NCBI GenBank assembly: GCA_965222605.1
Contig: OZ244960.1
Location: 4,288,001 to 4,352,000, forward strand
Length of the DNA stretch: 64,000 nucleotides
Direction: 5' to 3'
Origin: Candidatus Latescibacterota bacterium
Lineage (GTDB): Bacteria > Latescibacterota > UBA2968
The notes under the pieces were generated by a model that did no database searches, had not been told where the DNA came from, and saw only the letters and a program-made list of their open reading frames with translations. Shown here piece after piece: positions 1 to 64,000 of this stretch. The translations under genes were made by a program, and so were the position numbers. Each line of letters opens with the position of its first letter. Positions within the stretch are counted from its first letter, which is position 1.

Positions 1-2
1 CA

Positions 3-113
3 ATGATCCAGACACTTGATCCACCGCTAACAAAAGAAGAAAAGAAGCGTCGAGAATTTTTTGAAGGTAGCAAACAGAAAAAAGAGGAGGTGGAAACGGA
101 AGGTAAGAAGTAG
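3..113 (+). CDS. 3' end of an upstream gene (partial), charged C-terminus
   Basis: Open frame from the window edge reading MIQTLDPPLTKEEKKRREFFEGSKQKKEEVETEGKK to TAG at 111-113; co-oriented with the Ton operon. Confidence 0.55.
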   Translation: MIQTLDPPLTKEEKKRREFFEGSKQKKEEVETEGKK

Positions 114-184
114 AAGGGCTGTATGTTGTTAATCCATTTTTTCGAATTCACACGCAATTCATAACCTAACCTGGGAGATGTGGC

Positions 185-805
185 ATGGTTGATCTTTTTA
201 TTAAAGGCGGAAACTTTATGTATCCGTTGCTCGTGATGTTGTTTTTTGGTGTTGTGGTGATGATTGAGCGCTTTTACACGCTTTTTAAGGCACACATCAA
301 TGCCAAAGAGTTTATGGTAGAGCTTCAGGATGCCCTCAAGCAAAATGGTCCAGAAGGTGCTGCCGAGTTGTGTTCCAATACGCGTGGCCCGGTCGCTACG
401 GTGCTGCATGCAGGGCTGTTGCGTTTAGACCGCGGTATTGAGCATGTGGAAAAATCGATTGAGGAATCCGGTGCTATCGAAATGGCTTTTCTCGAGCGTG
501 GTCTCGTGTGGCTTTCCACGGTCGCAAATCTGGCACCTCTTGTCGGTTTTCTGGGCACAGTGTCGGGTATGATCCGAGCTTTTAACGATATTGCCGCTGC
601 TGGCGATGTTGATCCCAGTGTTGTGGCTGGCGGTATTTCTGAAGCTTTGATTACAACAGCTTCGGGCCTGGTGGTTGCTATTCCAGTGCAGGCTGCCTAC
701 AACTTCTTCCTGTCAAAAATTGACAAGATCATCATCGATCTCCAGGAAAGCTCCAATCAATTTGTCGATGACCTGATTCAGTTGGGCTACGGCAAGGAGG
801 ACTAA
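185..805 (+). CDS. exbB: MotA/TolQ/ExbB proton channel protein
   Basis: Motifs APLVGFLGTVSGMI and GGISEALITTASGLVVAIP; followed by two ExbD genes and TonB. Confidence 0.95.
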   Translation: MVDLFIKGGNFMYPLLVMLFFGVVVMIERFYTLFKAHINAKEFMVELQDALKQNGPEGAAELCSNTRGPVATVLHAGLLRLDRGIEHVEKSIEESGAIEMAFLERGLVWLSTVANLAPLVGFLGTVSGMIRAFNDIAAAGDVDPSVVAGGISEALITTASGLVVAIPVQAAYNFFLSKIDKIIIDLQESSNQFVDDLIQLGYGKED

Positions 806-808
806 AAC

Positions 809-1213
809 ATGGCCCTTCAGCGACGCGAAAAATCTTCACCTGAAATCCCCACTGGATCTATGGCAGATATCGTGTTTTTGTTGCTGGTGTTTTTTCTGGT
901 GACCACCACGATGAACCAGGATAAGGGTATTGGTATGCACTTGCCGCCGGCAGGCGAGACCAAGAAAATCCAGAAGAAAAATATTTGCAACGTCTGGGTC
1001 AATGTCAACGGGGATATTCTCATCAATTTGGAACAACGTGTACCGCTGAATCTGCTTCGAGCAGATATTGAGCAGCGATTGGCACAAAATGAGAAGCTGA
1101 TCGTTTCATTAAAGGCTGACGAAGAAACGCCCTATGAGAAATTTATCGATGTGCTCGACGAGATTAAATTGTCAGGGGCAGATAAAATTTCGCTCGCCTC
1201 GCCCAGTGAGTGA
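809..1213 (+). CDS. exbD: Biopolymer transporter ExbD
   Basis: SMADIVFLLLVFFLVT transmembrane segment with conserved Asp; KAD..TPY motif. Confidence 0.93.
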   Translation: MALQRREKSSPEIPTGSMADIVFLLLVFFLVTTTMNQDKGIGMHLPPAGETKKIQKKNICNVWVNVNGDILINLEQRVPLNLLRADIEQRLAQNEKLIVSLKADEETPYEKFIDVLDEIKLSGADKISLASPSE

Positions 1214-1228
1214 GTTCAGGAGGTTTTC

Positions 1229-1636
1229 ATGAATTTTAGGAAAAAAGGTGGTGTCTCACACAGCATTCCCACCGGGTCTATGGCCGACATTACTTTTTTG
1301 CTGCTCATTTTCTTTATGGTATCTACGGTTTTTGTCCGCTTCCGCGTGTCGGGCATTATTATGCCCAAGGCCGAAAAAGTCGAAGAGCTTAAGAAACGTC
1401 GTCACATCAACTATTTATGGGTTTCTGCTGATCGCAAAATCTATATTGACGACAAGTTGGCGAATCTCGATCAAATAGCCGGGATTTTTTATGATCGCCG
1501 CGTCAAAGATCCCCGCATGGTCGTGTCACTCAAATGTGACTACCGCGCGCCTTATGGATTGATCAGCCGTGTGATGGAACAATTGCGCGAGGCCGATGCG
1601 CTGCGTATCAACTTTGCGACCAACCGAGAGGGGTAA
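1229..1636 (+). CDS. exbD: Biopolymer transporter ExbD (second paralog)
   Basis: SMADITFLLLIFFMVST; KCD..APY motif. Confidence 0.93.
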   Translation: MNFRKKGGVSHSIPTGSMADITFLLLIFFMVSTVFVRFRVSGIIMPKAEKVEELKKRRHINYLWVSADRKIYIDDKLANLDQIAGIFYDRRVKDPRMVVSLKCDYRAPYGLISRVMEQLREADALRINFATNREG

Positions 1637-1639
1637 GCT

Positions 1640-2287
1640 ATGGCAATGGTTCGAGGAAAAGCACCAGAAGCCGATTTGCGGCGCTCTTATAACAAGGTTC
1701 TTGGATATTGCACATTGATCACGTTTGTCGTGCACACCGCCGTGGCTGTGATTTTTCCAACTTTTGAAGCCTCTGCGGGTAATCGCCAGAAGAAGCAGAT
1801 CATTATTGAAAATGTGGATATTCCAGAAACCCAACAGATCAAGCGTCCGCCGCCGCCGCCGCGGCCTGCTGTGCCAATTGAAACAGAGAGCGACGATGTG
1901 CCCGACGATGTGACCATTGAGAGCACAGATCTCGATTTTGACGATGCAATGGTCGATATGCCGCCGCCACCGCCGCCGGGTTCAGGAGAGGAAGAAGAAG
2001 AAATCCTCGAGTTTTATATGGTTGAGCAAAAACCCAAAGTCATAAAACAGGTAAACCCGGTCTATCCCGAAATCGCTCGCAAAGCCGGGTTGACTGGAAA
2101 AGTGTTTTTGAAGTTTTTGGTTGATAAAGCAGGTCGGGTAAGCAATGTGACCGTTCTTAGAGGTCAAGAAATTTTTCGGCAAGCGGCGATTGATGCTGTT
2201 CTGCAATTCAGGTTTGAACCAGCCCAACAAAATGACAAACCGGTTTCTGTTTGGATGACACAACCGATGTCTTTCCGCTTGAACTGA
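1640..2287 (+). CDS. tonB: Energy transducer TonB
   Basis: N-terminal TM, poly-Pro linker, YPEIARKAG and FEPA TonB C-terminal motifs. Confidence 0.93.
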   Translation: MAMVRGKAPEADLRRSYNKVLGYCTLITFVVHTAVAVIFPTFEASAGNRQKKQIIIENVDIPETQQIKRPPPPPRPAVPIETESDDVPDDVTIESTDLDFDDAMVDMPPPPPPGSGEEEEEILEFYMVEQKPKVIKQVNPVYPEIARKAGLTGKVFLKFLVDKAGRVSNVTVLRGQEIFRQAAIDAVLQFRFEPAQQNDKPVSVWMTQPMSFRLN

Positions 2288-2305
2288 GGTGGTAGTTTTG
2301 TTTGC

Positions 2306-2342
2306 AAAAGGCCATTGTGCAGCGCGTACAATGGTCTTTTTT
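2306..2342 (+). terminator. Intrinsic terminator after tonB
   Basis: AAAAGGCCATTGT...ACAATGGTCTTTTTT hairpin with T tract. Confidence 0.75.
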
Positions 2343-2450
2343 GTGTAAATATGTAAACAATACTTGACATATACGCCAAAATTTTACAATATATATTGCC
2401 TAATCCGAATTTTAAGTCTTTGTAAAGGTTCAAAATAGAGGAGATTTCCC

Positions 2451-3647
2451 ATGCTCATGCGTTCCTTCCTTGCGATGCTTTCACTGTCTGTGCTAATGGC
2501 CGGCTCTGCCCTTGCGCAGGTTGTGAGTCCCGAATCGGCTGAAAAATACAATGCCGGACAGGAGTTATTCAAAAAGCGACAGTTTCAAAAAGCACTCGTA
2601 GCCTTTGAAGATGCTGTAAAGATCGATGGCAAAAACGCGCAAGCATATCGCGCGATGGGCACGACATACAAAAAGCTTCGCAATTACAAAAAGGCCATTG
2701 AAGCTTATCAAATGGCGACTTCAATTAAGTCGGATTACGCAGCCGCTTATTTTGAAATGGGCGAATTGCAATTTCAGACCAAAGACTATACAGGTGCCCA
2801 GGCGAGCATGCAAAAAGTACTGGGAATTGATCACAATTTTGCCGAAGGCAAAGCACGCGGCAGGTTGAAGGTAGCTTATATTCAAGAGGGCAACACGTTG
2901 TTCGGGCGGCGCAATTACAAGGCTGCTGCGGATCAGTATGAAAGCGCTACGCAAGTCGATCCTTCAGATGCGACCGTATTTTATAATTTGGGATTGGCAC
3001 ATAGAAGTGCACGCAGTGTAAATGCCGCGCGCGAAGCGCTTGAAACCGCTATTGAATTGGATCCGAACTATGGCAAAGCCCATCGCGGTTTAGGAGATCT
3101 CTTCAGGGCGACCGGCAAAAATAGCAGTGCAGCAAGATCGTATTTAAAGGCGATTCAAGCCGATGCAAAAGATACAAGGTCTCGCTTGAGTCTGGCAGCG
3201 GTCTATAAGGCGATGAAGCAAAATAGCAAAGCGATTTCCGTGCTTAAAAAAGCGGCACGGGTTGATCCCAAAAATGCAACGGTTCACACAGCACTTGGCA
3301 AGGCTTATGCAGATGGCAGACAGTACACAAATGCTGTTGCTTCCTACAAAAGGGCACTGGGCATTAAGAGTACCTCCGAGGTGAACTATCGGATAGCCGT
3401 GCCTTATTTTGAACTCAAGCAATACCGCAATGCCATTAGGCACGCCAATAAAGCCGTGTCTTCGTCTAAATGGAGAGTGCCCGCCAATGTCATTTTGGGC
3501 GATTGTTATCGAGAGCTTGGTCAAAAAGAAAAAGCGATTGCACGCTACAAAGAAGGTGCTAAAGACCGTCGATACAAGAAATATTGCGAAGACCAGATTG
3601 ATCGCATCCTCAATCCAATGGGCGGTGGAGAAGAAGAGGCGCAGTAA
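2451..3647 (+). CDS. Exported tetratricopeptide-repeat protein
   Basis: Signal peptide ending ALA-Q; many TPR repeats (AQAYRAMG, AAAYFEMG, ATVFYNLG). Confidence 0.9.
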   Translation: MLMRSFLAMLSLSVLMAGSALAQVVSPESAEKYNAGQELFKKRQFQKALVAFEDAVKIDGKNAQAYRAMGTTYKKLRNYKKAIEAYQMATSIKSDYAAAYFEMGELQFQTKDYTGAQASMQKVLGIDHNFAEGKARGRLKVAYIQEGNTLFGRRNYKAAADQYESATQVDPSDATVFYNLGLAHRSARSVNAAREALETAIELDPNYGKAHRGLGDLFRATGKNSSAARSYLKAIQADAKDTRSRLSLAAVYKAMKQNSKAISVLKKAARVDPKNATVHTALGKAYADGRQYTNAVASYKRALGIKSTSEVNYRIAVPYFELKQYRNAIRHANKAVSSSKWRVPANVILGDCYRELGQKEKAIARYKEGAKDRRYKKYCEDQIDRILNPMGGGEEEAQ

Positions 3648-3665
3648 GTAGCGCGGTGATTTTTT

Positions 3666-3701
3666 AAAAAAAAGGGACTCTTTTTGAGTCCCTTTTTTTT
3701 T
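3666..3701. terminator. Bidirectional intrinsic terminator
   Basis: A8-GGGACTC-T5-GAGTCCC-T9 perfect hairpin. Confidence 0.85.
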
Positions 3702-3718
3702 AGGAGACTTCTCATTTT

Positions 3719-4870
3719 GTGAAAAAAGACACTTTTTTGTATATCAGTGCTTTTTTAATGGATAGTTGTTTTGCCATTGTGGGCGTTTGCGTTCCATTAT
3801 ACGCCCTGCAATTCGGTGCGACTTATGACGATCTCGGCTGGATAAATACCTGCGGTGCATTGGCTTATTCTCTGACCAGTCTCGTGTCGGGCCGTCTTGC
3901 AGATCGTATGGGGTACCGCCCGGTGATGACTATTGGATGTGTTTTTCTCGCGCTTTCATTTGTGGGATATCTCGGTGTCAATCGCATCTGGCACTTTGTT
4001 TTGCTTTCTGTGCTTGTTGGTGTTGCCATTGCACATTATTGGCCCCCGATGCAAGCCTGGCTTGGGCGTGGGAAATCGCGAGATAGGCTGTTACCCGCGT
4101 TGGGGCGATTCAATGTGGCGTGGACATTGGGTGTGTGTATTGGCCCAGCCGCAGGTGGTGAGTTGTTTGAATTTCATCCTTTTAGCGGATTTATTTTGGG
4201 TGGTTTTTTGGTTGTTTTGTTATTTGCCGGTTTGCTTGTTGTTCCGATTTTGGAATCGGAATCCGGTCCTGTGGTTAAACGATCGGTTGCCGCAACGTCG
4301 GGCCATTTTTTGCCGCTCGCATTGCTGGCTAATTTTGCAACTTTTTTTTCTATTGGGCTTGTGCGCGCGCTGTTTCCAAAGTTGGCGACAGATCTCGGCT
4401 TCTCACCGAGTTTGCTGGGGTATTTGCTCGCGCTGATCGCGGTGACCCAACTTGCGGTTTTTTATTTTATGTCGCGGACAGATCGATGGCAATTTCGCAT
4501 GGCACCCATTATTTTTGCTCAGCTTCTGGCAGCTTTTGGCCTCGGTTTGATCGGTATAGGTACACAGCCGATTGTTTTTGCATGTGGCTTTTTGCTGTTG
4601 GGCGGGCTTATTGGGGTGACGTTTACGGCGAGTATTTTTTACAGTTTGTACGCCGAAGGGCCTGGAGGCCGTCGCACGGGTATTCACGAAGCGATTGTGG
4701 GCAGTGGATTTTTATTTGGTCCTCTTCTCGGCGGTCTTGTTGCCGAGCATTTCAATGCGCGATTGCCCTATTTGATGGGTAGTATGGTTATTCTGGTGAC
4801 GATTGGTTTTCAGTTATTGATCCACAAAATGAATGCTCCCATGGAGGATGAATTTGAAAAAGCGTTTTAG
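3719..4870 (+). CDS. MFS transporter
   Basis: About 12 hydrophobic segments; MFS motif A GRLADRMGYR. Confidence 0.9.
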   Translation: MKKDTFLYISAFLMDSCFAIVGVCVPLYALQFGATYDDLGWINTCGALAYSLTSLVSGRLADRMGYRPVMTIGCVFLALSFVGYLGVNRIWHFVLLSVLVGVAIAHYWPPMQAWLGRGKSRDRLLPALGRFNVAWTLGVCIGPAAGGELFEFHPFSGFILGGFLVVLLFAGLLVVPILESESGPVVKRSVAATSGHFLPLALLANFATFFSIGLVRALFPKLATDLGFSPSLLGYLLALIAVTQLAVFYFMSRTDRWQFRMAPIIFAQLLAAFGLGLIGIGTQPIVFACGFLLLGGLIGVTFTASIFYSLYAEGPGGRRTGIHEAIVGSGFLFGPLLGGLVAEHFNARLPYLMGSMVILVTIGFQLLIHKMNAPMEDEFEKAF

Positions 4871-5498
4871 TAAAGCCGAAAAAGCCGAAAGGATTGCCGA
4901 GATTCTGGATGAGTTGTATCCCAATCCCGAAGCGTCGCTAAAACACGGGAGTGCCTATACCCTGTTGGTTGCTGTGTTGTTGTCGGCGCAATGTACCGAT
5001 GTGCGGGTCAATCAGGTGACGCCGATTCTGTTTGCAAAAGCAGATACGCCAGAGAAAATGGTTGCACTGTCGGTTGAAGAAATCGAAGGTGTTATCCGTC
5101 CGTGCGGGTTGGCGCCTCGCAAAGCACAGGCGATTTTCGGTTTGTCCCGTATTTTGTTGGATAAACACGATGGCGAGGTGCCCCAATCTTATGAGGATTT
5201 GGAAGCATTGCCCGGTGTGGGACACAAGACGGCGTCGGTGGTGATGGCTCAGGCTTTTGACGTGTCGGCATTTCCCGTGGATACGCATATTCACCGTCTC
5301 GCCTATCGCTGGGGGTTGTCCAATGGCAAAAATGTGGTGCAGACCGAGCGCGATTTGAAACGCATTTTTCCCGCAGAAATTTGGAATAAGTTGCATTTGC
5401 AGATTATATTTTTTGGCCGAGAATATTGTCCGGCGAGGGGGCATGATCCCCATCAATGCCGCATTTGCAGTGTGTATGGACGCAGGAGTTTGTTTTGA
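4848..5498 (+). CDS. nth: Endonuclease III (HhH-GPD DNA glycosylase)
   Basis: LLSAQCTD, LPGVGHKTA HhH motif, FPVDTH, C-terminal Cys cluster; start uncertain (4833-4854). Confidence 0.93.
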   Translation: MNLKKRFSKAEKAERIAEILDELYPNPEASLKHGSAYTLLVAVLLSAQCTDVRVNQVTPILFAKADTPEKMVALSVEEIEGVIRPCGLAPRKAQAIFGLSRILLDKHDGEVPQSYEDLEALPGVGHKTASVVMAQAFDVSAFPVDTHIHRLAYRWGLSNGKNVVQTERDLKRIFPAEIWNKLHLQIIFFGREYCPARGHDPHQCRICSVYGRRSLF

Positions 5499-5508
5499 GA
5501 GATAGGAG

Positions 5509-6654
5509 GTGGAAGTGAAGATTCGAGCGATTGCGATTTCGGTTTTTGAATTGCCTGCTAATACGGGGCGGTTTCGGATGGAACAAGCCGGTCGTGGTGC
5601 CCGCAAGCGATGGGAAAATCGGGGAGCGGGTAAGTCGGCAGAGCAGATACACGTTTTGCATGTGAAAACCGATGAGGGTATCGAAGGGGTATGTACAGTG
5701 GGGGATGCGCGGTACACGACGATGCGTCTTGAAGACCTGGAGCAATTGCGGTTGTTAACGGTTGGCGAAGATCCATTTGATCGCGAACGACTCACTCAAA
5801 AATTACACAAAGCAACGCGCAGCATGTTCACACGCCCTGGATGGTTTGGCGCTTTTGACAATTGTTTGTGGGATATTGCTGGCAAGGTTGCGGGACTGCC
5901 CGTTCACAGTTTGATTGGTCGAGCGCGGTCTTCCTGTGCGGCTTATTACAATTTTAGAAGTGGGTCACAAGAGGAGGCTGTAGCCGATGCAACACAGGCA
6001 GTGAAACGGGGATTTTTGGCTGTAAAGGATCACTTCAGGGGTACGGCAGATGAAAATATCGCGTGTTTTCACGCTGTGCGCGATGCGGTTGGGAGTGATG
6101 TCGATATTTTGCACGATGCCGCAGGGTGTGATTACACGTTGCAAGATGCGATTCGGGTGGGTAAGACTCTGGAGGCGTTGCGGTTTGGGTGGTTTGAAGA
6201 ACCTTTGACAGATCGGGATCAAAAAAATTTGCAGCGTTTGTGTGCCGCGCTGGACATTCCCATTTTGGCGCCTGAGACTTTGATGCACGATGTAGATTTG
6301 AGCGCGCAATGGATTATTTCCGGGGCAACCGATGCCCTGCGTGCCAATGCGCGGCTGGGTACAACTCCGACGTTGAAACTGGCACATTTGGTGGAGATGC
6401 ACGGTGCAAATATTGAATTCAATGGACCGGGTGGGTTGTTTGGGCTGGTGCATGCACATCTGGTTTGTGCCATATCGAATACGAGTTATTACGAGTTTTT
6501 CCCCGGAGGCTCCCGGGATGTGCGCGGTCGTGAGATTGGATTGCTAAATCCTCCTCTGCCCGAGAATGGCCATATTACACCGCCCAATAGTCCCGGATGG
6601 GGTGCCGAATGGGATTGGGAGTTTTTTGAGAAGAAGCGGATAGGAGAGTTATAA
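5509..6654 (+). CDS. Mandelate racemase/muconate lactonizing (enolase superfamily) enzyme
   Basis: DNCLWDIAGK, metal ligands in HDA / WFEEP / APE, C-terminal PGWG. Confidence 0.88.
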   Translation: MEVKIRAIAISVFELPANTGRFRMEQAGRGARKRWENRGAGKSAEQIHVLHVKTDEGIEGVCTVGDARYTTMRLEDLEQLRLLTVGEDPFDRERLTQKLHKATRSMFTRPGWFGAFDNCLWDIAGKVAGLPVHSLIGRARSSCAAYYNFRSGSQEEAVADATQAVKRGFLAVKDHFRGTADENIACFHAVRDAVGSDVDILHDAAGCDYTLQDAIRVGKTLEALRFGWFEEPLTDRDQKNLQRLCAALDIPILAPETLMHDVDLSAQWIISGATDALRANARLGTTPTLKLAHLVEMHGANIEFNGPGGLFGLVHAHLVCAISNTSYYEFFPGGSRDVRGREIGLLNPPLPENGHITPPNSPGWGAEWDWEFFEKKRIGEL

Positions 6655-6660
6655 AAAGCA

Positions 6661-6762
6661 ACCACAGATGGACGCAGATGAACGCAGAAAAAAAAGAGGG
6701 CTGGTTTTGTACGGGCAGGTTGAACTGCTGTCGCAGTTGTACCCCGTTCGAAACCTGCCCCT
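6661..6762. repeat. Short tandem repeat followed by a REP-like inverted repeat
   Basis: ACCACAGATG-GACGCAGATG-AACGCAGA 10-nt period; GGGCAGGTT (6713-6721) pairs with AACCTGCCC (6752-6760), with an inner AACTGC/GCAGTT stem. Confidence 0.6.
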
Positions 6763-6787
6763 TCGCTGACAACTGAAAGGAGATTTT

Positions 6788-8032
6788 ATGGCTTCTGATA
6801 AACCAAATATTATTCTGATTCTGTCCGATGATTTGGGATATGAATGCCTGGGGTGTTATGGAGGTGAATCATATCAAACGCCCGTGCTGGATGGTTTGAG
6901 CAAAGAGGGTATGCGTTTTGACCATGCATATGCCCTGCCGTTGTGTACGCCGACGCGGTTACAGTTGATGACGGGTAAATACAATTTTCGAAATTGGAGA
7001 GCTTTTGGGGTGATGGATCCCCATGAGCGCACTTTTGGGCATCTGATGAAAGCGGCTGGCTATAAGACGTGTATTTCGGGCAAATGGCAAATGTATAGCT
7101 ATAATCCGCCGGATTTTGAACCCGAGTGGCGCGGCAAAGGGCAACTGGCGGAAGATTCGGGTTTTGATGAGTATTGCTTGTGGCATACGGAACACACGGA
7201 GGATAAGGGATCGCGGTATGCCGATCCAGTAATTCAACAAAATGGGAAGTATTTGGAGGATACAGAGGGCAAGTACGGTCCGGATATTTATACGGCTTAT
7301 ATTTGCGATTATATCGAGCGACATAAGGACGATCCGTTTTTTGTGTATTACCCAATGGCGCTGACACACGGTCCGTTTGAACCGACGCCCCATAGCGAAA
7401 TATGGTCTGAAAACCGGCACGATAGCGGTGTGAAGTATTTTGTGGATATGGTTGAGTATATGGATGTGGTGATTGGGCGAATTGTGGATAAATTGGATGA
7501 ACTCGGTCTGAGAGAGAATACTCTGCTTCTGTTTATAGGCGATAATGGATCGCCCCGTCAGGTGACTTCTATTATCAATGGTCGCGAGTTCCAGGGGGGG
7601 AAGGGTCTTTCGACGGATGCGGGTACGCGGGTGCCACTTATTGCGAGTTGGTCGGGTACGATCCCACCGGGGTCTGTGTGTGATGATTTGATCGATTGCA
7701 GCGATTTTTTGCCGTTGATGATGGATATGGCTGGCACTTCTTTGCCCGAGGACGATGTGTTTGATGGGGTGTCATTTTTGCCTCAGTTAAAGGGCGAGAC
7801 GGGAACGCCGCGCGAGTGGATTTTTGCCCATCACGATCCTCTGCCCGGATGGGGTAAGGTGGGCTACTACTTAAAGCGATGGGCACAGGATAAACGTTGG
7901 AAGCTCTACGATACGGGCGATTTGTATGATGTTGTAGTAGATGAGTTGGAAGAACACCCAATCGTCGATGGAGGTGCAGAAGCAGAGGCAGCGCGACAAA
8001 AATTACAGCCCGTGCTGGATCGGATGAAGTGA
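6788..8032 (+). CDS. Sulfatase (formylglycine-dependent, arylsulfatase-like)
   Basis: PNIILILSDDLG, CTPTR signature, GKW, GDNG. Confidence 0.95.
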   Translation: MASDKPNIILILSDDLGYECLGCYGGESYQTPVLDGLSKEGMRFDHAYALPLCTPTRLQLMTGKYNFRNWRAFGVMDPHERTFGHLMKAAGYKTCISGKWQMYSYNPPDFEPEWRGKGQLAEDSGFDEYCLWHTEHTEDKGSRYADPVIQQNGKYLEDTEGKYGPDIYTAYICDYIERHKDDPFFVYYPMALTHGPFEPTPHSEIWSENRHDSGVKYFVDMVEYMDVVIGRIVDKLDELGLRENTLLLFIGDNGSPRQVTSIINGREFQGGKGLSTDAGTRVPLIASWSGTIPPGSVCDDLIDCSDFLPLMMDMAGTSLPEDDVFDGVSFLPQLKGETGTPREWIFAHHDPLPGWGKVGYYLKRWAQDKRWKLYDTGDLYDVVVDELEEHPIVDGGAEAEAARQKLQPVLDRMK

Positions 8033-8062
8033 GGCGGCGTTTATCTCGCCGATATTTCCAAC

Positions 8063-8091
8063 TTGACACAGTTTGTGTACAGCAATAAAAT
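8063..8091 (+). promoter_or_regulatory. Sigma70-type promoter of the helicase/ATPase operon
   Basis: TTGACA (8063-8068), 17-bp spacer, TAAAAT (8086-8091); ACACA-GTT-TGTGT palindrome overlaps the -35 box and spacer. Confidence 0.7.
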
Positions 8092-8138
8092 TACACGCGA
8101 GCAGAAATCACTTACACTCAAAGCAGAAGGTAATCCAA

Positions 8139-8972
8139 ATGGCAGATCGAGAAGAATTTCTTGAGCAAATGCAAGAGAGATTGACGGATGTGGTCAAGCC
8201 CTATCAACTACAGCAGAACCGCCGTCAAAGAATGGCCGATTTTGTGAAACAATGTGTCCGCTGTGCCGGGCGGAATGACTTTTTTCAACTCGACGAATTG
8301 CTGAAGTCTAAAATGGCACGCAATGTGCAAGAAGAAGTGGGGCTAAAGGAAGGTGCAGAATTTCTATATCAATTGCGTACTTATGCAGATGAACAGGTGG
8401 AGCGATACCGAATCCAATTTATAGAAGACCTGACGACATTAGCCAATGAAGCAAAACTTCCAATAGAGATCGATTTCCCGCGCATTGGAGTACTCAAGGG
8501 CATAGAGGGAGAAGTTGACTTTGCTCAGCGGAAAACTGTAATTAACAAAAAAGCCTTGAAATCCGTAGATCCAAAGCGTATTATTACCGCCCTGCGAAGG
8601 GTAAAGCAGCAACTCTATGATCGCCCTTATGATCCACAGGCATTTATTGACAAACTATATGACGTATATGCGGAAATTCTCAAAAAAGAAAAGCGAGAGA
8701 TGGGGCATCCCGTTGCAATGCAGCAATTATATCTGGAATATGTGTTATCTCTTCAGAGTCGGGCATTTTTTCAGGACATGGACAAGGGAAAGTTTCGAGG
8801 GTATAGCCTGGATCAATTTGCCGTAGATATTTGGCGTTATTTTCAGGCCGGTACTGGGGGCACGTCAAATGGCTATGCTGTGCAGCTAAGACCGGGGCGG
8901 AATAGGGCACTTTGGTTGATTGACAGCGATGGAGAACGGCGGCAGATTACCACCATTGCTTTTCAAACCTAA
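8139..8972 (+). CDS. Hypothetical protein, first gene of the putative defence operon
   Basis: ATG at 8139 after GAAGGT; mostly helical, no recognised motif; 15 bp gap to the next gene. Confidence 0.8.
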   Translation: MADREEFLEQMQERLTDVVKPYQLQQNRRQRMADFVKQCVRCAGRNDFFQLDELLKSKMARNVQEEVGLKEGAEFLYQLRTYADEQVERYRIQFIEDLTTLANEAKLPIEIDFPRIGVLKGIEGEVDFAQRKTVINKKALKSVDPKRIITALRRVKQQLYDRPYDPQAFIDKLYDVYAEILKKEKREMGHPVAMQQLYLEYVLSLQSRAFFQDMDKGKFRGYSLDQFAVDIWRYFQAGTGGTSNGYAVQLRPGRNRALWLIDSDGERRQITTIAFQT

Positions 8973-8987
8973 AAAAGGACATGACGC

Positions 8988-10283
8988 ATGACACAAAAAG
9001 ATTTGGAGCAACTCAAACCCTTTGAGGCGCGGGCAATTATTGAAGATCTCCGAAAAGGTAGCGTGCCGATTGAGTATGTGCCCTTTTTTACTGTGGGTCG
9101 CCAGAACTGGTTGAAGTTTATCGAAGAAGACCTGGATAACTACATCGCAGAGGGGGGCGCGAAGGTTCGCTTTGTCAATGGTGACTACGGCGATGGCAAA
9201 ACGCATTTTATGTCGGTTATCAAGCACCTCGCGCTTCAAAAAAAATTCGCCGTGTCTTTTGTGGTGCTCACGCGCGAAGTGCCCATACACAAATTTGAGA
9301 TTGTCTATCAAATTATTGTGCGGCAACTTTGCGGTTCTTTTGAGGGCGTTGGTATCCGACAACTCGTTGATGCGTGGGTCGAAAATCTGAAAACCGATCT
9401 GACAGATGACGCACCCCTTGAAGAACAACTTTTTTTTGTGGGCGAAAGCCTGCGTGCCCTTTCTGGGATGGATCTCAACTTTGCCAACGCTCTGATTGGG
9501 TTGGCAGACAATCGTCTCAGACCTCTCGAGGTAGGTGAAGACGAAGAGGCGCGTGCATATCAGCGGGAGATTCTCTACCAGTGGTTTGAAGGCGCGCGGG
9601 TGAGCAAGCGAGAACTCAAACCGTTCCAGATTTTTGAAGCCCTTGATAAGACCAATAGCAAGCGATTTCTGACCTCGCTCATTGTCTTTTTGCGGCATCT
9701 CAACTACAAGGGCCTCGTGCTGTTGATGGACGAATTGGAAACCGTGATCGCCCAATCGACAACCATTCGCAATGCGTCATACGAAAATGTCCGCTTGCTG
9801 ATCGACAATGCCGAGCAGGCATCTTATTTGCATATTTTTATGTCCATCATTCCCGATGTGACGCTCTCAGAAAAGGGATTTAAGTCCTATGACGCCCTGT
9901 GGAGTCGCGTGCGTTCCATTGGGGAAAGCAAAAGACTGAATTACCGCAGCGTGTTGGTAGATCTTCACAGGACGCCTTTGGAAACGAGCGAGTTGGTCAA
10001 TCTGGGACTTTGCCTGAAACGCATTCACGAACTGTCCTACCGATGGGATGCCCAGGAACAGGTTGATGAAGCGTTGCTTAAAAAGATGTGTGCAGCGCAA
10101 AAGCGCATGGGGCTTTTAAGTGAGGTTCGGCTCTATATCAAGCAAGTCATCCGCATACTCGACATGGCCGAGCAAGGTGTGCCGCCAGACGAAGATATGG
10201 ATATGGCCGAGCAACTCGTGGTCAGCCAGCGGGAAATGGATCAAGAAAAAGTTGAGCAACTTCAACCGACGTGGGATGCCTGA
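8988..10283 (+). CDS. DUF2791 / BrxD-like P-loop ATPase
   Basis: LRKGSVP..VGR N-terminus, Walker A GDYGDGKTH, Walker B LLMDELE, SYDALWSR. Confidence 0.85.
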   Translation: MTQKDLEQLKPFEARAIIEDLRKGSVPIEYVPFFTVGRQNWLKFIEEDLDNYIAEGGAKVRFVNGDYGDGKTHFMSVIKHLALQKKFAVSFVVLTREVPIHKFEIVYQIIVRQLCGSFEGVGIRQLVDAWVENLKTDLTDDAPLEEQLFFVGESLRALSGMDLNFANALIGLADNRLRPLEVGEDEEARAYQREILYQWFEGARVSKRELKPFQIFEALDKTNSKRFLTSLIVFLRHLNYKGLVLLMDELETVIAQSTTIRNASYENVRLLIDNAEQASYLHIFMSIIPDVTLSEKGFKSYDALWSRVRSIGESKRLNYRSVLVDLHRTPLETSELVNLGLCLKRIHELSYRWDAQEQVDEALLKKMCAAQKRMGLLSEVRLYIKQVIRILDMAEQGVPPDEDMDMAEQLVVSQREMDQEKVEQLQPTWDA

Positions 10284-11500
10284 TGACCGACTTTCACACC
10301 CCATCCAATGAAACGGAATTCCACCTGCGGCGTGCAACAGAACGCCTGCGGGAGGGGCTTTTTGATCCGGTTGCGGTTCGCTTGCTCACAGCCCGCGAAA
10401 GCCGCCTGAACAAAATCATTGACCGCGACTTTCAAAAACTCGATCAAAATAAGGCGACCCACCTGTGCATCTGTGGGGCTTATGGACAGGGTAAATCGCA
10501 CAGTTTGAACTATATCCAGGACAGGGCCCTGCGCGAAAATTTTGTGACCAGCCTGATCAATTTGGACCCTCGAGAAATTCCCTTTCACGATATGCGACGG
10601 GTCTATCATGCCCTGGTCGCCTCTATGAGATTTCCAGACACAGACACCTCATGGGCAGCGCGATGGCGCGTTTTTGCCGCTGGCCTGCCGCACGAAGACT
10701 TTGAAGACCGGGTCGCCCCGCTTTTACACCGTGAAATGCCACACCTGTTCCGATCTGTCCTGACCGCGATGGCTCAAAAAACAATCTCCCTTTCAAAGCG
10801 ACAGCGCGGCACCAAAAAACACGCCTCATACCGCCCTCGTGAATTTCCCTACCTGCTTTCCCGCGCGCTTACAGGCGATGTGGTTCCGGTCTATCGCCTG
10901 CGCCATGCCCTCAAGTACCGACAGGTTGATTTTTACAAAGATGAATCACTTACCTGTAAAGGTGCAGAGCCTTATCTTCAAATGATTCGCGGATTGGGGC
11001 AGCTTTTCCAGATGATGGGCTACCGGGGATGGGTGTTGTTGTTTGACGAAGGAGAATCGATTTCTCAAGTGCGCGTGACCAGCCGCAGCCGCAGTTACCA
11101 GATTCTGGATCAGATGCTTTTCCCTGAAGTTCCGTCCGCATCTGTTTATCCGGTTTTTGCCTTTACAGACGACTTTTTTTACAAAGTAGATGAAGAAGAA
11201 TACGACCGCGTGCGAATCCGCAACGAAGAGGAAATTCCCTATTTTGAGAAAAATTACGCCCGTGCATGGACGGGTCTGAAACGCTATCCCCTTCAGGATT
11301 TGTCTGCCAAAGAGTGGCACGCGTTGATCGAAAAATTGATGCACTTGCATGCCAGAGCTTATCAGTGGCAGCCCGATGCCGATGTGCAGCGCGACATGAC
11401 CCGACGATTATCGCACATGCAAGGGCAGGAGACGCGCTATCGGCTCAAAGGTCTGGTCGATGAATTGGACCTCGCACATCAAGCCCAAATACTGATTTAA
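10283..11500 (+). CDS. Second DUF2791 / BrxD-like P-loop ATPase
   Basis: ERLREG N-terminus, Walker A GAYGQGKSH, Walker B LLFDEGE; TGATG stop/start overlap with the previous gene. Confidence 0.8.
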   Translation: MTDFHTPSNETEFHLRRATERLREGLFDPVAVRLLTARESRLNKIIDRDFQKLDQNKATHLCICGAYGQGKSHSLNYIQDRALRENFVTSLINLDPREIPFHDMRRVYHALVASMRFPDTDTSWAARWRVFAAGLPHEDFEDRVAPLLHREMPHLFRSVLTAMAQKTISLSKRQRGTKKHASYRPREFPYLLSRALTGDVVPVYRLRHALKYRQVDFYKDESLTCKGAEPYLQMIRGLGQLFQMMGYRGWVLLFDEGESISQVRVTSRSRSYQILDQMLFPEVPSASVYPVFAFTDDFFYKVDEEEYDRVRIRNEEEIPYFEKNYARAWTGLKRYPLQDLSAKEWHALIEKLMHLHARAYQWQPDADVQRDMTRRLSHMQGQETRYRLKGLVDELDLAHQAQILI

Positions 11501-11529
11501 ACCCTATCAGCACATGTTTTGTAACCACC

Positions 11530-14500
11530 ATGTCTGAACCTATCTCGCCTCTGCTTCAACTGCCCAATACCTGCCGCGCATTCTACGGCTCTTTTCCCCA
11601 TCTCTATCCCTTTCAAAAGCAAGCGATTGAACCGCTCTTGCAGGGCAAAGATCTGATCTTACAATCGGCAACCGGCTCTGGCAAAACCGAAGCCGTGCTG
11701 GCGCCGTGTATCGAGCGCGTGATTCAATCGGGGCGGCGACAAACCGCGCTTTATGTGGTGCCCACCCGCGCCCTGGCCGTGGATTTGGAACGCCGTTTGA
11801 CGCCTGTCTTAAAGGACAGACTCGGCCTGCAAATTGGAATACGCACGGGCGATTTCAAACGGGCGGGCGGGGCATTGCCCGATTTGTTATTGACAACGCC
11901 CGAATCTTTTGATGTGCTCATGGGCAGTCCAAATGCAGATTTAAAACAGTTTGTACAGCGCATTCGCACGGTCATTATCGATGAAGCACATCCTTTTATT
12001 CATCAGTATCGCGGGCGGCAATTATCCTATTTGCTCACGCGCTTGCAACGCCGCATCGCCCATCCCGTGCAAAAGATCGCCCTTTCCGCCACGCTTTCCG
12101 ATGTCGAGGAGGTCGCCCGTTTTTTTGGCTTCCGAACCGATACCGTTTTCCTGACCGAATCTGTCCAACGCGATATTGTCCCCCATCTGATCCATCTCAA
12201 AAACGATGAGGTCGAACTCGTCGCGCTCCTAAACGATCTCTACGAAACCTACGAGTATCGCAAAATTTTGTTATTCGCCAACAGCCGGGGGTGTTGCGAC
12301 CGGCTGTTTTCTCTTTTGTCGCGTCAGGGTGCGTTTCAAGGTGTTACTGACCTCCACTACTCCAACCTCAATGCCAGCACGCGCCGCGCCGTGGAATACC
12401 GATTTCGCCGCCGCGAACACGCCCTTTGCATTGCCACCAGCACCCTTGAACTCGGCATAGATATCGGCGATGTGGATAGCGTCTTGCTCTACGAACCGCC
12501 GGATTCCATATCGGCCTTTCTCCAGCGCATTGGTCGCTCCAACCGGCGAGAGGGGCGTACGCACTTTTGGGGAATATGCCGCGGCGCAGATGCACAGGCG
12601 CAATTGCTCAGATTTTTGGGAATGCTCAACAGGGCGCGCCGCGGCCATATTGAAACACCGCAACCCAAAACTCTGCCCAGCGTTCTCGTCCAGCAAATGC
12701 TCTCCTGCCTCTACGAAAAGAAAACTATCACGCAGTCTGCTCTTTGCGATTTGTTTCCAGACCAGCGAGATATGATCGCACCGTTGTTTGAGGCCATGGC
12801 GCGGCAACAGTGGCTGCAAAAAGATCGCGTCACGGGCCTTTTTAAGGGTGGATGGTGCTATCGCGATTGTTTTTTAGAACGGCGTATTTGGAGCAATTTT
12901 CCCGACATGGAAGAGGATTATGTGCTGGAATATGCGGGCGAAGCCATTGCAGACTTGCCCAAATTCATCGTTCGGCAATTGGAACTCGGCGACCGCGTGC
13001 AACTGACGGGCAAACGATTGCGCGTTTTGAATATTGAAACGGGTGAACGCAAAAGAGTTATTGCCCAACCCACCGATCAAATAGAAACCAAAGAGCTTTT
13101 CTGGCTGGGTGCGGGGTTTCGGGTTTCTTATGAAGTCGCACAATCGGTTCGAGATGTACTTCAGACAGATGTGCAACAAAGCGCGTCTGGCTTATTTTCC
13201 CGCACGCGAAAATTGTTCAACGATGCGGCAAAAAGGCTAAAGCGCGTGGTCGTTTTGCACAATGGCATCGAAGTTGAGCGCAGCTTGAACAACTTGTATC
13301 GCTATCGCACCTATCTCGGTTCTGTAGGCAATCTCGTGCTTCAGTGGATTATTGAACGCGATTACGGCGATCTCAAAGATTTTATGGTGACTTCCGATAG
13401 TATCGGTATCGATTGTTCTCATTGGATTGATTTTCAAACGCTCCACCTCCCACAAGACCGCGAAGATTTTGTCCAATGGGTGGCAAATCATCTCGAATCC
13501 CTGTATAGCCTGTTTCAGCTCAATGCCTTTTGCGAGGCATTGCCCGGCGCCTTGTTGGTGCAAGAAGTGACAGATTTCCTCTTTGACCCGCGCGTTGCCA
13601 AAACCTTCCAGCACTACCTGAAACACCCTTCGGAAATCGCATCTGGCGATCCTGGCCTGCTCACGGAAGATATCCATGTGACCGAATCTCACCCCATTTT
13701 TTTGGATACAAAAATACAAACCGATCTGCTCACCAGGGAAAAACAGCGGTGGCATGCGGATCGACACGCGGAACAGCCATCTGACCTACAGTATCGCCCG
13801 CGGTCACTCACGGGCACAATGGTGGGCGCGTATTTTTTGCACCATCAATGTGAACGGTGGTTGGCCCTCAATTTTGTTCCAGCTAAACAAAGGCGGTGGC
13901 GAGATAGCGATACAGATTTGGACACTCTTCGGATGGAACGGGGAAACCTGCACGAAAAACAGGTGCTGAATCGCATTCGGAATGTCTTGCACGAAGTGCC
14001 GGCCTTTGATACCAACGGCACGCGACTTTCTCTCAAATCGCGATTTGAAACAACCCGAACGCTGTTGAAAGATCTGGCACGCGACGCAACCTCCAATCAA
14101 TCTACATTTTTGTTTCAAGCTGTCCTGATCCAACCATCTGTTTTGGGACAACAAGACCACTGGGTGAGCGAGGTAGATGGCATCGGTATTCCCGATCTCA
14201 TCCGCATTTCAAAAGAAGACCGCGGCGTTGTGTTGCAAGTGGGCGATATCAAAGACAGTCGCAGGCCCTACGAGACACAAAAGTGGCAGGTTGCATTTTA
14301 CGCCTATATGCTCGACAGCTTGATCGCACAGCACGAGTTGCCCATGCGCGTGGCGTCTTCGGGATTTTTGATGCTGCGTCCCGCACAGGAAAACGAAGCC
14401 CCCGAACCGCATTTTTTTGATCTCGAACCCTACCTGGCGGCACTTCCTATGCTGTTTCGAAATATGGGCAACGTATTGCAACGCGCACCTGCCCGCGCGC

Positions 14501-17211
14501 GTTATCACCTCCAAACCCACTGTACGGGGTGCCCCAATTTTGAGGCGTGTTATCGGGAAGCACTTCAGACAGAGGATATTCACCTTTTGCCGCATCTGAG
14601 CGCGGGGACGTTGCAAAAGTTTCGCCAATGCGGTCTCAAAACTATGGCATCTGCCCATGCGTGGTTTGAATCTGCGTCCGCTTCAGAAGGCGATCTTTTC
14701 AGCCCACATCAAAAAACACAACTTTCGGGTCAACTCGCCGCGCTTCAGGCAAATAAAATTGGTCTAAAGAAAGAAAAAACGCGGTTTTATCCGAGCAATC
14801 TGTCCACCGCCATTTTCATATATGTCGTCGAAGATCCCCTTTCTGGGCTCCCACGCGCGATAGGTTGGCGCGCTGTGCAGGGGGCAACGGTGGTCGAGAA
14901 CCATATCTGGCATGTCGCATCGGAGCGCGAGTTATCAGAGGCATTGCAGGACTTCACAGCGCGTTTTTTGTCCGTCTGGAATCAGAGCATCAAAGGCGGA
15001 CGGGGACCGCATATCTTTCATTTTGGAGCGCGTTGCTGGCAAACTTTTGAAGAATGGTGCGAGTCATCAGAAGACCTGTCTTTTTTGTTTTTGCCCCATC
15101 GCAACCACCGAACAGATTTGCAAAAGCTGATCGCGTCGCACTTCGACTTTCCAATGCCGGGAAATCCGACGCTTTTTGCCCTCAATCGCCTGTTGGGTCT
15201 CAATGCCGAACTTCCCGAACCGCAAAGTCTGTTTCATTTTGATGACGACGAATGGATACAAAATGAAGACGAAAAAAAAATGGTTGACTATCTCAACGCG
15301 GTATTGAGCCTGAAAATATCGCTGTGGCAATGGACATCATCGCACTTGACGAGCGATTGGGAACAAGACGAATGGAAAGATGAGGAACACAGCCCGCAAA
15401 CGGCCTATTTAAATTTTCTATCAGAGGAGCAGCGGCTCCGCGAAGAAGATGTGCTCGCCTTGCAAGCCCTGCCACTGTCAGAACGCGTTGAACGCTTTCG
15501 CGCGATTGGTCCCATCCGTTTTCGGAAAACGACGCTTGACGACGAAGGCCGCTTCCTCTACGAATTTCAAACAGAAGCGGGCCTCTCAAAATTTCGCGCG
15601 GGCGATTTTCTCAAACTTGCACCTGTTGGCCTGTTAGATGTGCAAAACGGTTTGTCCGTCATCCTGACAGATCACAGCTCGGAACGCCTGTGGGTGCAGT
15701 CTCGGCAGGGACGATTGGCCTTAAACGAGAGACTTTTGTATTCTCTGGAAGAGGACCTGACCGATTGGAATGGCCCTCGCCTGGTTCACGCTGTTCAGGC
15801 TGTTTTTTTCGAAGATCATTTCCACCTCCTATCCAAGCTATTTTCTGGCACCTGGCGCACGGCAAGAGAACCCGACGCGCTGAGATGGGTGCATAATTGG
15901 ATGCGCGGATTTGGCGCGATATCCGGACTCAATGCAATGCAACAACAGGCACTATCATTGCCTTTTAAGCATCGCTTGAGCCTGATTGAAGGGCCGCCAG
16001 GAACGGGTAAAACACACTTATTGGGCTGGATATTGGTTGCATTGATTCTGCATGCTCAAGAGCAGGGCAGACCGCTGCGTATTGCCGTCAGCGCGTTGAC
16101 GCATCAGGCCATTGACCAGGTGCTGAAAAAAGTGGTCGCGCTCGTCAAACAACACGGCTTGCAGGGCTTTCCCGCCCGATGCTTCAAATTGGGACGGTGG
16201 GATTTGACAGAGCGCGGGGTAGAACCCTTAGAGGATGTGGAAACACTCGCAGAATCTCCTTATGCAATTGTAGGTGCCACGGGATTTGGTCTCTATCAGC
16301 TACTCGAAGGTCGCAAAGGGACTTTCCCGCAGGTATTTGATTGGGTTGTGTTTGATGAGGCATCTCAAATGCTCATTCCCCAGGCCCTGTTGAGCCTGCT
16401 CTATGGCAAGGGAAATTTTCTGTTTGCCGGAGATACAAAACAATTACCGCCCATTGTCCTGGGAGATTACAAAGGGAAGGAAATGAGCATACATCATTCC
16501 GCGCTGTCCCATCTTATCAATCAATACGATCCCTCGCACCGCGTTCGATTGGATCGCACGTATCGGATGAACGAAGACCTGTGTTCTTTTCCCAGTCACA
16601 TGTGGTATGACCGCGATCTTCGCGCCCACGCTGGCAATGCACAAAACCGACTCGTGCTGCAACATACCGACCACCGCGATCTTTTAGACCGCGTTCTCGA
16701 TCTCAAAAAACCAGTTGTACTCCTCATCGTAGATCACCAGGGCCACCACCAGAAATCCGATGAGGAAATTGAGATTACAACCCAACTCGCTCATCGCCTG
16801 ATTGCCGAACACGGTTTGGATCCCGATCAAATCGCGCTGATTTCTCCCCACCGCGCACAAAACAACGCCACTGCGGACCGCCTCACACAGCGACTTGGAG
16901 ATGCCAACGCCAAACTGCCCTTAATCGATACGGTAGAACGCGTGCAAGGCGCAGAGCGCGATGTGATTTTGTATGCGTTCACCACCTCCGATCCCGACTA
17001 TGTCTCCAGCCCATTTTTGAACAACCCAAATCGCTTTAATGTGGCAATCACACGCGCCCGACAAAAGCTGATTGTGGTGGGCAGCAAAGCATTTTTCTCT
17101 GCCATTCCACAAACAGAGGACGCCTTAAAAGCCAACCGCTGTTTTAAGGCGTTTTACGAATTTTGTCGAGAACGAGATAGCCTCTTTTTTTTGGGTGGAA
17201 CTAACTCCTAA
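11530..17211 (+). CDS. Fusion of Lhr-like DEAH SF2 helicase, RecB/Cas4-like (TM0106-type) nuclease and Upf1/Dna2-like SF1 helicase
   Basis: SF2: ATGSGKT, PTRAL, DEAH, SAT, ATSTLELGIDIG, QRIGRSNR. Nuclease: GIPDL, DIK, QVAFY, CTGCPNFEAC. SF1: GPPGTGKT, DEASQ, GDTKQLPP, TYRM, QGAERD, NVAITRAR. Confidence 0.88.
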   Translation: MSEPISPLLQLPNTCRAFYGSFPHLYPFQKQAIEPLLQGKDLILQSATGSGKTEAVLAPCIERVIQSGRRQTALYVVPTRALAVDLERRLTPVLKDRLGLQIGIRTGDFKRAGGALPDLLLTTPESFDVLMGSPNADLKQFVQRIRTVIIDEAHPFIHQYRGRQLSYLLTRLQRRIAHPVQKIALSATLSDVEEVARFFGFRTDTVFLTESVQRDIVPHLIHLKNDEVELVALLNDLYETYEYRKILLFANSRGCCDRLFSLLSRQGAFQGVTDLHYSNLNASTRRAVEYRFRRREHALCIATSTLELGIDIGDVDSVLLYEPPDSISAFLQRIGRSNRREGRTHFWGICRGADAQAQLLRFLGMLNRARRGHIETPQPKTLPSVLVQQMLSCLYEKKTITQSALCDLFPDQRDMIAPLFEAMARQQWLQKDRVTGLFKGGWCYRDCFLERRIWSNFPDMEEDYVLEYAGEAIADLPKFIVRQLELGDRVQLTGKRLRVLNIETGERKRVIAQPTDQIETKELFWLGAGFRVSYEVAQSVRDVLQTDVQQSASGLFSRTRKLFNDAAKRLKRVVVLHNGIEVERSLNNLYRYRTYLGSVGNLVLQWIIERDYGDLKDFMVTSDSIGIDCSHWIDFQTLHLPQDREDFVQWVANHLESLYSLFQLNAFCEALPGALLVQEVTDFLFDPRVAKTFQHYLKHPSEIASGDPGLLTEDIHVTESHPIFLDTKIQTDLLTREKQRWHADRHAEQPSDLQYRPRSLTGTMVGAYFLHHQCERWLALNFVPAKQRRWRDSDTDLDTLRMERGNLHEKQVLNRIRNVLHEVPAFDTNGTRLSLKSRFETTRTLLKDLARDATSNQSTFLFQAVLIQPSVLGQQDHWVSEVDGIGIPDLIRISKEDRGVVLQVGDIKDSRRPYETQKWQVAFYAYMLDSLIAQHELPMRVASSGFLMLRPAQENEAPEPHFFDLEPYLAALPMLFRNMGNVLQRAPARARYHLQTHCTGCPNFEACYREALQTEDIHLLPHLSAGTLQKFRQCGLKTMASAHAWFESASASEGDLFSPHQKTQLSGQLAALQANKIGLKKEKTRFYPSNLSTAIFIYVVEDPLSGLPRAIGWRAVQGATVVENHIWHVASERELSEALQDFTARFLSVWNQSIKGGRGPHIFHFGARCWQTFEEWCESSEDLSFLFLPHRNHRTDLQKLIASHFDFPMPGNPTLFALNRLLGLNAELPEPQSLFHFDDDEWIQNEDEKKMVDYLNAVLSLKISLWQWTSSHLTSDWEQDEWKDEEHSPQTAYLNFLSEEQRLREEDVLALQALPLSERVERFRAIGPIRFRKTTLDDEGRFLYEFQTEAGLSKFRAGDFLKLAPVGLLDVQNGLSVILTDHSSERLWVQSRQGRLALNERLLYSLEEDLTDWNGPRLVHAVQAVFFEDHFHLLSKLFSGTWRTAREPDALRWVHNWMRGFGAISGLNAMQQQALSLPFKHRLSLIEGPPGTGKTHLLGWILVALILHAQEQGRPLRIAVSALTHQAIDQVLKKVVALVKQHGLQGFPARCFKLGRWDLTERGVEPLEDVETLAESPYAIVGATGFGLYQLLEGRKGTFPQVFDWVVFDEASQMLIPQALLSLLYGKGNFLFAGDTKQLPPIVLGDYKGKEMSIHHSALSHLINQYDPSHRVRLDRTYRMNEDLCSFPSHMWYDRDLRAHAGNAQNRLVLQHTDHRDLLDRVLDLKKPVVLLIVDHQGHHQKSDEEIEITTQLAHRLIAEHGLDPDQIALISPHRAQNNATADRLTQRLGDANAKLPLIDTVERVQGAERDVILYAFTTSDPDYVSSPFLNNPNRFNVAITRARQKLIVVGSKAFFSAIPQTEDALKANRCFKAFYEFCRERDSLFFLGGTNS

Positions 17212-17391
17212 CCCCTAACACTTTGTTCCATCCGAGATGGCTATTGTGAACATATCGTTCAATACATGTTTGCTTTGATGTGGTGTAATTTTTTTTATAA
17301 CAATAAGTTATTGCTCCGGACGGTTCTGGCATAATCCTTGCCTGATTGTAGTGCTTCTTTCAGTTGGTTCCTTTCAGGCAAGGAGGTTTTG

Positions 17392-18930
17392 ATGACTGCG
17401 CGTGTGTTGAGTTGTGCAACACTGGGTATTGATGCGTATATCGTGCATATTGAGGCGGATATTTCGCGTCGGCTTCCCTCGTTTTCAGTGGTGGGTTTGC
17501 CCGATAGTGCTGTGAAGGAAAGCCGGGACCGGGTGATGGCTGCGATTAAAAATGCCGGGCGAACATTTCCAAATAATCGGATTACGGTGAATTTGGCACC
17601 GGCAGATATCCGAAAAGAAGGCTCGGCATTTGATTTGCCGATTGCCATAGGCATTATTGCCGCAATGAGCGGTTCAATTTCACCCGAGAAGCTGTCGCAA
17701 TATCTCATTTTGGGCGAGTTGGCTTTAGATGGCAGGGTGCGTCCTGTGCGCGGTGCGCTGTCAATGGCTGTGGAAGCCAAAAAGGCGGGCTTAAAAGGGT
17801 TGCTCATTCCTGTGGAAAATGCGCGGGAGGCGGCGATTACCGGCGATTTGAATGTTTTGCCGGTGCGCGATTTGGGTGAGGCACTGGATTTTTTGGAGGA
17901 CTACTGCGATATTATGCCCTTTGAAGTCAATAGCAAAGCGATTTTCCGGCAGGCGCGGACCCATCGGGTGGATTTTAAGGATGTGCGCGGACAAGAACAT
18001 GCAAAGCGCGCGCTGGAGGTGGCGGCGGCGGGCGCGCATAACGCGATTCTTATGGGGCCACCCGGGTCGGGGAAGACGATGCTCGCCAGAAGATTGCCGA
18101 CCATTTTACCCGATCTGACCCTGGACGAGGCACTGCAGACGACAAAAATTCACTCGGTGGCGGGGTTGCTGCCACCCGATACGGCAGTGGTGGCGATAAG
18201 GCCCTTTCGGTCGCCGCATCACACGATTTCAGATGCGGGATTGATCGGCGGTGGTCCCTATCCCCGACCGGGAGAAGTGTCGATGGCACATCACGGGGTG
18301 CTGTTTTTGGATGAGCTTCCCGAATTTAAGAAACAGGTTTTGGAGTCCCTGCGCCAACCTATTGAGGACAGTTTTGTGACGATTGCACGGGCGGCGATAT
18401 CGCTTTCATATCCCGCGCAGTTTATGCTCGTTTGCGCTATGAATCCGTGTCCATGCGGGTATTTGGGCGATCCACACCACGAGTGTATTTGCTCGCCACC
18501 TGTGATCCAACGCTATATCAATCGAATCTCGGGACCGTTGATGGATCGCATTGATATTCACGTAGAAGCCCCGGCTGTGCAGTATGAAGAACTGGTCAAT
18601 GAACCCGCTGGCGAGTCTTCCGCAGAGGTTCGCAAGCGCGTGCAAGCCGCCCGGCAAATGCAATTGGAACGGTTTGGGGATTATACAGATTTGTTTAGCA
18701 ACGCGCACATGGGGCCGCGAGAGATTCGGTTGTTTTGTAAAATAGATGATAAGAGCCAGGAGTTGCTGCGGATGGCGATTACGCGATTGGGGCTGTCGGC
18801 GCGGGCTTATGATCGAATCCTGAAGGCGAGCCGCACGATAGCAGACCTGGAGGGTGAAGAGGATATCCAGTCGCGCCATGTTGCCGAGGCGATTCAATAT
18901 CGCAGTCTGGACAGGAGATTGTGGGAGTGA
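17392..18930 (+). CDS. comM: YifB/ComM Mg-chelatase-like AAA+ ATPase
   Basis: VGLPD, NLAPADIRKEGSAFDLPIA, GPPGSGKTM, PFRSPHH, LFLDELPEF, AMNPCPCG; AAGGAGG before ATG 17392. Confidence 0.93.
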   Translation: MTARVLSCATLGIDAYIVHIEADISRRLPSFSVVGLPDSAVKESRDRVMAAIKNAGRTFPNNRITVNLAPADIRKEGSAFDLPIAIGIIAAMSGSISPEKLSQYLILGELALDGRVRPVRGALSMAVEAKKAGLKGLLIPVENAREAAITGDLNVLPVRDLGEALDFLEDYCDIMPFEVNSKAIFRQARTHRVDFKDVRGQEHAKRALEVAAAGAHNAILMGPPGSGKTMLARRLPTILPDLTLDEALQTTKIHSVAGLLPPDTAVVAIRPFRSPHHTISDAGLIGGGPYPRPGEVSMAHHGVLFLDELPEFKKQVLESLRQPIEDSFVTIARAAISLSYPAQFMLVCAMNPCPCGYLGDPHHECICSPPVIQRYINRISGPLMDRIDIHVEAPAVQYEELVNEPAGESSAEVRKRVQAARQMQLERFGDYTDLFSNAHMGPREIRLFCKIDDKSQELLRMAITRLGLSARAYDRILKASRTIADLEGEEDIQSRHVAEAIQYRSLDRRLWE

Positions 18931-18967
18931 GATCACAATTGTAAAACTATGTCCAGGACGGTATATT

Positions 18968-19288
18968 ATGACATTCCTCGAAACATCTGTATTTACACGT
19001 TGCGTTCAAAATGTACTGACCGACGATAGTTATCACCGCTTGCAACTTCTGTTGATACATCGCCCCGATACGGGTGTTGTTATTCCCGGTAGCGGTGGTA
19101 TAAGAAAGATGCGGTGGTCTCCACCGGGACACGGCAAGCGCGGTGGCGTTCGCATCATTTACTATTGGGCAGTGAAGAAGCAGCAAATTTTGATGCTTTT
19201 GATGTATTCAAAAAGTGAGCGAGATGATCTAACGTCAGCACAGCTCAGAATTTTAAGACGCGTTGTTGAGCAGGAGTATCCAAAATGA
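18968..19288 (+). CDS. Type II TA toxin, RelE/HigB family
   Basis: FLET..F, IPGSGGIRKMRW, GKRGGVRIIYYW, YSKSERDDL. Confidence 0.9.
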   Translation: MTFLETSVFTRCVQNVLTDDSYHRLQLLLIHRPDTGVVIPGSGGIRKMRWSPPGHGKRGGVRIIYYWAVKKQQILMLLMYSKSERDDLTSAQLRILRRVVEQEYPK

Positions 19289-19626
19289 AAAAAGAACTGT
19301 TTGATGATTTACTCCAAAGTGTGCGTGAGGGAGGTGCTATTATGCGCGGTGAGATGGCACCGAGTCGCGTATTTGATTTTACGCCTTTGGATGTCAAAGC
19401 CATTCGCGAAAAGCTCAATAAGTCTCAACATGAATTTGCACTCATGATCGGTGTGAGTACGTCAACGCTACAAGATTGGGAAAAAGAGTGTTGCATTCCC
19501 CAGAGGGTTGCCCGTGCAGTATTAAAAATTGTGGAAAAGAATCCTCAAGAGTTTGCCGAGGTATTAGAGGTGTGCAAAAAATCTCTTGTAGGGAAGCCAC
19601 AGATTTCGTCCCGTCAACAGGATTAA
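19285..19626 (+). CDS. Type II TA antitoxin, HigA-like XRE HTH
   Basis: LFDDLLQSVRE, SQHEFALMIGVSTSTLQDWE helix-turn-helix; ATGA overlap with the toxin. Confidence 0.88.
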   Translation: MKKELFDDLLQSVREGGAIMRGEMAPSRVFDFTPLDVKAIREKLNKSQHEFALMIGVSTSTLQDWEKECCIPQRVARAVLKIVEKNPQEFAEVLEVCKKSLVGKPQISSRQQD

Positions 19627-19661
19627 GTTCATCCTGAGCTATGACAAGCGAATCTTAAAAC

Positions 19662-19697
19662 AAAAAGCGGAGCATTGACAAGTGCTTCGCTTTTTTT
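19662..19697 (+). terminator. Probable terminator after the TA pair
   Basis: AAAAAGCGGAGCA...TGCTTCGCTTTTTTT hairpin. Confidence 0.6.
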
Positions 19698-19708
19698 AGG
19701 CTTGCAAT

Positions 19709-21886
19709 ATGAAACGCGATGCAAAAAAAATTATAATACGAGGTGTAAAGGGAGAGGTGTGCATTCAGCGGATGGCGCATGGGTTTCCGCATATTACGGC
19801 GCAGGATGAGGGGGATCGGTATTACGGTTTGGGTTATGCACATGGCCGGGACCGACAGATGCACATGTGGTTGCTCAAGCTCATCGGGCGTGGGAATGCG
19901 TCGGAATATCTGAAAGCGGATGAGAATTTGATTGAGGTAGATCGGTTTATGCGCTGGCTCAATATAGCTGGTGATGCGGATCGGGAAGCGCGGCATTTGT
20001 CACCTGAAGTGCAAGCGGTTCTGGATGCGTATTGCCAGGGGGTGAACCAGGCGGTTCGCGCAACGGGAACGCCTTTTGAATTTAAGATGATGGGATATCG
20101 ACCGGATGATTGGACGCCGGCAGATGCCTTGCTGATGGTTAAGCTGATCGGTTTTGTGGGGCTTTCCCAAATGCAGGGCGATATGGAAAAGTTGATTGTT
20201 CAGTTGATTCAAAAGGGCGTGGATACCGAGCGGTTAAAGGAGCTTTTTCCTGCGATTCGGGATGATATATCAGAAGAGTACATCGATCTAATAAAGAAGG
20301 TGCAGATAGTGCGTCCGATGATTCCGGGATCTGTGGTATGGCGCGATTTGTTGCCCAATTTTTCTGCGAGCAATAACTGGGCTGTTCGTCCGTCAAAGAC
20401 GGCATCTGGATGGGCGATGTTGTGCGGGGATCCACATCTGCAATTGCAATTGCCTTCGGTGTGGTATCTGGCGGTTCTGTCCGGGGGGCAGGACTATTTG
20501 ATGGGTGCGACTCTGCCGGGATTGCCCTTTGTGGCAATGGGACGGTCACCCCACTTGTCGTGGGCAGCGACCTATGGTACTGCCGATGTGTGTGATTATT
20601 TTGTCGAGGAAGTGAAAGATGGAAAGTACAGATGCGGGGATAAATGGATGCCTCTGCGTGTGCGAGAAGAGGTTATCCGACTCAAAAAGGGGGATCCAAT
20701 AAGGTTGCGCGTTTGCGAGACAGAACGCGGTTTGTTGGAAGGGGAGGTCAATGAGGATGGGTATTACCTGTGTTACGCGTGGACGGGCAAGCAGCAAAAA
20801 GGGACGGGTGCGGATTCGCTGGATTGTGTTTTGCGAATTACAAAGGCGGAGGGCGTCGAAGAGGCACGGGATTATTTTGCGGGGTTGACGTTTGCTCCGT
20901 TTAATTGGGTGTTTGCAGATCGGGCGGGAAATATTGGCTATCAACTCGGCGGGCTGGTGCCCAAACAACCCGAAGGTTCATCGGGTTTGCTTCCGTATTT
21001 GGGTTGGGATGAGAAACAGAATTGGGGCGGGATGGTCGATCCGATATTGTATCCGCGCGCGGTCAATCCTGATTTTATTGTGACGGCAAATCAGGATCTC
21101 AATTTTATGGGGCAGTTCGCGCCAATGAAATTGTCTATCTCGTCTTATCGCGCGGATCGAATCTGTGAGATATTGCGGGAAAAGGATGATTTAACAGTAG
21201 AAGATATGAAGCGGATTCACTACGATCTTTACGCGCTTCAGGCCAGGGATTTTATGGCGATTATACGTCCGTTATTACCCGAATCGGAGAACGGGGGTAT
21301 ATTGGGGGAATGGGATTTGTGTTATGATGCGGATTCTCTGGGTGCGACGCTTTTTGAGCGCGTTTATCGCGAGCTCGTTTTTCTCGTTTTTGGGGATAAT
21401 GGCCTGGGGCGCGAGATGATGGTGCATTTGCTGGATGGAACGACGCTGTTCAGTGTTCTGCACGGCTATTTTGATCGCATTCTTTTGAGCGAGGCATCAA
21501 TCTGGTTTGGAGACCAGCCGCGCGAAGCCCTGTATCAAATGGCGATTGAACGCGGGTTAAAAGAAAAAGCCGTGCCGCACGGTGAAGCGAGTAAAGTTTA
21601 TATTGAGCATATTTTTTTTAAGGGGAAGTTGCCGCGGTTTTTGGGATTTGATTATTCGTTTGCAAATATTGGCAGCCGGTCAACGGTTTCTCAGGCCGGC
21701 TTGTTCAAAGGCGGCGCGCTTGCGCCAACTTTTCGAATGATTTGCGATTTTGGGGAGGATGTGCTACACGCGAATGTTGCAGGGGGTGCTTCAGATCGAC
21801 GTTTTTCCAAATTCTATACGTCGGGGTTGGATGCGTGGGGAAGGGGGGATTACGAGGTTTTAGACCCGTTGGGGAATGACTGCTAA
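19709..21886 (+). CDS. Penicillin acylase family Ntn-hydrolase
   Basis: GFPHI, GYAHGRDR, nucleophile motif SNNWAV, DPHL, TANQ. Confidence 0.92.
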   Translation: MKRDAKKIIIRGVKGEVCIQRMAHGFPHITAQDEGDRYYGLGYAHGRDRQMHMWLLKLIGRGNASEYLKADENLIEVDRFMRWLNIAGDADREARHLSPEVQAVLDAYCQGVNQAVRATGTPFEFKMMGYRPDDWTPADALLMVKLIGFVGLSQMQGDMEKLIVQLIQKGVDTERLKELFPAIRDDISEEYIDLIKKVQIVRPMIPGSVVWRDLLPNFSASNNWAVRPSKTASGWAMLCGDPHLQLQLPSVWYLAVLSGGQDYLMGATLPGLPFVAMGRSPHLSWAATYGTADVCDYFVEEVKDGKYRCGDKWMPLRVREEVIRLKKGDPIRLRVCETERGLLEGEVNEDGYYLCYAWTGKQQKGTGADSLDCVLRITKAEGVEEARDYFAGLTFAPFNWVFADRAGNIGYQLGGLVPKQPEGSSGLLPYLGWDEKQNWGGMVDPILYPRAVNPDFIVTANQDLNFMGQFAPMKLSISSYRADRICEILREKDDLTVEDMKRIHYDLYALQARDFMAIIRPLLPESENGGILGEWDLCYDADSLGATLFERVYRELVFLVFGDNGLGREMMVHLLDGTTLFSVLHGYFDRILLSEASIWFGDQPREALYQMAIERGLKEKAVPHGEASKVYIEHIFFKGKLPRFLGFDYSFANIGSRSTVSQAGLFKGGALAPTFRMICDFGEDVLHANVAGGASDRRFSKFYTSGLDAWGRGDYEVLDPLGNDC

Positions 21887-23256
21887 AAGCTGGTCGCTCT
21901 GCCAATGCCTTTGAGTTTTTGATTTTTTTTGGCGCGCTGGTCAATTTTTTCAGGGGCGACGATGTTGTGGAGGTCGGCGCGAAGGTCGGAGAGGATGTCG
22001 GCACAGGTGGGGTTGTCGGCGCGATTCTCAATTTCGTCGGGGTCGTTAGCGACGTTGAATAATTGATCGGGAAGGCCGACGTAGTGGATGTATTTCCAGT
22101 CGCCTTTTTTGATCATAAAGCCGCCAGTTAGAGCACCGAGGGCGTGGTATTCGCTAAAGATGGGGCGGTCGGGGAAGGCGTGACCGCTGATGGCGGGTAG
22201 AAGGCTGCTACCGGGCAGTGGCGCGGGGTCCTGTTCGGCGAGGTCGAGAAGGGTGGGGAGGATGTCGATGAGGTTGGCTCCTGCGGCGATGCGCTGGTTG
22301 CCCGCGGCATTCGGGTGGCGAATGATCATGGGGACGCGAACGGCGCGTTCGTAGAAGCATTGTTTTTGCCATATACCGTGGTGCCCGCCCATTTCGCCGT
22401 GGTCGCTGACGTAGATGACAACGGTGTTGTCGCGCAGGGATGAGTTATCGACAATATCGAGCAGGCGACCAATGAGGTAATCGGTGAAAGAGATGAGGCC
22501 GTAGTAAGCAGCGGTTGCAGTGGTGGAGATGGCGTCGTCTAAGGGTTCTTCATTGCGCAGCCAGTAGCGGAGTTGCTGTATAGAGGGGTGTTGGGTGTCG
22601 CAGGGTTCGGTTCTCGTGTGTGGCAAGATGACGCGGTCGGGATAGTAACGGTCGAAGTATTCCCGCGGGCACAGGAGGGGGAAGTGGGGGTTTATGAAGC
22701 CGGTGTAGAGGAGAAAGGGACGGTCGGCGTGCGCGCGGGATTTGAGGAAGCGTTCGGAGAGGTCGGCGGCTGTGTGGTCGTAGTCGTTTTGCCAGTTTTC
22801 GTCGGAGCCGCATTCGGTGACGTGGCTGTTGCTGGCGCGCCGGGCGTCGGGTGTGCGCGAGGGGGCACTCATATTCCAGTGTTTCCATTTTTCGGCGTCG
22901 TCCATGAGTCGCTTGCCAAAGCCGTGCAGGCGTTCGGGACCTATGAAATGGGAGCGACCGCAAATTGCGGTTTCATAGCCGGCGGCTTCGAGGTAGCTGC
23001 CCATTGTGGGGATTGAACTCGCGAGGGGCGAGCCGTTGTCCCAGGTGCCGATCTGGTGGACGTATTGCCCGGTCATAAAGGACATGCGCGCCGGTACGCA
23101 TATCGGGCAGGCGGTATAGGCATTGTCAAAGGTGGTGCCTTCGGATGCGAGGCGATTCAGGTGTGGTGTTTCGATATAAGGATGGCCGTAACAGCCGGTG
23201 ACTGCGGGGTCGTGTTCATCGCTCATGATGAGCAAGATGTTGGGACGCTGGCTCAT
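21883..23256 (-). CDS. Sulfatase (choline-sulfatase-like)
   Basis: PNILLIMSDEH, CVPAR signature, SDHGEM, DPDE. Confidence 0.93.
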   Translation of the reverse strand: MSQRPNILLIMSDEHDPAVTGCYGHPYIETPHLNRLASEGTTFDNAYTACPICVPARMSFMTGQYVHQIGTWDNGSPLASSIPTMGSYLEAAGYETAICGRSHFIGPERLHGFGKRLMDDAEKWKHWNMSAPSRTPDARRASNSHVTECGSDENWQNDYDHTAADLSERFLKSRAHADRPFLLYTGFINPHFPLLCPREYFDRYYPDRVILPHTRTEPCDTQHPSIQQLRYWLRNEEPLDDAISTTATAAYYGLISFTDYLIGRLLDIVDNSSLRDNTVVIYVSDHGEMGGHHGIWQKQCFYERAVRVPMIIRHPNAAGNQRIAAGANLIDILPTLLDLAEQDPAPLPGSSLLPAISGHAFPDRPIFSEYHALGALTGGFMIKKGDWKYIHYVGLPDQLFNVANDPDEIENRADNPTCADILSDLRADLHNIVAPEKIDQRAKKNQKLKGIGRATSF

Positions 23257-23272
23257 GCTAATATCTCCTGAT
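23245..23272. repeat. 28-bp direct repeat, copy 1 (flanks the DUF1445 gene)
   Basis: ACGCTGGCTCATGCTAATATCTCCTGAT, 25/28 identical to 24064-24091. Confidence 0.85.
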
Positions 23273-23277
23273 CCGGG

Positions 23278-24045
23278 TCAGGCCTGGTACAGATTCTCTG
23301 TTGGGATGTCGGTGATCATTGCGTGGCCAGGGGTGTAGGATATCATGAACGGGAGCTTGGCCTGCTCGGCGACAATGCGGGGTGTGATGCCGCAAGCCCA
23401 ATACAAGCGGTCCGTTCCTTCGGGTACATCAAACGGGTGACCGTTCATGTTGACGTTCAGCTCTTCGATGCCAAGTTCGTCCGCATTGTTTCTTCCGATT
23501 GGGGCGCCGTGACACCCGGGGAAGTGGCTGGTGAATTCCCATACATCGTCGATCACGGCCGGATCGAATGAGCGGATGGTGACGGCCATGTTGCCTGAGA
23601 AGGGTCCGACTGTTTCGCACGGGAGCGACGTGAGTTGGATGGTCGGTCCGAATGCGGCGGGGTAGCCTTTCTCGGTCAAGAGGCCGTCGAAGGAGACGCT
23701 CGATCCGATCAGGAAGGTAACGGTTCGGTCGTCGAACAAGTCCACGATGTCCTGTCGGAGTTCGGTGACTTCGCCATCGCGTACGATGTCGTATGAACCC
23801 AGGTCGGTTCGGATGTCGAGGGCGCGTGCATACTCGGGGCAGTCTGTTTGGCCGGGTTCCATTTTAGCGATCAGCGGGCAGGGTTTCGGGTTGGCGCGAC
23901 AGAATGCCTCGAAATCGTCGGCGTAGTCTATGTCCAGAAAGGCGACGTTGACGCACAGGTAGCCGGGAAGGGCTTGGGATGCGAAGCCTTCGAGTTCGTT
24001 GGCCCTACAAGCGATTCTGACGTCTAACGGTGTTTTGAATTTCAT
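23278..24045 (-). CDS. DUF1445 / D-glutamate cyclase-like putative hydro-lyase
   Basis: FCRANPKPCPL, DIRTD, HGAPI, WACGITP, PGHAMITD; GGAG before ATG 24045. Confidence 0.85.
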   Translation of the reverse strand: MKFKTPLDVRIACRANELEGFASQALPGYLCVNVAFLDIDYADDFEAFCRANPKPCPLIAKMEPGQTDCPEYARALDIRTDLGSYDIVRDGEVTELRQDIVDLFDDRTVTFLIGSSVSFDGLLTEKGYPAAFGPTIQLTSLPCETVGPFSGNMAVTIRSFDPAVIDDVWEFTSHFPGCHGAPIGRNNADELGIEELNVNMNGHPFDVPEGTDRLYWACGITPRIVAEQAKLPFMISYTPGHAMITDIPTENLYQA

Positions 24046-24063
24046 GTTGCGCTCTCCATTGAA

Positions 24064-24091
24064 ACGCTGACTCGTGCTAATATCTCCCGAT
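24064..24091. repeat. 28-bp direct repeat, copy 2
   Basis: ACGCTGACTCGTGCTAATATCTCCCGAT; overlaps the stop of the upstream sulfatase. Confidence 0.85.
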
Positions 24092-25507
24092 GCGCTGGGG
24101 ACCGGGATCAGCGCATATAACGGTGTGGTCAAAATTTTGTTTGATGAGTTGGTATTTCAGATCTGTGTGGGATGGGTCTTCCCAGAGGTTGTGAAATTCA
24201 TCGGGGTCTTCTCGAAGATCGTAGAGTTCGCCATAGTCTTCGTTGTGGTAAACGACGAGTTTGTAGTGGTCGTTGCGCAACATGGTTGCCCAACAGGGTT
24301 TGTGTTTTTCCGAGGTATTAGGGGCGAATTTATCGACGACATCGTAGTATTCACAGCGCACAAAGTCGTGGTGCGCGTGCCCGGGGTGTTCGCCCGTGAG
24401 AATGGGGATGAGAGATTTGCCGTGTGTCCATTCGAGAGAGATGCGGGCGAGGTCGGCGAGGGTGGGTGCAATGTCTAAGAGCGCGGTGAGGCCGTCTGCG
24501 CGGTGACCCTGCAGAAAAGTGCCGGGCCACGAGATAATGAGGGGAACCCGCACGAGGGCTTCGTAGAAGCGGCAACTTTTGCCGGTGAGGCCGTGATCGC
24601 CGAGCATTTCACCGTGGTCGCTCGTGAAGATGACGACGGTGTTTTCGCGCTGACCCGTGCGCTCAAGTGCATCGAGCATGCGACCGACGTTTTCGTCAAT
24701 GAGGGCGATCATGCCGTAGTAAGACGCTTTGTTGTGCTGTTCGCGGTCGCCGGGTGGGTTGCCTCCTTGCCCTGCAAAAAAGCGTTTGAGTCGCGAATGG
24801 ATTTGCAGGTCGCTTTCACAAAAAAGCGGTGGTGGCAGGTCGGCGGGATTGTATTTGTGCGTGTCGGGTGCGTCAAAAGGTCCGTGCGGGTCAAAGGGAT
24901 TGACGCTCATGAGCCAGGGGCTGTCGTGAGGGGATTCGATAAATTCAATGGCGCGGTCCGCACACCAGGTGGTCTGGTGATATTGGGGATTCATGTCGGG
25001 ACGGTAGTTGCCATATGTGCCGTCTTTTTTTGTTTGGAAGACATCGCCGAGGTCTATGCCCTGTTCGGTGAGCCAGTCGGTGTACTGGTTGCCTCTTCCG
25101 ATGCCTTGATTGTGTGAGTGGCTATACCAGAATTTGCGATACCCATCGTCAACGCGTTGTTCTTCGCCGTTCCAGGCAGAGGCGAGGTGGAGTTTGCCCG
25201 ATAAGCCGCAATCGTATCCGGCATCTGCGAGGCGTTTGGTGATGAGTTGTACGCGTTCATTTGCCGGGAAATAGGCATTGCCATTGCGATTGCCGTGTAC
25301 GGTACTGGAATAAAGCCCGGTGAGAAAGCTGGAACGACTGGGCGTGCATATCGCGCTTTGGCAGTGAGCGTGTGTAAATGCTACGCCCTCGGCGCAGAGG
25401 CGGTTGAGGTTGGGCGTTTGGATGTGTTCATTGCCGAGGGCGTGAATGGTGTCGTAGCGTTGTTGATCGGTGCAGATCCAGAGGATGTTGGGGCGTTTTG
25501 ATGCCAA
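24077..25507 (-). CDS. Sulfatase
   Basis: PNILWICTDQQR, CTPSR signature, GKLH, SDHGEMLGDHG. Confidence 0.93.
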   Translation of the reverse strand: MASKRPNILWICTDQQRYDTIHALGNEHIQTPNLNRLCAEGVAFTHAHCQSAICTPSRSSFLTGLYSSTVHGNRNGNAYFPANERVQLITKRLADAGYDCGLSGKLHLASAWNGEEQRVDDGYRKFWYSHSHNQGIGRGNQYTDWLTEQGIDLGDVFQTKKDGTYGNYRPDMNPQYHQTTWCADRAIEFIESPHDSPWLMSVNPFDPHGPFDAPDTHKYNPADLPPPLFCESDLQIHSRLKRFFAGQGGNPPGDREQHNKASYYGMIALIDENVGRMLDALERTGQRENTVVIFTSDHGEMLGDHGLTGKSCRFYEALVRVPLIISWPGTFLQGHRADGLTALLDIAPTLADLARISLEWTHGKSLIPILTGEHPGHAHHDFVRCEYYDVVDKFAPNTSEKHKPCWATMLRNDHYKLVVYHNEDYGELYDLREDPDEFHNLWEDPSHTDLKYQLIKQNFDHTVICADPGPQRIGRY

Positions 25508-25533
25508 GGTGTGATCTCAAGGTTAGACACAGA

Positions 25534-26370
25534 TTACGCGCTTTCGTGTTCTGCCCGCATTGCGTTAAAGAAACGCACATCAATGCGCGCCAGATCAATT
25601 ACGGTTTCTATCGGTTCACCGCTGTATTCGCTGTGGAAACTCACGGGGCCTTCAAAGTCCAATCCATCCAGTGTTTTTACCACCGCGGGCCAATCGCCAA
25701 ATCCCTGCCCCAGGCGCATTGTTCCACCCGCGGGCGCGCCCTGTACGGTTCGTCCCAGAGGTCGCTGGCGAATTAAGTCTTTAAATGCCAGGACTGAGAG
25801 ATACTCGCTCACAATATCCAGTGCCATTTCAATTGGCTCGCCACATATTGACAGGTGCCCCGGGTCGGAAAATACGCCGATGTGCTCGGGGTTGAATCCT
25901 TTGACCACGTTCATGACGGCACACGAATTTAATCCCATCGATTTGCCCGAATGGTTGTGTACCACGGTTTTTACGCCATATTTTTCCGACAATTTCTCAA
26001 AGCCTTCCATCCAGCCACGGATTTCATCCAACTGATCCCAGTAGTGTTTCTGATCCGACCAGTGCCAGTAGCCCAATTTCACATGCGCCACACCGGCTTC
26101 GCCCAACGCGCCGTAATAACGCTCGACGTAATCGATATCCGGGCGACTGAAATCGCCGGGAGCTGTTACCAGCGGAATACACAGCCCCGCTGCTTCAAAC
26201 TGTTTGGCGGCTTCGGGTAGTGCTTTGTCGATATTATCTGGATTTACAGGATATCCCTCTCGCACACACAAATCCGCGCCTTGCACGCCTACAGATTGAA
26301 GTGACTCAATAATTGTGGGTATGTCCTGACCTTCGAGGTGTTTTGTGAACATGATGTACGTGAGCTTCAT
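25534..26370 (-). CDS. Sugar phosphate isomerase/epimerase (xylose isomerase-like TIM barrel)
   Basis: HNHSG, DPGH, FKD, SFHSEY motifs; GAAAGGA before ATG 26370. Confidence 0.85.
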   Translation of the reverse strand: MKLTYIMFTKHLEGQDIPTIIESLQSVGVQGADLCVREGYPVNPDNIDKALPEAAKQFEAAGLCIPLVTAPGDFSRPDIDYVERYYGALGEAGVAHVKLGYWHWSDQKHYWDQLDEIRGWMEGFEKLSEKYGVKTVVHNHSGKSMGLNSCAVMNVVKGFNPEHIGVFSDPGHLSICGEPIEMALDIVSEYLSVLAFKDLIRQRPLGRTVQGAPAGGTMRLGQGFGDWPAVVKTLDGLDFEGPVSFHSEYSGEPIETVIDLARIDVRFFNAMRAEHESA

Positions 26371-26465
26371 TTTCTTTCCTTTCTCTGGTGTATTGTTCGC
26401 ATTTGTGAGCACTTCAGGATACGCAATTGTGCGTCTAAAATCAATGGTGATGCGAAGCGCAAATC

Positions 26466-26493
26466 TTGACAGGCTGTGAAAAATGTATATGAT
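26466..26493 (+). promoter_or_regulatory. Possible sigma70 promoter for the RND gene
   Basis: TTGACA, 16-bp spacer, TATGAT. Confidence 0.45.
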
Positions 26494-26585
26494 ATAGTCA
26501 AATTGTTGTGAAAAATGACGATGTGGTAGTCAGATGACCAGGTTTTGCATATTTTAGCATCCCGGTGCAAATGTAGGAAAGGACC

Positions 26586-29500
26586 ATGAAACTCAGTCGT
26601 TTTGCCATTTTTAAGCCCATCAGCACGATGATGATCGCACTTAGTCTCGTGGTGATGGGTTTTATTTCCCTGTTCAAGTTGCCGCTTGAATATTTGCCCA
26701 GCGTGACGTTCCCGGTTCTTTTTGTCTCTATCCGGTATCCTTCTTCGTCTCCTGAGGAAATCGAACGGTTTATCACGCGGCCAATTGAAGAGATATTGGG
26801 CACCATGCCCGGTATTGAAAATATGGGTTCCACATCCAATGAGTCTTCTTCGACTATTCGCCTGGAATTTGCAATGGATGTGGATATGGACCTCGTTGGC
26901 ATTCATCTGCGCGACCGCCTCGATCAGGTTCGCGCAGATTTGCCCGAAGACGTGGACTACATTGGTATTAAAAGTTTCGATACCGAAGATATTCCGGCTC
27001 TCGAATATACTGTTTCGTGGCTGGGTGAAGATCCCGAGGATCTCATCGCGGTTTACAACCAGCGTCTGTTGCCGAGATTGCAGCGGCTCGACGGTGTGGC
27101 AAGTGTTGAATTGAGGGGTTTACAGCAGAAAGATCTCCTCGTCGAAGTCGATCAGCGAGCTATGACCGCGCACAAATTGGATTTTCGCACCATCAATCGC
27201 GCGCTTCGCAGAAATAATATCAATATCTCGGCGGGTTATGTCACCGATGGCGACAAGCGCTTCGCTGTGCGAAGTGTGGGCGAGTTTGAGACTATTGACC
27301 AGATTCGCAATCTGCCCATTCGCCCAAATCTGACGCTGTCCGATGTTGCATCGGTTACTTACGATTATCCCCCCGCTCGCCGTTTTGATCGCCTCGATGG
27401 CGTGCCCTCGCTTTATCTTTCTGTACAAAAATCTTCGACTGCAAATATGGTCGATGTTTGCAAGCGCGCCCGCGAAGAACTCGCCCGCATCAACGAGGAG
27501 GTTGGCAAAGATAAACTCCGAATGCTTCTCGTTCGAGACCAGTCAACTGCTGTTATTGCCAGCATAACCAGTCTTAGCCAATCGGCGATTATGGGCGGTC
27601 TTTTAGCAGTTATTGCCATTTTTATTTTTCTTCGCAACTTCCGCAGTACGCTCATTATTGGCTCCGCTATTCCAATTAGCGCGCTCACGGTGTTTCTCAT
27701 AATGTATTTTTTGCGGCAATCTGGTACTGATATCACCTTGAACTTGATTTCGATGATGGGGCTGATGGTCGCGATTGGGATGCTCGTGGATCCCGCTGTT
27801 GTGGCTTTGGAGAATATTTTCCGCAAATGTTTTGATGAAGGTCAGGGTGCCACACAGGCAGCTCTTGAAGGCAGTGAGGAAATTGGTCTCCCGGTTCTGG
27901 CTGCAACGCTTACTACTGTCTGTGTATTTGTTCCGGTCATTTTTGTGACTGATTCGGGCACTTCGCTCTTTATGCGACAATTCTCTGTGACAGTTGTGGT
28001 ATCTGTTATTGCGTCGTTTTGCGTCGCGCTTTCCCTGATCCCGTTGGCCGCATCCCGTGCCTTCAATGAAGGAGGGCAGACGCTTGATCGCATTCTCAAA
28101 AGTATTTTGGTGCTCGCGGCCATTGTCGGGGTTGTTGCGTATATATATTATACGGATTTCAGTAAAGTTGATTACGCGGCTCTGTGGGACAGGATTGCCA
28201 TTACTATCAGTGCGTTGCCTTTGTTTGCCAAAATTGGTTTTCCCGCGGCAATTGCACTGACGATTTTTCTCTACCTCCGTTACCGCGCCATTGGTGCCAA
28301 AGCCTTCTACGCGAGGGTGGTCGCCAATACTCTGCACTACCGCTGGGCAACGCTATCCGCTGCCTGCGTTCTTCTCTTTTTTGGCAATCACATATACAGT
28401 AAAATAGAACAAGAACCCTTCCGTTATCAACCCAGCCGCGCGATCAGGCTGACGGTTGAGATGCCGCGGACGTACGATTTGGAGCAGGCGAGCAAAACGT
28501 TCAAAATAGCTGAAGACATACTCATTCCACTGAAAGAGGAAATCGACATAGAAGCTATTGCGACAAAGTTCAATACGGGTAACCGTCAGGGAAAGAGAAA
28601 TGCTCGTTTGACTATTTATCTCACGCCTGCAGAAGAGAGCAAGTTGACGACAGACGAGGTCCAGCGCAAGATCATAGCGCTTCTTCCGAAGGATATTCCC
28701 GGTGTGCGTTTCAGATCTCGCGGGGGCAAGTCAGGTGGGACTACGGGGGTGGGCGTTGAACTCAAAGGGCGCAGGCAGGAAATTCTGGCGGTCCTGGCCG
28801 AGGATATTGAAGCGAGTATGCAGGGTATGTCTGGCGTTCACGAGGTCGAAACCAGCCTTGAGACGGGTATGGAAGAGATTCGCGTGATTGTAAATCGCGA
28901 ACGGGCGCAGCGGTATGGTATATCGCCGCGCGATATTGCCACTAATATCGCTTCGGCACTCGGGTCGCGAGGAGCTTCCAGGTTCAAAACACCAGAGGGT
29001 GAAATCGATATTACTGTTCAACTCCGCGAAGAAGACCGCGCCACCCTCGAGCAGCTTAAGATAACGGAGTTTGAAAGCGATAAGGGCGGGATGGTCACTT
29101 TTTCAAGTCTGGCGGATTTCAATCTCATACAAGGCCCCAATGCCATTTCCCGTGAAGATCGCATGCCCACGCTGACAGTTTTTGCCAATACAGAGCAAAA
29201 AGCAGTATTCCAGGTGGGGCAGATTATGAAAGCACGCATGGAAAGCGTGCCCCTGCCTAAGGGATATACGTATCAAATGGACCGCCGCTTCAAGTCTATG
29301 AATGCAGAACAGGCGCAAGATTTTGAGACGATGATTTTCGCGCTGATTCTCATTTATATTATCATGGCGTCACTCTTTGAATCCTATGTCCATCCGCTCA
29401 CCATTATGTTCTGCATTTTCTTTGCATTCATCGGCGTGGCACTCGGTCTCTATACTTTTAAGATCGCTATGGATAGCAATGCCAAGTACGGCCTTCTGGT

Positions 29501-29864
29501 GCTTTTTGGCATTGTGGTGAATAATGGTATTGTTCTGGTCGATCATATCAACAGATACCGAAAACAGGGGCTTGTTCGCCGCGAGGCTATTATCCGCGGT
29601 GGGCAAGACCGCCTGCGTCCGATTATGATGACGGCCACCACCACCGTTATTGGTCTGATGCCACTGGTCATTCCGATGCTTTTTGGTCATGCCGAAGGCA
29701 CAGCCCGCCGCTGGGGTCCTATCGGTCTGGTCGTTGTATCGGGGTTGTCTATTTCAACAATTCTGACACTTGTTCTCCTGCCCACAATGTATTCGCTTAT
29801 GGATGATCTCTCCCAATTTACCAAGCGCGTTGTCGCGGTGGGATCGCGGATGGTCACGGATTAA
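26586..29864 (+). CDS. RND efflux permease (AcrB/AcrD/AcrF family)
   Basis: SPEEIE..ITRPIE, GMLVDPAVVALENI, GIVVNNGIVLVD, RLRPIMMT. Confidence 0.95.
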   Translation: MKLSRFAIFKPISTMMIALSLVVMGFISLFKLPLEYLPSVTFPVLFVSIRYPSSSPEEIERFITRPIEEILGTMPGIENMGSTSNESSSTIRLEFAMDVDMDLVGIHLRDRLDQVRADLPEDVDYIGIKSFDTEDIPALEYTVSWLGEDPEDLIAVYNQRLLPRLQRLDGVASVELRGLQQKDLLVEVDQRAMTAHKLDFRTINRALRRNNINISAGYVTDGDKRFAVRSVGEFETIDQIRNLPIRPNLTLSDVASVTYDYPPARRFDRLDGVPSLYLSVQKSSTANMVDVCKRAREELARINEEVGKDKLRMLLVRDQSTAVIASITSLSQSAIMGGLLAVIAIFIFLRNFRSTLIIGSAIPISALTVFLIMYFLRQSGTDITLNLISMMGLMVAIGMLVDPAVVALENIFRKCFDEGQGATQAALEGSEEIGLPVLAATLTTVCVFVPVIFVTDSGTSLFMRQFSVTVVVSVIASFCVALSLIPLAASRAFNEGGQTLDRILKSILVLAAIVGVVAYIYYTDFSKVDYAALWDRIAITISALPLFAKIGFPAAIALTIFLYLRYRAIGAKAFYARVVANTLHYRWATLSAACVLLFFGNHIYSKIEQEPFRYQPSRAIRLTVEMPRTYDLEQASKTFKIAEDILIPLKEEIDIEAIATKFNTGNRQGKRNARLTIYLTPAEESKLTTDEVQRKIIALLPKDIPGVRFRSRGGKSGGTTGVGVELKGRRQEILAVLAEDIEASMQGMSGVHEVETSLETGMEEIRVIVNRERAQRYGISPRDIATNIASALGSRGASRFKTPEGEIDITVQLREEDRATLEQLKITEFESDKGGMVTFSSLADFNLIQGPNAISREDRMPTLTVFANTEQKAVFQVGQIMKARMESVPLPKGYTYQMDRRFKSMNAEQAQDFETMIFALILIYIIMASLFESYVHPLTIMFCIFFAFIGVALGLYTFKIAMDSNAKYGLLVLFGIVVNNGIVLVDHINRYRKQGLVRREAIIRGGQDRLRPIMMTATTTVIGLMPLVIPMLFGHAEGTARRWGPIGLVVVSGLSISTILTLVLLPTMYSLMDDLSQFTKRVVAVGSRMVTD

Positions 29865-29894
29865 AAGATTTCGCGGATTAAAAAACTGTTTTGT

Positions 29895-30017
29895 CTAATA
29901 AATATCGCCGCGATTATCAATTTGAACAATGCGGATTAGCCGGTTGTCTCTGTCAACTCGGTAAATGAAACGAATATCTCCTATCCGATAGCGATAGAGT
30001 CCTTGATCAGGGACCAT
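29895..30017 (-). pseudogene. C-terminal remnant of a RelE/ParE toxin
   Basis: Manual translation MVPDQGLYRYRIGDIRFIYRVDRDNRLIRIVQIDNRGDIY-stop is a typical RelE C-terminal half; the N-terminal half is absent. Confidence 0.75.
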
Positions 30018-30314
30018 GCCTTTCCTCCACCAGCATCCAATTCCCGTTCTGCCTCAGCAATGTCTTCTATGACTTCCGGCTCTAAATTGAGCAAAGCAGT
30101 TTCACGCCATTCGGCGGGAAAAGTCGAAAGTACCGCGGCATCTTTTTCCTTTTTTGATATCTGTGTTACCAGCGTGAGCAATTTCCCGAAAAACTCGACG
30201 AGTTCCTCGGTTTCCAACCACTTGAGCCAATCATAAGGACTTCGAAGTCGCAATAGATTTGACAAATAATTGGTCATTCATGAGGCGTCCAACGACAAGT
30301 TTGGGCTTTTTCAT
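29981..30314 (-). pseudogene. Putative antitoxin, apparently frameshifted and fused to the toxin remnant
   Basis: GGAGG plus ATG at 30314 opens MKKPKLVVGRLMNDQLF..., which stops after 27 codons; another frame gives SPYDWLKWLE...EDIAEAERELDAGGGKAW (antitoxin-like C-terminus). Confidence 0.55.
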
Positions 30315-30463
30315 CTAAAACCTCCGTCATATCGCAGAATACGTTTCTTTTATTCATAACCCCATCCGGGGTCACATGCTGATAAGGTACCCATCAAAAC
30401 GGGTCAAGTCCATTTTGATCTTTGTCCAGGACTTTGGACAGTAAAGAAAGTCTCATTTTAATA

Positions 30464-30500
30464 GAAAAGGGCTTGCGATTTGACCTTGCAAGCCCTTTCT
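30464..30500. terminator. Hairpin, probable terminator
   Basis: AAAGGGCTTGC...GCAAGCCCTTT inverted repeat. Confidence 0.6.
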
Positions 30501-30548
30501 GTCTAATGTAGATGCCAACATCTCACCAGTCGTGTGTGAACCAACATC

Positions 30549-30660
30549 TTACCCACTTGTGGTTTTACCGAAGTTTTCAACCAATATGAGGAAATCAGCA
30601 ACATCAACATCGCCATCGTTATCGAGGTCGCCACGCAAGCCTGACGTACCGCCGACATTC
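30549..30660 (-). pseudogene. Dockerin-like/EF-hand C-terminal gene fragment
   Basis: Manual translation ...GLRGDLDNDGDVDVADFLILVENFGKTTSG-stop; no in-frame ATG before an upstream stop near 30702. Confidence 0.65.
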
Positions 30661-30720
30661 GCGTTTTCACTTGACCAGATCAGCGTATTCCCACTGCATA
30701 ACTAATTGTTCTAAATAAAA

Positions 30721-30927
30721 TTATCCGAGCTTGAACAGAATGAGAGTTCCGAGAGTCAACAAGGTTGTGATTTGAATGCCGATAACCCAACGAATATCGT
30801 TTCTCAAATCACGCTGGCCTTGCTCAACGCTTGTCAAGCGCGTGTTCATCTGTTCATTAATGCCTTCAATGCGAGACAAGCGGGCATCAAACTCTGCCAA
30901 CTTGTCTTGAGGTGTCGGAATCTGCAT
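30721..30927 (-). CDS. Small coiled-coil protein with C-terminal TM helix
   Basis: MQIPTPQDKLAEFDARLSRIEG...DIRWVIGIQITTLLTLGTLILFKLG; AAGGA upstream. Confidence 0.6.
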   Translation of the reverse strand: MQIPTPQDKLAEFDARLSRIEGINEQMNTRLTSVEQGQRDLRNDIRWVIGIQITTLLTLGTLILFKLG

Positions 30928-31099
30928 TGTGTTTTTCCTTTGGGGGTGGTTATTCCGAGTTGTCGCGTGGTGGTCTCCCCTTTTGGGATGCGTTATAGAA
31001 ATTTTCAGCAAATTCATGAATTATTCAGATTATAAGAAATATAGTCACTGATTGCGGGGATTCCAAGGATTTTTAGAAATATCCCTTGCTATTTCCTAT

Positions 31100-31384
31100 G
31101 TCTAAATTTAAACTCTGCTCCACGTCCCCTTTGTGCGTGGAACTGCTGGTGAGGCGTCGCAGTTGTACAGGTATAAGAAAGTCAAGTAGAAAAAGTGCCA
31201 AATTCGAGCGCGAGCAGGTATTCCTGCCAGATATATCTCAGGGCTTTACACAGGTATGTCATTCAGGGTCAGTGCCCTTAAATTGCTTCATTCAAGCTCC
31301 TGAGAAGGCAGGCGAATAGGTCACCGCTTCAGGGTCAAAGCCCGTATGTACAACTTCGTTCTATCCTGCTCATCCCAGGAGCTT
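31100..31384 (-). ncRNA. Candidate IS110 bridge/seek RNA in the 3' noncoding end
   Basis: About 280 nt with several stems and a twice-repeated GAAYGAAG...GGGC..TGACCCTGAA motif directly after the transposase stop; boundaries uncertain. Confidence 0.55.
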
Positions 31385-32651
31385 AAGCTGCTTTTTTTAC
31401 TTGAGATACTACCTTTTCCTTTTTGGTGTTGCAGTTTATGTTGAAAGTTTCTTGTTTATTGACCAGCGCGAAGAGGATGCGTAAGAGTTTAGAGCAAAGG
31501 GCAATAATGGCTTTTTGTGTGGGTTTTCCTGCCCCTTTAAATCGGTGATAGGCCTCCTTGAAGATGGGATTATGGAAGATGAGAGGAAAGACCGCTGTAT
31601 AGAGGATGCGTCTAAGTCTTGCGCGTCCCCTTTTGGCGATTCTTCGTGTGCCCTTTTTATATCCTGAAGAGATTTCAAAGAGGTTTAAGCCAGCCAGTTT
31701 GATGAGTTGTTCAGGTGCTTGATAAGCCTCAAAGGGGCCTGTTTCGCCGAGTATAGATGCCACACTGATTGGTCCCAGTCCAGGGATTGAGCACATATAT
31801 CCTGCTTGGGGTATATGTTGTAGGTGTTCGTTCATTTGGGTTTCGATTTCTTGCAGTTGGGTTTTAAGCAGATCCATTAAGCAGAGGGTTTGCATCAGTT
31901 CGAGGCAGATACTGTCTATGGCCTGGTTCACGCCAATGGAGGTGGAAGCCGCTTCAAGGACGGCCTGTGCTTTGGCTTTGGAGAGGCGACGATTTGATGC
32001 CTTTTGGATCAGGAGAGTAAGTTCATCAATGCCAAGGGCTTGTATCTGCAAAGGCGTAGGTGCTACGTTGAGGATCTGTTGTGCGGTTTTGCCTGTTATA
32101 TCGCTGAAGAGGGACACAAACTCAGGAAAGAGGACATCCAGGATACGATGAAGCACGTTTTTAGCCGCTGTGATTTGATCTTTCTTTTCATAGCGCATCG
32201 CTGTCAAGGCACGCAAATCGGCATAGACCCCTTCAGGCAGATAGGCCCTGTGAGACTTGCCCTGGCGTACCAGTTCAGCGATGACACCAGCATCCTTGTC
32301 GTCTGTTTTTAAGGGACTGTTGTCCCCCATCTCTTTCGACCAGCGCACATGGGAAGGCTGAATCAGGACGAAGGGCTGTTTATGAGCCCGCAGAAAGTAG
32401 GCCAACGGCAACCAATAATGTCCAGTAGGTTCCATACCAATCAGGGTTGCCGCACACTGATGGTGCTTTTCAACCTGTCGGATTTTGTCGAGCAATGACA
32501 TAAAGGACATACCTTCATTGTAGAGTTTGAATGCGGCGATCTGCCTGCCTTCTAACATCATCTTGACGAAGTGAACCGATTTACCGATATCAATGCCAAC
32601 GATCAAGGTGTTGGGTTCTACATACTCGATTTGCTTGTGATGCTTGGCCAT
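31383..32651 (-). mobile_element. IS110-family transposase (recombinase)
   Basis: DEDD RuvC-like motifs GIDIGK, MEPTG, KTDDKDA; C-terminal SIPGLG, SSG, KRGRARLR; GAGGAGG before ATG 32651. Confidence 0.95.
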
Positions 32652-32790
32652 GGTTGCCTCCTCGAAGAAGATAATTAAATGGTTTTTTTGCAATCTTCGA
32701 ATTTGGCAACTATGGCCTGTTTACTCAACTTTTTTCTTTACCCTTTATTATAGCAATCACCGCTCAGTGTCTTTGTGTGAGCCCACTCCC

Positions 32791-34770
32791 ATGGAAAAAT
32801 TGACTGCGAAAAGTACTGTTCTATCAAAAGTGACGCGGCGATCCCTGATAATCGGTTTGGTCATGGCGGCGTGGGTCAATTTTTGGCCTGTGTACGCGAG
32901 TCTGGTGCTGCATTCCACACGCGCTGATCACGCGCATTTGTCTGTGGCTATGCTCATTCCATATTTGTTTTTGTTGGTGGGCAATCTGTTTCTGGGGCGG
33001 CGCGGTTTGTCGCCTTCTGAGTTGCTGGTCGTGTGTTGCATAGGCATAGTAGCCGCGTGTATGCAGGGTGAGTGGTTGTCGAACTATCTTCTCGAAGCGC
33101 TCACTATGCCGCACTATTTTGCGTCGGCAGAGAATCGCTGGGGCGAATTGCTGTTGCCGCATTTGCCGGGGTGGGCTGTGGTGAATGATCGCACTGCTGT
33201 GACGCATTTTTACGAGGGACTTCCACCCGGGCAGGGATTTCCCTGGCGTTTGTGGATTGCCCCGCTGTTCTGGTGGGGCACTTTTTTGGGTGCTATACTG
33301 GGTGTCAATCTCTGCTTGAGTGTGATTTTGCGAAAGCAGTGGGTGGCGCATGAGCGACTGGCTTTTCCCGTGGCGCGCGCGCTTTTGGAACTGACGGGTG
33401 TGTCTGGAACGCGCGGCACGCTTTCCTCTCTGGTGCAGTCGCGATTTTTTATCGTGGGATTTGCCATCACCTTTTTGATGATTTGCTGGTTTATGCTTAC
33501 CTGGTTTTATGTGGCTGTTCCGCCGCCGCCCATTTTGAGTGGGAATTTTGCGTCTAAAGTGTTGCCTCTTGCGCGGGGTTTTCCGCCTTTTCAGTTGCGG
33601 TTCAGTATTTTGACACTGGTATTTGGCTATTTCACAAATCTGGAAGTGCTGTTTTCAATCTGGTTTTTTCATGTGCTGGCCATTGTGCAGGCGGGGGTGT
33701 TTAATCGCTTTGGTCTGGAAGTGGGGAGTGTGGATCCGTGGGGGTCTTTTCACGCGGCGGTGGGATGGCAGAGTTTTGGCGGGATGATCGTTTTTGTCGG
33801 CTGGGGTCTGTGGATTGCGCGGTCGCATTTGCGGGATGTTTTTCGCAAAGCGTTCTGGGGCGATGAGCGCGTGGATGATACCGGGGAATTGATGTCGTAT
33901 CGGACCTCTGTGTGGATGATGCTGGGCTGCTCTGTATATCTTTTGTTGTGGCTGAAAAGCGCGGGTATGGCCTGGGGACCCATTTTTGCATTTTATTTTG
34001 CCACGCTGGTCTTGTATTTAGGATTGGCGCGGATTATGGTGGAGAGTGGGCTTATATTTTTGCGCGGACCTATTACGGCACAGGCTTTTACCTGGCATTT
34101 GTTCGGTGTTTTGGGCATGGGGCCGGGCAGTGCGGTGATTTTGACGCTGACCAATGCGTTTGCATGCGATGCCAAGACGTTTGCGATGACGCCTATGGCG
34201 CATGTGCCGAGGTTGAGCATGGCGATAAATCGCAGGTTTCGCAAAGTGCTCGCGCCGGGCGTGATGTTGGGGGCATTGATTGGGGCTGTGACGGCGGTGG
34301 GATTTATTTTGTATTACGGCTATTATGTGATGGGGAGTTACAATTTTGGAACTGTGAGTTTTCGGGGCATTGGGGCGCTGAATCTGGCGGGGTTTAACCA
34401 ACTGGCCGCGGGGCGCATTCAGGCTGGGGCAATGGGTACGAGTTGGGATCGCATCGGTTTTTTGGGGATTGGCGCCGCGCTTACAGGATTGTTGTTTTTC
34501 TTGCGGTATCGGTTCCCGGGGTTTCCGCTTCATCCGATTGGGTTTACGATTTCAGCTTCTGCACCACTTCGCAATACAACGCTGACGATTTTTATTGTTT
34601 GGGCGTTGAAGACGATTGTTCTGCGGCTTGGCGGATTGGAGCGCTATCGCAAGTTGACACCGCTTTTTTTGGGGATGATGGTTGCTTATATGGCGGGCAC
34701 GGCAATCGGTGTTGTTGTGGATTGGATCTGGTTCCGCGGACAGGGGCATATGATCCATGTTGCGTGGTGA
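32791..34770 (+). CDS. DUF6785/DUF6784-type (OPT-like) polytopic membrane protein
   Basis: YFASAENRW, FYEGLP, KQWVAHERLAFP, FPLHPIGF, C-terminal DWIWF..GHMIHVAW. Confidence 0.75.
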   Translation: MEKLTAKSTVLSKVTRRSLIIGLVMAAWVNFWPVYASLVLHSTRADHAHLSVAMLIPYLFLLVGNLFLGRRGLSPSELLVVCCIGIVAACMQGEWLSNYLLEALTMPHYFASAENRWGELLLPHLPGWAVVNDRTAVTHFYEGLPPGQGFPWRLWIAPLFWWGTFLGAILGVNLCLSVILRKQWVAHERLAFPVARALLELTGVSGTRGTLSSLVQSRFFIVGFAITFLMICWFMLTWFYVAVPPPPILSGNFASKVLPLARGFPPFQLRFSILTLVFGYFTNLEVLFSIWFFHVLAIVQAGVFNRFGLEVGSVDPWGSFHAAVGWQSFGGMIVFVGWGLWIARSHLRDVFRKAFWGDERVDDTGELMSYRTSVWMMLGCSVYLLLWLKSAGMAWGPIFAFYFATLVLYLGLARIMVESGLIFLRGPITAQAFTWHLFGVLGMGPGSAVILTLTNAFACDAKTFAMTPMAHVPRLSMAINRRFRKVLAPGVMLGALIGAVTAVGFILYYGYYVMGSYNFGTVSFRGIGALNLAGFNQLAAGRIQAGAMGTSWDRIGFLGIGAALTGLLFFLRYRFPGFPLHPIGFTISASAPLRNTTLTIFIVWALKTIVLRLGGLERYRKLTPLFLGMMVAYMAGTAIGVVVDWIWFRGQGHMIHVAW

Positions 34771-34776
34771 GTAGGC

Positions 34777-35736
34777 CTACTTTGCTTTTATCTGCTGATA
34801 TAAATTGGGGATTGTCTCGCGGTGGTCGCCCTGGATATAATAGCTTTGGCCGCCGTCGCGAACCGTGCGGACGAGGATGGTTTTGAAGGGGCGGTAGTAA
34901 TAACGGGGGTCGGTTTTGGGGGCTTCGGTGTCGAGGTCGTCGCCGAGGGGGATGAGGTCGAAGACAGCAGTGGTAAATTTGGCTATGCTGCGACCTTCCT
35001 GGCGGGCGACATTGCGGGCCATGGCGAGGGCTTTGAGATAGACTTCAGGTCCCATGATGGCCGTGCCGATGTTGAGCAAGACGCCGCCTTCGAGGTGGGA
35101 AATGGATTCTGTAAAAATTAAGAAGTCGGTGTAGGTGCTCGCGCCAATTGCTGCACCGTCGCAATTGGGGTGTTCGTGAACGATGTCATAACCGATGCTG
35201 ACGTGTGTGGTGATGGGGATGTTGAGTCGAGCAGCAGCGGCAAAAATGCTGATGTCTTTGTGTGGGAAATCGCTTTCGAGGATGTTGCGTCCGACCGCTT
35301 CGCCAAGTCCAATGCCTTTTTGCGCCGCTGTTTGGGCAATGAGGTTGAGGTCGCCAGTTTCGGTCCATAGCCCAAATTCTCCGGTGCGGATATATTTGCC
35401 CACGCTTTCGGTGGTCGCGCCGATACGGGCAAATTCGTAGTCGTGAATAGCACAGGCTCCATTGCCCGCAATATGGGTGATGAGGCCGCGTTCCATCAGG
35501 TCGATGAGGTAGCGCGCGGCGCCAGAGCGGATGACGTGTGCGCCGATCATGAAAATGACCGCGCGATTGTTTTGCCTGGCGCGTACAATTCGATCTGCGA
35601 CGATGGGAAGGTTGGGGTTGTCAAAAGGCGGGATTGGCGCGTTGAGATCGGGAATTTGATCGACAGAGAGGTCGTGTTCCCGCTGGTTGAGCGGGCGGAG
35701 TTTGAGTTTGGAGCGGTCAAAGGTTTTGTAAGGCAT
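34777..35736 (-). CDS. Deoxyhypusine-synthase-like protein
   Basis: GAHVIR, NGACAIHDYE, GLGEAVG, IGYDIVH, GTAIMGPEVYLKAL resemble the DHS-like fold. Confidence 0.65.
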   Translation of the reverse strand: MPYKTFDRSKLKLRPLNQREHDLSVDQIPDLNAPIPPFDNPNLPIVADRIVRARQNNRAVIFMIGAHVIRSGAARYLIDLMERGLITHIAGNGACAIHDYEFARIGATTESVGKYIRTGEFGLWTETGDLNLIAQTAAQKGIGLGEAVGRNILESDFPHKDISIFAAAARLNIPITTHVSIGYDIVHEHPNCDGAAIGASTYTDFLIFTESISHLEGGVLLNIGTAIMGPEVYLKALAMARNVARQEGRSIAKFTTAVFDLIPLGDDLDTEAPKTDPRYYYRPFKTILVRTVRDGGQSYYIQGDHRETIPNLYQQIKAK

Positions 35737-35749
35737 GTTCGTGGGATTT

Positions 35750-36472
35750 TTAAATGTATTGATATGCTTTCATCGCAGGATGCAAAAATTCAAAATCATG
35801 GATGCCGTTATCGGTTTTCCACCTGCCCACGGAATCGGGGCGCACGATCACTTTGCCCAATGGAAATCCGAGAAATTTTTCTACCCGCGCAAATGTCTCA
35901 TCCTGATTTGTGATCGCATCCTCAAATCGCACGGTGATACAGTGTTTGGGCTCCGGCGTGGATTTCATGATTTCATACTGATACAACCAGGAAATCGCTC
36001 GCCGCTCGCGTATGTCATCTGTTTGCGGATATTGAATATCGAAATCGTGCAAATCATCTGTTTTGTGCCGCCGCAATATGCAATCGCGCGGGTCGCGCAC
36101 CCAGTGAATATATTTGGCATCGGGAAATATCCGCACAATCCACGGATAGACCAGTGTGGTTTCGGGTAATTTCCATCCGTAGTTCTCGGACCGATTTCTG
36201 GGGGGAAGCACGTCTTGCAAATAGGTTTCGACCAGGTGGATAAATTCGGGATCGATGTCCATGGTATGCAAATCATCAAAATTCCACGATAGCCCGCCAT
36301 TCCATTTCACGTATTTTGCCATTACGCGGCACGCATCGTACAGTGCGGCGGGGGGCATTTTATCGCCCGACGCATTGATCAATCCGCCCATGTACACACC
36401 GCTGGCATAGAGCGTGTGCGAAATCAACCGCGTGCCCGAATGCCCACGCCCGATGACTGTGATTAACGACAA
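35750..36472 (-). CDS. Sulfotransferase family protein
   Basis: 5'-PAPS loop GRGHSGT, GWKLP, 3'-PAPS motif RDPRD, RFED, GRWK. Confidence 0.85.
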   Translation of the reverse strand: MSLITVIGRGHSGTRLISHTLYASGVYMGGLINASGDKMPPAALYDACRVMAKYVKWNGGLSWNFDDLHTMDIDPEFIHLVETYLQDVLPPRNRSENYGWKLPETTLVYPWIVRIFPDAKYIHWVRDPRDCILRRHKTDDLHDFDIQYPQTDDIRERRAISWLYQYEIMKSTPEPKHCITVRFEDAITNQDETFARVEKFLGFPLGKVIVRPDSVGRWKTDNGIHDFEFLHPAMKAYQYI

Positions 36473-36484
36473 TGTTTTTCCTCC

Positions 36485-37294
36485 TTATAATTTTTTTTCA
36501 AACTCATTTTTTACGCGAATTTTATCGGCCGCATTTCCAAAGCCCAGGCTAAACCATCCTTCATATCCCAGGGTATTTAAGCGTTTGAAAAGCGCGTCAA
36601 AATCGATTGTTCCTTCCCCTGGCACCAGGTGTATTTCATAATCGCCATTGTTATCATTTACGCGTACCTGGCCGATGTTATTTACTCCAAAGATATCGAG
36701 AAATCCAGTCCAGCCCTCGGGCACGAGATGCCCGTGCGCGACGTTGAAAGCCCACTTGAAGTGATCGGATTGAATGGCATCAAAAAACCACTGTGTCTCT
36801 TCGACATTGTGCGGTAAATAGTGAATTTCGGCGTGTTCGGGTTCCAAATTGTGATTTTCAAAATAGATCGATACATCGGTTTTTTCCGCTCGATGAACTA
36901 ACCGCTTCATGCGTTCTATGGCAGCATCTCGGCGCGAGTCTATATCGCCAAAATGATAGCCTCCATGGCCGACGATCCAGCCGCATCCCAACCGAACCGC
37001 CAGATCAAAATTGGCGTTCACATAGTCATCGACTGCCTCGGATAATATCGGCACGTATTCGGCATTGTTAATGGCGGAAGAGGGATGTACGCCGATTTGC
37101 ACTTCGTGTTTTTCGCACAGATCTCGAATGCGTTTTACGCGCGCATTGTCAAAAGAAGTTAGATTATTTGGGGACATATCGGCTTGAAAGTCGATATAGC
37201 GAAATCCATTTTCTGCACCCCATACAATGCCTTCTTCAAGGGGTGTGGACTTGTCCATGTTGTATCCAAATCGCCCGCTCATTATTGTCTCCAT
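36485..37294 (-). CDS. Sugar phosphate isomerase/epimerase (AP endonuclease 2 TIM barrel)
   Basis: FENH, NVAHGH, DNNGDYEIHLVPGEGTIDF. Confidence 0.85.
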   Translation of the reverse strand: METIMSGRFGYNMDKSTPLEEGIVWGAENGFRYIDFQADMSPNNLTSFDNARVKRIRDLCEKHEVQIGVHPSSAINNAEYVPILSEAVDDYVNANFDLAVRLGCGWIVGHGGYHFGDIDSRRDAAIERMKRLVHRAEKTDVSIYFENHNLEPEHAEIHYLPHNVEETQWFFDAIQSDHFKWAFNVAHGHLVPEGWTGFLDIFGVNNIGQVRVNDNNGDYEIHLVPGEGTIDFDALFKRLNTLGYEGWFSLGFGNAADKIRVKNEFEKKL

Positions 37295-37343
37295 AAAGTT
37301 GATTGTCCTGGACCGGGAATGGCACTGTGACTACGGATGAATA

Positions 37344-38540
37344 TCAATTTAGAGCCTGGTACACGAGTGTCTTAAATTCAGCGCGAATGCGATAGTAATT
37401 TGCGGGCATAAATTGCGTGAGCAATAACCCGACGAGTTCTTCTTCATAATCGATCCAGAACGCTGTTGTTGCCGCACCGCCCCAGCGAAATGTACCCACA
37501 CTGCCGGGACCGCCAGAGGCTGCATTGAGCAAAATCGCGCCTCCCAGGCCAAAACCTTCACCCGCCAGATTTGTCAGTCCCAGAGAAATGGGCATCAATT
37601 CATCTGGCAAGTGATTCATTGTCATTAGTTCAACAGTTTTTCGCCCCAGCAGGCGCACGCCTTGAAACGCGCCGCCATTGAGCATCATGTGGCAGAAGCG
37701 GATGTAATCAGAGGCTGTGGAGACCAATCCGCCGCCACCGGAAAAGAATTTCTGCGGACTGGAAAACTTGCTGGTCGCCGGGTCATCAATCACTCGAATC
37801 CCACCTTCTTGTGCTGGCCCGTAATTTGTTGCAAATCGATGTCCCTGTCCCTCGCGCACCCAAAATCCCGTGTCTTCCATGCCCAGAGGATCTAAAATTC
37901 GCTCTCTGAAAAACGCATCGAGAGACATGCCGGAGATAACTTCGACAAAATGACCGAGTACATCGGTCGATACGCTGTAACGCCAGGTCGTACCCGGTTG
38001 ATTCGCCAGCGGTAGTGTTGCCAGTGTTTGCACCATTTCTTTTGTCGAATGGTCTGGCCGCGTAATTTTTGCCTGATTGTACAGTTGATCAACGGGCGAA
38101 GTGCCCAAAAAGCCATAAGTCAGCCCCGATGTGTGGGTCATCAAATGGCGAATCGTGATTTCTCGCTCCAGATCATCTGGGGGAACGCCTGTACCGGCAA
38201 AGACTTTCATATCTTTCAATTCTGGAATAAAATCCGATACGGGATCATCCAGTTGAAAAAGTCCTTCTTCATAGAGCATCATGGCCGCGACAGTTGTGAT
38301 CGGTTTGGTCATTGAATAAATCCGAAAAATCGTATCGCGTGTTGTGGGCACTTTTGTGTCTTGCGTTCCGAAAGCACAAAAATGCGCGATTTTGCCCTGC
38401 CGACAAACCATCGTTACAATGCTGACCAGTTTGCCTTCGTCGATATAGCGTTGCATCACGCGATTAATGCGGTGCAGACGCGTAGCTGATAGTCCCACAT
38501 CTTCTGGTGCAACAATGGGAAGCCCTGGATCGCTGTCCAA
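37344..38540 (-). CDS. Serine hydrolase, beta-lactamase family
   Basis: SMTK (SxxK), HLMTHTSGL, WRYS, PLGMEDT, GGGGLVST. Confidence 0.92.
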   Translation of the reverse strand: MDSDPGLPIVAPEDVGLSATRLHRINRVMQRYIDEGKLVSIVTMVCRQGKIAHFCAFGTQDTKVPTTRDTIFRIYSMTKPITTVAAMMLYEEGLFQLDDPVSDFIPELKDMKVFAGTGVPPDDLEREITIRHLMTHTSGLTYGFLGTSPVDQLYNQAKITRPDHSTKEMVQTLATLPLANQPGTTWRYSVSTDVLGHFVEVISGMSLDAFFRERILDPLGMEDTGFWVREGQGHRFATNYGPAQEGGIRVIDDPATSKFSSPQKFFSGGGGLVSTASDYIRFCHMMLNGGAFQGVRLLGRKTVELMTMNHLPDELMPISLGLTNLAGEGFGLGGAILLNAASGGPGSVGTFRWGGAATTAFWIDYEEELVGLLLTQFMPANYYRIRAEFKTLVYQALN

Positions 38541-38564
38541 AATTCGCTCCTTTCGACTAACTTG

Positions 38565-38585
38565 ATTTGAAACATCCGGTTCCGA
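38565..38585. repeat. 21-bp direct repeat, copy 1 (flanks the sulfatase-GH4 cassette)
   Basis: ATTTGAAACATCCGGTTCCGA, 20/21 identical to 41662-41682. Confidence 0.85.
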
Positions 38586-38798
38586 TCAAAATATACGAAC
38601 TCGCCTGGGAAAAAAAACCACTATGTCTTTCTGCACATTTCCTATCGCCTTTTGACCCGCATAGTCTGTTCTTGACCTTTTCGATTGCAGGCTTCATGGT
38701 AGTGCAACAATTGAAATTGCGCAATCCATACAAAAGGATCTGGCTTTTGTTGCGTGCAATATTTCAAAACTGAGCCGGATATCAGAAAAGGATGAGCT

Positions 38799-40352
38799 AT
38801 GGACGCACCTCGCCCGAATATTTTGATTTTTCTGGTCGATGAAATGCAGTTTGACGTTACCCAACCCTCGTCACCCTGTCAGATGCCTGCCCTCCAAAAA
38901 TTCGCAGAAGAAGGCGTCACTTTTACCCGGGCGTTTACACCCTCTCCTCACTGCTGCCCTTCGCGTGCAACGCTCATGACCGGTGTTTATCCCAGCAGAC
39001 ATGGTGTATTCAACAATGTAGAAACCGATACGGCCCACCAGTTTGGTCTAAATCCAGGTGTCCGAACGTTTGCTCAGGACCTGATCAGAGCCGGATACCG
39101 GCTCTCGTATGCAGGCAAATGGCATCTATCAAATGAAGAAACGCCGGCAGACCGCGGCTGGAAGGAAGTGACCTCATTTGCAAAAAAAATTCCCCGGGGC
39201 CACAGACAGTGGGCCGGGCGCACTGCAAAACCAGTGGTGCTTGATCGACCTAGAGCGCACGGACACATGGTGCGTCCCGGTTGGGGCGATCAGGTAATCA
39301 ACTCGGGCTTTGTAGATGACATCTTGCAAACACACTATTATCAAAATGCCGTGGGACCGGGCATTGAAGAGCTTCACCGCCTGACCCAGGAAGACGATCC
39401 CTGGTGTTTGTGCATCAGCACAGACATGGGACCCAAAAGCGTGGGCGTAAGGGCGCTTTTTGAACAATACGATCCATCTACCTTTGATCTGCCTCCAAAC
39501 TTCCACGACAAAATGGAAGACAAACCCAATATCTACCGTCGCATACGGGAGCAGGTCTGGGGCCAGCTCAGCCTGACCGAAGTGTGCGAAGGCATGGCGT
39601 CTTATTTTGCCAATTGCAGCCTCGAAGACTGCTATTTTAAACGCATCTTGCAAGCCCTTGAAGAAACCGGCAAAGCCGACGACACCCTGGTCCTGTTCAT
39701 CTCAGATCACGGAGACTACAATTTTGCACATGGTCTGCAATATATGGGCATTCCGCCTTTCCGGGAAGCCTACCACGTACCTGTTGTCGCCCGCTGGCCA
39801 AGGGGCCTCGTTGCTCCGGGCCGAACCGTCGATCACCTCGTATCGCTCTGCGACATTGCACCCACACTGATCGAACTGGTCGGAACAACACCCGAAGATG
39901 ACAAAAGCGGGCGCAGCCTGGTTCCATTTTTACAGAATGAAACACCTTCAAACTGGCGGGACGACCTGTTTTTTCAAACCAATGGAAACGAAGTCTATTA
40001 TACCCAGCGTATTGCCATGACGGATCGATATAAATATGTGTACAACGCATTTGATTACGACGAACTCTACGACCTGGAAAAAGACCCTGGTGAACTGGTC
40101 AACCTCATCCATCCTTCCCGGTATCCACAGCCCGAACCGTTTGCAGAAACGCCGGAACAAGACGTACATCCCTTGCCTCGAATAGCCCCGCAATTCGAAC
40201 CGGTACGGCGAGAAATGATGTCTCGTATCTGGGCGTTTGCGATCCAGGAAAACGACACCATATTCAGTGGTTTTGCGCCCATTGCCGTTGCCACATACGG
40301 TCCAATGGTCGGGCTGGAATGGATGCGAGGAGATCGCAATGCGCAAACTTAA
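38799..40352 (+). CDS. Sulfatase
   Basis: PNILIFLVDE, CCPSR signature, GKWH, SDHGD, DPGE. Confidence 0.93.
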   Translation: MDAPRPNILIFLVDEMQFDVTQPSSPCQMPALQKFAEEGVTFTRAFTPSPHCCPSRATLMTGVYPSRHGVFNNVETDTAHQFGLNPGVRTFAQDLIRAGYRLSYAGKWHLSNEETPADRGWKEVTSFAKKIPRGHRQWAGRTAKPVVLDRPRAHGHMVRPGWGDQVINSGFVDDILQTHYYQNAVGPGIEELHRLTQEDDPWCLCISTDMGPKSVGVRALFEQYDPSTFDLPPNFHDKMEDKPNIYRRIREQVWGQLSLTEVCEGMASYFANCSLEDCYFKRILQALEETGKADDTLVLFISDHGDYNFAHGLQYMGIPPFREAYHVPVVARWPRGLVAPGRTVDHLVSLCDIAPTLIELVGTTPEDDKSGRSLVPFLQNETPSNWRDDLFFQTNGNEVYYTQRIAMTDRYKYVYNAFDYDELYDLEKDPGELVNLIHPSRYPQPEPFAETPEQDVHPLPRIAPQFEPVRREMMSRIWAFAIQENDTIFSGFAPIAVATYGPMVGLEWMRGDRNAQT

Positions 40353-41661
40353 AATCGTGCTCGTTGGCGGTGGCAGTTTCCGATGGACGCCTCGTCTGGT
40401 CTGCAACATATTGGAAAACGCATCGCTCAACGGCAGCTACGTCGTGCTTTACGATATCAACAGCCAAGCGCTCGAACTCACCGGCAAACTGTCTGAGAAG
40501 TACAGGGCATTGTACAAATCCGACACCACCTTTGCTCATACAACCGATCAGGCCGAAGCCTTAGAGGGAGCCGACGCCGTAGTGGTCACCTTATCCACAG
40601 GTGGTCTGGAAGCCATGCAACAGGATCTGAAAATACCCGAAACATTTGGTATTTTCCATACCGTAGGCGATACGATTGGCCCTGCTGGCCTCTCCAGATC
40701 TCTGCGCAACATTCCCATTATGCTCGACCTGGCGCACGCCATGGAAACCCACTGTCCAGATGCCTGGATGCTCAACTGCTCCAACCCCCTCTCAGCCCTC
40801 ACCCACAGCGTAACCTGCCAGACCAGCATCAAAGCCATGGGCGTCTGCCACGGTGTGGTCGGTGCTGCCAAAATCTACGCTGAATTTTTCGGTACCCAGA
40901 ACAAGGCCTGCGCCTGGTCGCACACTGGTATCAACCACTTCTCCTGGTTTACCCGATTTTTTGTAGAAGGCCGTTGCGCCTGGGAGATCCTCGCTGAAAA
41001 AGGCCTGGACGCATGGCTTGCACTTTCGCCAGAACAGGCAAAAAAAGATCCCGTATTTGGCTCGCTCTACGGGTTTCGTTGTGGCCTCAAACTTGGCCGT
41101 ACATTAGGTGCCATCCCAGCCATTGGCGATCGCCACCTGGTTGAGTTCCTTCCCGGCTATCTCATCAGCGAGGATCGCCTGGTCTCATACGGTCTGGTGC
41201 GCACCACTATAGAAGGACAAAAGCGACAGGCCGCTGGATATCGCTCCCGAGTAGAGCGCTTCATCAAAGGGGAAGAAGACCTGCCCCCTGTCGCCAGCCG
41301 AGACAATGTGGCTGCCTGGATCGCGGGCCTCTTTGGAGGACCACCCGCCCACGACAATCTCAACGCCCCCAACACAGGCCAGATTCCGCAGTTGCCCGAC
41401 GGCGTGATCGCAGAAACTCGCGGACTGCTCGACACAGCTGGCATCCATCCTTTTGTCAGCCCAATGCCAAAAGCCATTGAAGCGATCATTCGTCCCCAGG
41501 CACTTCGTGAAGCACTGACCGTAGAAGCAGCATTAGAAGGCAGCTTTGAAAAGGCGCTATCCGTCATGATGACCGATCCTCTTCTTCCCTCCGTAGAAAT
41601 TGCCCGTCCAATGCTTGAAGCCCTCATCGCAGCCACCCGCAGGTGGCTACCTCAATTTTAA
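40339..41661 (+). CDS. Glycoside hydrolase family 4 (NAD-dependent alpha-galactosidase/glucosidase-like)
   Basis: KIVLVGGGS, VGDTIGPAG, NCSNP, GVCHG, GINHF. Confidence 0.9.
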   Translation: MRKLKIVLVGGGSFRWTPRLVCNILENASLNGSYVVLYDINSQALELTGKLSEKYRALYKSDTTFAHTTDQAEALEGADAVVVTLSTGGLEAMQQDLKIPETFGIFHTVGDTIGPAGLSRSLRNIPIMLDLAHAMETHCPDAWMLNCSNPLSALTHSVTCQTSIKAMGVCHGVVGAAKIYAEFFGTQNKACAWSHTGINHFSWFTRFFVEGRCAWEILAEKGLDAWLALSPEQAKKDPVFGSLYGFRCGLKLGRTLGAIPAIGDRHLVEFLPGYLISEDRLVSYGLVRTTIEGQKRQAAGYRSRVERFIKGEEDLPPVASRDNVAAWIAGLFGGPPAHDNLNAPNTGQIPQLPDGVIAETRGLLDTAGIHPFVSPMPKAIEAIIRPQALREALTVEAALEGSFEKALSVMMTDPLLPSVEIARPMLEALIAATRRWLPQF

Positions 41662-41682
41662 ATTTAAAACATCCGGTTCCGA
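41662..41682. repeat. 21-bp direct repeat, copy 2
   Basis: ATTTAAAACATCCGGTTCCGA, directly after the GH4 stop codon. Confidence 0.85.
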
Positions 41683-41686
41683 ACCC

Positions 41687-42847
41687 TCAACCCGCTGTCC
41701 CGTTCAGTCCGGCTACCAGATCCGGTGGAATGGACGCCGCGTGAATCTGGGGCTGTCCGCTCAGGTCGGAGGTGAATACCAGCCACCGCATATCCGGAGA
41801 GGCGTAGGCGTGTGGATGCGCTTTTTTGACGAGAATCGAAGTGCGGGCGTCGCACACTATCGCATTCTTTCCCGTCTGGATAGATCCCAGAATGAGCTTG
41901 CCGGACCCCTGCCAGTCATCGGCAAAAAAGTACTGGCCGCACGGAGATGTCCCCAGGTGATTAAACCGGTACCCGCGCGAGACGACCCGGGGCGGCCCCT
42001 CGGCCTTTACCCCCAGCAGATTGCCCTTTTCGGCGGTGTAGTCGCCTTCTGCAAAATACCATTCTTCGGGGCTGTGCAGCCCCCGGGCGTTCGGGGCACG
42101 GACTGTGAGCAAAATCTCGTTAGTTCCTGCAATCCAAGCTTCGTGTCCCACGATGCTGGGCGTATAAGGTTCCCCCACCTGCAGCCGCGTCACCTTTCCG
42201 TTCGGGATATCCAGGAGAAATTCCGTGGCACCCTGCTCCCCAAAGATCACCGCCCGGGTACCGTCGGGCAGCACCTTGCACCCCCGGTTGTGCTGCACCA
42301 TAAGCTGCTTGCCCCAGGTGGGCTCGAACTGAGTGTGAGGATTGCAAATATCCGGATCGGTGTGAATAAGATCCCGCGTACCGGTCTTCAAATCCAGCAG
42401 TTCGATCCCGAACATCTGAGGTTCCAGACTAAGGGTCACGCCGTAGGCGTAGTAGCGCTCGTCGGGAGATACTGTGTCCATCCCCCGGTGCTGAAAATCC
42501 TTGGGAAATTCGAAAATCACTTCCCATTCGCCCGTGGCGAGATCTACCCGCCGCAGTTCCAGGCATTTCCCCTCCTGAACGTGGCGGTAGTAAAAGATCC
42601 CGGTGTGGCTCATCCCCGGTGCCCGCAGTCCCTGTCCTACAACCTCACTCTTCCAGGTCCCGAATTCGCAGGTCACATATTCGGTATGGTTCGGGCCGGG
42701 TTTCGGGTTTTGCCGTTCGTAAACAAAAACCCGGGAATCCGCCGAACAGTAGGGCTGTTCGCAGTAAATATTGGATTTTTCGAGCGGGTCGTCGGTAATC
42801 TGATAGACGACAGCGCCGTTTGCCTCTTCCTCAAGTATCCTGGCCAT
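41687..42847 (-). CDS. Oligogalacturonate-lyase-like (PL22/TolB-like) beta-propeller
   Basis: NPHTQFEP, GHEAW, FNH, AHPHAYASPD..WLVFTSD. Confidence 0.7.
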   Translation of the reverse strand: MARILEEEANGAVVYQITDDPLEKSNIYCEQPYCSADSRVFVYERQNPKPGPNHTEYVTCEFGTWKSEVVGQGLRAPGMSHTGIFYYRHVQEGKCLELRRVDLATGEWEVIFEFPKDFQHRGMDTVSPDERYYAYGVTLSLEPQMFGIELLDLKTGTRDLIHTDPDICNPHTQFEPTWGKQLMVQHNRGCKVLPDGTRAVIFGEQGATEFLLDIPNGKVTRLQVGEPYTPSIVGHEAWIAGTNEILLTVRAPNARGLHSPEEWYFAEGDYTAEKGNLLGVKAEGPPRVVSRGYRFNHLGTSPCGQYFFADDWQGSGKLILGSIQTGKNAIVCDARTSILVKKAHPHAYASPDMRWLVFTSDLSGQPQIHAASIPPDLVAGLNGTAG

Positions 42848-44474
42848 AGCTGGTCTCCTTTTCTATAGTGTACTTCAGAATCAGATCGATCCAGGAAATC
42901 CAGTAGGCGGGCACGCCTTCGGGATCGGCCGTCTCATGGACCAGCTCGATCGTGTTCTCTCCCAGATGCAACCACCGTGCGTCCAGCCCGACTCGATGCT
43001 CGCCCCGCTTCCACCAGTCCGGCTCGAAGATCCACGGACCTTCCCGGATCAGCGCCCCGGTCGGCTTTCGCTCCCACAAAATCGGCTCTGGCTTATCCTC
43101 TTCTTCAGGCGTGCCGCCGGTCACCCGCACCGGCCCCCGCCCGTTGATGGTAATCGACAGCGCCTCGCGTTCCCGGAGACCGCGGGAGTAAAAAATCAGT
43201 TCGGCGTTTACCCGATAGCCTTCGGCGTGCGCGGCGGCGATATCGTCGCCGATGTGGAGCGGTACCTCCGTCCGGGATTCGAAAGGCGCTTCCTCCGGCA
43301 GCGGAAACCACACCGGGATATGGGGTCCCACGTCCACCATATAATGCTTATCCGCAAACGCGATCTTCTGAAGATCGGCCAGATCGTTCTGCCAGGGCTC
43401 TGAAAGCCATTCGTCGCCGGTCCCCCAGGCAAGCTGGATCCCATCCACGCCAGCCCGGTGATACAGCAGGGCCTCCGCGTAAAACATCTCCCGGGTCTTG
43501 GGCCTGGCGTATCGCCGCCGTCCCTCCGGCGTTGGGTCGTGGCTTACAAGCCCCAGGTCGAACCAGATGCACCCGTACACTTTGCACCCGGTCTTTTTGC
43601 CCATATCCACGAATGCGTCCACCGTAATGGCGAACCGGTTGCCGTAATCCCGGAACGTCACGGCCACGATATCGACCAGCCCTTCCCGCATCCAGGTTTC
43701 CCAGTCCAGCCCCTCTTCCAGACACCCGGTCCACGGCACCCGCGCCATCACCTCCAGGCGCCGGTTTTGCAAAGTCCCGACCTCGTCCAGCATCTGCCGG
43801 CAATCGCGCATAAATTGGGTCATGATCTCGCAGTCGGGTTCCGCAAAATGGGGTAGCCGCCGCATGAAATCCAGCTCAACGCCGTCCATGCCGGCCTCGG
43901 CCGCCTCCCGGAGGATCGTCAGCTTGAAATCCCGTACTTCCCTGTATTTGAAGTCCAGGTGCGGGGTACCCGGCACGAGACAGACCTGGTGGTTCCGGTA
44001 AAAGCTGCCTGCAAACCCGATCGCATACCAGGTCCCCAGCGCGAACTCCTGGTTCAGTTCCAGCCGCCCGAACACCTTCAGCCCGATTTCGTGTCCCCGT
44101 TCCGCAGCCACCCGGAGGGGGTCCGCCCCCGCCTCGATCAGACCGCGCACATTCTCATAAACCCACCGGTCCTTCGGCCGCATCTCCTGCCATTCCGCCT
44201 CAGTGACCCCTTCGCCGAAGATCTCCCCGACCTTCGTGTCATAGCAGAGCGTACTGCCGGGTCCCACTCCCCAGATGAGAATCTTGACGTTGGATCCCTC
44301 GAAAGGATTGATAAATTGCGCCTCCAGCATGGCGCATGTCATCGGCGGCTCGGTGTGAAAATACATCGTAAAACCGTCGTTGCGATACCCCAGCGGCAAA
44401 ACGCCCATATCGGAACGCCCGCCTGGAGCTTGCCGGTGCGCGTCTGAAAGTGAAAAACCGGGTTTCTGGTTCAT
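42831..44474 (-). CDS. GHL10/DUF187-like glycoside hydrolase (TIM barrel)
   Basis: LDFKYREVRDF, DGVELDFMR, GLDWETWMREGLVD, AGVDGI. Confidence 0.65.
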   Translation of the reverse strand: MNQKPGFSLSDAHRQAPGGRSDMGVLPLGYRNDGFTMYFHTEPPMTCAMLEAQFINPFEGSNVKILIWGVGPGSTLCYDTKVGEIFGEGVTEAEWQEMRPKDRWVYENVRGLIEAGADPLRVAAERGHEIGLKVFGRLELNQEFALGTWYAIGFAGSFYRNHQVCLVPGTPHLDFKYREVRDFKLTILREAAEAGMDGVELDFMRRLPHFAEPDCEIMTQFMRDCRQMLDEVGTLQNRRLEVMARVPWTGCLEEGLDWETWMREGLVDIVAVTFRDYGNRFAITVDAFVDMGKKTGCKVYGCIWFDLGLVSHDPTPEGRRRYARPKTREMFYAEALLYHRAGVDGIQLAWGTGDEWLSEPWQNDLADLQKIAFADKHYMVDVGPHIPVWFPLPEEAPFESRTEVPLHIGDDIAAAHAEGYRVNAELIFYSRGLREREALSITINGRGPVRVTGGTPEEEDKPEPILWERKPTGALIREGPWIFEPDWWKRGEHRVGLDARWLHLGENTIELVHETADPEGVPAYWISWIDLILKYTIEKETSYGQDT

Positions 44475-44495
44475 AAAAGCCGAAGGACATACTCC

Positions 44496-44606
44496 TCAAT
44501 TTTTAGAAGTGCGACCATCAAAATAGGATGTTAGGGGATAAACCTGAGCGTTAATTTCTTTCGCTTTATCCACAAGATCCACAAAAGGCTCATATCGAAT
44601 GCTTAA
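44496..44606 (-). pseudogene. Displaced C-terminus of the agarase-like gene
   Basis: In frame across the TTAA duplication: LSIRYEPFVDLVDKAKEINAQVYPLTSYFDGRTSKN-stop. Confidence 0.85.
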
Positions 44607-46313
44607 CCCGAAAAATTCATAAAAAAGGTAGTTTCCCTATTCAAGTTATTGTATTATATTAGGTTATACGCATAACCATTGAACAATGAACTTGGGAGAA
44701 ACTACCGTGAGCACACAAGATAATCATTGCAAGGTTCCTTTGGCAAGCATTTTCGGCAAACGTCTCAACCTCGCCTTTGATGGGGGTATTCTCACCAGCG
44801 ATAGCGGAGCCTTATTGCTTCGAGAAGTGGAGGCCAAAACGGGTATTTTATCACGTTTGAGTCGCGCGATTAAAGACCATCGGCATCAAAGTTATGTGGC
44901 GCATAGCACGGCAGAGTTGATCAAACAGCGCGTGTTTCAAATTGCCTGTGGGTATGAAGATGCCAATGATTGCAATGCCTTACGCAGCGATCCCGGCTTC
45001 AAGGTTGCCTGTGATCGCTTGCCCATAAGTGGTGAGAACTTGGCCAGTCAACCCACGATGAGTCGGTTTGAGAATCAGATGAGCAGAAGCGATTTGTATC
45101 GCGTTGCTCGTGCCTTTGTCGATTGTTTTATTGCTTCGTATAAAAAGCCGCCTTCGTCGATCATCTTAGATATTGATGATACGCAGGATAGGGTTTATGG
45201 GACGCAGCAGTTGTCCTTATTCAATGGGTATTTGGGTGCCTACTCCTACCAGCCTTTGCATATTTATGAAGGGCAATCGGGCAAGCTAATCACGACGATT
45301 TTACGTCCGGGTGTGCGTCCTGATGGCAAACAGATTGTCACCATTCTCAAGCGGTTAGTCGCTTATATTCGTCAGGCTTGGCCAAAGGTGGCACTCTTTT
45401 TGCGAGGCGATGCCCACTTCTCAAGTCCAGAAGTCCAGGACTTTTGTGCGACAAAGGACCTCTTTTTTATCCTCGGACAAAGTGCCAATACCCGACTCTT
45501 AGCCCTTTCAAAGCCCCTGATGGATCAGACCAAAAGCCTTTATGCACAAACCGGCAAGCCCGTGCGACTTTTTACCTCATTTTATTACCAAGCCCAGACT
45601 TGGGCCTGTGCCAGACGCATCTTATGCAAAGCTGAAATCACCACCCGAGGCCAAAACACACGCTTTGTCGTGACCAACCTTGAAAGTTCAAGGGCCTCCT
45701 TTATCTACCAAAATATCTATTGTGCGCGCGGACAGATGGAAAACTTCATTAAAAATCACAAAACCTTTCTCCACTCAGACCGCACGTCCTGTCACGCTTT
45801 TGGAGCCAATCAGTTCCGCCTCTTCCTCCATTCGGCTGCCTATGTCTTGTTGCACACCTTAGCGCACATCGGATTACAAGGCACAACGTGGATAAACGCA
45901 CAGGTCAATACCCTCCAAAATCGTTTCCTTAAAGTCGCCGGACGCGTCTGTGAGTTGAAAACAAAGATCACCTTCCATCTGCCTATGTCATTTCCATTGC
46001 CACACCTTTTTGATAAAATCCTGTGCAATCTGGCAAAGGCGGTGCCATAACCCATCAACGGGGAAGGAATAGGGGTCTGTCCCATCACTTGCTGACTTTA
46101 CAAATACACGGACTTATCCACAGACAGGACTGGCAAGGGACCGGTCTGTACTTTTGACACTGGCAGAGCCTGTCAGGGGACGATTTGGGCTGCTTGAACT
46201 CTATGAAGACGCCTATGACGGCAGACAAGATAGAAAGCACCCTCATTTTGATGCTTGGAACCGATGCCGCCTGACAAACAACCCCAACCATTACAGTTCA
46301 TGAATTAGTCGGG
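44607..46313 (+). mobile_element. Complete IS1380-family insertion sequence
   Basis: Terminal IRs CCCGAAAAATTCATAAA and TTCATGAATTAGTCGGG (14/17); TTAA on both flanks (44603-44606, 46314-46317). Confidence 0.93.
44686..46050 (+). CDS. IS1380-family DDE transposase
   Basis: FDGGILTSDSG, GYEDAND, LASQPTMSRFEN, LDIDDT, RGDAHF, RGQMENFIK. Confidence 0.95.
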   Translation: MNLGETTVSTQDNHCKVPLASIFGKRLNLAFDGGILTSDSGALLLREVEAKTGILSRLSRAIKDHRHQSYVAHSTAELIKQRVFQIACGYEDANDCNALRSDPGFKVACDRLPISGENLASQPTMSRFENQMSRSDLYRVARAFVDCFIASYKKPPSSIILDIDDTQDRVYGTQQLSLFNGYLGAYSYQPLHIYEGQSGKLITTILRPGVRPDGKQIVTILKRLVAYIRQAWPKVALFLRGDAHFSSPEVQDFCATKDLFFILGQSANTRLLALSKPLMDQTKSLYAQTGKPVRLFTSFYYQAQTWACARRILCKAEITTRGQNTRFVVTNLESSRASFIYQNIYCARGQMENFIKNHKTFLHSDRTSCHAFGANQFRLFLHSAAYVLLHTLAHIGLQGTTWINAQVNTLQNRFLKVAGRVCELKTKITFHLPMSFPLPHLFDKILCNLAKAVP

Positions 46314-47667
46314 TTAAAAAACCCTTATTGGATCCGTTGGGCAAATCTTTTGTATCGCGATAAGTATGCCAGAACCAGCCGATACAGAATTTGGATTCCA
46401 GCAGCCCCAGGGTGAAGTTCTGATAAAATCGTCCGCGATCAGCCTGAGACTTGACCACGCCACCTGCCCCATCTCTATTTTTATATCCAGAATCCTCTCC
46501 CTTTACATACCACTCACTAATGACAAATGGTTTATTCCCAGACCAGATATTCCAATTTTTTAATTCCGATGTTCTGGGTGTCCAACGATGATAATAATTC
46601 ACCGAAATGACATCGGCATATTCGCCTAAAGCTTCAAATACCGGCTTGAGACGAATGGCCTGCCCATGCAAACGCGATCCCAAAAAGAGGTGATTGGGGT
46701 CGCGGTCCCTGAGCACTTTAGATACAATGCCAAAATATAACCTGGCAATATACCCCAGAAATTTTTCCTGCTCATCAGAGGTCACACTTGATTTGAGCGT
46801 ATCGATGTTAACATTTTGCGACTGAAGGTTTCTCTCTTTTTGTACCCATTCAAATGCCTTTTTAAAGTTGATATCCGATTGCTCCAGGCTGAGATACCGG
46901 GTCAAGACATCCTCTCTCCAGGGAAGTTCATTATCTACAAAATATCCCAACAGTGTCGGGTCCTGAATCATCTCATCTGTTATCTTTTCTTTTACTCGAG
47001 CCCTGCAAAATGCTTCAAACGCAGGATCAAAAATCGGGATACAATGATTTGGGAACTGCATGTTGTTTGCATTTGATTTTGCTCCATATCGCCTGCCAAA
47101 AGGATACATCATATAAATGACCGTTGCCCATGCCTGGGGTCTGTTGTGTTGTGTTTTTAAAAGCAAGGGATCACTCCAGGTGCCAACCACATTGAATCTG
47201 TTTGTTCTCAAAAAATCAACCGTCTCATGAGCCCAGGCCTCAGGTTTTCCCCATCGGCGTTCAAAAACAGGTGGTGCTGTCACACTCTTGTCTTTTGCTG
47301 AGCCCCACCGGATGGAATTGAGTGCTGTACAAAAAAACAGATATCCATCTGGGTCCACAAACCACCAGCGATCATCTATTTTCTGAGTACGAAAAAATCC
47401 TGTGCCCTCAATCTTTCGATCTGCCCACCCGCCATAAGGACTGAGTTGCACCTCAGCCTGGGGTGTATAGTCGGGTAGAACACTCAAAAGACGTGTTGCA
47501 TGCGGTCGATAAGATCCAAATATGCGCTTCCCTCTATAAAGCCGCATCCGCATGTCCACGATCACATGCTGATTGGGGTCGTCTTCCCACGATTGAGCAT
47601 ATAGATCTGTCACACTGCCTGATATCAATATTCCAATCAGAACCATACAGGTAACAATTTCACTCAT
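46314..47667 (-). pseudogene. Secreted agarase-like (GH50-related) glycoside hydrolase, interrupted by IS1380
   Basis: Signal peptide; TGFFRTQKIDDRWWFVDPDGY, GYFVDNELPW, DPNHLFLGSR, ISEWY, GWFWH, SNKG, then runs into the IS end. Confidence 0.8.
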
Positions 47668-47792
47668 GCAGTTGTCTCCAATGTATTAAAAATGTTAAAT
47701 TTAATTTATACTCACAATCAGCAGATATCAATATTTTTTCTCTGATTTCTCCATCAGATAAAAAAAAACTGGATGTACTAACCAAAATATTG

Positions 47793-47824
47793 TATTATAT
47801 GTCAAAGTAGAGAATATTATATGT
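47793..47824. promoter_or_regulatory. Direct-repeat operator candidate in a divergent AT-rich intergenic region
   Basis: TATTATATGT at 47793-47802 and 47815-47824, 22-bp period. Confidence 0.5.
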
Positions 47825-48005
47825 TTAATAGCGATGTGGGCGAAAGCGGCACGGAAAAAGACCTGATCGCCCGCTACATTCATCAGCACATCGATCGGGA
47901 CAATCTGTACCGGTTTCTGGTCCGAGCAGCAGGCGGATAAAACAGACCGGGAGAAATAGAAGTCGAATAACCGCGGGAAATTCAGGTCTGTCACCGAAAG
48001 GATGG

Positions 48006-48725
48006 ATGCTTATGCGATTCAAGAACATTCTACTTACCGCAGTGCTCCTGCTTGTACCCCCGCTGTCTCCGACGATACCAGCTTTGGCTCAGGATAGCCA
48101 ATGGGGTCTGGGAACAAATCTCAGCTATTCTCTGCCGGTGCTGGACCTCAGAAGCTGGTTCACTCAGGGGCCCGAACTGGGCGTTATGTTGCTCTATAAC
48201 TACACCTCCAGAACCGAGTTGGAAGTGGAATATCACCACGTTCGTTTCAACGGTGGGAGTCTGGAGGAACGGACCTTCATGTGGGCGCCGACGGGGACCA
48301 CGGATCGAAGTCCATACGGCAGCCCGAGCGCGCAGTCCCGGATGCGAATGAACAGCTATCTGGTCAATGGGATTTTTTACCTGGACCAGAGGCAATCCGG
48401 CAGCGGATGGGCACCGTATTTTAGCTTCGGGAGCGGTTTTTACCACTACCGGACGCGTGAGACGGGGCTCATCTTCCCCGGCCAGACAGGGGATGCGCTG
48501 GACTCGACACTCGTGTTGGAGCCGGATGGGGACTCAAGAGCGGCCCTGGGGATCAGTCTCGGGCTTGGAGTTGGACTTTTCGTGTCCGAGCGAGCGACCA
48601 TCGATTTCCGCGGCCGGTATAACGTGATGCTGGGTCAACTGCGGCCGATGAAGGCGTGGGGGTTAGAGGAGGTATTTCCATTTCAGGTATTGGACTTCGG
48701 CATTCGGATCAAAATGTATCTTTAA
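48006..48725 (+). CDS. Outer-membrane beta-barrel protein (small, OmpA-like barrel)
   Basis: Signal peptide ending ALA-Q; alternating beta-strand pattern, APYFSFGSG, C-terminal FGIRIKMYL. Confidence 0.75.
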   Translation: MLMRFKNILLTAVLLLVPPLSPTIPALAQDSQWGLGTNLSYSLPVLDLRSWFTQGPELGVMLLYNYTSRTELEVEYHHVRFNGGSLEERTFMWAPTGTTDRSPYGSPSAQSRMRMNSYLVNGIFYLDQRQSGSGWAPYFSFGSGFYHYRTRETGLIFPGQTGDALDSTLVLEPDGDSRAALGISLGLGVGLFVSERATIDFRGRYNVMLGQLRPMKAWGLEEVFPFQVLDFGIRIKMYL

Positions 48726-48789
48726 GGGCTCGCCGTAAATCTGCCCCAGGTTGACCCGAACGGGCCAAAAGGAAAGGAGAAACCGGTAT

Positions 48790-51700
48790 ATGGGAAATCT
48801 GAAACTGCTTGTGGTCTGCGTGCTGGCGCTGGGCCTGCTGTGGGGCTACGCCGGGCATGCGGAAGCTGCGACGACCGGTAAAATCACGGGGAAGGTAACC
48901 GACGGGCAGGGCAACCCCCTGCCGGGGGCGAACGTAATTGTGGCCGGAATGCGACTGGGCGCGAGTGCGGACGTGGAAGGGCGCTACCTGATCCTGGCGG
49001 TGTCGCCGGGGAAGCACAGGTTGACTGCGTCGATTGTCGGATACGGGTCGGTGTCGCAGACGGACGTGAACGTGCAAGTCGATTATACGATGACGGTGGA
49101 TTTCATCCTCCAGGAGGAGACGATCCAGACTGGGGAGATCGTGGTGGTGGCGGAACGACCGCTGGTGGAGCGGGACAAGACGACGAGTAAGTACGTAGTG
49201 AGCTCCGAGGAGATCGAGCAGCTTTCTATCGTGCGGGAAGTAGATGAGTTCGTAAGCCTGCAGGCGGGGTCGGTGCCAGACGGGAGCCTCCAGATCCGGG
49301 GCAGTCGGGCCGAAGACGCGACCTTCTACGTGGACGGGGTGCCTATCGTGACCTACGACGGCCAGTCCAGGTTCAACCGGTTCCATGGGGTGAACACCAG
49401 CGCCGTGCAAGAGCTTACCGTGCTGACTGGGGGGTGGGAGGCGGAATACGGCAACGCCCAGGGCGGGATAATCAACATTGTGACGCGGGAGGGTGGTTTA
49501 CGGTATTCCGGACGGTTCGAGTACGTGTTCGAACCGGTGGGGAAGAAGCACTGGGGGAAGGATGTGTACGAGGCGCCGCAGTTCGAGGGCAACCTCCGGT
49601 GGGACGATTCGGACTGGGTGAACGAGACCTACGCAGACAACGACCACCCCGGGCCTGACTTCATCTTCGGCACCGCAGACGACAATGACCGCATCCACAC
49701 GCGGACGGACTACACCGGTGTGACCGGGCACTTCTTCGAGGGATTCTTCTCCGGGCCGCTGACCCGAAGCGCGACTTTTTTCGCCAGCTCGCGCACGGAC
49801 CGGTCGGCCAACGCGTCTCCGGGCGCTGCGAAGCGCATCCCGGCCAACACGCAAAACACAGGGAAGCTGAGCTTGGACCTGACGTTCAATATGAAGCTGA
49901 ATATCGGCGGATTCTACCACCGGACCTGGGGGGACAGCGACGGAAGGGTGCAGATCACCCGCCGTCAGTCCATAGGAGGGTCTAGCGCCGGGATCTCGCG
50001 AGGGATGCAGGACGCCGGGCGGAACCTCTTTCTGCCGTCGGGATCCACGGTGGGGAAATTCACCGACACGGACAACCTGCTCTACGCATTTGCGACGCAC
50101 ACGCTGAGCCCCCGGACGTTCTACGAGGTTCGGCTGTCCTGGTCCTCCGCCAGTCAGGACACGAGCGGACTGCCGGCGATCTCGGAGAACCCGATCAGGG
50201 ACAAGCAAGGGTTCTTCAACCTGCCTCGAAAGGTTCGGGCATTCGAGGTTTCGAGGCGCCACCGGGTCAACTTCAAGGCAGACCTGTCCAGCCAGGTCAC
50301 TTCGGGGCACCTGCTCAAGACAGGGATCGATCTCACCCTGTTCAACTCCTGGGGGTGGGGGTTCGTGCAGGAGAACCCCAGCATCCGGCGGATTAGCTAC
50401 TACGGGGACAACAGCCAGATCGAAGAGGCGATCAGCCCTATCCAACTCACTTTCTACGCGCAGGACAAGATGGAGTTCGAGGGGATGGTCGTGAACGCCG
50501 GGCTGCGGCTGGACGCCTTCTATCCCCGGTTTGATCGGTTCACGGTGCCGGCCTTCCCGTCGACTCCGATGTACAACTCCTACACCCTCCTGCAGAAAGC
50601 GCCCACGACCGCGATGGAGAACCACATAGCAGTCAGCCCCCGGGTGGGGGTGTCTCACCCGATCACGGCCAGTTCCATTATCCGGTTTTTCTACGGCAAG
50701 TTCTACCGGTGGCCGGAATTCCGGACGCAGTTTGGGCGGCAGTTCTTCGCGAACGCGCCGGACCAGGATCTGGACAATAACGGCCAAATCGACGAAGACG
50801 AGAGGTTCAACGGGCTGACCGAGACGGACCTGGGGACGTGGTTCGGGCACTACGGCCTGCCCGAGCAGACGAGCAGTTTTGAGGTGGGCATGGACTGGAA
50901 TGCGGTCTCCGACTACGTGCTGTCGATGACGGCGTTCTACAAGAGCACGGACGACCAGCACAGCTCCAGATCCGGCATGAACTGGAACGACCCCCGCACG
51001 GGCAGTCCGAACCGCACGGGCGTACCGGTGAACCGGTGGTGGGAGGATATGCGGGGGCTGGAGTTCAGCCTGCGAAAGCGGGTCAGTCCCCGGTTCTATT
51101 TCCGAGCGGCGTACAACGTACAGTGGGCGTCCGCGGGTCAGACGAGCCCGAAGGCCTACGGTTGGTACCCGGACTCCACCTGGGTGGCCGCGGGGAACTA
51201 CTGGTACAAGTACGAAGTTGTGAACGGAGAAGAGGTGCCGGTGCCGCTGACGGAGGCGGAGATCCGGGATATCGGACACAATGCGCAGGAGCGCATCCGG
51301 GGATTCCTCGAAGCGGAGGACGAACGCATCCTGATTCCGGTGAAGGACGAGCCGGGGTTCTGGGGGCTCTACAACCCCAACGGGGGGAGCCTCTCCGACG
51401 AAACCGGGCCGTTCTTCGGCTCGGACATCCGGGCCTTCGGGAGTCTGCAGGCCTTCTACCAGACCCCCAGCGACTGGGGCCCGAAGGTGGGGCGAGCCGG
51501 GCTTCTGGGGAACATCCAGTTCAACTTAATCTACCACATCCGAGGGGGCAACCCCTTCGTGTACAGCCCGCCGGAAGGCGGGTCGGAGATCCGGCACCGG
51601 CCGATCCGCACCTGGACGGATTTCAACGCACAGAAGACGTTCCGGGAGCTGGGCGGCAGGGGCCTGAACCTGACCCTGTTCGTGGAGACGTTCAATATCT

Positions 51701-51864
51701 TCGGACAGAAGGACCGGAACGCGGGCAACTTCGACTATGTGCAGTACGGGCTGCGCAAGCCTCGGCCGAACGACCCGAACTACAAGTTGTACGGAGACCC
51801 GAGAGATCGGAGCTTCTGGGGCCGGCCTCGAGATGTCCATCTGGGACTGCGGGTGAGGTTCTAA
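48790..51864 (+). CDS. TonB-dependent receptor with N-terminal carboxypeptidase-regulatory-like domain
   Basis: TGKITGKVTD..PLPGANV, plug motifs IRGSR..FYVDG and GGWEAEYGNAQGGIIN, FYAQDKME, C-terminal PRDVHLGLRVRF. Confidence 0.93.
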   Translation: MGNLKLLVVCVLALGLLWGYAGHAEAATTGKITGKVTDGQGNPLPGANVIVAGMRLGASADVEGRYLILAVSPGKHRLTASIVGYGSVSQTDVNVQVDYTMTVDFILQEETIQTGEIVVVAERPLVERDKTTSKYVVSSEEIEQLSIVREVDEFVSLQAGSVPDGSLQIRGSRAEDATFYVDGVPIVTYDGQSRFNRFHGVNTSAVQELTVLTGGWEAEYGNAQGGIINIVTREGGLRYSGRFEYVFEPVGKKHWGKDVYEAPQFEGNLRWDDSDWVNETYADNDHPGPDFIFGTADDNDRIHTRTDYTGVTGHFFEGFFSGPLTRSATFFASSRTDRSANASPGAAKRIPANTQNTGKLSLDLTFNMKLNIGGFYHRTWGDSDGRVQITRRQSIGGSSAGISRGMQDAGRNLFLPSGSTVGKFTDTDNLLYAFATHTLSPRTFYEVRLSWSSASQDTSGLPAISENPIRDKQGFFNLPRKVRAFEVSRRHRVNFKADLSSQVTSGHLLKTGIDLTLFNSWGWGFVQENPSIRRISYYGDNSQIEEAISPIQLTFYAQDKMEFEGMVVNAGLRLDAFYPRFDRFTVPAFPSTPMYNSYTLLQKAPTTAMENHIAVSPRVGVSHPITASSIIRFFYGKFYRWPEFRTQFGRQFFANAPDQDLDNNGQIDEDERFNGLTETDLGTWFGHYGLPEQTSSFEVGMDWNAVSDYVLSMTAFYKSTDDQHSSRSGMNWNDPRTGSPNRTGVPVNRWWEDMRGLEFSLRKRVSPRFYFRAAYNVQWASAGQTSPKAYGWYPDSTWVAAGNYWYKYEVVNGEEVPVPLTEAEIRDIGHNAQERIRGFLEAEDERILIPVKDEPGFWGLYNPNGGSLSDETGPFFGSDIRAFGSLQAFYQTPSDWGPKVGRAGLLGNIQFNLIYHIRGGNPFVYSPPEGGSEIRHRPIRTWTDFNAQKTFRELGGRGLNLTLFVETFNIFGQKDRNAGNFDYVQYGLRKPRPNDPNYKLYGDPRDRSFWGRPRDVHLGLRVRF

Positions 51865-51882
51865 TAAAAGGAGGACGATACG

Positions 51883-54210
51883 ATGCGTTGTTTGAATAGA
51901 CGGCACATCCTGCTTGGGATCTGCGCGCTGGCTGCGGCCCTGTTTTTCGGGTTCGTTTCGGACCTGAACGCGCAGAATATCCGGCAGTTCGCACACCGGC
52001 AACTGACCCGGTCAAAGATTTGGCACACCTTCCGCAACGGGCTCTCCGGACGGGTGATCCGCCAGCCCGGCTCCCCCTGGCACGCTGGGATGAACTACCC
52101 GGGAGGGTTCATGGACCGCGATGCGTCCGATTTTAACAACTGGTGGGGGCAGTGGACCGTATCGGCGAGGAGGGGCCGGTTTAATCTGCCTTATTCCACC
52201 ACCCGAGGGGAGGGGATCTCCATCCTCATCCCGGACAAGGGAGTCTCTGCGGCCGGGCCCCGCTGGAATACCGATGATATCGTTGGAAAGGTCTATGACG
52301 TGGCCAGCGGTCCGGAGTTCCACCTGGGGTTCGAGACCTACGCCCACTACAAGGGGGGGTACAACTACGCGGAGGAGCGAAGGCCCGGCCCAATGGCCAA
52401 TTACTATCCGGGCGCGCCGGCGGTGGCGCGCGGCCCATTGGAGATTCACAACCACATCTACGGGCGCTACATTGGGGACGACGCCTTCCCCGAGGAGATG
52501 GTGATCTCTCAGTGGACGACGAAGTTCGGGATCACGGTGACGCGAAAGGCGTATGCGTGGAGCTACCCGGATTTCGACGACTTCATCATCCTGGAACTCA
52601 TCTTCGACAACAACGGGGATACGAACGGCGACGGCGTGCCGGACGCCGGGCTGCCCGAGCCGCTCAAGGACGTGTACTTCTCCTTCCAGAACATCGAGAC
52701 CATCTCCTCGGCCGGGATATTTAACACCTGTTGCTCATGGTGGTCGCATAGTGCCTTACACGAGGACGATTACTACCGGTTTACGGGCGCGGCAAACTAT
52801 GACGGTCCGGTTGATTACGCGGACCTGAAGATCAGCTACCACTGGGATGGGGACTCGCCCAACACCTTGTGGGACGATACGGGGGGCCCCTACGTCTCCA
52901 GCCGGCACTCGCCCGGGTTTGCGCACCGGCCGGACAACGAGCTTACGGACGCGATGTATTTGGGGTTTGCGCCGATCGATACCGAGCCGCCGTTTGTTAA
53001 CGACCCGGAGGTCTATGAGGCACCAAAGGTGGCGGACCAGCCGGTGGCGGCGAACTGGTTCCAGATCTTCAGCAACAGCAGCTACACCGAAGCCGATCCG
53101 CAAAAGGACAGCGACGAAGCGATCTTCCAGAAGCTCATTGAGGCGGGCATCGTGGACAACCCGACGGACATCGGGTCCTACGTGCATTCCCAGAGCTATG
53201 GACCCTACGACCTCCCGCCGAACGGGAAGGCGAAGCTCGTGATGGTCTTTGCGGGTGGCTATGGCGGGGAGTTCGAGGACGAGGACGCGGGGGTGGACTC
53301 CCGGGGATTGGGGTTCTACGAGTGGGCGCAACTCGGTCGGCAGGAGGAGCTTCCGAACGGGCTGCCGGTGATGGTGCGGCACGTGCGCCGTGCGCACCTG
53401 GCCTACAACAGCGGCTACGATCTGCCTGATTGTCCGCCGGATGTGGCCACCCAGCACGAGGACAACCCGAATGGGCAGTGGCGCCTCGTCTGGCCGGACG
53501 ATGCGGACCGGGCCGAGGACCCCGATTATTCCGACCCCAACGAGGCGCGCGATGTGGTGGCCTACCGGGTCTATCGGGCTACCTTCAAAATTGAGGGACC
53601 CTGGAAATTGTTGAAGGAGATTCCGGTGGGGGACCCCGCGCACTACGACGCCGCTGCCGGGACATACACCTTCGACGACGAGACCTCTGTGGCCGGGTTC
53701 AATTATAGCTACTCGGTGCGGACGGTGGATAGCGGGCATTCGACCTGGGTTAACAACGACGGGACGATGACACTTGAGGACCTGCCTCTGCAGCTCCAGA
53801 ACCGGGTGAAGAATGGGATGGAGTCCGGGCACTCGGCCCCGGAGCAGCGGATGAATCAGCTCGTGGCTCCCAAGGTGCCCGGCACGGTCGATAAGGACCG
53901 GCTGGAGGAGCCCGTGCGCGTGGTGCCCAACCCCTATCGGGACGACGACTTGCACAAGTACCCGGGCAGCGACCGCATCCGGTTCGTGAACATCCCCCGG
54001 AAGTGCCGGATCTCCATCTTCACCCCTGCGGGGGACCTGATAAGGGTCATCGACCACAACGCCGAGGTCGGTGAGACAGCGTGGGAGCGGCAGATCCCGA
54101 GATCGTTTATCCAGGAGACGGCCAGCGGGATCTACTACTACGTGGTGGAATCGCTGGTGCCCGGGTCGGAGGGAAAGCAGTTCATCGGTACATTCGTAAT
54201 TATCAGGTAG
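51883..54210 (+). CDS. Large secreted protein with FN3-like region and T9SS-type C-terminal domain
   Basis: Signal peptide; YRVYR and YSYSV FN3-like strands; CTD motifs VRVVPNPY, IFTPAGDLIR, ASGIYYYVV, FVIIR. Confidence 0.75.
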   Translation: MRCLNRRHILLGICALAAALFFGFVSDLNAQNIRQFAHRQLTRSKIWHTFRNGLSGRVIRQPGSPWHAGMNYPGGFMDRDASDFNNWWGQWTVSARRGRFNLPYSTTRGEGISILIPDKGVSAAGPRWNTDDIVGKVYDVASGPEFHLGFETYAHYKGGYNYAEERRPGPMANYYPGAPAVARGPLEIHNHIYGRYIGDDAFPEEMVISQWTTKFGITVTRKAYAWSYPDFDDFIILELIFDNNGDTNGDGVPDAGLPEPLKDVYFSFQNIETISSAGIFNTCCSWWSHSALHEDDYYRFTGAANYDGPVDYADLKISYHWDGDSPNTLWDDTGGPYVSSRHSPGFAHRPDNELTDAMYLGFAPIDTEPPFVNDPEVYEAPKVADQPVAANWFQIFSNSSYTEADPQKDSDEAIFQKLIEAGIVDNPTDIGSYVHSQSYGPYDLPPNGKAKLVMVFAGGYGGEFEDEDAGVDSRGLGFYEWAQLGRQEELPNGLPVMVRHVRRAHLAYNSGYDLPDCPPDVATQHEDNPNGQWRLVWPDDADRAEDPDYSDPNEARDVVAYRVYRATFKIEGPWKLLKEIPVGDPAHYDAAAGTYTFDDETSVAGFNYSYSVRTVDSGHSTWVNNDGTMTLEDLPLQLQNRVKNGMESGHSAPEQRMNQLVAPKVPGTVDKDRLEEPVRVVPNPYRDDDLHKYPGSDRIRFVNIPRKCRISIFTPAGDLIRVIDHNAEVGETAWERQIPRSFIQETASGIYYYVVESLVPGSEGKQFIGTFVIIR

Positions 54211-54223
54211 GAGGACCCTTGAG

Positions 54224-55216
54224 ATGGCATACAGGATCTGGTTGATCGTCGTTCCGACGGTCTGGTTCTTCGCCCTCTCCCCTGTTCTGGGGGCCGAGAT
54301 CGGGACTGAAAGCGATTTTGACATCGATGAGAACACCCGGAGCCTGGCGGGGCAGCGGGTGGGAAGGGCGGGTTTTGGATTTTTGAAGATCGGTCAGGGC
54401 GCTCGCCCGGTCGGGATGGGTGAGGCGTTCGTGGCGGTGGCCGACGACATCAACGCGGCCTTCTGGAACCCGGCTGGCCTGACCGAGGTCGAGCGCCTCG
54501 ACTTCCTGTTTACCTACAGCGAGTGGATCGCCGGCAGTATGGTGATGTCCGGGGCAACGGCAATGCAGACGCGGTACGGTGTGGTGGGACTCAGCTTCAT
54601 CAGTCACCAGCCCCCCGCTACTGAGGAGACGACGATCTTAGAGCCGCAGGGCACTGGGGAGATGATGAACATCGGCGACATAGCGGTGGGATTCCTCTAC
54701 GCCAAGCAGTTGACGAACAAGCTCTCCTTCGGGGTGCATTTCCGATGGATACAGGAAAGTCTGCACCTCGAGAACCTCCAGACGGTGGACATGTCGGTGG
54801 GCACCCACTTCGACACCGGATTCAAATCGGTGCGGATTGCGATGAGCTTCCAGAACTTCGGGAAGGACCTCACGCCCGTGGACCGTGCGTTCCCGATGCC
54901 GGCGGTATTCAACTTCGCAGGGGCGATGGAGGCCTATGGAAATAGGGGAGACCCGGTCTGGCTGACGATCGCGTCGAATTTCAATTTCCCCATCGACTAC
55001 GAGGAACGGCTGGTCGTGGGCGGCGAGCTATGGTTGATGAACACGCTGGCGCTGCGCGGCGGGTACAAGTTCAACACCGACGTGGAGGGATATACGCTTG
55101 GCGTAGGGATGAAGTGGGGCCGCGACAATGGCCGCCACATCGCGGTCGATTTCGCCTATTCCCAGTTCGACCTTTTCAATGCCCCGCTGAGGTTCTCGGT
55201 CAATGGAAGTTTCTAA
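54224..55216 (+). CDS. PorV/PorQ (FadL-like) family outer-membrane protein
   Basis: FLKIGQGARPVGMGEAFVAVADD..FWNPAGL, LRGGYKF, C-terminal Phe. Confidence 0.85.
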   Translation: MAYRIWLIVVPTVWFFALSPVLGAEIGTESDFDIDENTRSLAGQRVGRAGFGFLKIGQGARPVGMGEAFVAVADDINAAFWNPAGLTEVERLDFLFTYSEWIAGSMVMSGATAMQTRYGVVGLSFISHQPPATEETTILEPQGTGEMMNIGDIAVGFLYAKQLTNKLSFGVHFRWIQESLHLENLQTVDMSVGTHFDTGFKSVRIAMSFQNFGKDLTPVDRAFPMPAVFNFAGAMEAYGNRGDPVWLTIASNFNFPIDYEERLVVGGELWLMNTLALRGGYKFNTDVEGYTLGVGMKWGRDNGRHIAVDFAYSQFDLFNAPLRFSVNGSF

Positions 55217-55228
55217 CGGCATGCAGGA

Positions 55229-57226
55229 ATGACCGCCTCTTCGCCAGGACATAGGCGCGATCCAGTATCCCTGGGCCGGGACGTCGTGCCCGATATCCGG
55301 CTGCGCAGGACGGTTGTGGTCTTCGCTGCGCTGACGGTGGTACTGGTGGGCGCAGGGGCAACTTATCTCGACTTCAAGACGAACTCCGGGCGTCTGGCGA
55401 TGTCCAACCTGCCCGTGGTCGTGTTGATCCCTTTTGTCTTCTGGCTGCTCACCAACCTGCTGCTAAAAGTTTGTACGCCCCGTCTGTCGCTGTCCACCAG
55501 CGAACTGCGCTTTGTACTCAGCCTGCTGTGGACGGGCGGCATGTTCGCCGGGTTCAACTGGATTACCAGATGGATCGGCGTCATGACTGCGCCCCGGTAT
55601 TATGCCTCGCCGGAGAATCGCTGGGAAGAGCTGATTTTCGATCACCTGCCTTGGTGGCTTTATCCCACCGATGCGCCGGGGGTCTTGGGGCACTTTTACC
55701 TCGGCCTGGGGCACGAAGCTTTGCCGTGGGGCGCGTGGATTCCCCCGGTTTTCTGGGCCGTCTCGGCCGCCGTGGCCATGACGGCCATCGGGCTAAGCCT
55801 CACGGCCCTGTTCCAAAAGCAGTGGATTCAGCACGAACGCCTCACATATCCTCTCGCTCAAGCCTCCCTGGATTTGACCCGCGGTTTCGACCGGCAGGCC
55901 GGGTTGCCGAGACTGTTTCGCTCGCGGCTCTTCTGGGTGGGTTTTGCCGTTGCGGCCCTTCCGTTGCTTTTTAATCTGATCGAATATTGGAATCCCGGTT
56001 TTCCTCACGTTTCCGTTTTCGACCCGTACTACAGCCGCTGGAGCGGCCATCGCGGCATCCAGGTCTCCCGATTCTTATTCCCGGTCTCCTATCGGATCCT
56101 GCCCACCCTGACCGGATTTCTGTTTCTGTGCGACGTCAACATTCTGTTCAGCATTTGGTCGTTATTTGCCGTGGGCCAAACACTACTTCACGGCATGTAT
56201 CGTATCGGTTTATCCGCAGGTCTGAGCGGTCAAAGCGCCAGTCCGGGCGAACTTGGCAACATCTTTTCGCACGGCGCGATGATGGGTCTGTCCGTGTGGA
56301 CGGTCTGGACTGCGCGCGGCCACCTCAAGCGCGTATGCCGCCAGGTACTGCGCCCTGAAAGCACGTCGGATGTCTCTGTCTTCGCACCCCGCCCGGCTTT
56401 TATCGCGCTGATCGGCGGCCTGATTTACCTGGTGTTCTGGCTGCACGCGGTCGGTTTTGGGTGGCTCGCCGCCCTGGCGTGGCTGGGTTTTTTCTGGGCC
56501 GGGGTGCTGACGGCCATGAAGTTTCTCGCCGCCAGCGGCTATGCCTACCTCTTTCCCTACTGGGGCCTCTCGATCGGCGGCGTTACCCAAATCTGGATCG
56601 GGTCGGCCAATATGGCAGAATCCACACAGGTGGGGCTGCGCTTGATCAATGAAGGCAGCCTTGCCGGCTGGCGGCTCATGCCCGTCCTGCCCCAAATCTC
56701 CAGGTTGCGCACGCACGGCATTGCCCGGCTCGTGTTCGCCGGCCTGCTCATCGGCCTGCTATCGGCCGCTCTGTATACGATCTGGTTTTCCTATACCCAG
56801 GGAGCAGCCTCCTTTCAGACCTGGACTTTGCGCGGCCAGCCGGTTAACATGTATCAGGGTATTGCCAACGCCGTATCCGATACCCATCTCACCGTCCCCG
56901 ACCCGGCCAAGATCGCCGTATGGCTGATCGGCGGTGCCACGGTCACTCTGATGATCGTCCTCCAGGTTCGCCTGGCCTGGTGGCCGATCCATCCGGCCGG
57001 CCTCTGGTTGATGTTTGAGTGGTACGTGCGCTACTATTCGGTCAATATCTTTCTGGTTTGGCTGGCCAAAGTCATCGTTCTCAAGTTTGGCGGCATCCTC
57101 CTTTACCGCTGGCTCAAGCCCTGCTGCTACGGCCTGATCGCAGGCTATGCGTTCGCCTTAGGCTGTTCTCTTCTGGTCGATCTGATCTGGTTTTCCGGTG
57201 GTGGCCACTTTATTCACGCCTGGTAA
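55229..57226 (+). CDS. DUF6785/DUF6784-type (OPT-like) membrane protein, paralog 2
   Basis: YYASPENRW, KQWIQHERLTYP, WWPIHPAG, DLIWF..GHFIHAW. Confidence 0.75.
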   Translation: MTASSPGHRRDPVSLGRDVVPDIRLRRTVVVFAALTVVLVGAGATYLDFKTNSGRLAMSNLPVVVLIPFVFWLLTNLLLKVCTPRLSLSTSELRFVLSLLWTGGMFAGFNWITRWIGVMTAPRYYASPENRWEELIFDHLPWWLYPTDAPGVLGHFYLGLGHEALPWGAWIPPVFWAVSAAVAMTAIGLSLTALFQKQWIQHERLTYPLAQASLDLTRGFDRQAGLPRLFRSRLFWVGFAVAALPLLFNLIEYWNPGFPHVSVFDPYYSRWSGHRGIQVSRFLFPVSYRILPTLTGFLFLCDVNILFSIWSLFAVGQTLLHGMYRIGLSAGLSGQSASPGELGNIFSHGAMMGLSVWTVWTARGHLKRVCRQVLRPESTSDVSVFAPRPAFIALIGGLIYLVFWLHAVGFGWLAALAWLGFFWAGVLTAMKFLAASGYAYLFPYWGLSIGGVTQIWIGSANMAESTQVGLRLINEGSLAGWRLMPVLPQISRLRTHGIARLVFAGLLIGLLSAALYTIWFSYTQGAASFQTWTLRGQPVNMYQGIANAVSDTHLTVPDPAKIAVWLIGGATVTLMIVLQVRLAWWPIHPAGLWLMFEWYVRYYSVNIFLVWLAKVIVLKFGGILLYRWLKPCCYGLIAGYAFALGCSLLVDLIWFSGGGHFIHAW

Positions 57227-57335
57227 TACGAGGAGCATGGAGAGGAGATGGGGTGAAGAATCCGGAGATTGGGGATAGGGGAGATATGAACAGCTTTTTT
57301 TGGAAAATTCAACCCGTACAGGAGTGCGTAGCCCT

Positions 57336-57641
57336 ATGGAAGCCGTGAAATTCGACTCGTCAACCATGCCGCGTCAGCGGCTGCTTTACTTGCATGCCCG
57401 CACGCCCAGCGTCTTTTCGGAGATCCTGGGCTTCACGCCGATCGAGCCGATCGAGGGATACAGAGCGGAGATCGCCGCCGAAGCGCAGGAGTGGCCCTAC
57501 CAGACCGTGCACGATGCTCTGGTGGATGGCTGGCAGATTGTGCAGTTTCCCCACCTGCAAGCGCCCTTTAGCGATCAGGACCTGGACGTGGTCGGCTACG
57601 AGTTCATTTTACAAAGACTGGAGATCATCGATGACCAATAA
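57336..57641 (+). CDS. Small hypothetical protein overlapping the PhyH gene
   Basis: RQRLLYL...PYQTVHDALVDGWQIVQFP...GYEFILQRLE; its end overlaps the PhyH start. Confidence 0.7.
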   Translation: MEAVKFDSSTMPRQRLLYLHARTPSVFSEILGFTPIEPIEGYRAEIAAEAQEWPYQTVHDALVDGWQIVQFPHLQAPFSDQDLDVVGYEFILQRLEIIDDQ

Positions 57642-58410
57642 AGAACACCTACTTACCGACGTGGAGGTAGCCCGGTTTATCGTCAACGGCTATCACATTG
57701 TGGAGCCCGACCTGCCGGAAGGCCTGAACGAAGGGATCGCGCGGCAGTTGGATGAACTGGATTCCAATCCCGGCGCCGCAATCACCGATGTGGTGCCCGA
57801 CCTGTGGCAGGTGCTGGAGCACCCGGCCTTGAGAGGGGTACTGGTCAGCCTGCTCGGCCCTGACTACGAGGTGCTGTCCCCGCGGCACTGGCACTGCAAA
57901 CCGCCCGGTTCGGACCACATGCAGTGGCACCAGGATGGCACTAACAACCGGGCAACCCGCATCGACCACTTCCTGGGGCTCTATTACCCCCGCGACGTCA
58001 CCACAGAGATGGGGCCAACCATTATCGTGCCCGGTACGCAGTTCCGGAATGCGCCCACCGACCGCATGGCCACCTACACCAATATTCGCGGGCAGGTCCC
58101 GCTGGTGATCAAGGCCGGCACGGTCGCCCTTACCCACTACGATCTGTGGCACGGCACGGCGGCCAACCGCTCCGGCGTCAAGCGCCATATGGTCAAGTTT
58201 CACTTCCAGCGCACCCAGGAGAACAGCGAACCGACCTGGAACCACGACCCCGAGGAGCTCAACAGGCCGCACGACTGGAACCTGCGCGACAGGGCCGAAG
58301 ATGTGAACAATATTCTCACGTTCGGCAACCCCCTGGGCGTGTCCCAGAGCGACAACTACAAGGAACGCGCCATTCGACGCAAGTGCTGGAACTCCCTGAT
58401 GGGAGGTTAG
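57631..58410 (+). CDS. Phytanoyl-CoA dioxygenase (PhyH) family Fe(II)/2OG oxygenase
   Basis: FIVNGY, WHQD (HxD), GPTIIVPGT, DLWHG..NRS..R; GGAG before ATG 57631. Confidence 0.9.
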   Translation: MTNKEHLLTDVEVARFIVNGYHIVEPDLPEGLNEGIARQLDELDSNPGAAITDVVPDLWQVLEHPALRGVLVSLLGPDYEVLSPRHWHCKPPGSDHMQWHQDGTNNRATRIDHFLGLYYPRDVTTEMGPTIIVPGTQFRNAPTDRMATYTNIRGQVPLVIKAGTVALTHYDLWHGTAANRSGVKRHMVKFHFQRTQENSEPTWNHDPEELNRPHDWNLRDRAEDVNNILTFGNPLGVSQSDNYKERAIRRKCWNSLMGG

Positions 58411-58475
58411 AAGGAGTAATCCCAGAAAACCGAATGTGCTGTTTGAGTTTTAGATTGGCTTCCTTTCCCAAACAC

Positions 58476-58510
58476 AAAAAGGGCTTACAAGAAATTCTTG
58501 TAAGCCCTTT
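58476..58510. terminator. Long perfect hairpin between PhyH and the tRNA fragment
   Basis: AAAGGGCTTACAAGAA-A-TTCTTGTAAGCCCTTT. Confidence 0.75.
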
Positions 58511-58522
58511 ATTTTAATTTTA

Positions 58523-58567
58523 TGGTGGGCGATACTGGATTCGAACCAGTGACCTCCTGCTTGTAAG
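58523..58567 (-). repeat. 3' half of tRNA-Val(TAC), att site of an integrative element
   Basis: Minus strand CTTACAAGCAGGAGGTCACTGGTTCGAATCCAGTATCGCCCACCA gives anticodon loop, T-arm and CCA; D-arm and 5' acceptor strand are missing. Confidence 0.88.
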
Positions 58568-58711
58568 CAAGAACACCTAAAAACTCACGATACGCGCAAT
58601 GTTTGCTATATCAATAAGTTACAAGATCACTTAAAAAGTCCTTCAGCTCTGGTGTCGTCTTGTGCATCCTCTATCAATTCTCCAGAAGTTCGACGTCATG
58701 ATTTTGTTTTT

Positions 58712-61078
58712 CTATTCTTTTCGGAGAGCATCTACAGGATTTGTACAAGCAGCTTTCCAAGCTTGATAGCTTACTGTCAGGAATGCAACCAGCAACGCCA
58801 ACCCGCCACTGAGCACAAAAATTATCCAGTGCAAATCTATACGATAAGCAAAATTCGTTAACCAATCTCGCATGGCCCAGTATGCAACAGGCCACGCAAT
58901 GAGGTTTGCGACCATAACCAGTGTCAAAAAATCCTTCGACAGTAACATCACAATACTACCCGCCGACGCACCCAACACTTTGCGAATGCCAATCTCTTTT
59001 GTCCGCCGCTCTGCGGTGAATGCCGCCAAACCGAATAGTCCCAAACAAGCAACAAACATCGCTAATCCCGTTAGAATACCTGAAACATGTCCGCGTCTTT
59101 TTTCAGCTTGATATAACCCATCTAATCGACTAGACAAAAAATAGAATTCAAACGAACGATCCGGAACAAATACATCCCAGGTCTGTTTTAGATATTCAAT
59201 CGTATTCATTATATTTTGGAACCGAACGCGAACAACAAACTTGCTATACCAGCGCGGCGTCATAATAAACGCCATTGGCACAATCTCCTGATAGAGCGAC
59301 TCAAAATGAAAATCTTCGATCACCCCTATCACCTGTCCTTGCCGCTCCACATACGGTATACGCACTGTTTTGCCTAATGGTGCTCCCCATCCGAATTCTT
59401 CTATCGCCGCCCGATTAAGAATCACCGCCCCCTCTGCATCTGTTGCCCGAGCCTGTGAGAAATCGCGTCCCATTTCTAAGTCGATCCCAAGAGCTCTAAA
59501 ATAATCCGAATCTACCATCAATACAGCCATCTCTCTTGGTGCTCCACCTTCAGGAACTACGTCATATCGACGCACAAGGTCATCGGGGGGTATATTGCGG
59601 CCCGTTCCTATTCTCAATACATTTGGATTTTTCAATACTTCTGCTTTGAATGCATCTAATTGAGCGTGTACAAATCTTGATCGTTCGATTACCACTACAT
59701 TTTCCTTTTCAAAGCCCAATGCTTTGGATCTCAAAAATTCCAACTGTTCAAAGACTATACCTGTGCAAATCAGCATAACAATTGAAATGCAAAATTGAAC
59801 TACAACCAACGCATTGCGAAATACCACACCGCGACCAACCTTCTGTTCTTCCAAGGCTTGGACAGGCTGGAAATCCGACAATACAAAAGCGGGATAACAC
59901 CCAGCGACAAGCCCAATAAAAAAGGCAAAACCAACGAAAGACGGGAAACCAACCCAACCTTGCCATAAAGATACTTGTAGATTTGTTGCCATCAATTTAT
60001 TGAACCAAGGCACAGAAAATTTAACCAATAACAGCGTGATACAAAGGGCGATACAGGATAACAGTACCGACTCGCCGAGAAACTGAGCAACCAACTGCCA
60101 CCGATGCGCACCCACCACCTTTCGCAGGCTAATTTCTTTAGCGCGAATAATAGATCGCGCTGTTGACAAACTCATGAAATTCAAACACGCAATTGCCATC
60201 ACCAATACAGCAATACTTCCGATAGTATACACAAAATCTATAGAACCATTCTCTTTCCACTCCTCTTGGATATTTGAGTGTAAATGAATACGTGTGATAG
60301 GCTGCAAAATCAGTTTTGAAAATGGCACATCTGCTTTATAAAGTTGCTTTACAAAGGCGACTAATTTTTCTTCAAGCGCACCAGATGAAATCCCTTTGCG
60401 CAATAACACATAAGTATACTGGGTATTTCGCCAGGTATTAAGCGTAGTATTCGAAAACAAATCCTGTGAAACAGACATCGACAGCAGCGCATTGAATCCA
60501 ATATGCGAGTTATCTGAAGTGTCTTTCAATATCCCTGTTACTTTCACCGTAGGCATCGAATCTCCTACCCAGAGTAGCTTCCCCATAGGATTTGCATCAC
60601 CGAAATACTTCCTGGCAATCTCTGTATTAATCACAATCGAATAGGGTTCTTTGAGCGCTGTCTTTGGATCTCCCTTTTCCAGCGGAAACGAAAACACATC
60701 AAATACAGTGGCATCGGCAAAACAAAATTGACGTTCAAAAAATTGCTTGTTGCCATATCGTACAGATGGGTTTATGCGATAAAAGCGCACAGTTTTCTCA
60801 ATTTCAGGAAATTGCTCTTTAAGCAACTCAGTTAACAGATAGGGTGTTGTTGCCCTCTGATACATTTCGCCAGTGGTCTCATTTTCAAATTCACTTACAA
60901 TGCGATAAATTCGATCCGCTTTCCCATGAAAGTGATCATAGCTCAGTTCATCTATTATAAATAGTATAATTAAGAGACAACACGCCATACCAACGGCCAA
61001 ACCGAGGATATTGATCGCCGAATGCAGTTTGTGACGCTTGAGATTGCGAATCGCCACAAGCAGGTAGTGGTGGATCAT
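58712..61078 (-). CDS. ABC transporter permease (MacB/FtsX duplicated type)
   Basis: INILGLAVG, SYDHFH, RAKEISLRKVVGA, RRTKEIGIRKVLGAS, NPVDALRKE. Confidence 0.93.
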   Translation of the reverse strand: MIHHYLLVAIRNLKRHKLHSAINILGLAVGMACCLLIILFIIDELSYDHFHGKADRIYRIVSEFENETTGEMYQRATTPYLLTELLKEQFPEIEKTVRFYRINPSVRYGNKQFFERQFCFADATVFDVFSFPLEKGDPKTALKEPYSIVINTEIARKYFGDANPMGKLLWVGDSMPTVKVTGILKDTSDNSHIGFNALLSMSVSQDLFSNTTLNTWRNTQYTYVLLRKGISSGALEEKLVAFVKQLYKADVPFSKLILQPITRIHLHSNIQEEWKENGSIDFVYTIGSIAVLVMAIACLNFMSLSTARSIIRAKEISLRKVVGAHRWQLVAQFLGESVLLSCIALCITLLLVKFSVPWFNKLMATNLQVSLWQGWVGFPSFVGFAFFIGLVAGCYPAFVLSDFQPVQALEEQKVGRGVVFRNALVVVQFCISIVMLICTGIVFEQLEFLRSKALGFEKENVVVIERSRFVHAQLDAFKAEVLKNPNVLRIGTGRNIPPDDLVRRYDVVPEGGAPREMAVLMVDSDYFRALGIDLEMGRDFSQARATDAEGAVILNRAAIEEFGWGAPLGKTVRIPYVERQGQVIGVIEDFHFESLYQEIVPMAFIMTPRWYSKFVVRVRFQNIMNTIEYLKQTWDVFVPDRSFEFYFLSSRLDGLYQAEKRRGHVSGILTGLAMFVACLGLFGLAAFTAERRTKEIGIRKVLGASAGSIVMLLSKDFLTLVMVANLIAWPVAYWAMRDWLTNFAYRIDLHWIIFVLSGGLALLVAFLTVSYQAWKAACTNPVDALRKE

Positions 61079-61269
61079 TGGGTGTTTCCAGATTAGGATA
61101 AAGTTCGCTGGTAATATGAACAAACACCCTAAAGGAGTAAACAAGACGCTCCAGCGGGTGGTCGTATGTTTTGCTCTTGCCGGCTATATACGCTTTTTGC
61201 TTTTGGAGAATAGAAAATATCACCTAATGTTTTGCACAATTTGTGTTTTTTTATTATTACTCACTGATG

Positions 61270-61615
61270 TTACGCAGCTTTAAGGATTTGTAGTTCATGG
61301 AAAGCATATCGAATCGCCTTGAGATAGAGTCTTGACCTGAGGGCAAAGTGATTGAGTCGATGCTTGACTCGCAAGCCTTCCAAACGACAGGCGGCATAAA
61401 TGGCCATAAAACAATGATTGCTTTGCGTGCGCACCCGCTTTGTCGGCGACTTGGATAGGGCGGCATTGGACTTGAGCGTTTTGTGAAACGTCTCCACTTT
61501 CCATCGTTTCTGATAGATCGTTTCAATGGTTTCTCCATCACATGTAAGATCACTGCAAGCCAGATACATCGTGCCTGTGCTACCATCTTTGTTTGTAAAG
61601 ACTTGCCGAAGTAAA
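61270..61615 (-). pseudogene. IS701-family transposase, C-terminal fragment
   Basis: QVFTNKDGSTG..YL, YQKRWKVETFHKTLKSNAALSKSPT..RTQSNH; 5' part missing; ends in GCTGCGTAACATCAG. Confidence 0.75.
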
Positions 61616-61813
61616 TGGGGTCCTCAATTCAAAAGACAGAAAGGAACAGGTATATTGCTCGCGATGTTTCAAATTAGCTTCTTATGCTGAAAAATCAAGG
61701 ATAAATAGTAGGAATGACCAATTTACAGAATCGGATATGAACGGCGATTTCGAGTTCTCAGCATCCTGGACAACTCTTCTATCGACTATTTCCAGACACG
61801 ATTGCGGATATCT

Positions 61814-63835
61814 CTACCAGGTATGGATCCAGTGACCTCCCTCGGGAAACCAGATGAGGTCAACGATGGAGGAAACGACGATGCCGGCGACATAACCCAC
61901 CGTGATACCGATAAAGAAAGGGGCGGCGCGGCGGTAGAGCGCGATCCCTCCGATGCGCAGCAGGATGAGTTTCGCTGCCCAGGTGAGGAATAGCGAAAAG
62001 GAATAGAATCGCAGGCCACGTGTGTCCTGAAAGACCAACCCGAGCGGGTGAATTGGCCACCAGGGGAGACGGTTGCGCAGGAGAATCAGGAGACATGCCT
62101 CAAGGCCCCCGAGCAGCCAGACGATCATTTTGTCGGGATCGAAGACAGTGCGATCAGCGCGAAGGATGTCCGATCGCATCGCGTTGTAGGAACCGACGGG
62201 ACCTGCGCTCGAGCTGAATGGCGCAAGATGAAGGTTCTGGCCGCCGTAATGATAGGCGATATAGATGATGGAGGCGAATGAGGCGGCTATACCGACGACA
62301 AAGGCCAGCAAAGCCAGGCCAGAGAGGCGAGAAGGTGTTCTGGTCTGCTCGCCGAGAAGCTTGAAGTGGTGGGGTAGCGCGGGCCACGCCGGTACGCGAG
62401 CGTTACCGAAGAAACCGCAGGAGTTCACCAAGCCGATTCCGACGAGGTCTTTCCGGTCCAGATGCGCTGTACCGACAAAGCTTGTCAGCAGTTCCCCGCC
62501 TTTGGCTCCGTAGGGATTGGTGGTGGGGGGAAAGAGGTGGGTGAACCCGGTGGCAGCAGTGAATTTGGCCACGGTGAAGTAGGCAATATAGAGCAGGAGT
62601 GTATGAAACACAGCAACCGGATAGGCCATGCCAACGGCGTGCATCCACCCGATGATGTAAATCGTGGCGGCAAAAAACGCGATCAGTACAGCACGATAGT
62701 GCCTCCCATCACCTGCTATGAGGTTACCAGTGCGTGCCGACTGCCATACCTGGCGGAGATGCTCTCGGGTCGCCCAGACCGACCATATTACGATCAGCAC
62801 CATAGCGCCGTGGCTTTCGATCTCGATGATCTGTTCGGGTCGAGCCTGCTGGCCCGCCATGCCGACGGTGAAGCCCGTCTGGTTCATCATGCCCAGTTTT
62901 AGGGTGGCGAGAAGTCGGATAGCCCAGAAACTGAACAGAATATCGAGATCGCAGAAGTAGGTGAGTCCCACGATGGAAGGCAGGATGCGAATGGGGATGA
63001 ATGGGTAGCCTTTGGCGATCTCTATCTGTTTGCTTCCGATGCCGCCATAGATGCTCAAGGGCGGTAGTTCGTGAAAGAAATAGCCCGCTATATTGTATAG
63101 AATGACGCCGAACACAGCGAAGAATCCTGCCCAGAAGATCTTTTTTTTGAAGATGGCAGGCACGCGGTCGTGTCCGTCGAACCCTGAAGTCAGGTGGACA
63201 GCAAACTGCCCGAGAGGATATGTCAGGCGCTCGGCGTTCTCCCACTGCCGCTGGAAGAGCATGCAGAGGCAGACTCCCGCGGTAAACAGGGCGATGGATA
63301 CGCTCCCCCACCAGAAGATGGGTTTGATCCACCCGATCCAGGGTATTGCCATACCTGGAGAAAGACCGTCGAAGAAAGGTCGAATGACGCCCGTATCTGT
63401 GTCTGTAAACGCCCACCAGGGAATAGCGCTGAAAAGGACCTCTTGCCACTGGTTCTCGGGAGACGCGTAATAGGTCGGGGTCGAGACGATAGTGGACCAG
63501 TAGGCTGCCCAGCCTTCAAGGGCAATGCCGGAGGAGATCCAGGACATACAGTAGATGACCAGAAGCTCTCTGCCGCTGAGGGCGGCGGAAGGGAAGAAGG
63601 CTTTCAGAACGATATTTACAAAGAGCCAGAGGAAGAAAGGGATCAACATCGCCATGGGGTACTGTGACTTTACCAGAGCGGAAGATCCCATGACCAGGCC
63701 TGCGTGATTGGTATAGATGTGCAGGGCAACGATGGTGACCACACCCAAGAAGACAGAGCGAAGCGTGATGCGAGCCGGCCTGGGGACTTCGACGTTTTCT
63801 GTCGGACTTATCCTCGGTGTATCCAGTGCTGACAT
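61814..63835 (-). CDS. DUF6785/DUF6784-type (OPT-like) membrane protein, paralog 3
   Basis: YYASPENQW, RQWENAERLTYP, WWPIHPLG, DLIWFPEGGHWIHTW. Confidence 0.75.
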   Translation of the reverse strand: MSALDTPRISPTENVEVPRPARITLRSVFLGVVTIVALHIYTNHAGLVMGSSALVKSQYPMAMLIPFFLWLFVNIVLKAFFPSAALSGRELLVIYCMSWISSGIALEGWAAYWSTIVSTPTYYASPENQWQEVLFSAIPWWAFTDTDTGVIRPFFDGLSPGMAIPWIGWIKPIFWWGSVSIALFTAGVCLCMLFQRQWENAERLTYPLGQFAVHLTSGFDGHDRVPAIFKKKIFWAGFFAVFGVILYNIAGYFFHELPPLSIYGGIGSKQIEIAKGYPFIPIRILPSIVGLTYFCDLDILFSFWAIRLLATLKLGMMNQTGFTVGMAGQQARPEQIIEIESHGAMVLIVIWSVWATREHLRQVWQSARTGNLIAGDGRHYRAVLIAFFAATIYIIGWMHAVGMAYPVAVFHTLLLYIAYFTVAKFTAATGFTHLFPPTTNPYGAKGGELLTSFVGTAHLDRKDLVGIGLVNSCGFFGNARVPAWPALPHHFKLLGEQTRTPSRLSGLALLAFVVGIAASFASIIYIAYHYGGQNLHLAPFSSSAGPVGSYNAMRSDILRADRTVFDPDKMIVWLLGGLEACLLILLRNRLPWWPIHPLGLVFQDTRGLRFYSFSLFLTWAAKLILLRIGGIALYRRAAPFFIGITVGYVAGIVVSSIVDLIWFPEGGHWIHTW

Positions 63836-64000
63836 CTGTAATTCCCGTTGGCTGGATCGGTGCGTACCTATCAGACGATAAACGAGTCCCTGGTATTGTG
63901 CTGTCCGGAAAGGGGTTGCTGGAGAGTCTCAACCTTTCGACCAGGTGAAATCCTCTTCTTCCAGGGCTGCGAGGCCAGGCACCCCCCGGTGTACTTCCAA

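Follow-up and report, generated by a model that had tools for sequence, protein, structure and literature searches.

A horizontally acquired four-gene cassette from a Latescibacterota bacterium couples two ORC/Cdc6-like ATPases to a predicted double-helicase nuclease and is a candidate relative of Shango and type-2 BREX

Both Shango and the BrxD-BrxHI pair found in type-2 BREX are important for defence, but to our knowledge nobody understands how either of them works. Shango was reportedly introduced by Millman et al. in 2022. It consists of the TerB-domain protein SngA, the SngB ATPase and the SngC DEAD/DEAH helicase (10.1101/2022.11.11.516204). In PMC12839542, BrxD is classed as an ORC/Cdc6 AAA+ ATPase and is proposed to load or activate BrxHI, such that the linked BrxD-BrxHI pair of BREX-2 would represent a loader and its helicase. 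Hachiman, as presented in PMC12278908, is composed of the HamA nuclease and the HamB Ski2-like helicase. Here we describe a locus that has the ATPase-helicase core in common with the first two systems and carries additional enzymes.

The window is a 64,000-nucleotide stretch of the genome of a Candidatus Latescibacterota bacterium (contig OZ244960.1). Inspection of its ORFs revealed, between positions 8139 and 17211, four genes in the same direction on the forward strand: gene A (8139-8972, 277 amino acids), gene B (8988-10283, 431 amino acids), gene C (10283-11500, 405 amino acids) and gene D (11530-17211, 1,893 amino acids). The cassette is made up of a small protein (A), two related ATPases (B and C) and a protein in which two helicases are joined to a nuclease (D). 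The first-pass annotation had placed four tightly coupled genes behind one consensus sigma-70 promoter, between catabolic genes and comM. The coupling was confirmed: 15 bp separate A from B, the stop codon of B overlaps the start codon of C in TGATG, and 29 bp separate C from D. The flanks were also as claimed: upstream lie nth and genes for an enolase-superfamily dehydratase and a sulfatase-like protein, and downstream lies comM/YifB (TIGR00368, 1.1e-195). The element TTGACA-17-TAAAAT (8063-8091, forward strand), which lies within the inserted segment described below, agrees with the promoter consensus at 11 of 12 positions, the best match within 7800-17500; however, this region holds 9 promoter-like sites against 8.2 ± 3.0 in shuffles, and since there is no excess over the shuffled expectation, the element is taken as a consensus match only.

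The ORF of gene A opens at 8073 with a TTG codon and ends at 8972. The ATG at 8139 is its likely start and agrees with the N-termini of the homologues. Protein A had been described as lacking a recognisable motif, and indeed no Pfam, PADLOC or NCBIfam match was found at E≤0.01. Its 485 homologues at E≤1e-3 are all named "hypothetical", the ESM Atlas returned nothing but unnamed "hypothetical protein" clusters, and 65 members of the A superfamily showed neither a consistent family match nor a TerB domain. The AF2 model (pLDDT 84) predicts a small beta-sheet besides a long hairpin of helices, and a winged-helix-like domain at the C-terminus, and Foldseek gave no PDB match to this fold at E≤1e-3. 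In the VIA wide comparison, the best match had a Z of 7.1 at an rmsd of 10.4, and the winged helices of ORC/Cdc6, gyrase and topoisomerase IV reached Z values of 6.5-6.8; these values fall in the commonly seen range, and therefore the C-terminal domain is called "winged-helix-like" and nothing more specific. Fused forms of A were absent among proteins of 642-2000 amino acids, which is weak evidence, and a search of viral contigs brought up none of its relatives. Protein A shares 49-77% identity with relatives outside its own genus, covering several phyla, a degree of conservation that is unusually high for a defence gene.

The product of gene B is predicted to be an ORC/Cdc6-like AAA+ ATPase of the BrxD/SngB type. 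It matches PF10923 (1.6e-55) and the PADLOC models for BrxD and SngB, of which BrxD fits better (1.4e-43 vs 2.1e-33). The product of gene C is a divergent paralogue of B, sharing 23% identity with it across 404 amino acids, and matches PF10923 (2e-22) and BrxD (2.3e-18). Hence the DUF2791 ATPase is duplicated, as first read. The Walker A lysine K71 and the Walker B residues D248 and E249 are invariant in 74 B sequences, as are K71, D255 and E256 in 60 C sequences. In a quick tree, B-type ATPases, SngB and BrxD lie on one side of the deepest split, and C-type ATPases form a separate clade with no counterpart in Shango or BREX; by this tree the duplication is ancient. Among the relatives of B, only two have names, SngB (beside TerB proteins) and BrxD (beside PglZ); both are defence components, and both are plasmid-borne.

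Three modules are predicted from the sequence of D: an SF2 helicase of the Lhr/BrxHI type, an Fe-S nuclease of the Cas4/Dna2 type and an SF1B helicase of the Dna2/Upf1 type. It had been proposed that the helicase gene also encodes a nuclease and another helicase, and the PD-(D/E)XK domain and the C-terminal AAA_11/AAA_12 matches bear this out. The SF2 module (residues 1-693; 11530-13608) carries motif I (K52) and a DEAH box (151-154). Residues 22-693 match the PADLOC BrxHI model (2.9e-87) over positions 22-687 of its 698, so that a BrxHI-type helicase is encoded beside an ATPase; residues 22-618 match SngC (3e-73), and the PDB sequence matches of the module include Lhr (5v9x, 2.7e-33; 7lhl, 1.4e-32). 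Against TIGR04121, D scores 204.7 bits, far under the equivalog cut-off of 850, and it is therefore regarded as Lhr-like yet not as an Lhr orthologue. In the putative nuclease (residues ~760-1010; 13807-14559; PF12705, 1.2e-4), C774, C998, C1001, C1007 and K908 occupy invariant columns and D889 a nearly invariant one; Q920 and Y924 are further invariant or near-invariant columns. Foldseek matched this domain to Dna2 (5ean, 1.7e-6) and Cas4 (8d3l_I, 5.9e-5), and also to Exo5, MGME1, AdnAB and AddB. The SF1B module (residues 1467-1893; 15928-17211; AAA_11, 2e-22; AAA_12, 6.6e-30) contains motif I (K1494) and the motifs DEASQ, QLPP, TYRMN and QGAER, all of them conserved, and residues 1464-1860 match DNA2 (9.3e-23, phmmer); its PDB sequence matches are DNA2 (5ean), UPF1 and IGHMBP2. 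The helicase motifs of D are conserved across 28 D sequences. With a four-cysteine nuclease N-terminal to an SF1B helicase, D resembles Dna2 at the level of architecture. The least certain assignment concerns residues ~1075-1230 (14752-15219), for which the secondary structure of the model suggests a beta-alpha-beta domain of RNase-H-like topology; it lacks conserved acidic residues, has weak fold matches (3hrg, transposases, Argonaute) and is probably non-catalytic. Matches of D to PLuB_AAA (152.6 bits, cut-off 999), ProA (49 bits, cut-off 1500), DpdJ, DpdF, MkoA, Cas3 and HamB (weak, 4.2e-18) were dismissed as generic helicase-core similarity.

The cassette could be a copy of a known system, Shango or a type-2 BREX remnant, with extra domains, given that B matches SngB and BrxD and groups with them in the tree, and that D resembles SngC and BrxHI over its first third. 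We consider this quite unlikely. When the profile of A was aligned with a plasmid-borne SngA using hhalign, the probability was 0.2%, and a TerB domain (PF05099), already missing from A and its 65 relatives, had no match in the genome either. PglW, PglX, BrxC/PglY and PglZ are found neither in the cassette nor in its flanks, and the one PglZ-domain ORF of the genome (534 amino acids) lies ~120 kb away; the reported absence of a TerB-like SngA and of PglX/PglZ is therefore upheld. Against the NCBIfam BrxD equivalog NF033438, with a cut-off of 350 bits, B scores 146.4 and C 65 bits, both below it, and the second ATPase belongs to a clade of its own. In this comparison, made with PADLOC at the HMM level and gene by gene, the cassette is neither Shango, as it has no TerB protein, nor BREX, as PglZ, PglX and BrxC are not nearby.

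The cassette was acquired horizontally, as a clean indel of 9.19 kb between the sulfatase gene and comM. The inserted segment (~8033-17217, forward strand) behaves as one block, present or absent. The site was empty in the three cassette-free genomes of the same genus that were examined (G083, G080 and G072), where ~96 bp separate the sulfatase stop from the comM upstream region. In two metagenome runs (X3 and X10), contigs pass from position 8030 directly to 17218, with 14 other letters in place of the 9187 bases left out, and the empty allele occurs there beside the filled one. The composition of the cassette is foreign; the GC skew of its genes is -0.05 to 0.14, compared with 0.18-0.30 for the flanking genes. 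Neither terminal repeats nor target-site duplications of at least 8 nt were found at the ends of the insert, and integrase or other mobile-element genes do not flank it at the window locus.

A short form of the cassette sits beside parA on a 26.9-kb plasmid. Together with the ORC/Cdc6 AAA+ class of B and C (PMC12839542) and the weak likeness of the C-terminal domain of A to ORC/Cdc6 winged helices, this would fit a module for the replication or maintenance of a mobile element, in which ORC/Cdc6-like initiators work with a DNA-binding protein and a helicase, as in archaeal ORC-MCM. Such a role is very improbable, since the chromosomal insert consists of the four genes only, without integrase, defined ends or origin-like repeats, the nuclease of D is conserved, and viral contigs yielded no relative of A. 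Furthermore, Lhr-type and SF1B helicases, the two types predicted in D, are not known to be replicative.

The distribution of the cassette is patchy. Of the 168 genomes of the phylum, 10 carry gene A, as do 5 of the 21 in the genus (G000 included), and the cassette is missing from the other 16 species of the genus, several of which have complete genomes; among 401 sampled Desulfobacterota, 21 carry a member of the A superfamily. Where present, the genes keep their order. The order was compared in 80 loci, drawn from records of Latescibacterota, Desulfobacterota, SAR324 and Nitrospirota. Gene A is followed by B in 78, the remaining two having no room, and C follows B in 68 of the 70 with room. 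Of the 56 loci in which the place of D could be judged, 41 have it immediately downstream, 2 have it upstream and 1 has it 7.2 kb off. A-B-C is thus near-invariant with D commonly adjoining, and the stand-alone unit suggested by the first-pass annotation is borne out, its four genes being conserved together across loci. The effector gene is swapped between A-B-C modules: distant modules carry a Lhr-like helicase of 667-701 amino acids (L089, L091, L096 and the plasmid locus L100) or a SNF2-Mrr_cat nuclease fusion (L094 and L095). The plasmid-borne relative is on Desulfomonile tiedjei pDESTI.01, near AbiEi/AbiEii. Four A-superfamily members (L090, L092, L097 and L099) occur without B and C, among metabolic genes.

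Three small contigs (154-242 nt) from a sponge metatranscriptome run (X21) fall on C and D. They were rejected as evidence of expression, because such libraries can hold DNA and contigs cannot show transcripts.

The proposed enrichment in defence islands was followed in a survey of the nearest neighbours (132 ORFs) at 65 of the 76 loci that lie beyond the genus of the window. Some neighbours do match PADLOC models (raw counts: mad2 7, PDC-S01 5, mad8 5, mad3 3, AriA 3 and SoFic 2), but they are a minority and partly generic, and the Pfam matches are mostly to housekeeping genes; the defence-island signal around the cassette is weak. Such neighbours, the adjacent comM and an A-B-C module next to a RecN-like gene (L093) would suit the main rival to a defence role, namely an accessory DNA-repair or fork-processing machine, in which the ATPases and A would recruit D to the cell's own stalled forks, R-loops and broken ends. 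The studied members of the families to which the modules of D are assigned (Lhr, Dna2, AddAB, Exo5 and MGME1) act in repair. The high conservation of the sequences points the same way, and no modification enzyme or other device for self/non-self discrimination is visible in the cassette. In the family of G169, A is present in 14 of 119 genomes, 13 of them, apparently cable bacteria, forming one near-consecutive block in which it is near-universal, and in the complete genome G169 gene D lies 2.1 Mb away from A-B-C; here the cassette genes look vertically retained, with D unlinked. Nevertheless, we judge a repair role rather unlikely. It sits poorly with the clean empty sites and frequent absence within the genus, with the foreign composition, with a plasmid-borne relative beside AbiE and a restriction-type SNF2-Mrr fusion in the place of the effector, and with the defence membership of every named relative of B. 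Moreover, D is not the sole end-processing enzyme, because an AddAB-like locus is already present in the genome.

With only modest confidence, slightly above an even chance, we favour a self-contained, horizontally acquired surveillance cassette, most probably for anti-phage or anti-plasmid defence, as a third relative of SngB-SngC and BrxD-BrxHI. We infer the defence function from the homology to Shango and BREX-2, the patchy distribution, the presence/absence polymorphism, the plasmid relative and the effector swapping. B and C, both with intact Walker motifs, may form a hetero-oligomer, and together with A they would recognise a state of the DNA, presumably foreign, and then load or license D. 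Lhr moves 3′-to-5′ and SF1B helicases move 5′-to-3′; with these opposite family polarities, D could move on the two strands at a DNA end or flap and degrade it, as a single-chain analogue of RecBCD/AddAB. A bolder version of the defence reading, less likely than not, is that A-B-C is an exchangeable ORC-like loader or licensing platform, the two-ATPase ancestor or sister of the Shango and BREX-2 dyads. It would arm one of several effectors, namely the Lhr-like helicase by itself, the Lhr-Cas4-SF1B fusion or the SNF2-Mrr fusion, and D, as the two-motor RecBCD analogue, would be put onto invader DNA much as helicases are loaded by replication initiators.

The cassette presents the ATPase-helicase core of those dyads in a form that is stand-alone and richer in enzymes, with two predicted intact ORC/Cdc6-like ATPases, a new partner (A), an assayable nuclease and two motors. 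If the cassette proves to restrict phages or plasmids, it would be a tractable system in which to ask whether these ATPases load helicases. The defence repertoire would gain a RecBCD-like effector made of one chain, and the cassette would provide a sensor/loader module that can be combined with various helicase-nuclease effectors. Should the platform version be true, origin-recognition logic would have been put to bacterial immune use. If the cassette is a repair device instead, it would represent a new accessory end-processing pathway that has spread horizontally.

The cassette had been put forward as an undescribed system, and no published description of the four genes was found in the literature, the supplementary tables of PMC12839542 lying outside the search. 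The C-terminal two-thirds of D resemble Dna2, with a four-cysteine PD-(D/E)XK nuclease before an SF1B helicase. When the Lhr module is included, D resembles RecBCD, AddAB and AdnAB in having two motors and one nuclease, but it is a single polypeptide, its second motor is of the SF2 Lhr type rather than SF1A, and it is coupled to ORC/Cdc6-like ATPases without known Chi-like control. The likeness to type-2 BREX lies in B, which best fits BrxD, and in the N-terminal part of D, which spans the whole BrxHI model; the cassette differs in standing alone, in having two ATPases and gene A, and in the score of B, far under the BrxD cut-off. As in Shango, a PF10923 ATPase is encoded directly upstream of an Lhr-like SF2 helicase, with a third, non-enzymatic gene first. 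However, A has no TerB domain or detectable similarity to SngA, the cassette has two ATPases (C being the extra, ancient paralogue) where Shango has one, and SngC has ~700 amino acids, whereas D has 1,893, with the SF2 helicase joined to a nuclease of the Cas4/Dna2 type and a helicase of the SF1B class. With Hachiman, the cassette shares a Ski2/Lhr-like SF2 helicase coupled to a nuclease in a stand-alone unit; it has no HamA homologue, carries nuclease and helicase in one protein, and has A and two AAA+ ATPases in addition.

Four co-directional ORFs on the forward strand make up the cassette: gene A (8139-8972, 277 aa), gene B (8988-10283, 431 aa), gene C (10283-11500, 405 aa) and gene D (11530-17211, 1,893 aa). 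The ORF coordinates confirmed the tight coupling described in the first-pass annotation, with 15 bp between A and B, 29 bp between C and D, and C starting from the ATG of a TGATG motif in which the B stop and the C start overlap by one base. The ORF of A opens at 8073 with a TTG. We took the ATG at 8139 as its start, because the A homologues begin at the Met encoded there and a GAAGG sequence lies a few bases 5′ of this ATG. A σ70 promoter had also been proposed for the four genes. The best consensus match in the region, TTGACA-17-TAAAAT at 8063-8091 on the forward strand, agrees at 11 of 12 positions; since the region holds 9 promoter-like sites, as against 8.2 in shuffled sequences, this is a consensus match only, and the promoter assignment does not stand beyond it.

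Gene A gave no Pfam, PADLOC or NCBIfam match at E≤0.01, in line with the initial failure to recognize a motif in it. At E≤1e-3 we found 485 homologues, and all those that carry a name are called 'hypothetical protein', as A itself is 'hypothetical' in public annotation. The 80 genomic relatives, whose records bear the labels Latescibacterota, Desulfobacterota, SAR324 and Nitrospirota, are 49-97% identical, and judged by sequence A is a member of a well-conserved family. Searching 1.84 billion representatives with a profile gave 356 clusters at E≤1e-3 (75 at E≤1e-10), and no consistent Pfam or PADLOC family was found in the 65 cluster members of the superfamily that were scanned. The predicted structure (pLDDT 84) consists of a long helical hairpin (residues 2-104), a five-strand sheet (109-140), and a helical and winged-helix-like C-terminal part (145-277). 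No PDB entry was matched by Foldseek at E≤1e-3, and VIA gave only Z 6-7, a commonly seen range, with the winged helices of ORC/Cdc6, gyrase and topoisomerase IV. The absence of a TerB-like SngA (the Shango TerB protein) was upheld: a profile comparison of A with a plasmid-borne SngA showed no similarity (probability 0.2%), and no TerB domain was found in the window's genome. The sole PglZ-domain ORF of this genome lies ~120 kb from the cassette.

Both B (1.6e-55) and C (2e-22) match PF10923 (BrxC_BrxD, formerly DUF2791) and are full-length paralogues with 23% identity over 404 aa; the ATPase is thus duplicated, as first noted. With the PADLOC models B is closer to BrxD (1.4e-43) than to the Shango ATPase SngB (2.1e-33), and against the NCBIfam BrxD equivalog its score was only 146 bits, below the cut-off of 350. 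The Walker A and Walker B motifs are invariant in 30 aligned B and 27 aligned C sequences, and are kept at at least 95% among 74 B and 60 C sequences. In a quick maximum-likelihood tree of 43 ATPases, which has long branches, SH-aLRT support only, and three SngB and three BrxD references, the deepest split placed all C-type proteins on one side (support 96) and all B-type proteins, SngB and BrxD on the other. Taken at face value, this topology would mean that the B/C duplication is older than the diversification of the cassette, and that neither Shango nor BREX has a counterpart of C. The window's genome also has, outside the window at G000:C1:3975286-3975540, a weak PF10923 match (4.1e-5) in the N-terminal part of a 1,673-aa open frame, which may encode another ORC/Cdc6-like ATPase protein.

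Gene D, publicly annotated as 'DEAD/DEAH box helicase', proved to be a fusion of three enzymes, which bears out the nuclease and second helicase seen in it at first. Residues 22-693 form an SF2 helicase that covers the BrxHI model fully (2.9e-87) and matches the Shango helicase SngC (3e-73); among solved sequences, mycobacterial Lhr (5v9x and 7lhl) is the closest. Residues ~760-1010 match a PD-(D/E)XK nuclease (PF12705, 1.2e-4) with four invariant Cys and a D...D/E-x-K...Q-x3-Y signature, and residues 1467-1880 form an SF1B helicase (AAA_11/AAA_12), closest among solved sequences to DNA2, UPF1 and IGHMBP2. When an AlphaFold model of residues 700-1470 (pLDDT 82) was searched with Foldseek, Dna2 was the best match (5ean, 1.7e-6), followed by Cas4, Exo5, MGME1, AdnAB and AddB; the N-terminal barrel of IGHMBP2 was also matched. 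The model weakly suggests a beta-alpha-beta, RNase-H-like topology for the domain between the nuclease and the SF1B helicase, in which no conserved acidic residues were found. All the helicase and nuclease motifs are kept in 28 full-length homologues. The repair pedigree of these modules, together with the high conservation of A, speaks for the main rival to a defence role, namely that the cassette is an accessory repair or fork-processing machine, a reading that we consider rather unlikely.

The conservation of the four-gene order was analyzed by tblastn and an ORF-based tally in the 80 genomic loci encoding A relatives, and the arrangement held. B comes next after A in 78 loci, the other two running off their contig. 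Of the 70 loci that have room for C, 68 have it next after B and two (L037 and L047) have no C. D lies immediately 3′ in 41 of the 56 judgeable loci; it is found 7.2 kb downstream in one (L021) and upstream of A in two (L080 and L082), and the retrieved DNA of 12 loci does not contain it. One of these 12, L020 in a complete genome (G169), has a full-length D homologue 2.1 Mb from A-B-C. At L027 and L072, which count among the 41, the D position has only an Lhr-like part (725-736 aa), and at L017 (genome G172) D is split near residue 1050 into two ORFs. In one lineage the retention looks vertical with D unlinked, which also favours the repair reading. Some loci have further peculiarities. In the complete Electrothrix sp. 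YB6 genome C is broken into ORFs of 194 and 204 aa (L020:12127-13371), with A, B and the unlinked D intact. In two cable-bacterium records C is followed by ~7 kb (L019:4731-10413 and L021:11091-16271) with three ORFs in one direction (530, 382 and 325 aa), and the D homologue of L021 starts beyond this stretch. A Syntrophobacteraceae record encodes a 217-aa nucleotidyltransferase (NTP_transf_2/Polbeta; L027:13474-14127) between C and the 725-aa Lhr-like helicase.

Of 401 evenly sampled Desulfobacterota genomes, 21 carry a member of the A superfamily. Among distant relatives, 11 chromosomal loci (L089-L099) and one on a plasmid were examined. Three (L089, L091 and L096) encode A, two PF10923 ATPases and a 667-695-aa Lhr-like helicase without the nuclease. 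At L094 and L095, A-B-C is followed by a family-less 185-188-aa ORF and by a SNF2 helicase-Mrr_cat restriction nuclease fusion that replaces the Lhr-type helicase (L094:5776-8001 and L095:2087-4030). L093 has A-B-C alone, adjoined by RecN-like and NnrD-like genes, and at L098 the A-like protein is fused to an HTH. Four loci (L090, L092, L097 and L099) encode an A-like protein of 279-287 aa without B or C, similar to A only in the C-terminal domain (hhalign E 3e-6), in a conserved metabolic run of OMPdecase/HUMPS (HPS), SIS (PHI), ketopantoate reductase (PanE) and phosphoribosyltransferase (PRTase) genes. The Desulfomonile tiedjei plasmid pDESTI.01 carries a short four-gene form, named in RefSeq 'hypothetical protein', two 'BREX system ATP-binding domain-containing protein' and 'DEAD/DEAH box helicase', with AbiEi/AbiEii and parA nearby. 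The effector swapped for SNF2-Mrr and the plasmid-borne copy beside AbiE both argue against a repair machine.

Carriers of A are patchily distributed: with the window's genome included, A occurs in 10 of the phylum's 168 genomes and in 5 of the 21 genus members, and it is missing from several genomes of the genus that are complete in a single contig. In the cassette-free siblings G083, G080 and G072, whose flanks are 92-94% identical, the sulfatase stop lies ~96 bp from the comM upstream region. By alignment, the insert spans ~8033-17217, beginning at the sulfatase stop codon and ending 6 nt past the D stop, and the four cassette-bearing genus members share the insertion site. Metagenome runs X3 and X10 contain contigs joining 8030 to 17218 and others that cover the cassette; therefore, filled and empty alleles co-occur in nature, in one species or in sister species. 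We conclude that the cassette is accessory, and was gained or lost as one block. No integrase and no terminal repeats of at least 8 nt were found in the insert. The GC skew of the cassette genes is -0.05 to 0.14, against 0.18-0.30 for flanking genes. This patchiness, the clean indel and the foreign composition weigh against the repair machine, which the housekeeping genes alongside would suit. In the family of G169, A is present in 14 of 119 genomes, 13 of them in one near-consecutive block; by their records, these carriers are probably cable bacteria.

As initially described, comM/YifB follows the cassette; nth, an enolase-superfamily dehydratase and a sulfatase-like gene precede it. Three sulfatase-family ORFs lie within 20 kb of each other (6788-8032, 21883-23256 and 24077-25507). 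The spacer between the dehydratase and the sulfatase-like gene (6653-6763) recurs in pieces of 27-57 bp, 84-100% identical, at dozens of places per genome in five same-genus genomes, which suggests a small interspersed (REP- or MITE-like) repeat of the genus. The runs that contain window DNA include a sponge metatranscriptome, and the window's genome has an AddAB-like locus.

Enrichment in defence islands, a check put forward in the first-pass annotation, was examined in the 132 nearest ORFs (up to two per side) of loci outside the window's genus. Of these 76 loci, 65 contributed and 11 had no usable flank; ORFs below 150 aa and seven more (two duplicate, five redundant or very long) were left out. 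The commonest PADLOC matches at E≤1e-5 were mad2 (7), PDC-S01 (5), mad8 (5), mad3 (3), AriA (3) and SoFic (2). Among Pfam matches, methyltransferases, DUF4143/AAA_14, MCP, histidine kinases and ABC transporters were the commonest, and only two ORFs matched phage integrases. Taken as raw counts, these matches give at most a weak signal of a defence island.

On balance, a defence cassette is the best reading, and we lean slightly towards it. The sensing and loading would then fall to the A-B-C module, and D would be the effector that degrades DNA in the manner of RecBCD. Its two motors would have the polarities known for Lhr and SF1B helicases. A survey of BREX (PMC12839542) classes BrxD as an ORC/Cdc6 AAA+ ATPase, describes it as closely linked to BrxHI in a dyad, and proposes it as a loader or activator of this helicase; the systems that it defines are DUF499-centred 'BR' systems, and not the A-B-C-D cassette. 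Our literature search, whose scope did not extend to the supplementary tables of that survey (possibly listing stray BrxD genes), found no paper describing the four-gene arrangement. Shango, as summarized in 10.1101/2022.11.11.516204, comprises a TerB-like protein, an ATPase and a DEAD/DEAH helicase, and has modest anti-phage activity. The ATPase-helicase core is common to the cassette, Shango and the BrxD-BrxHI pair of BREX-2, whereas the cassette differs from both in its first gene, its second ATPase and the Dna2-like nuclease-helicase with two motors in D. We regard the cassette as a variant related to the Shango and BREX-2 ATPase-helicase modules.
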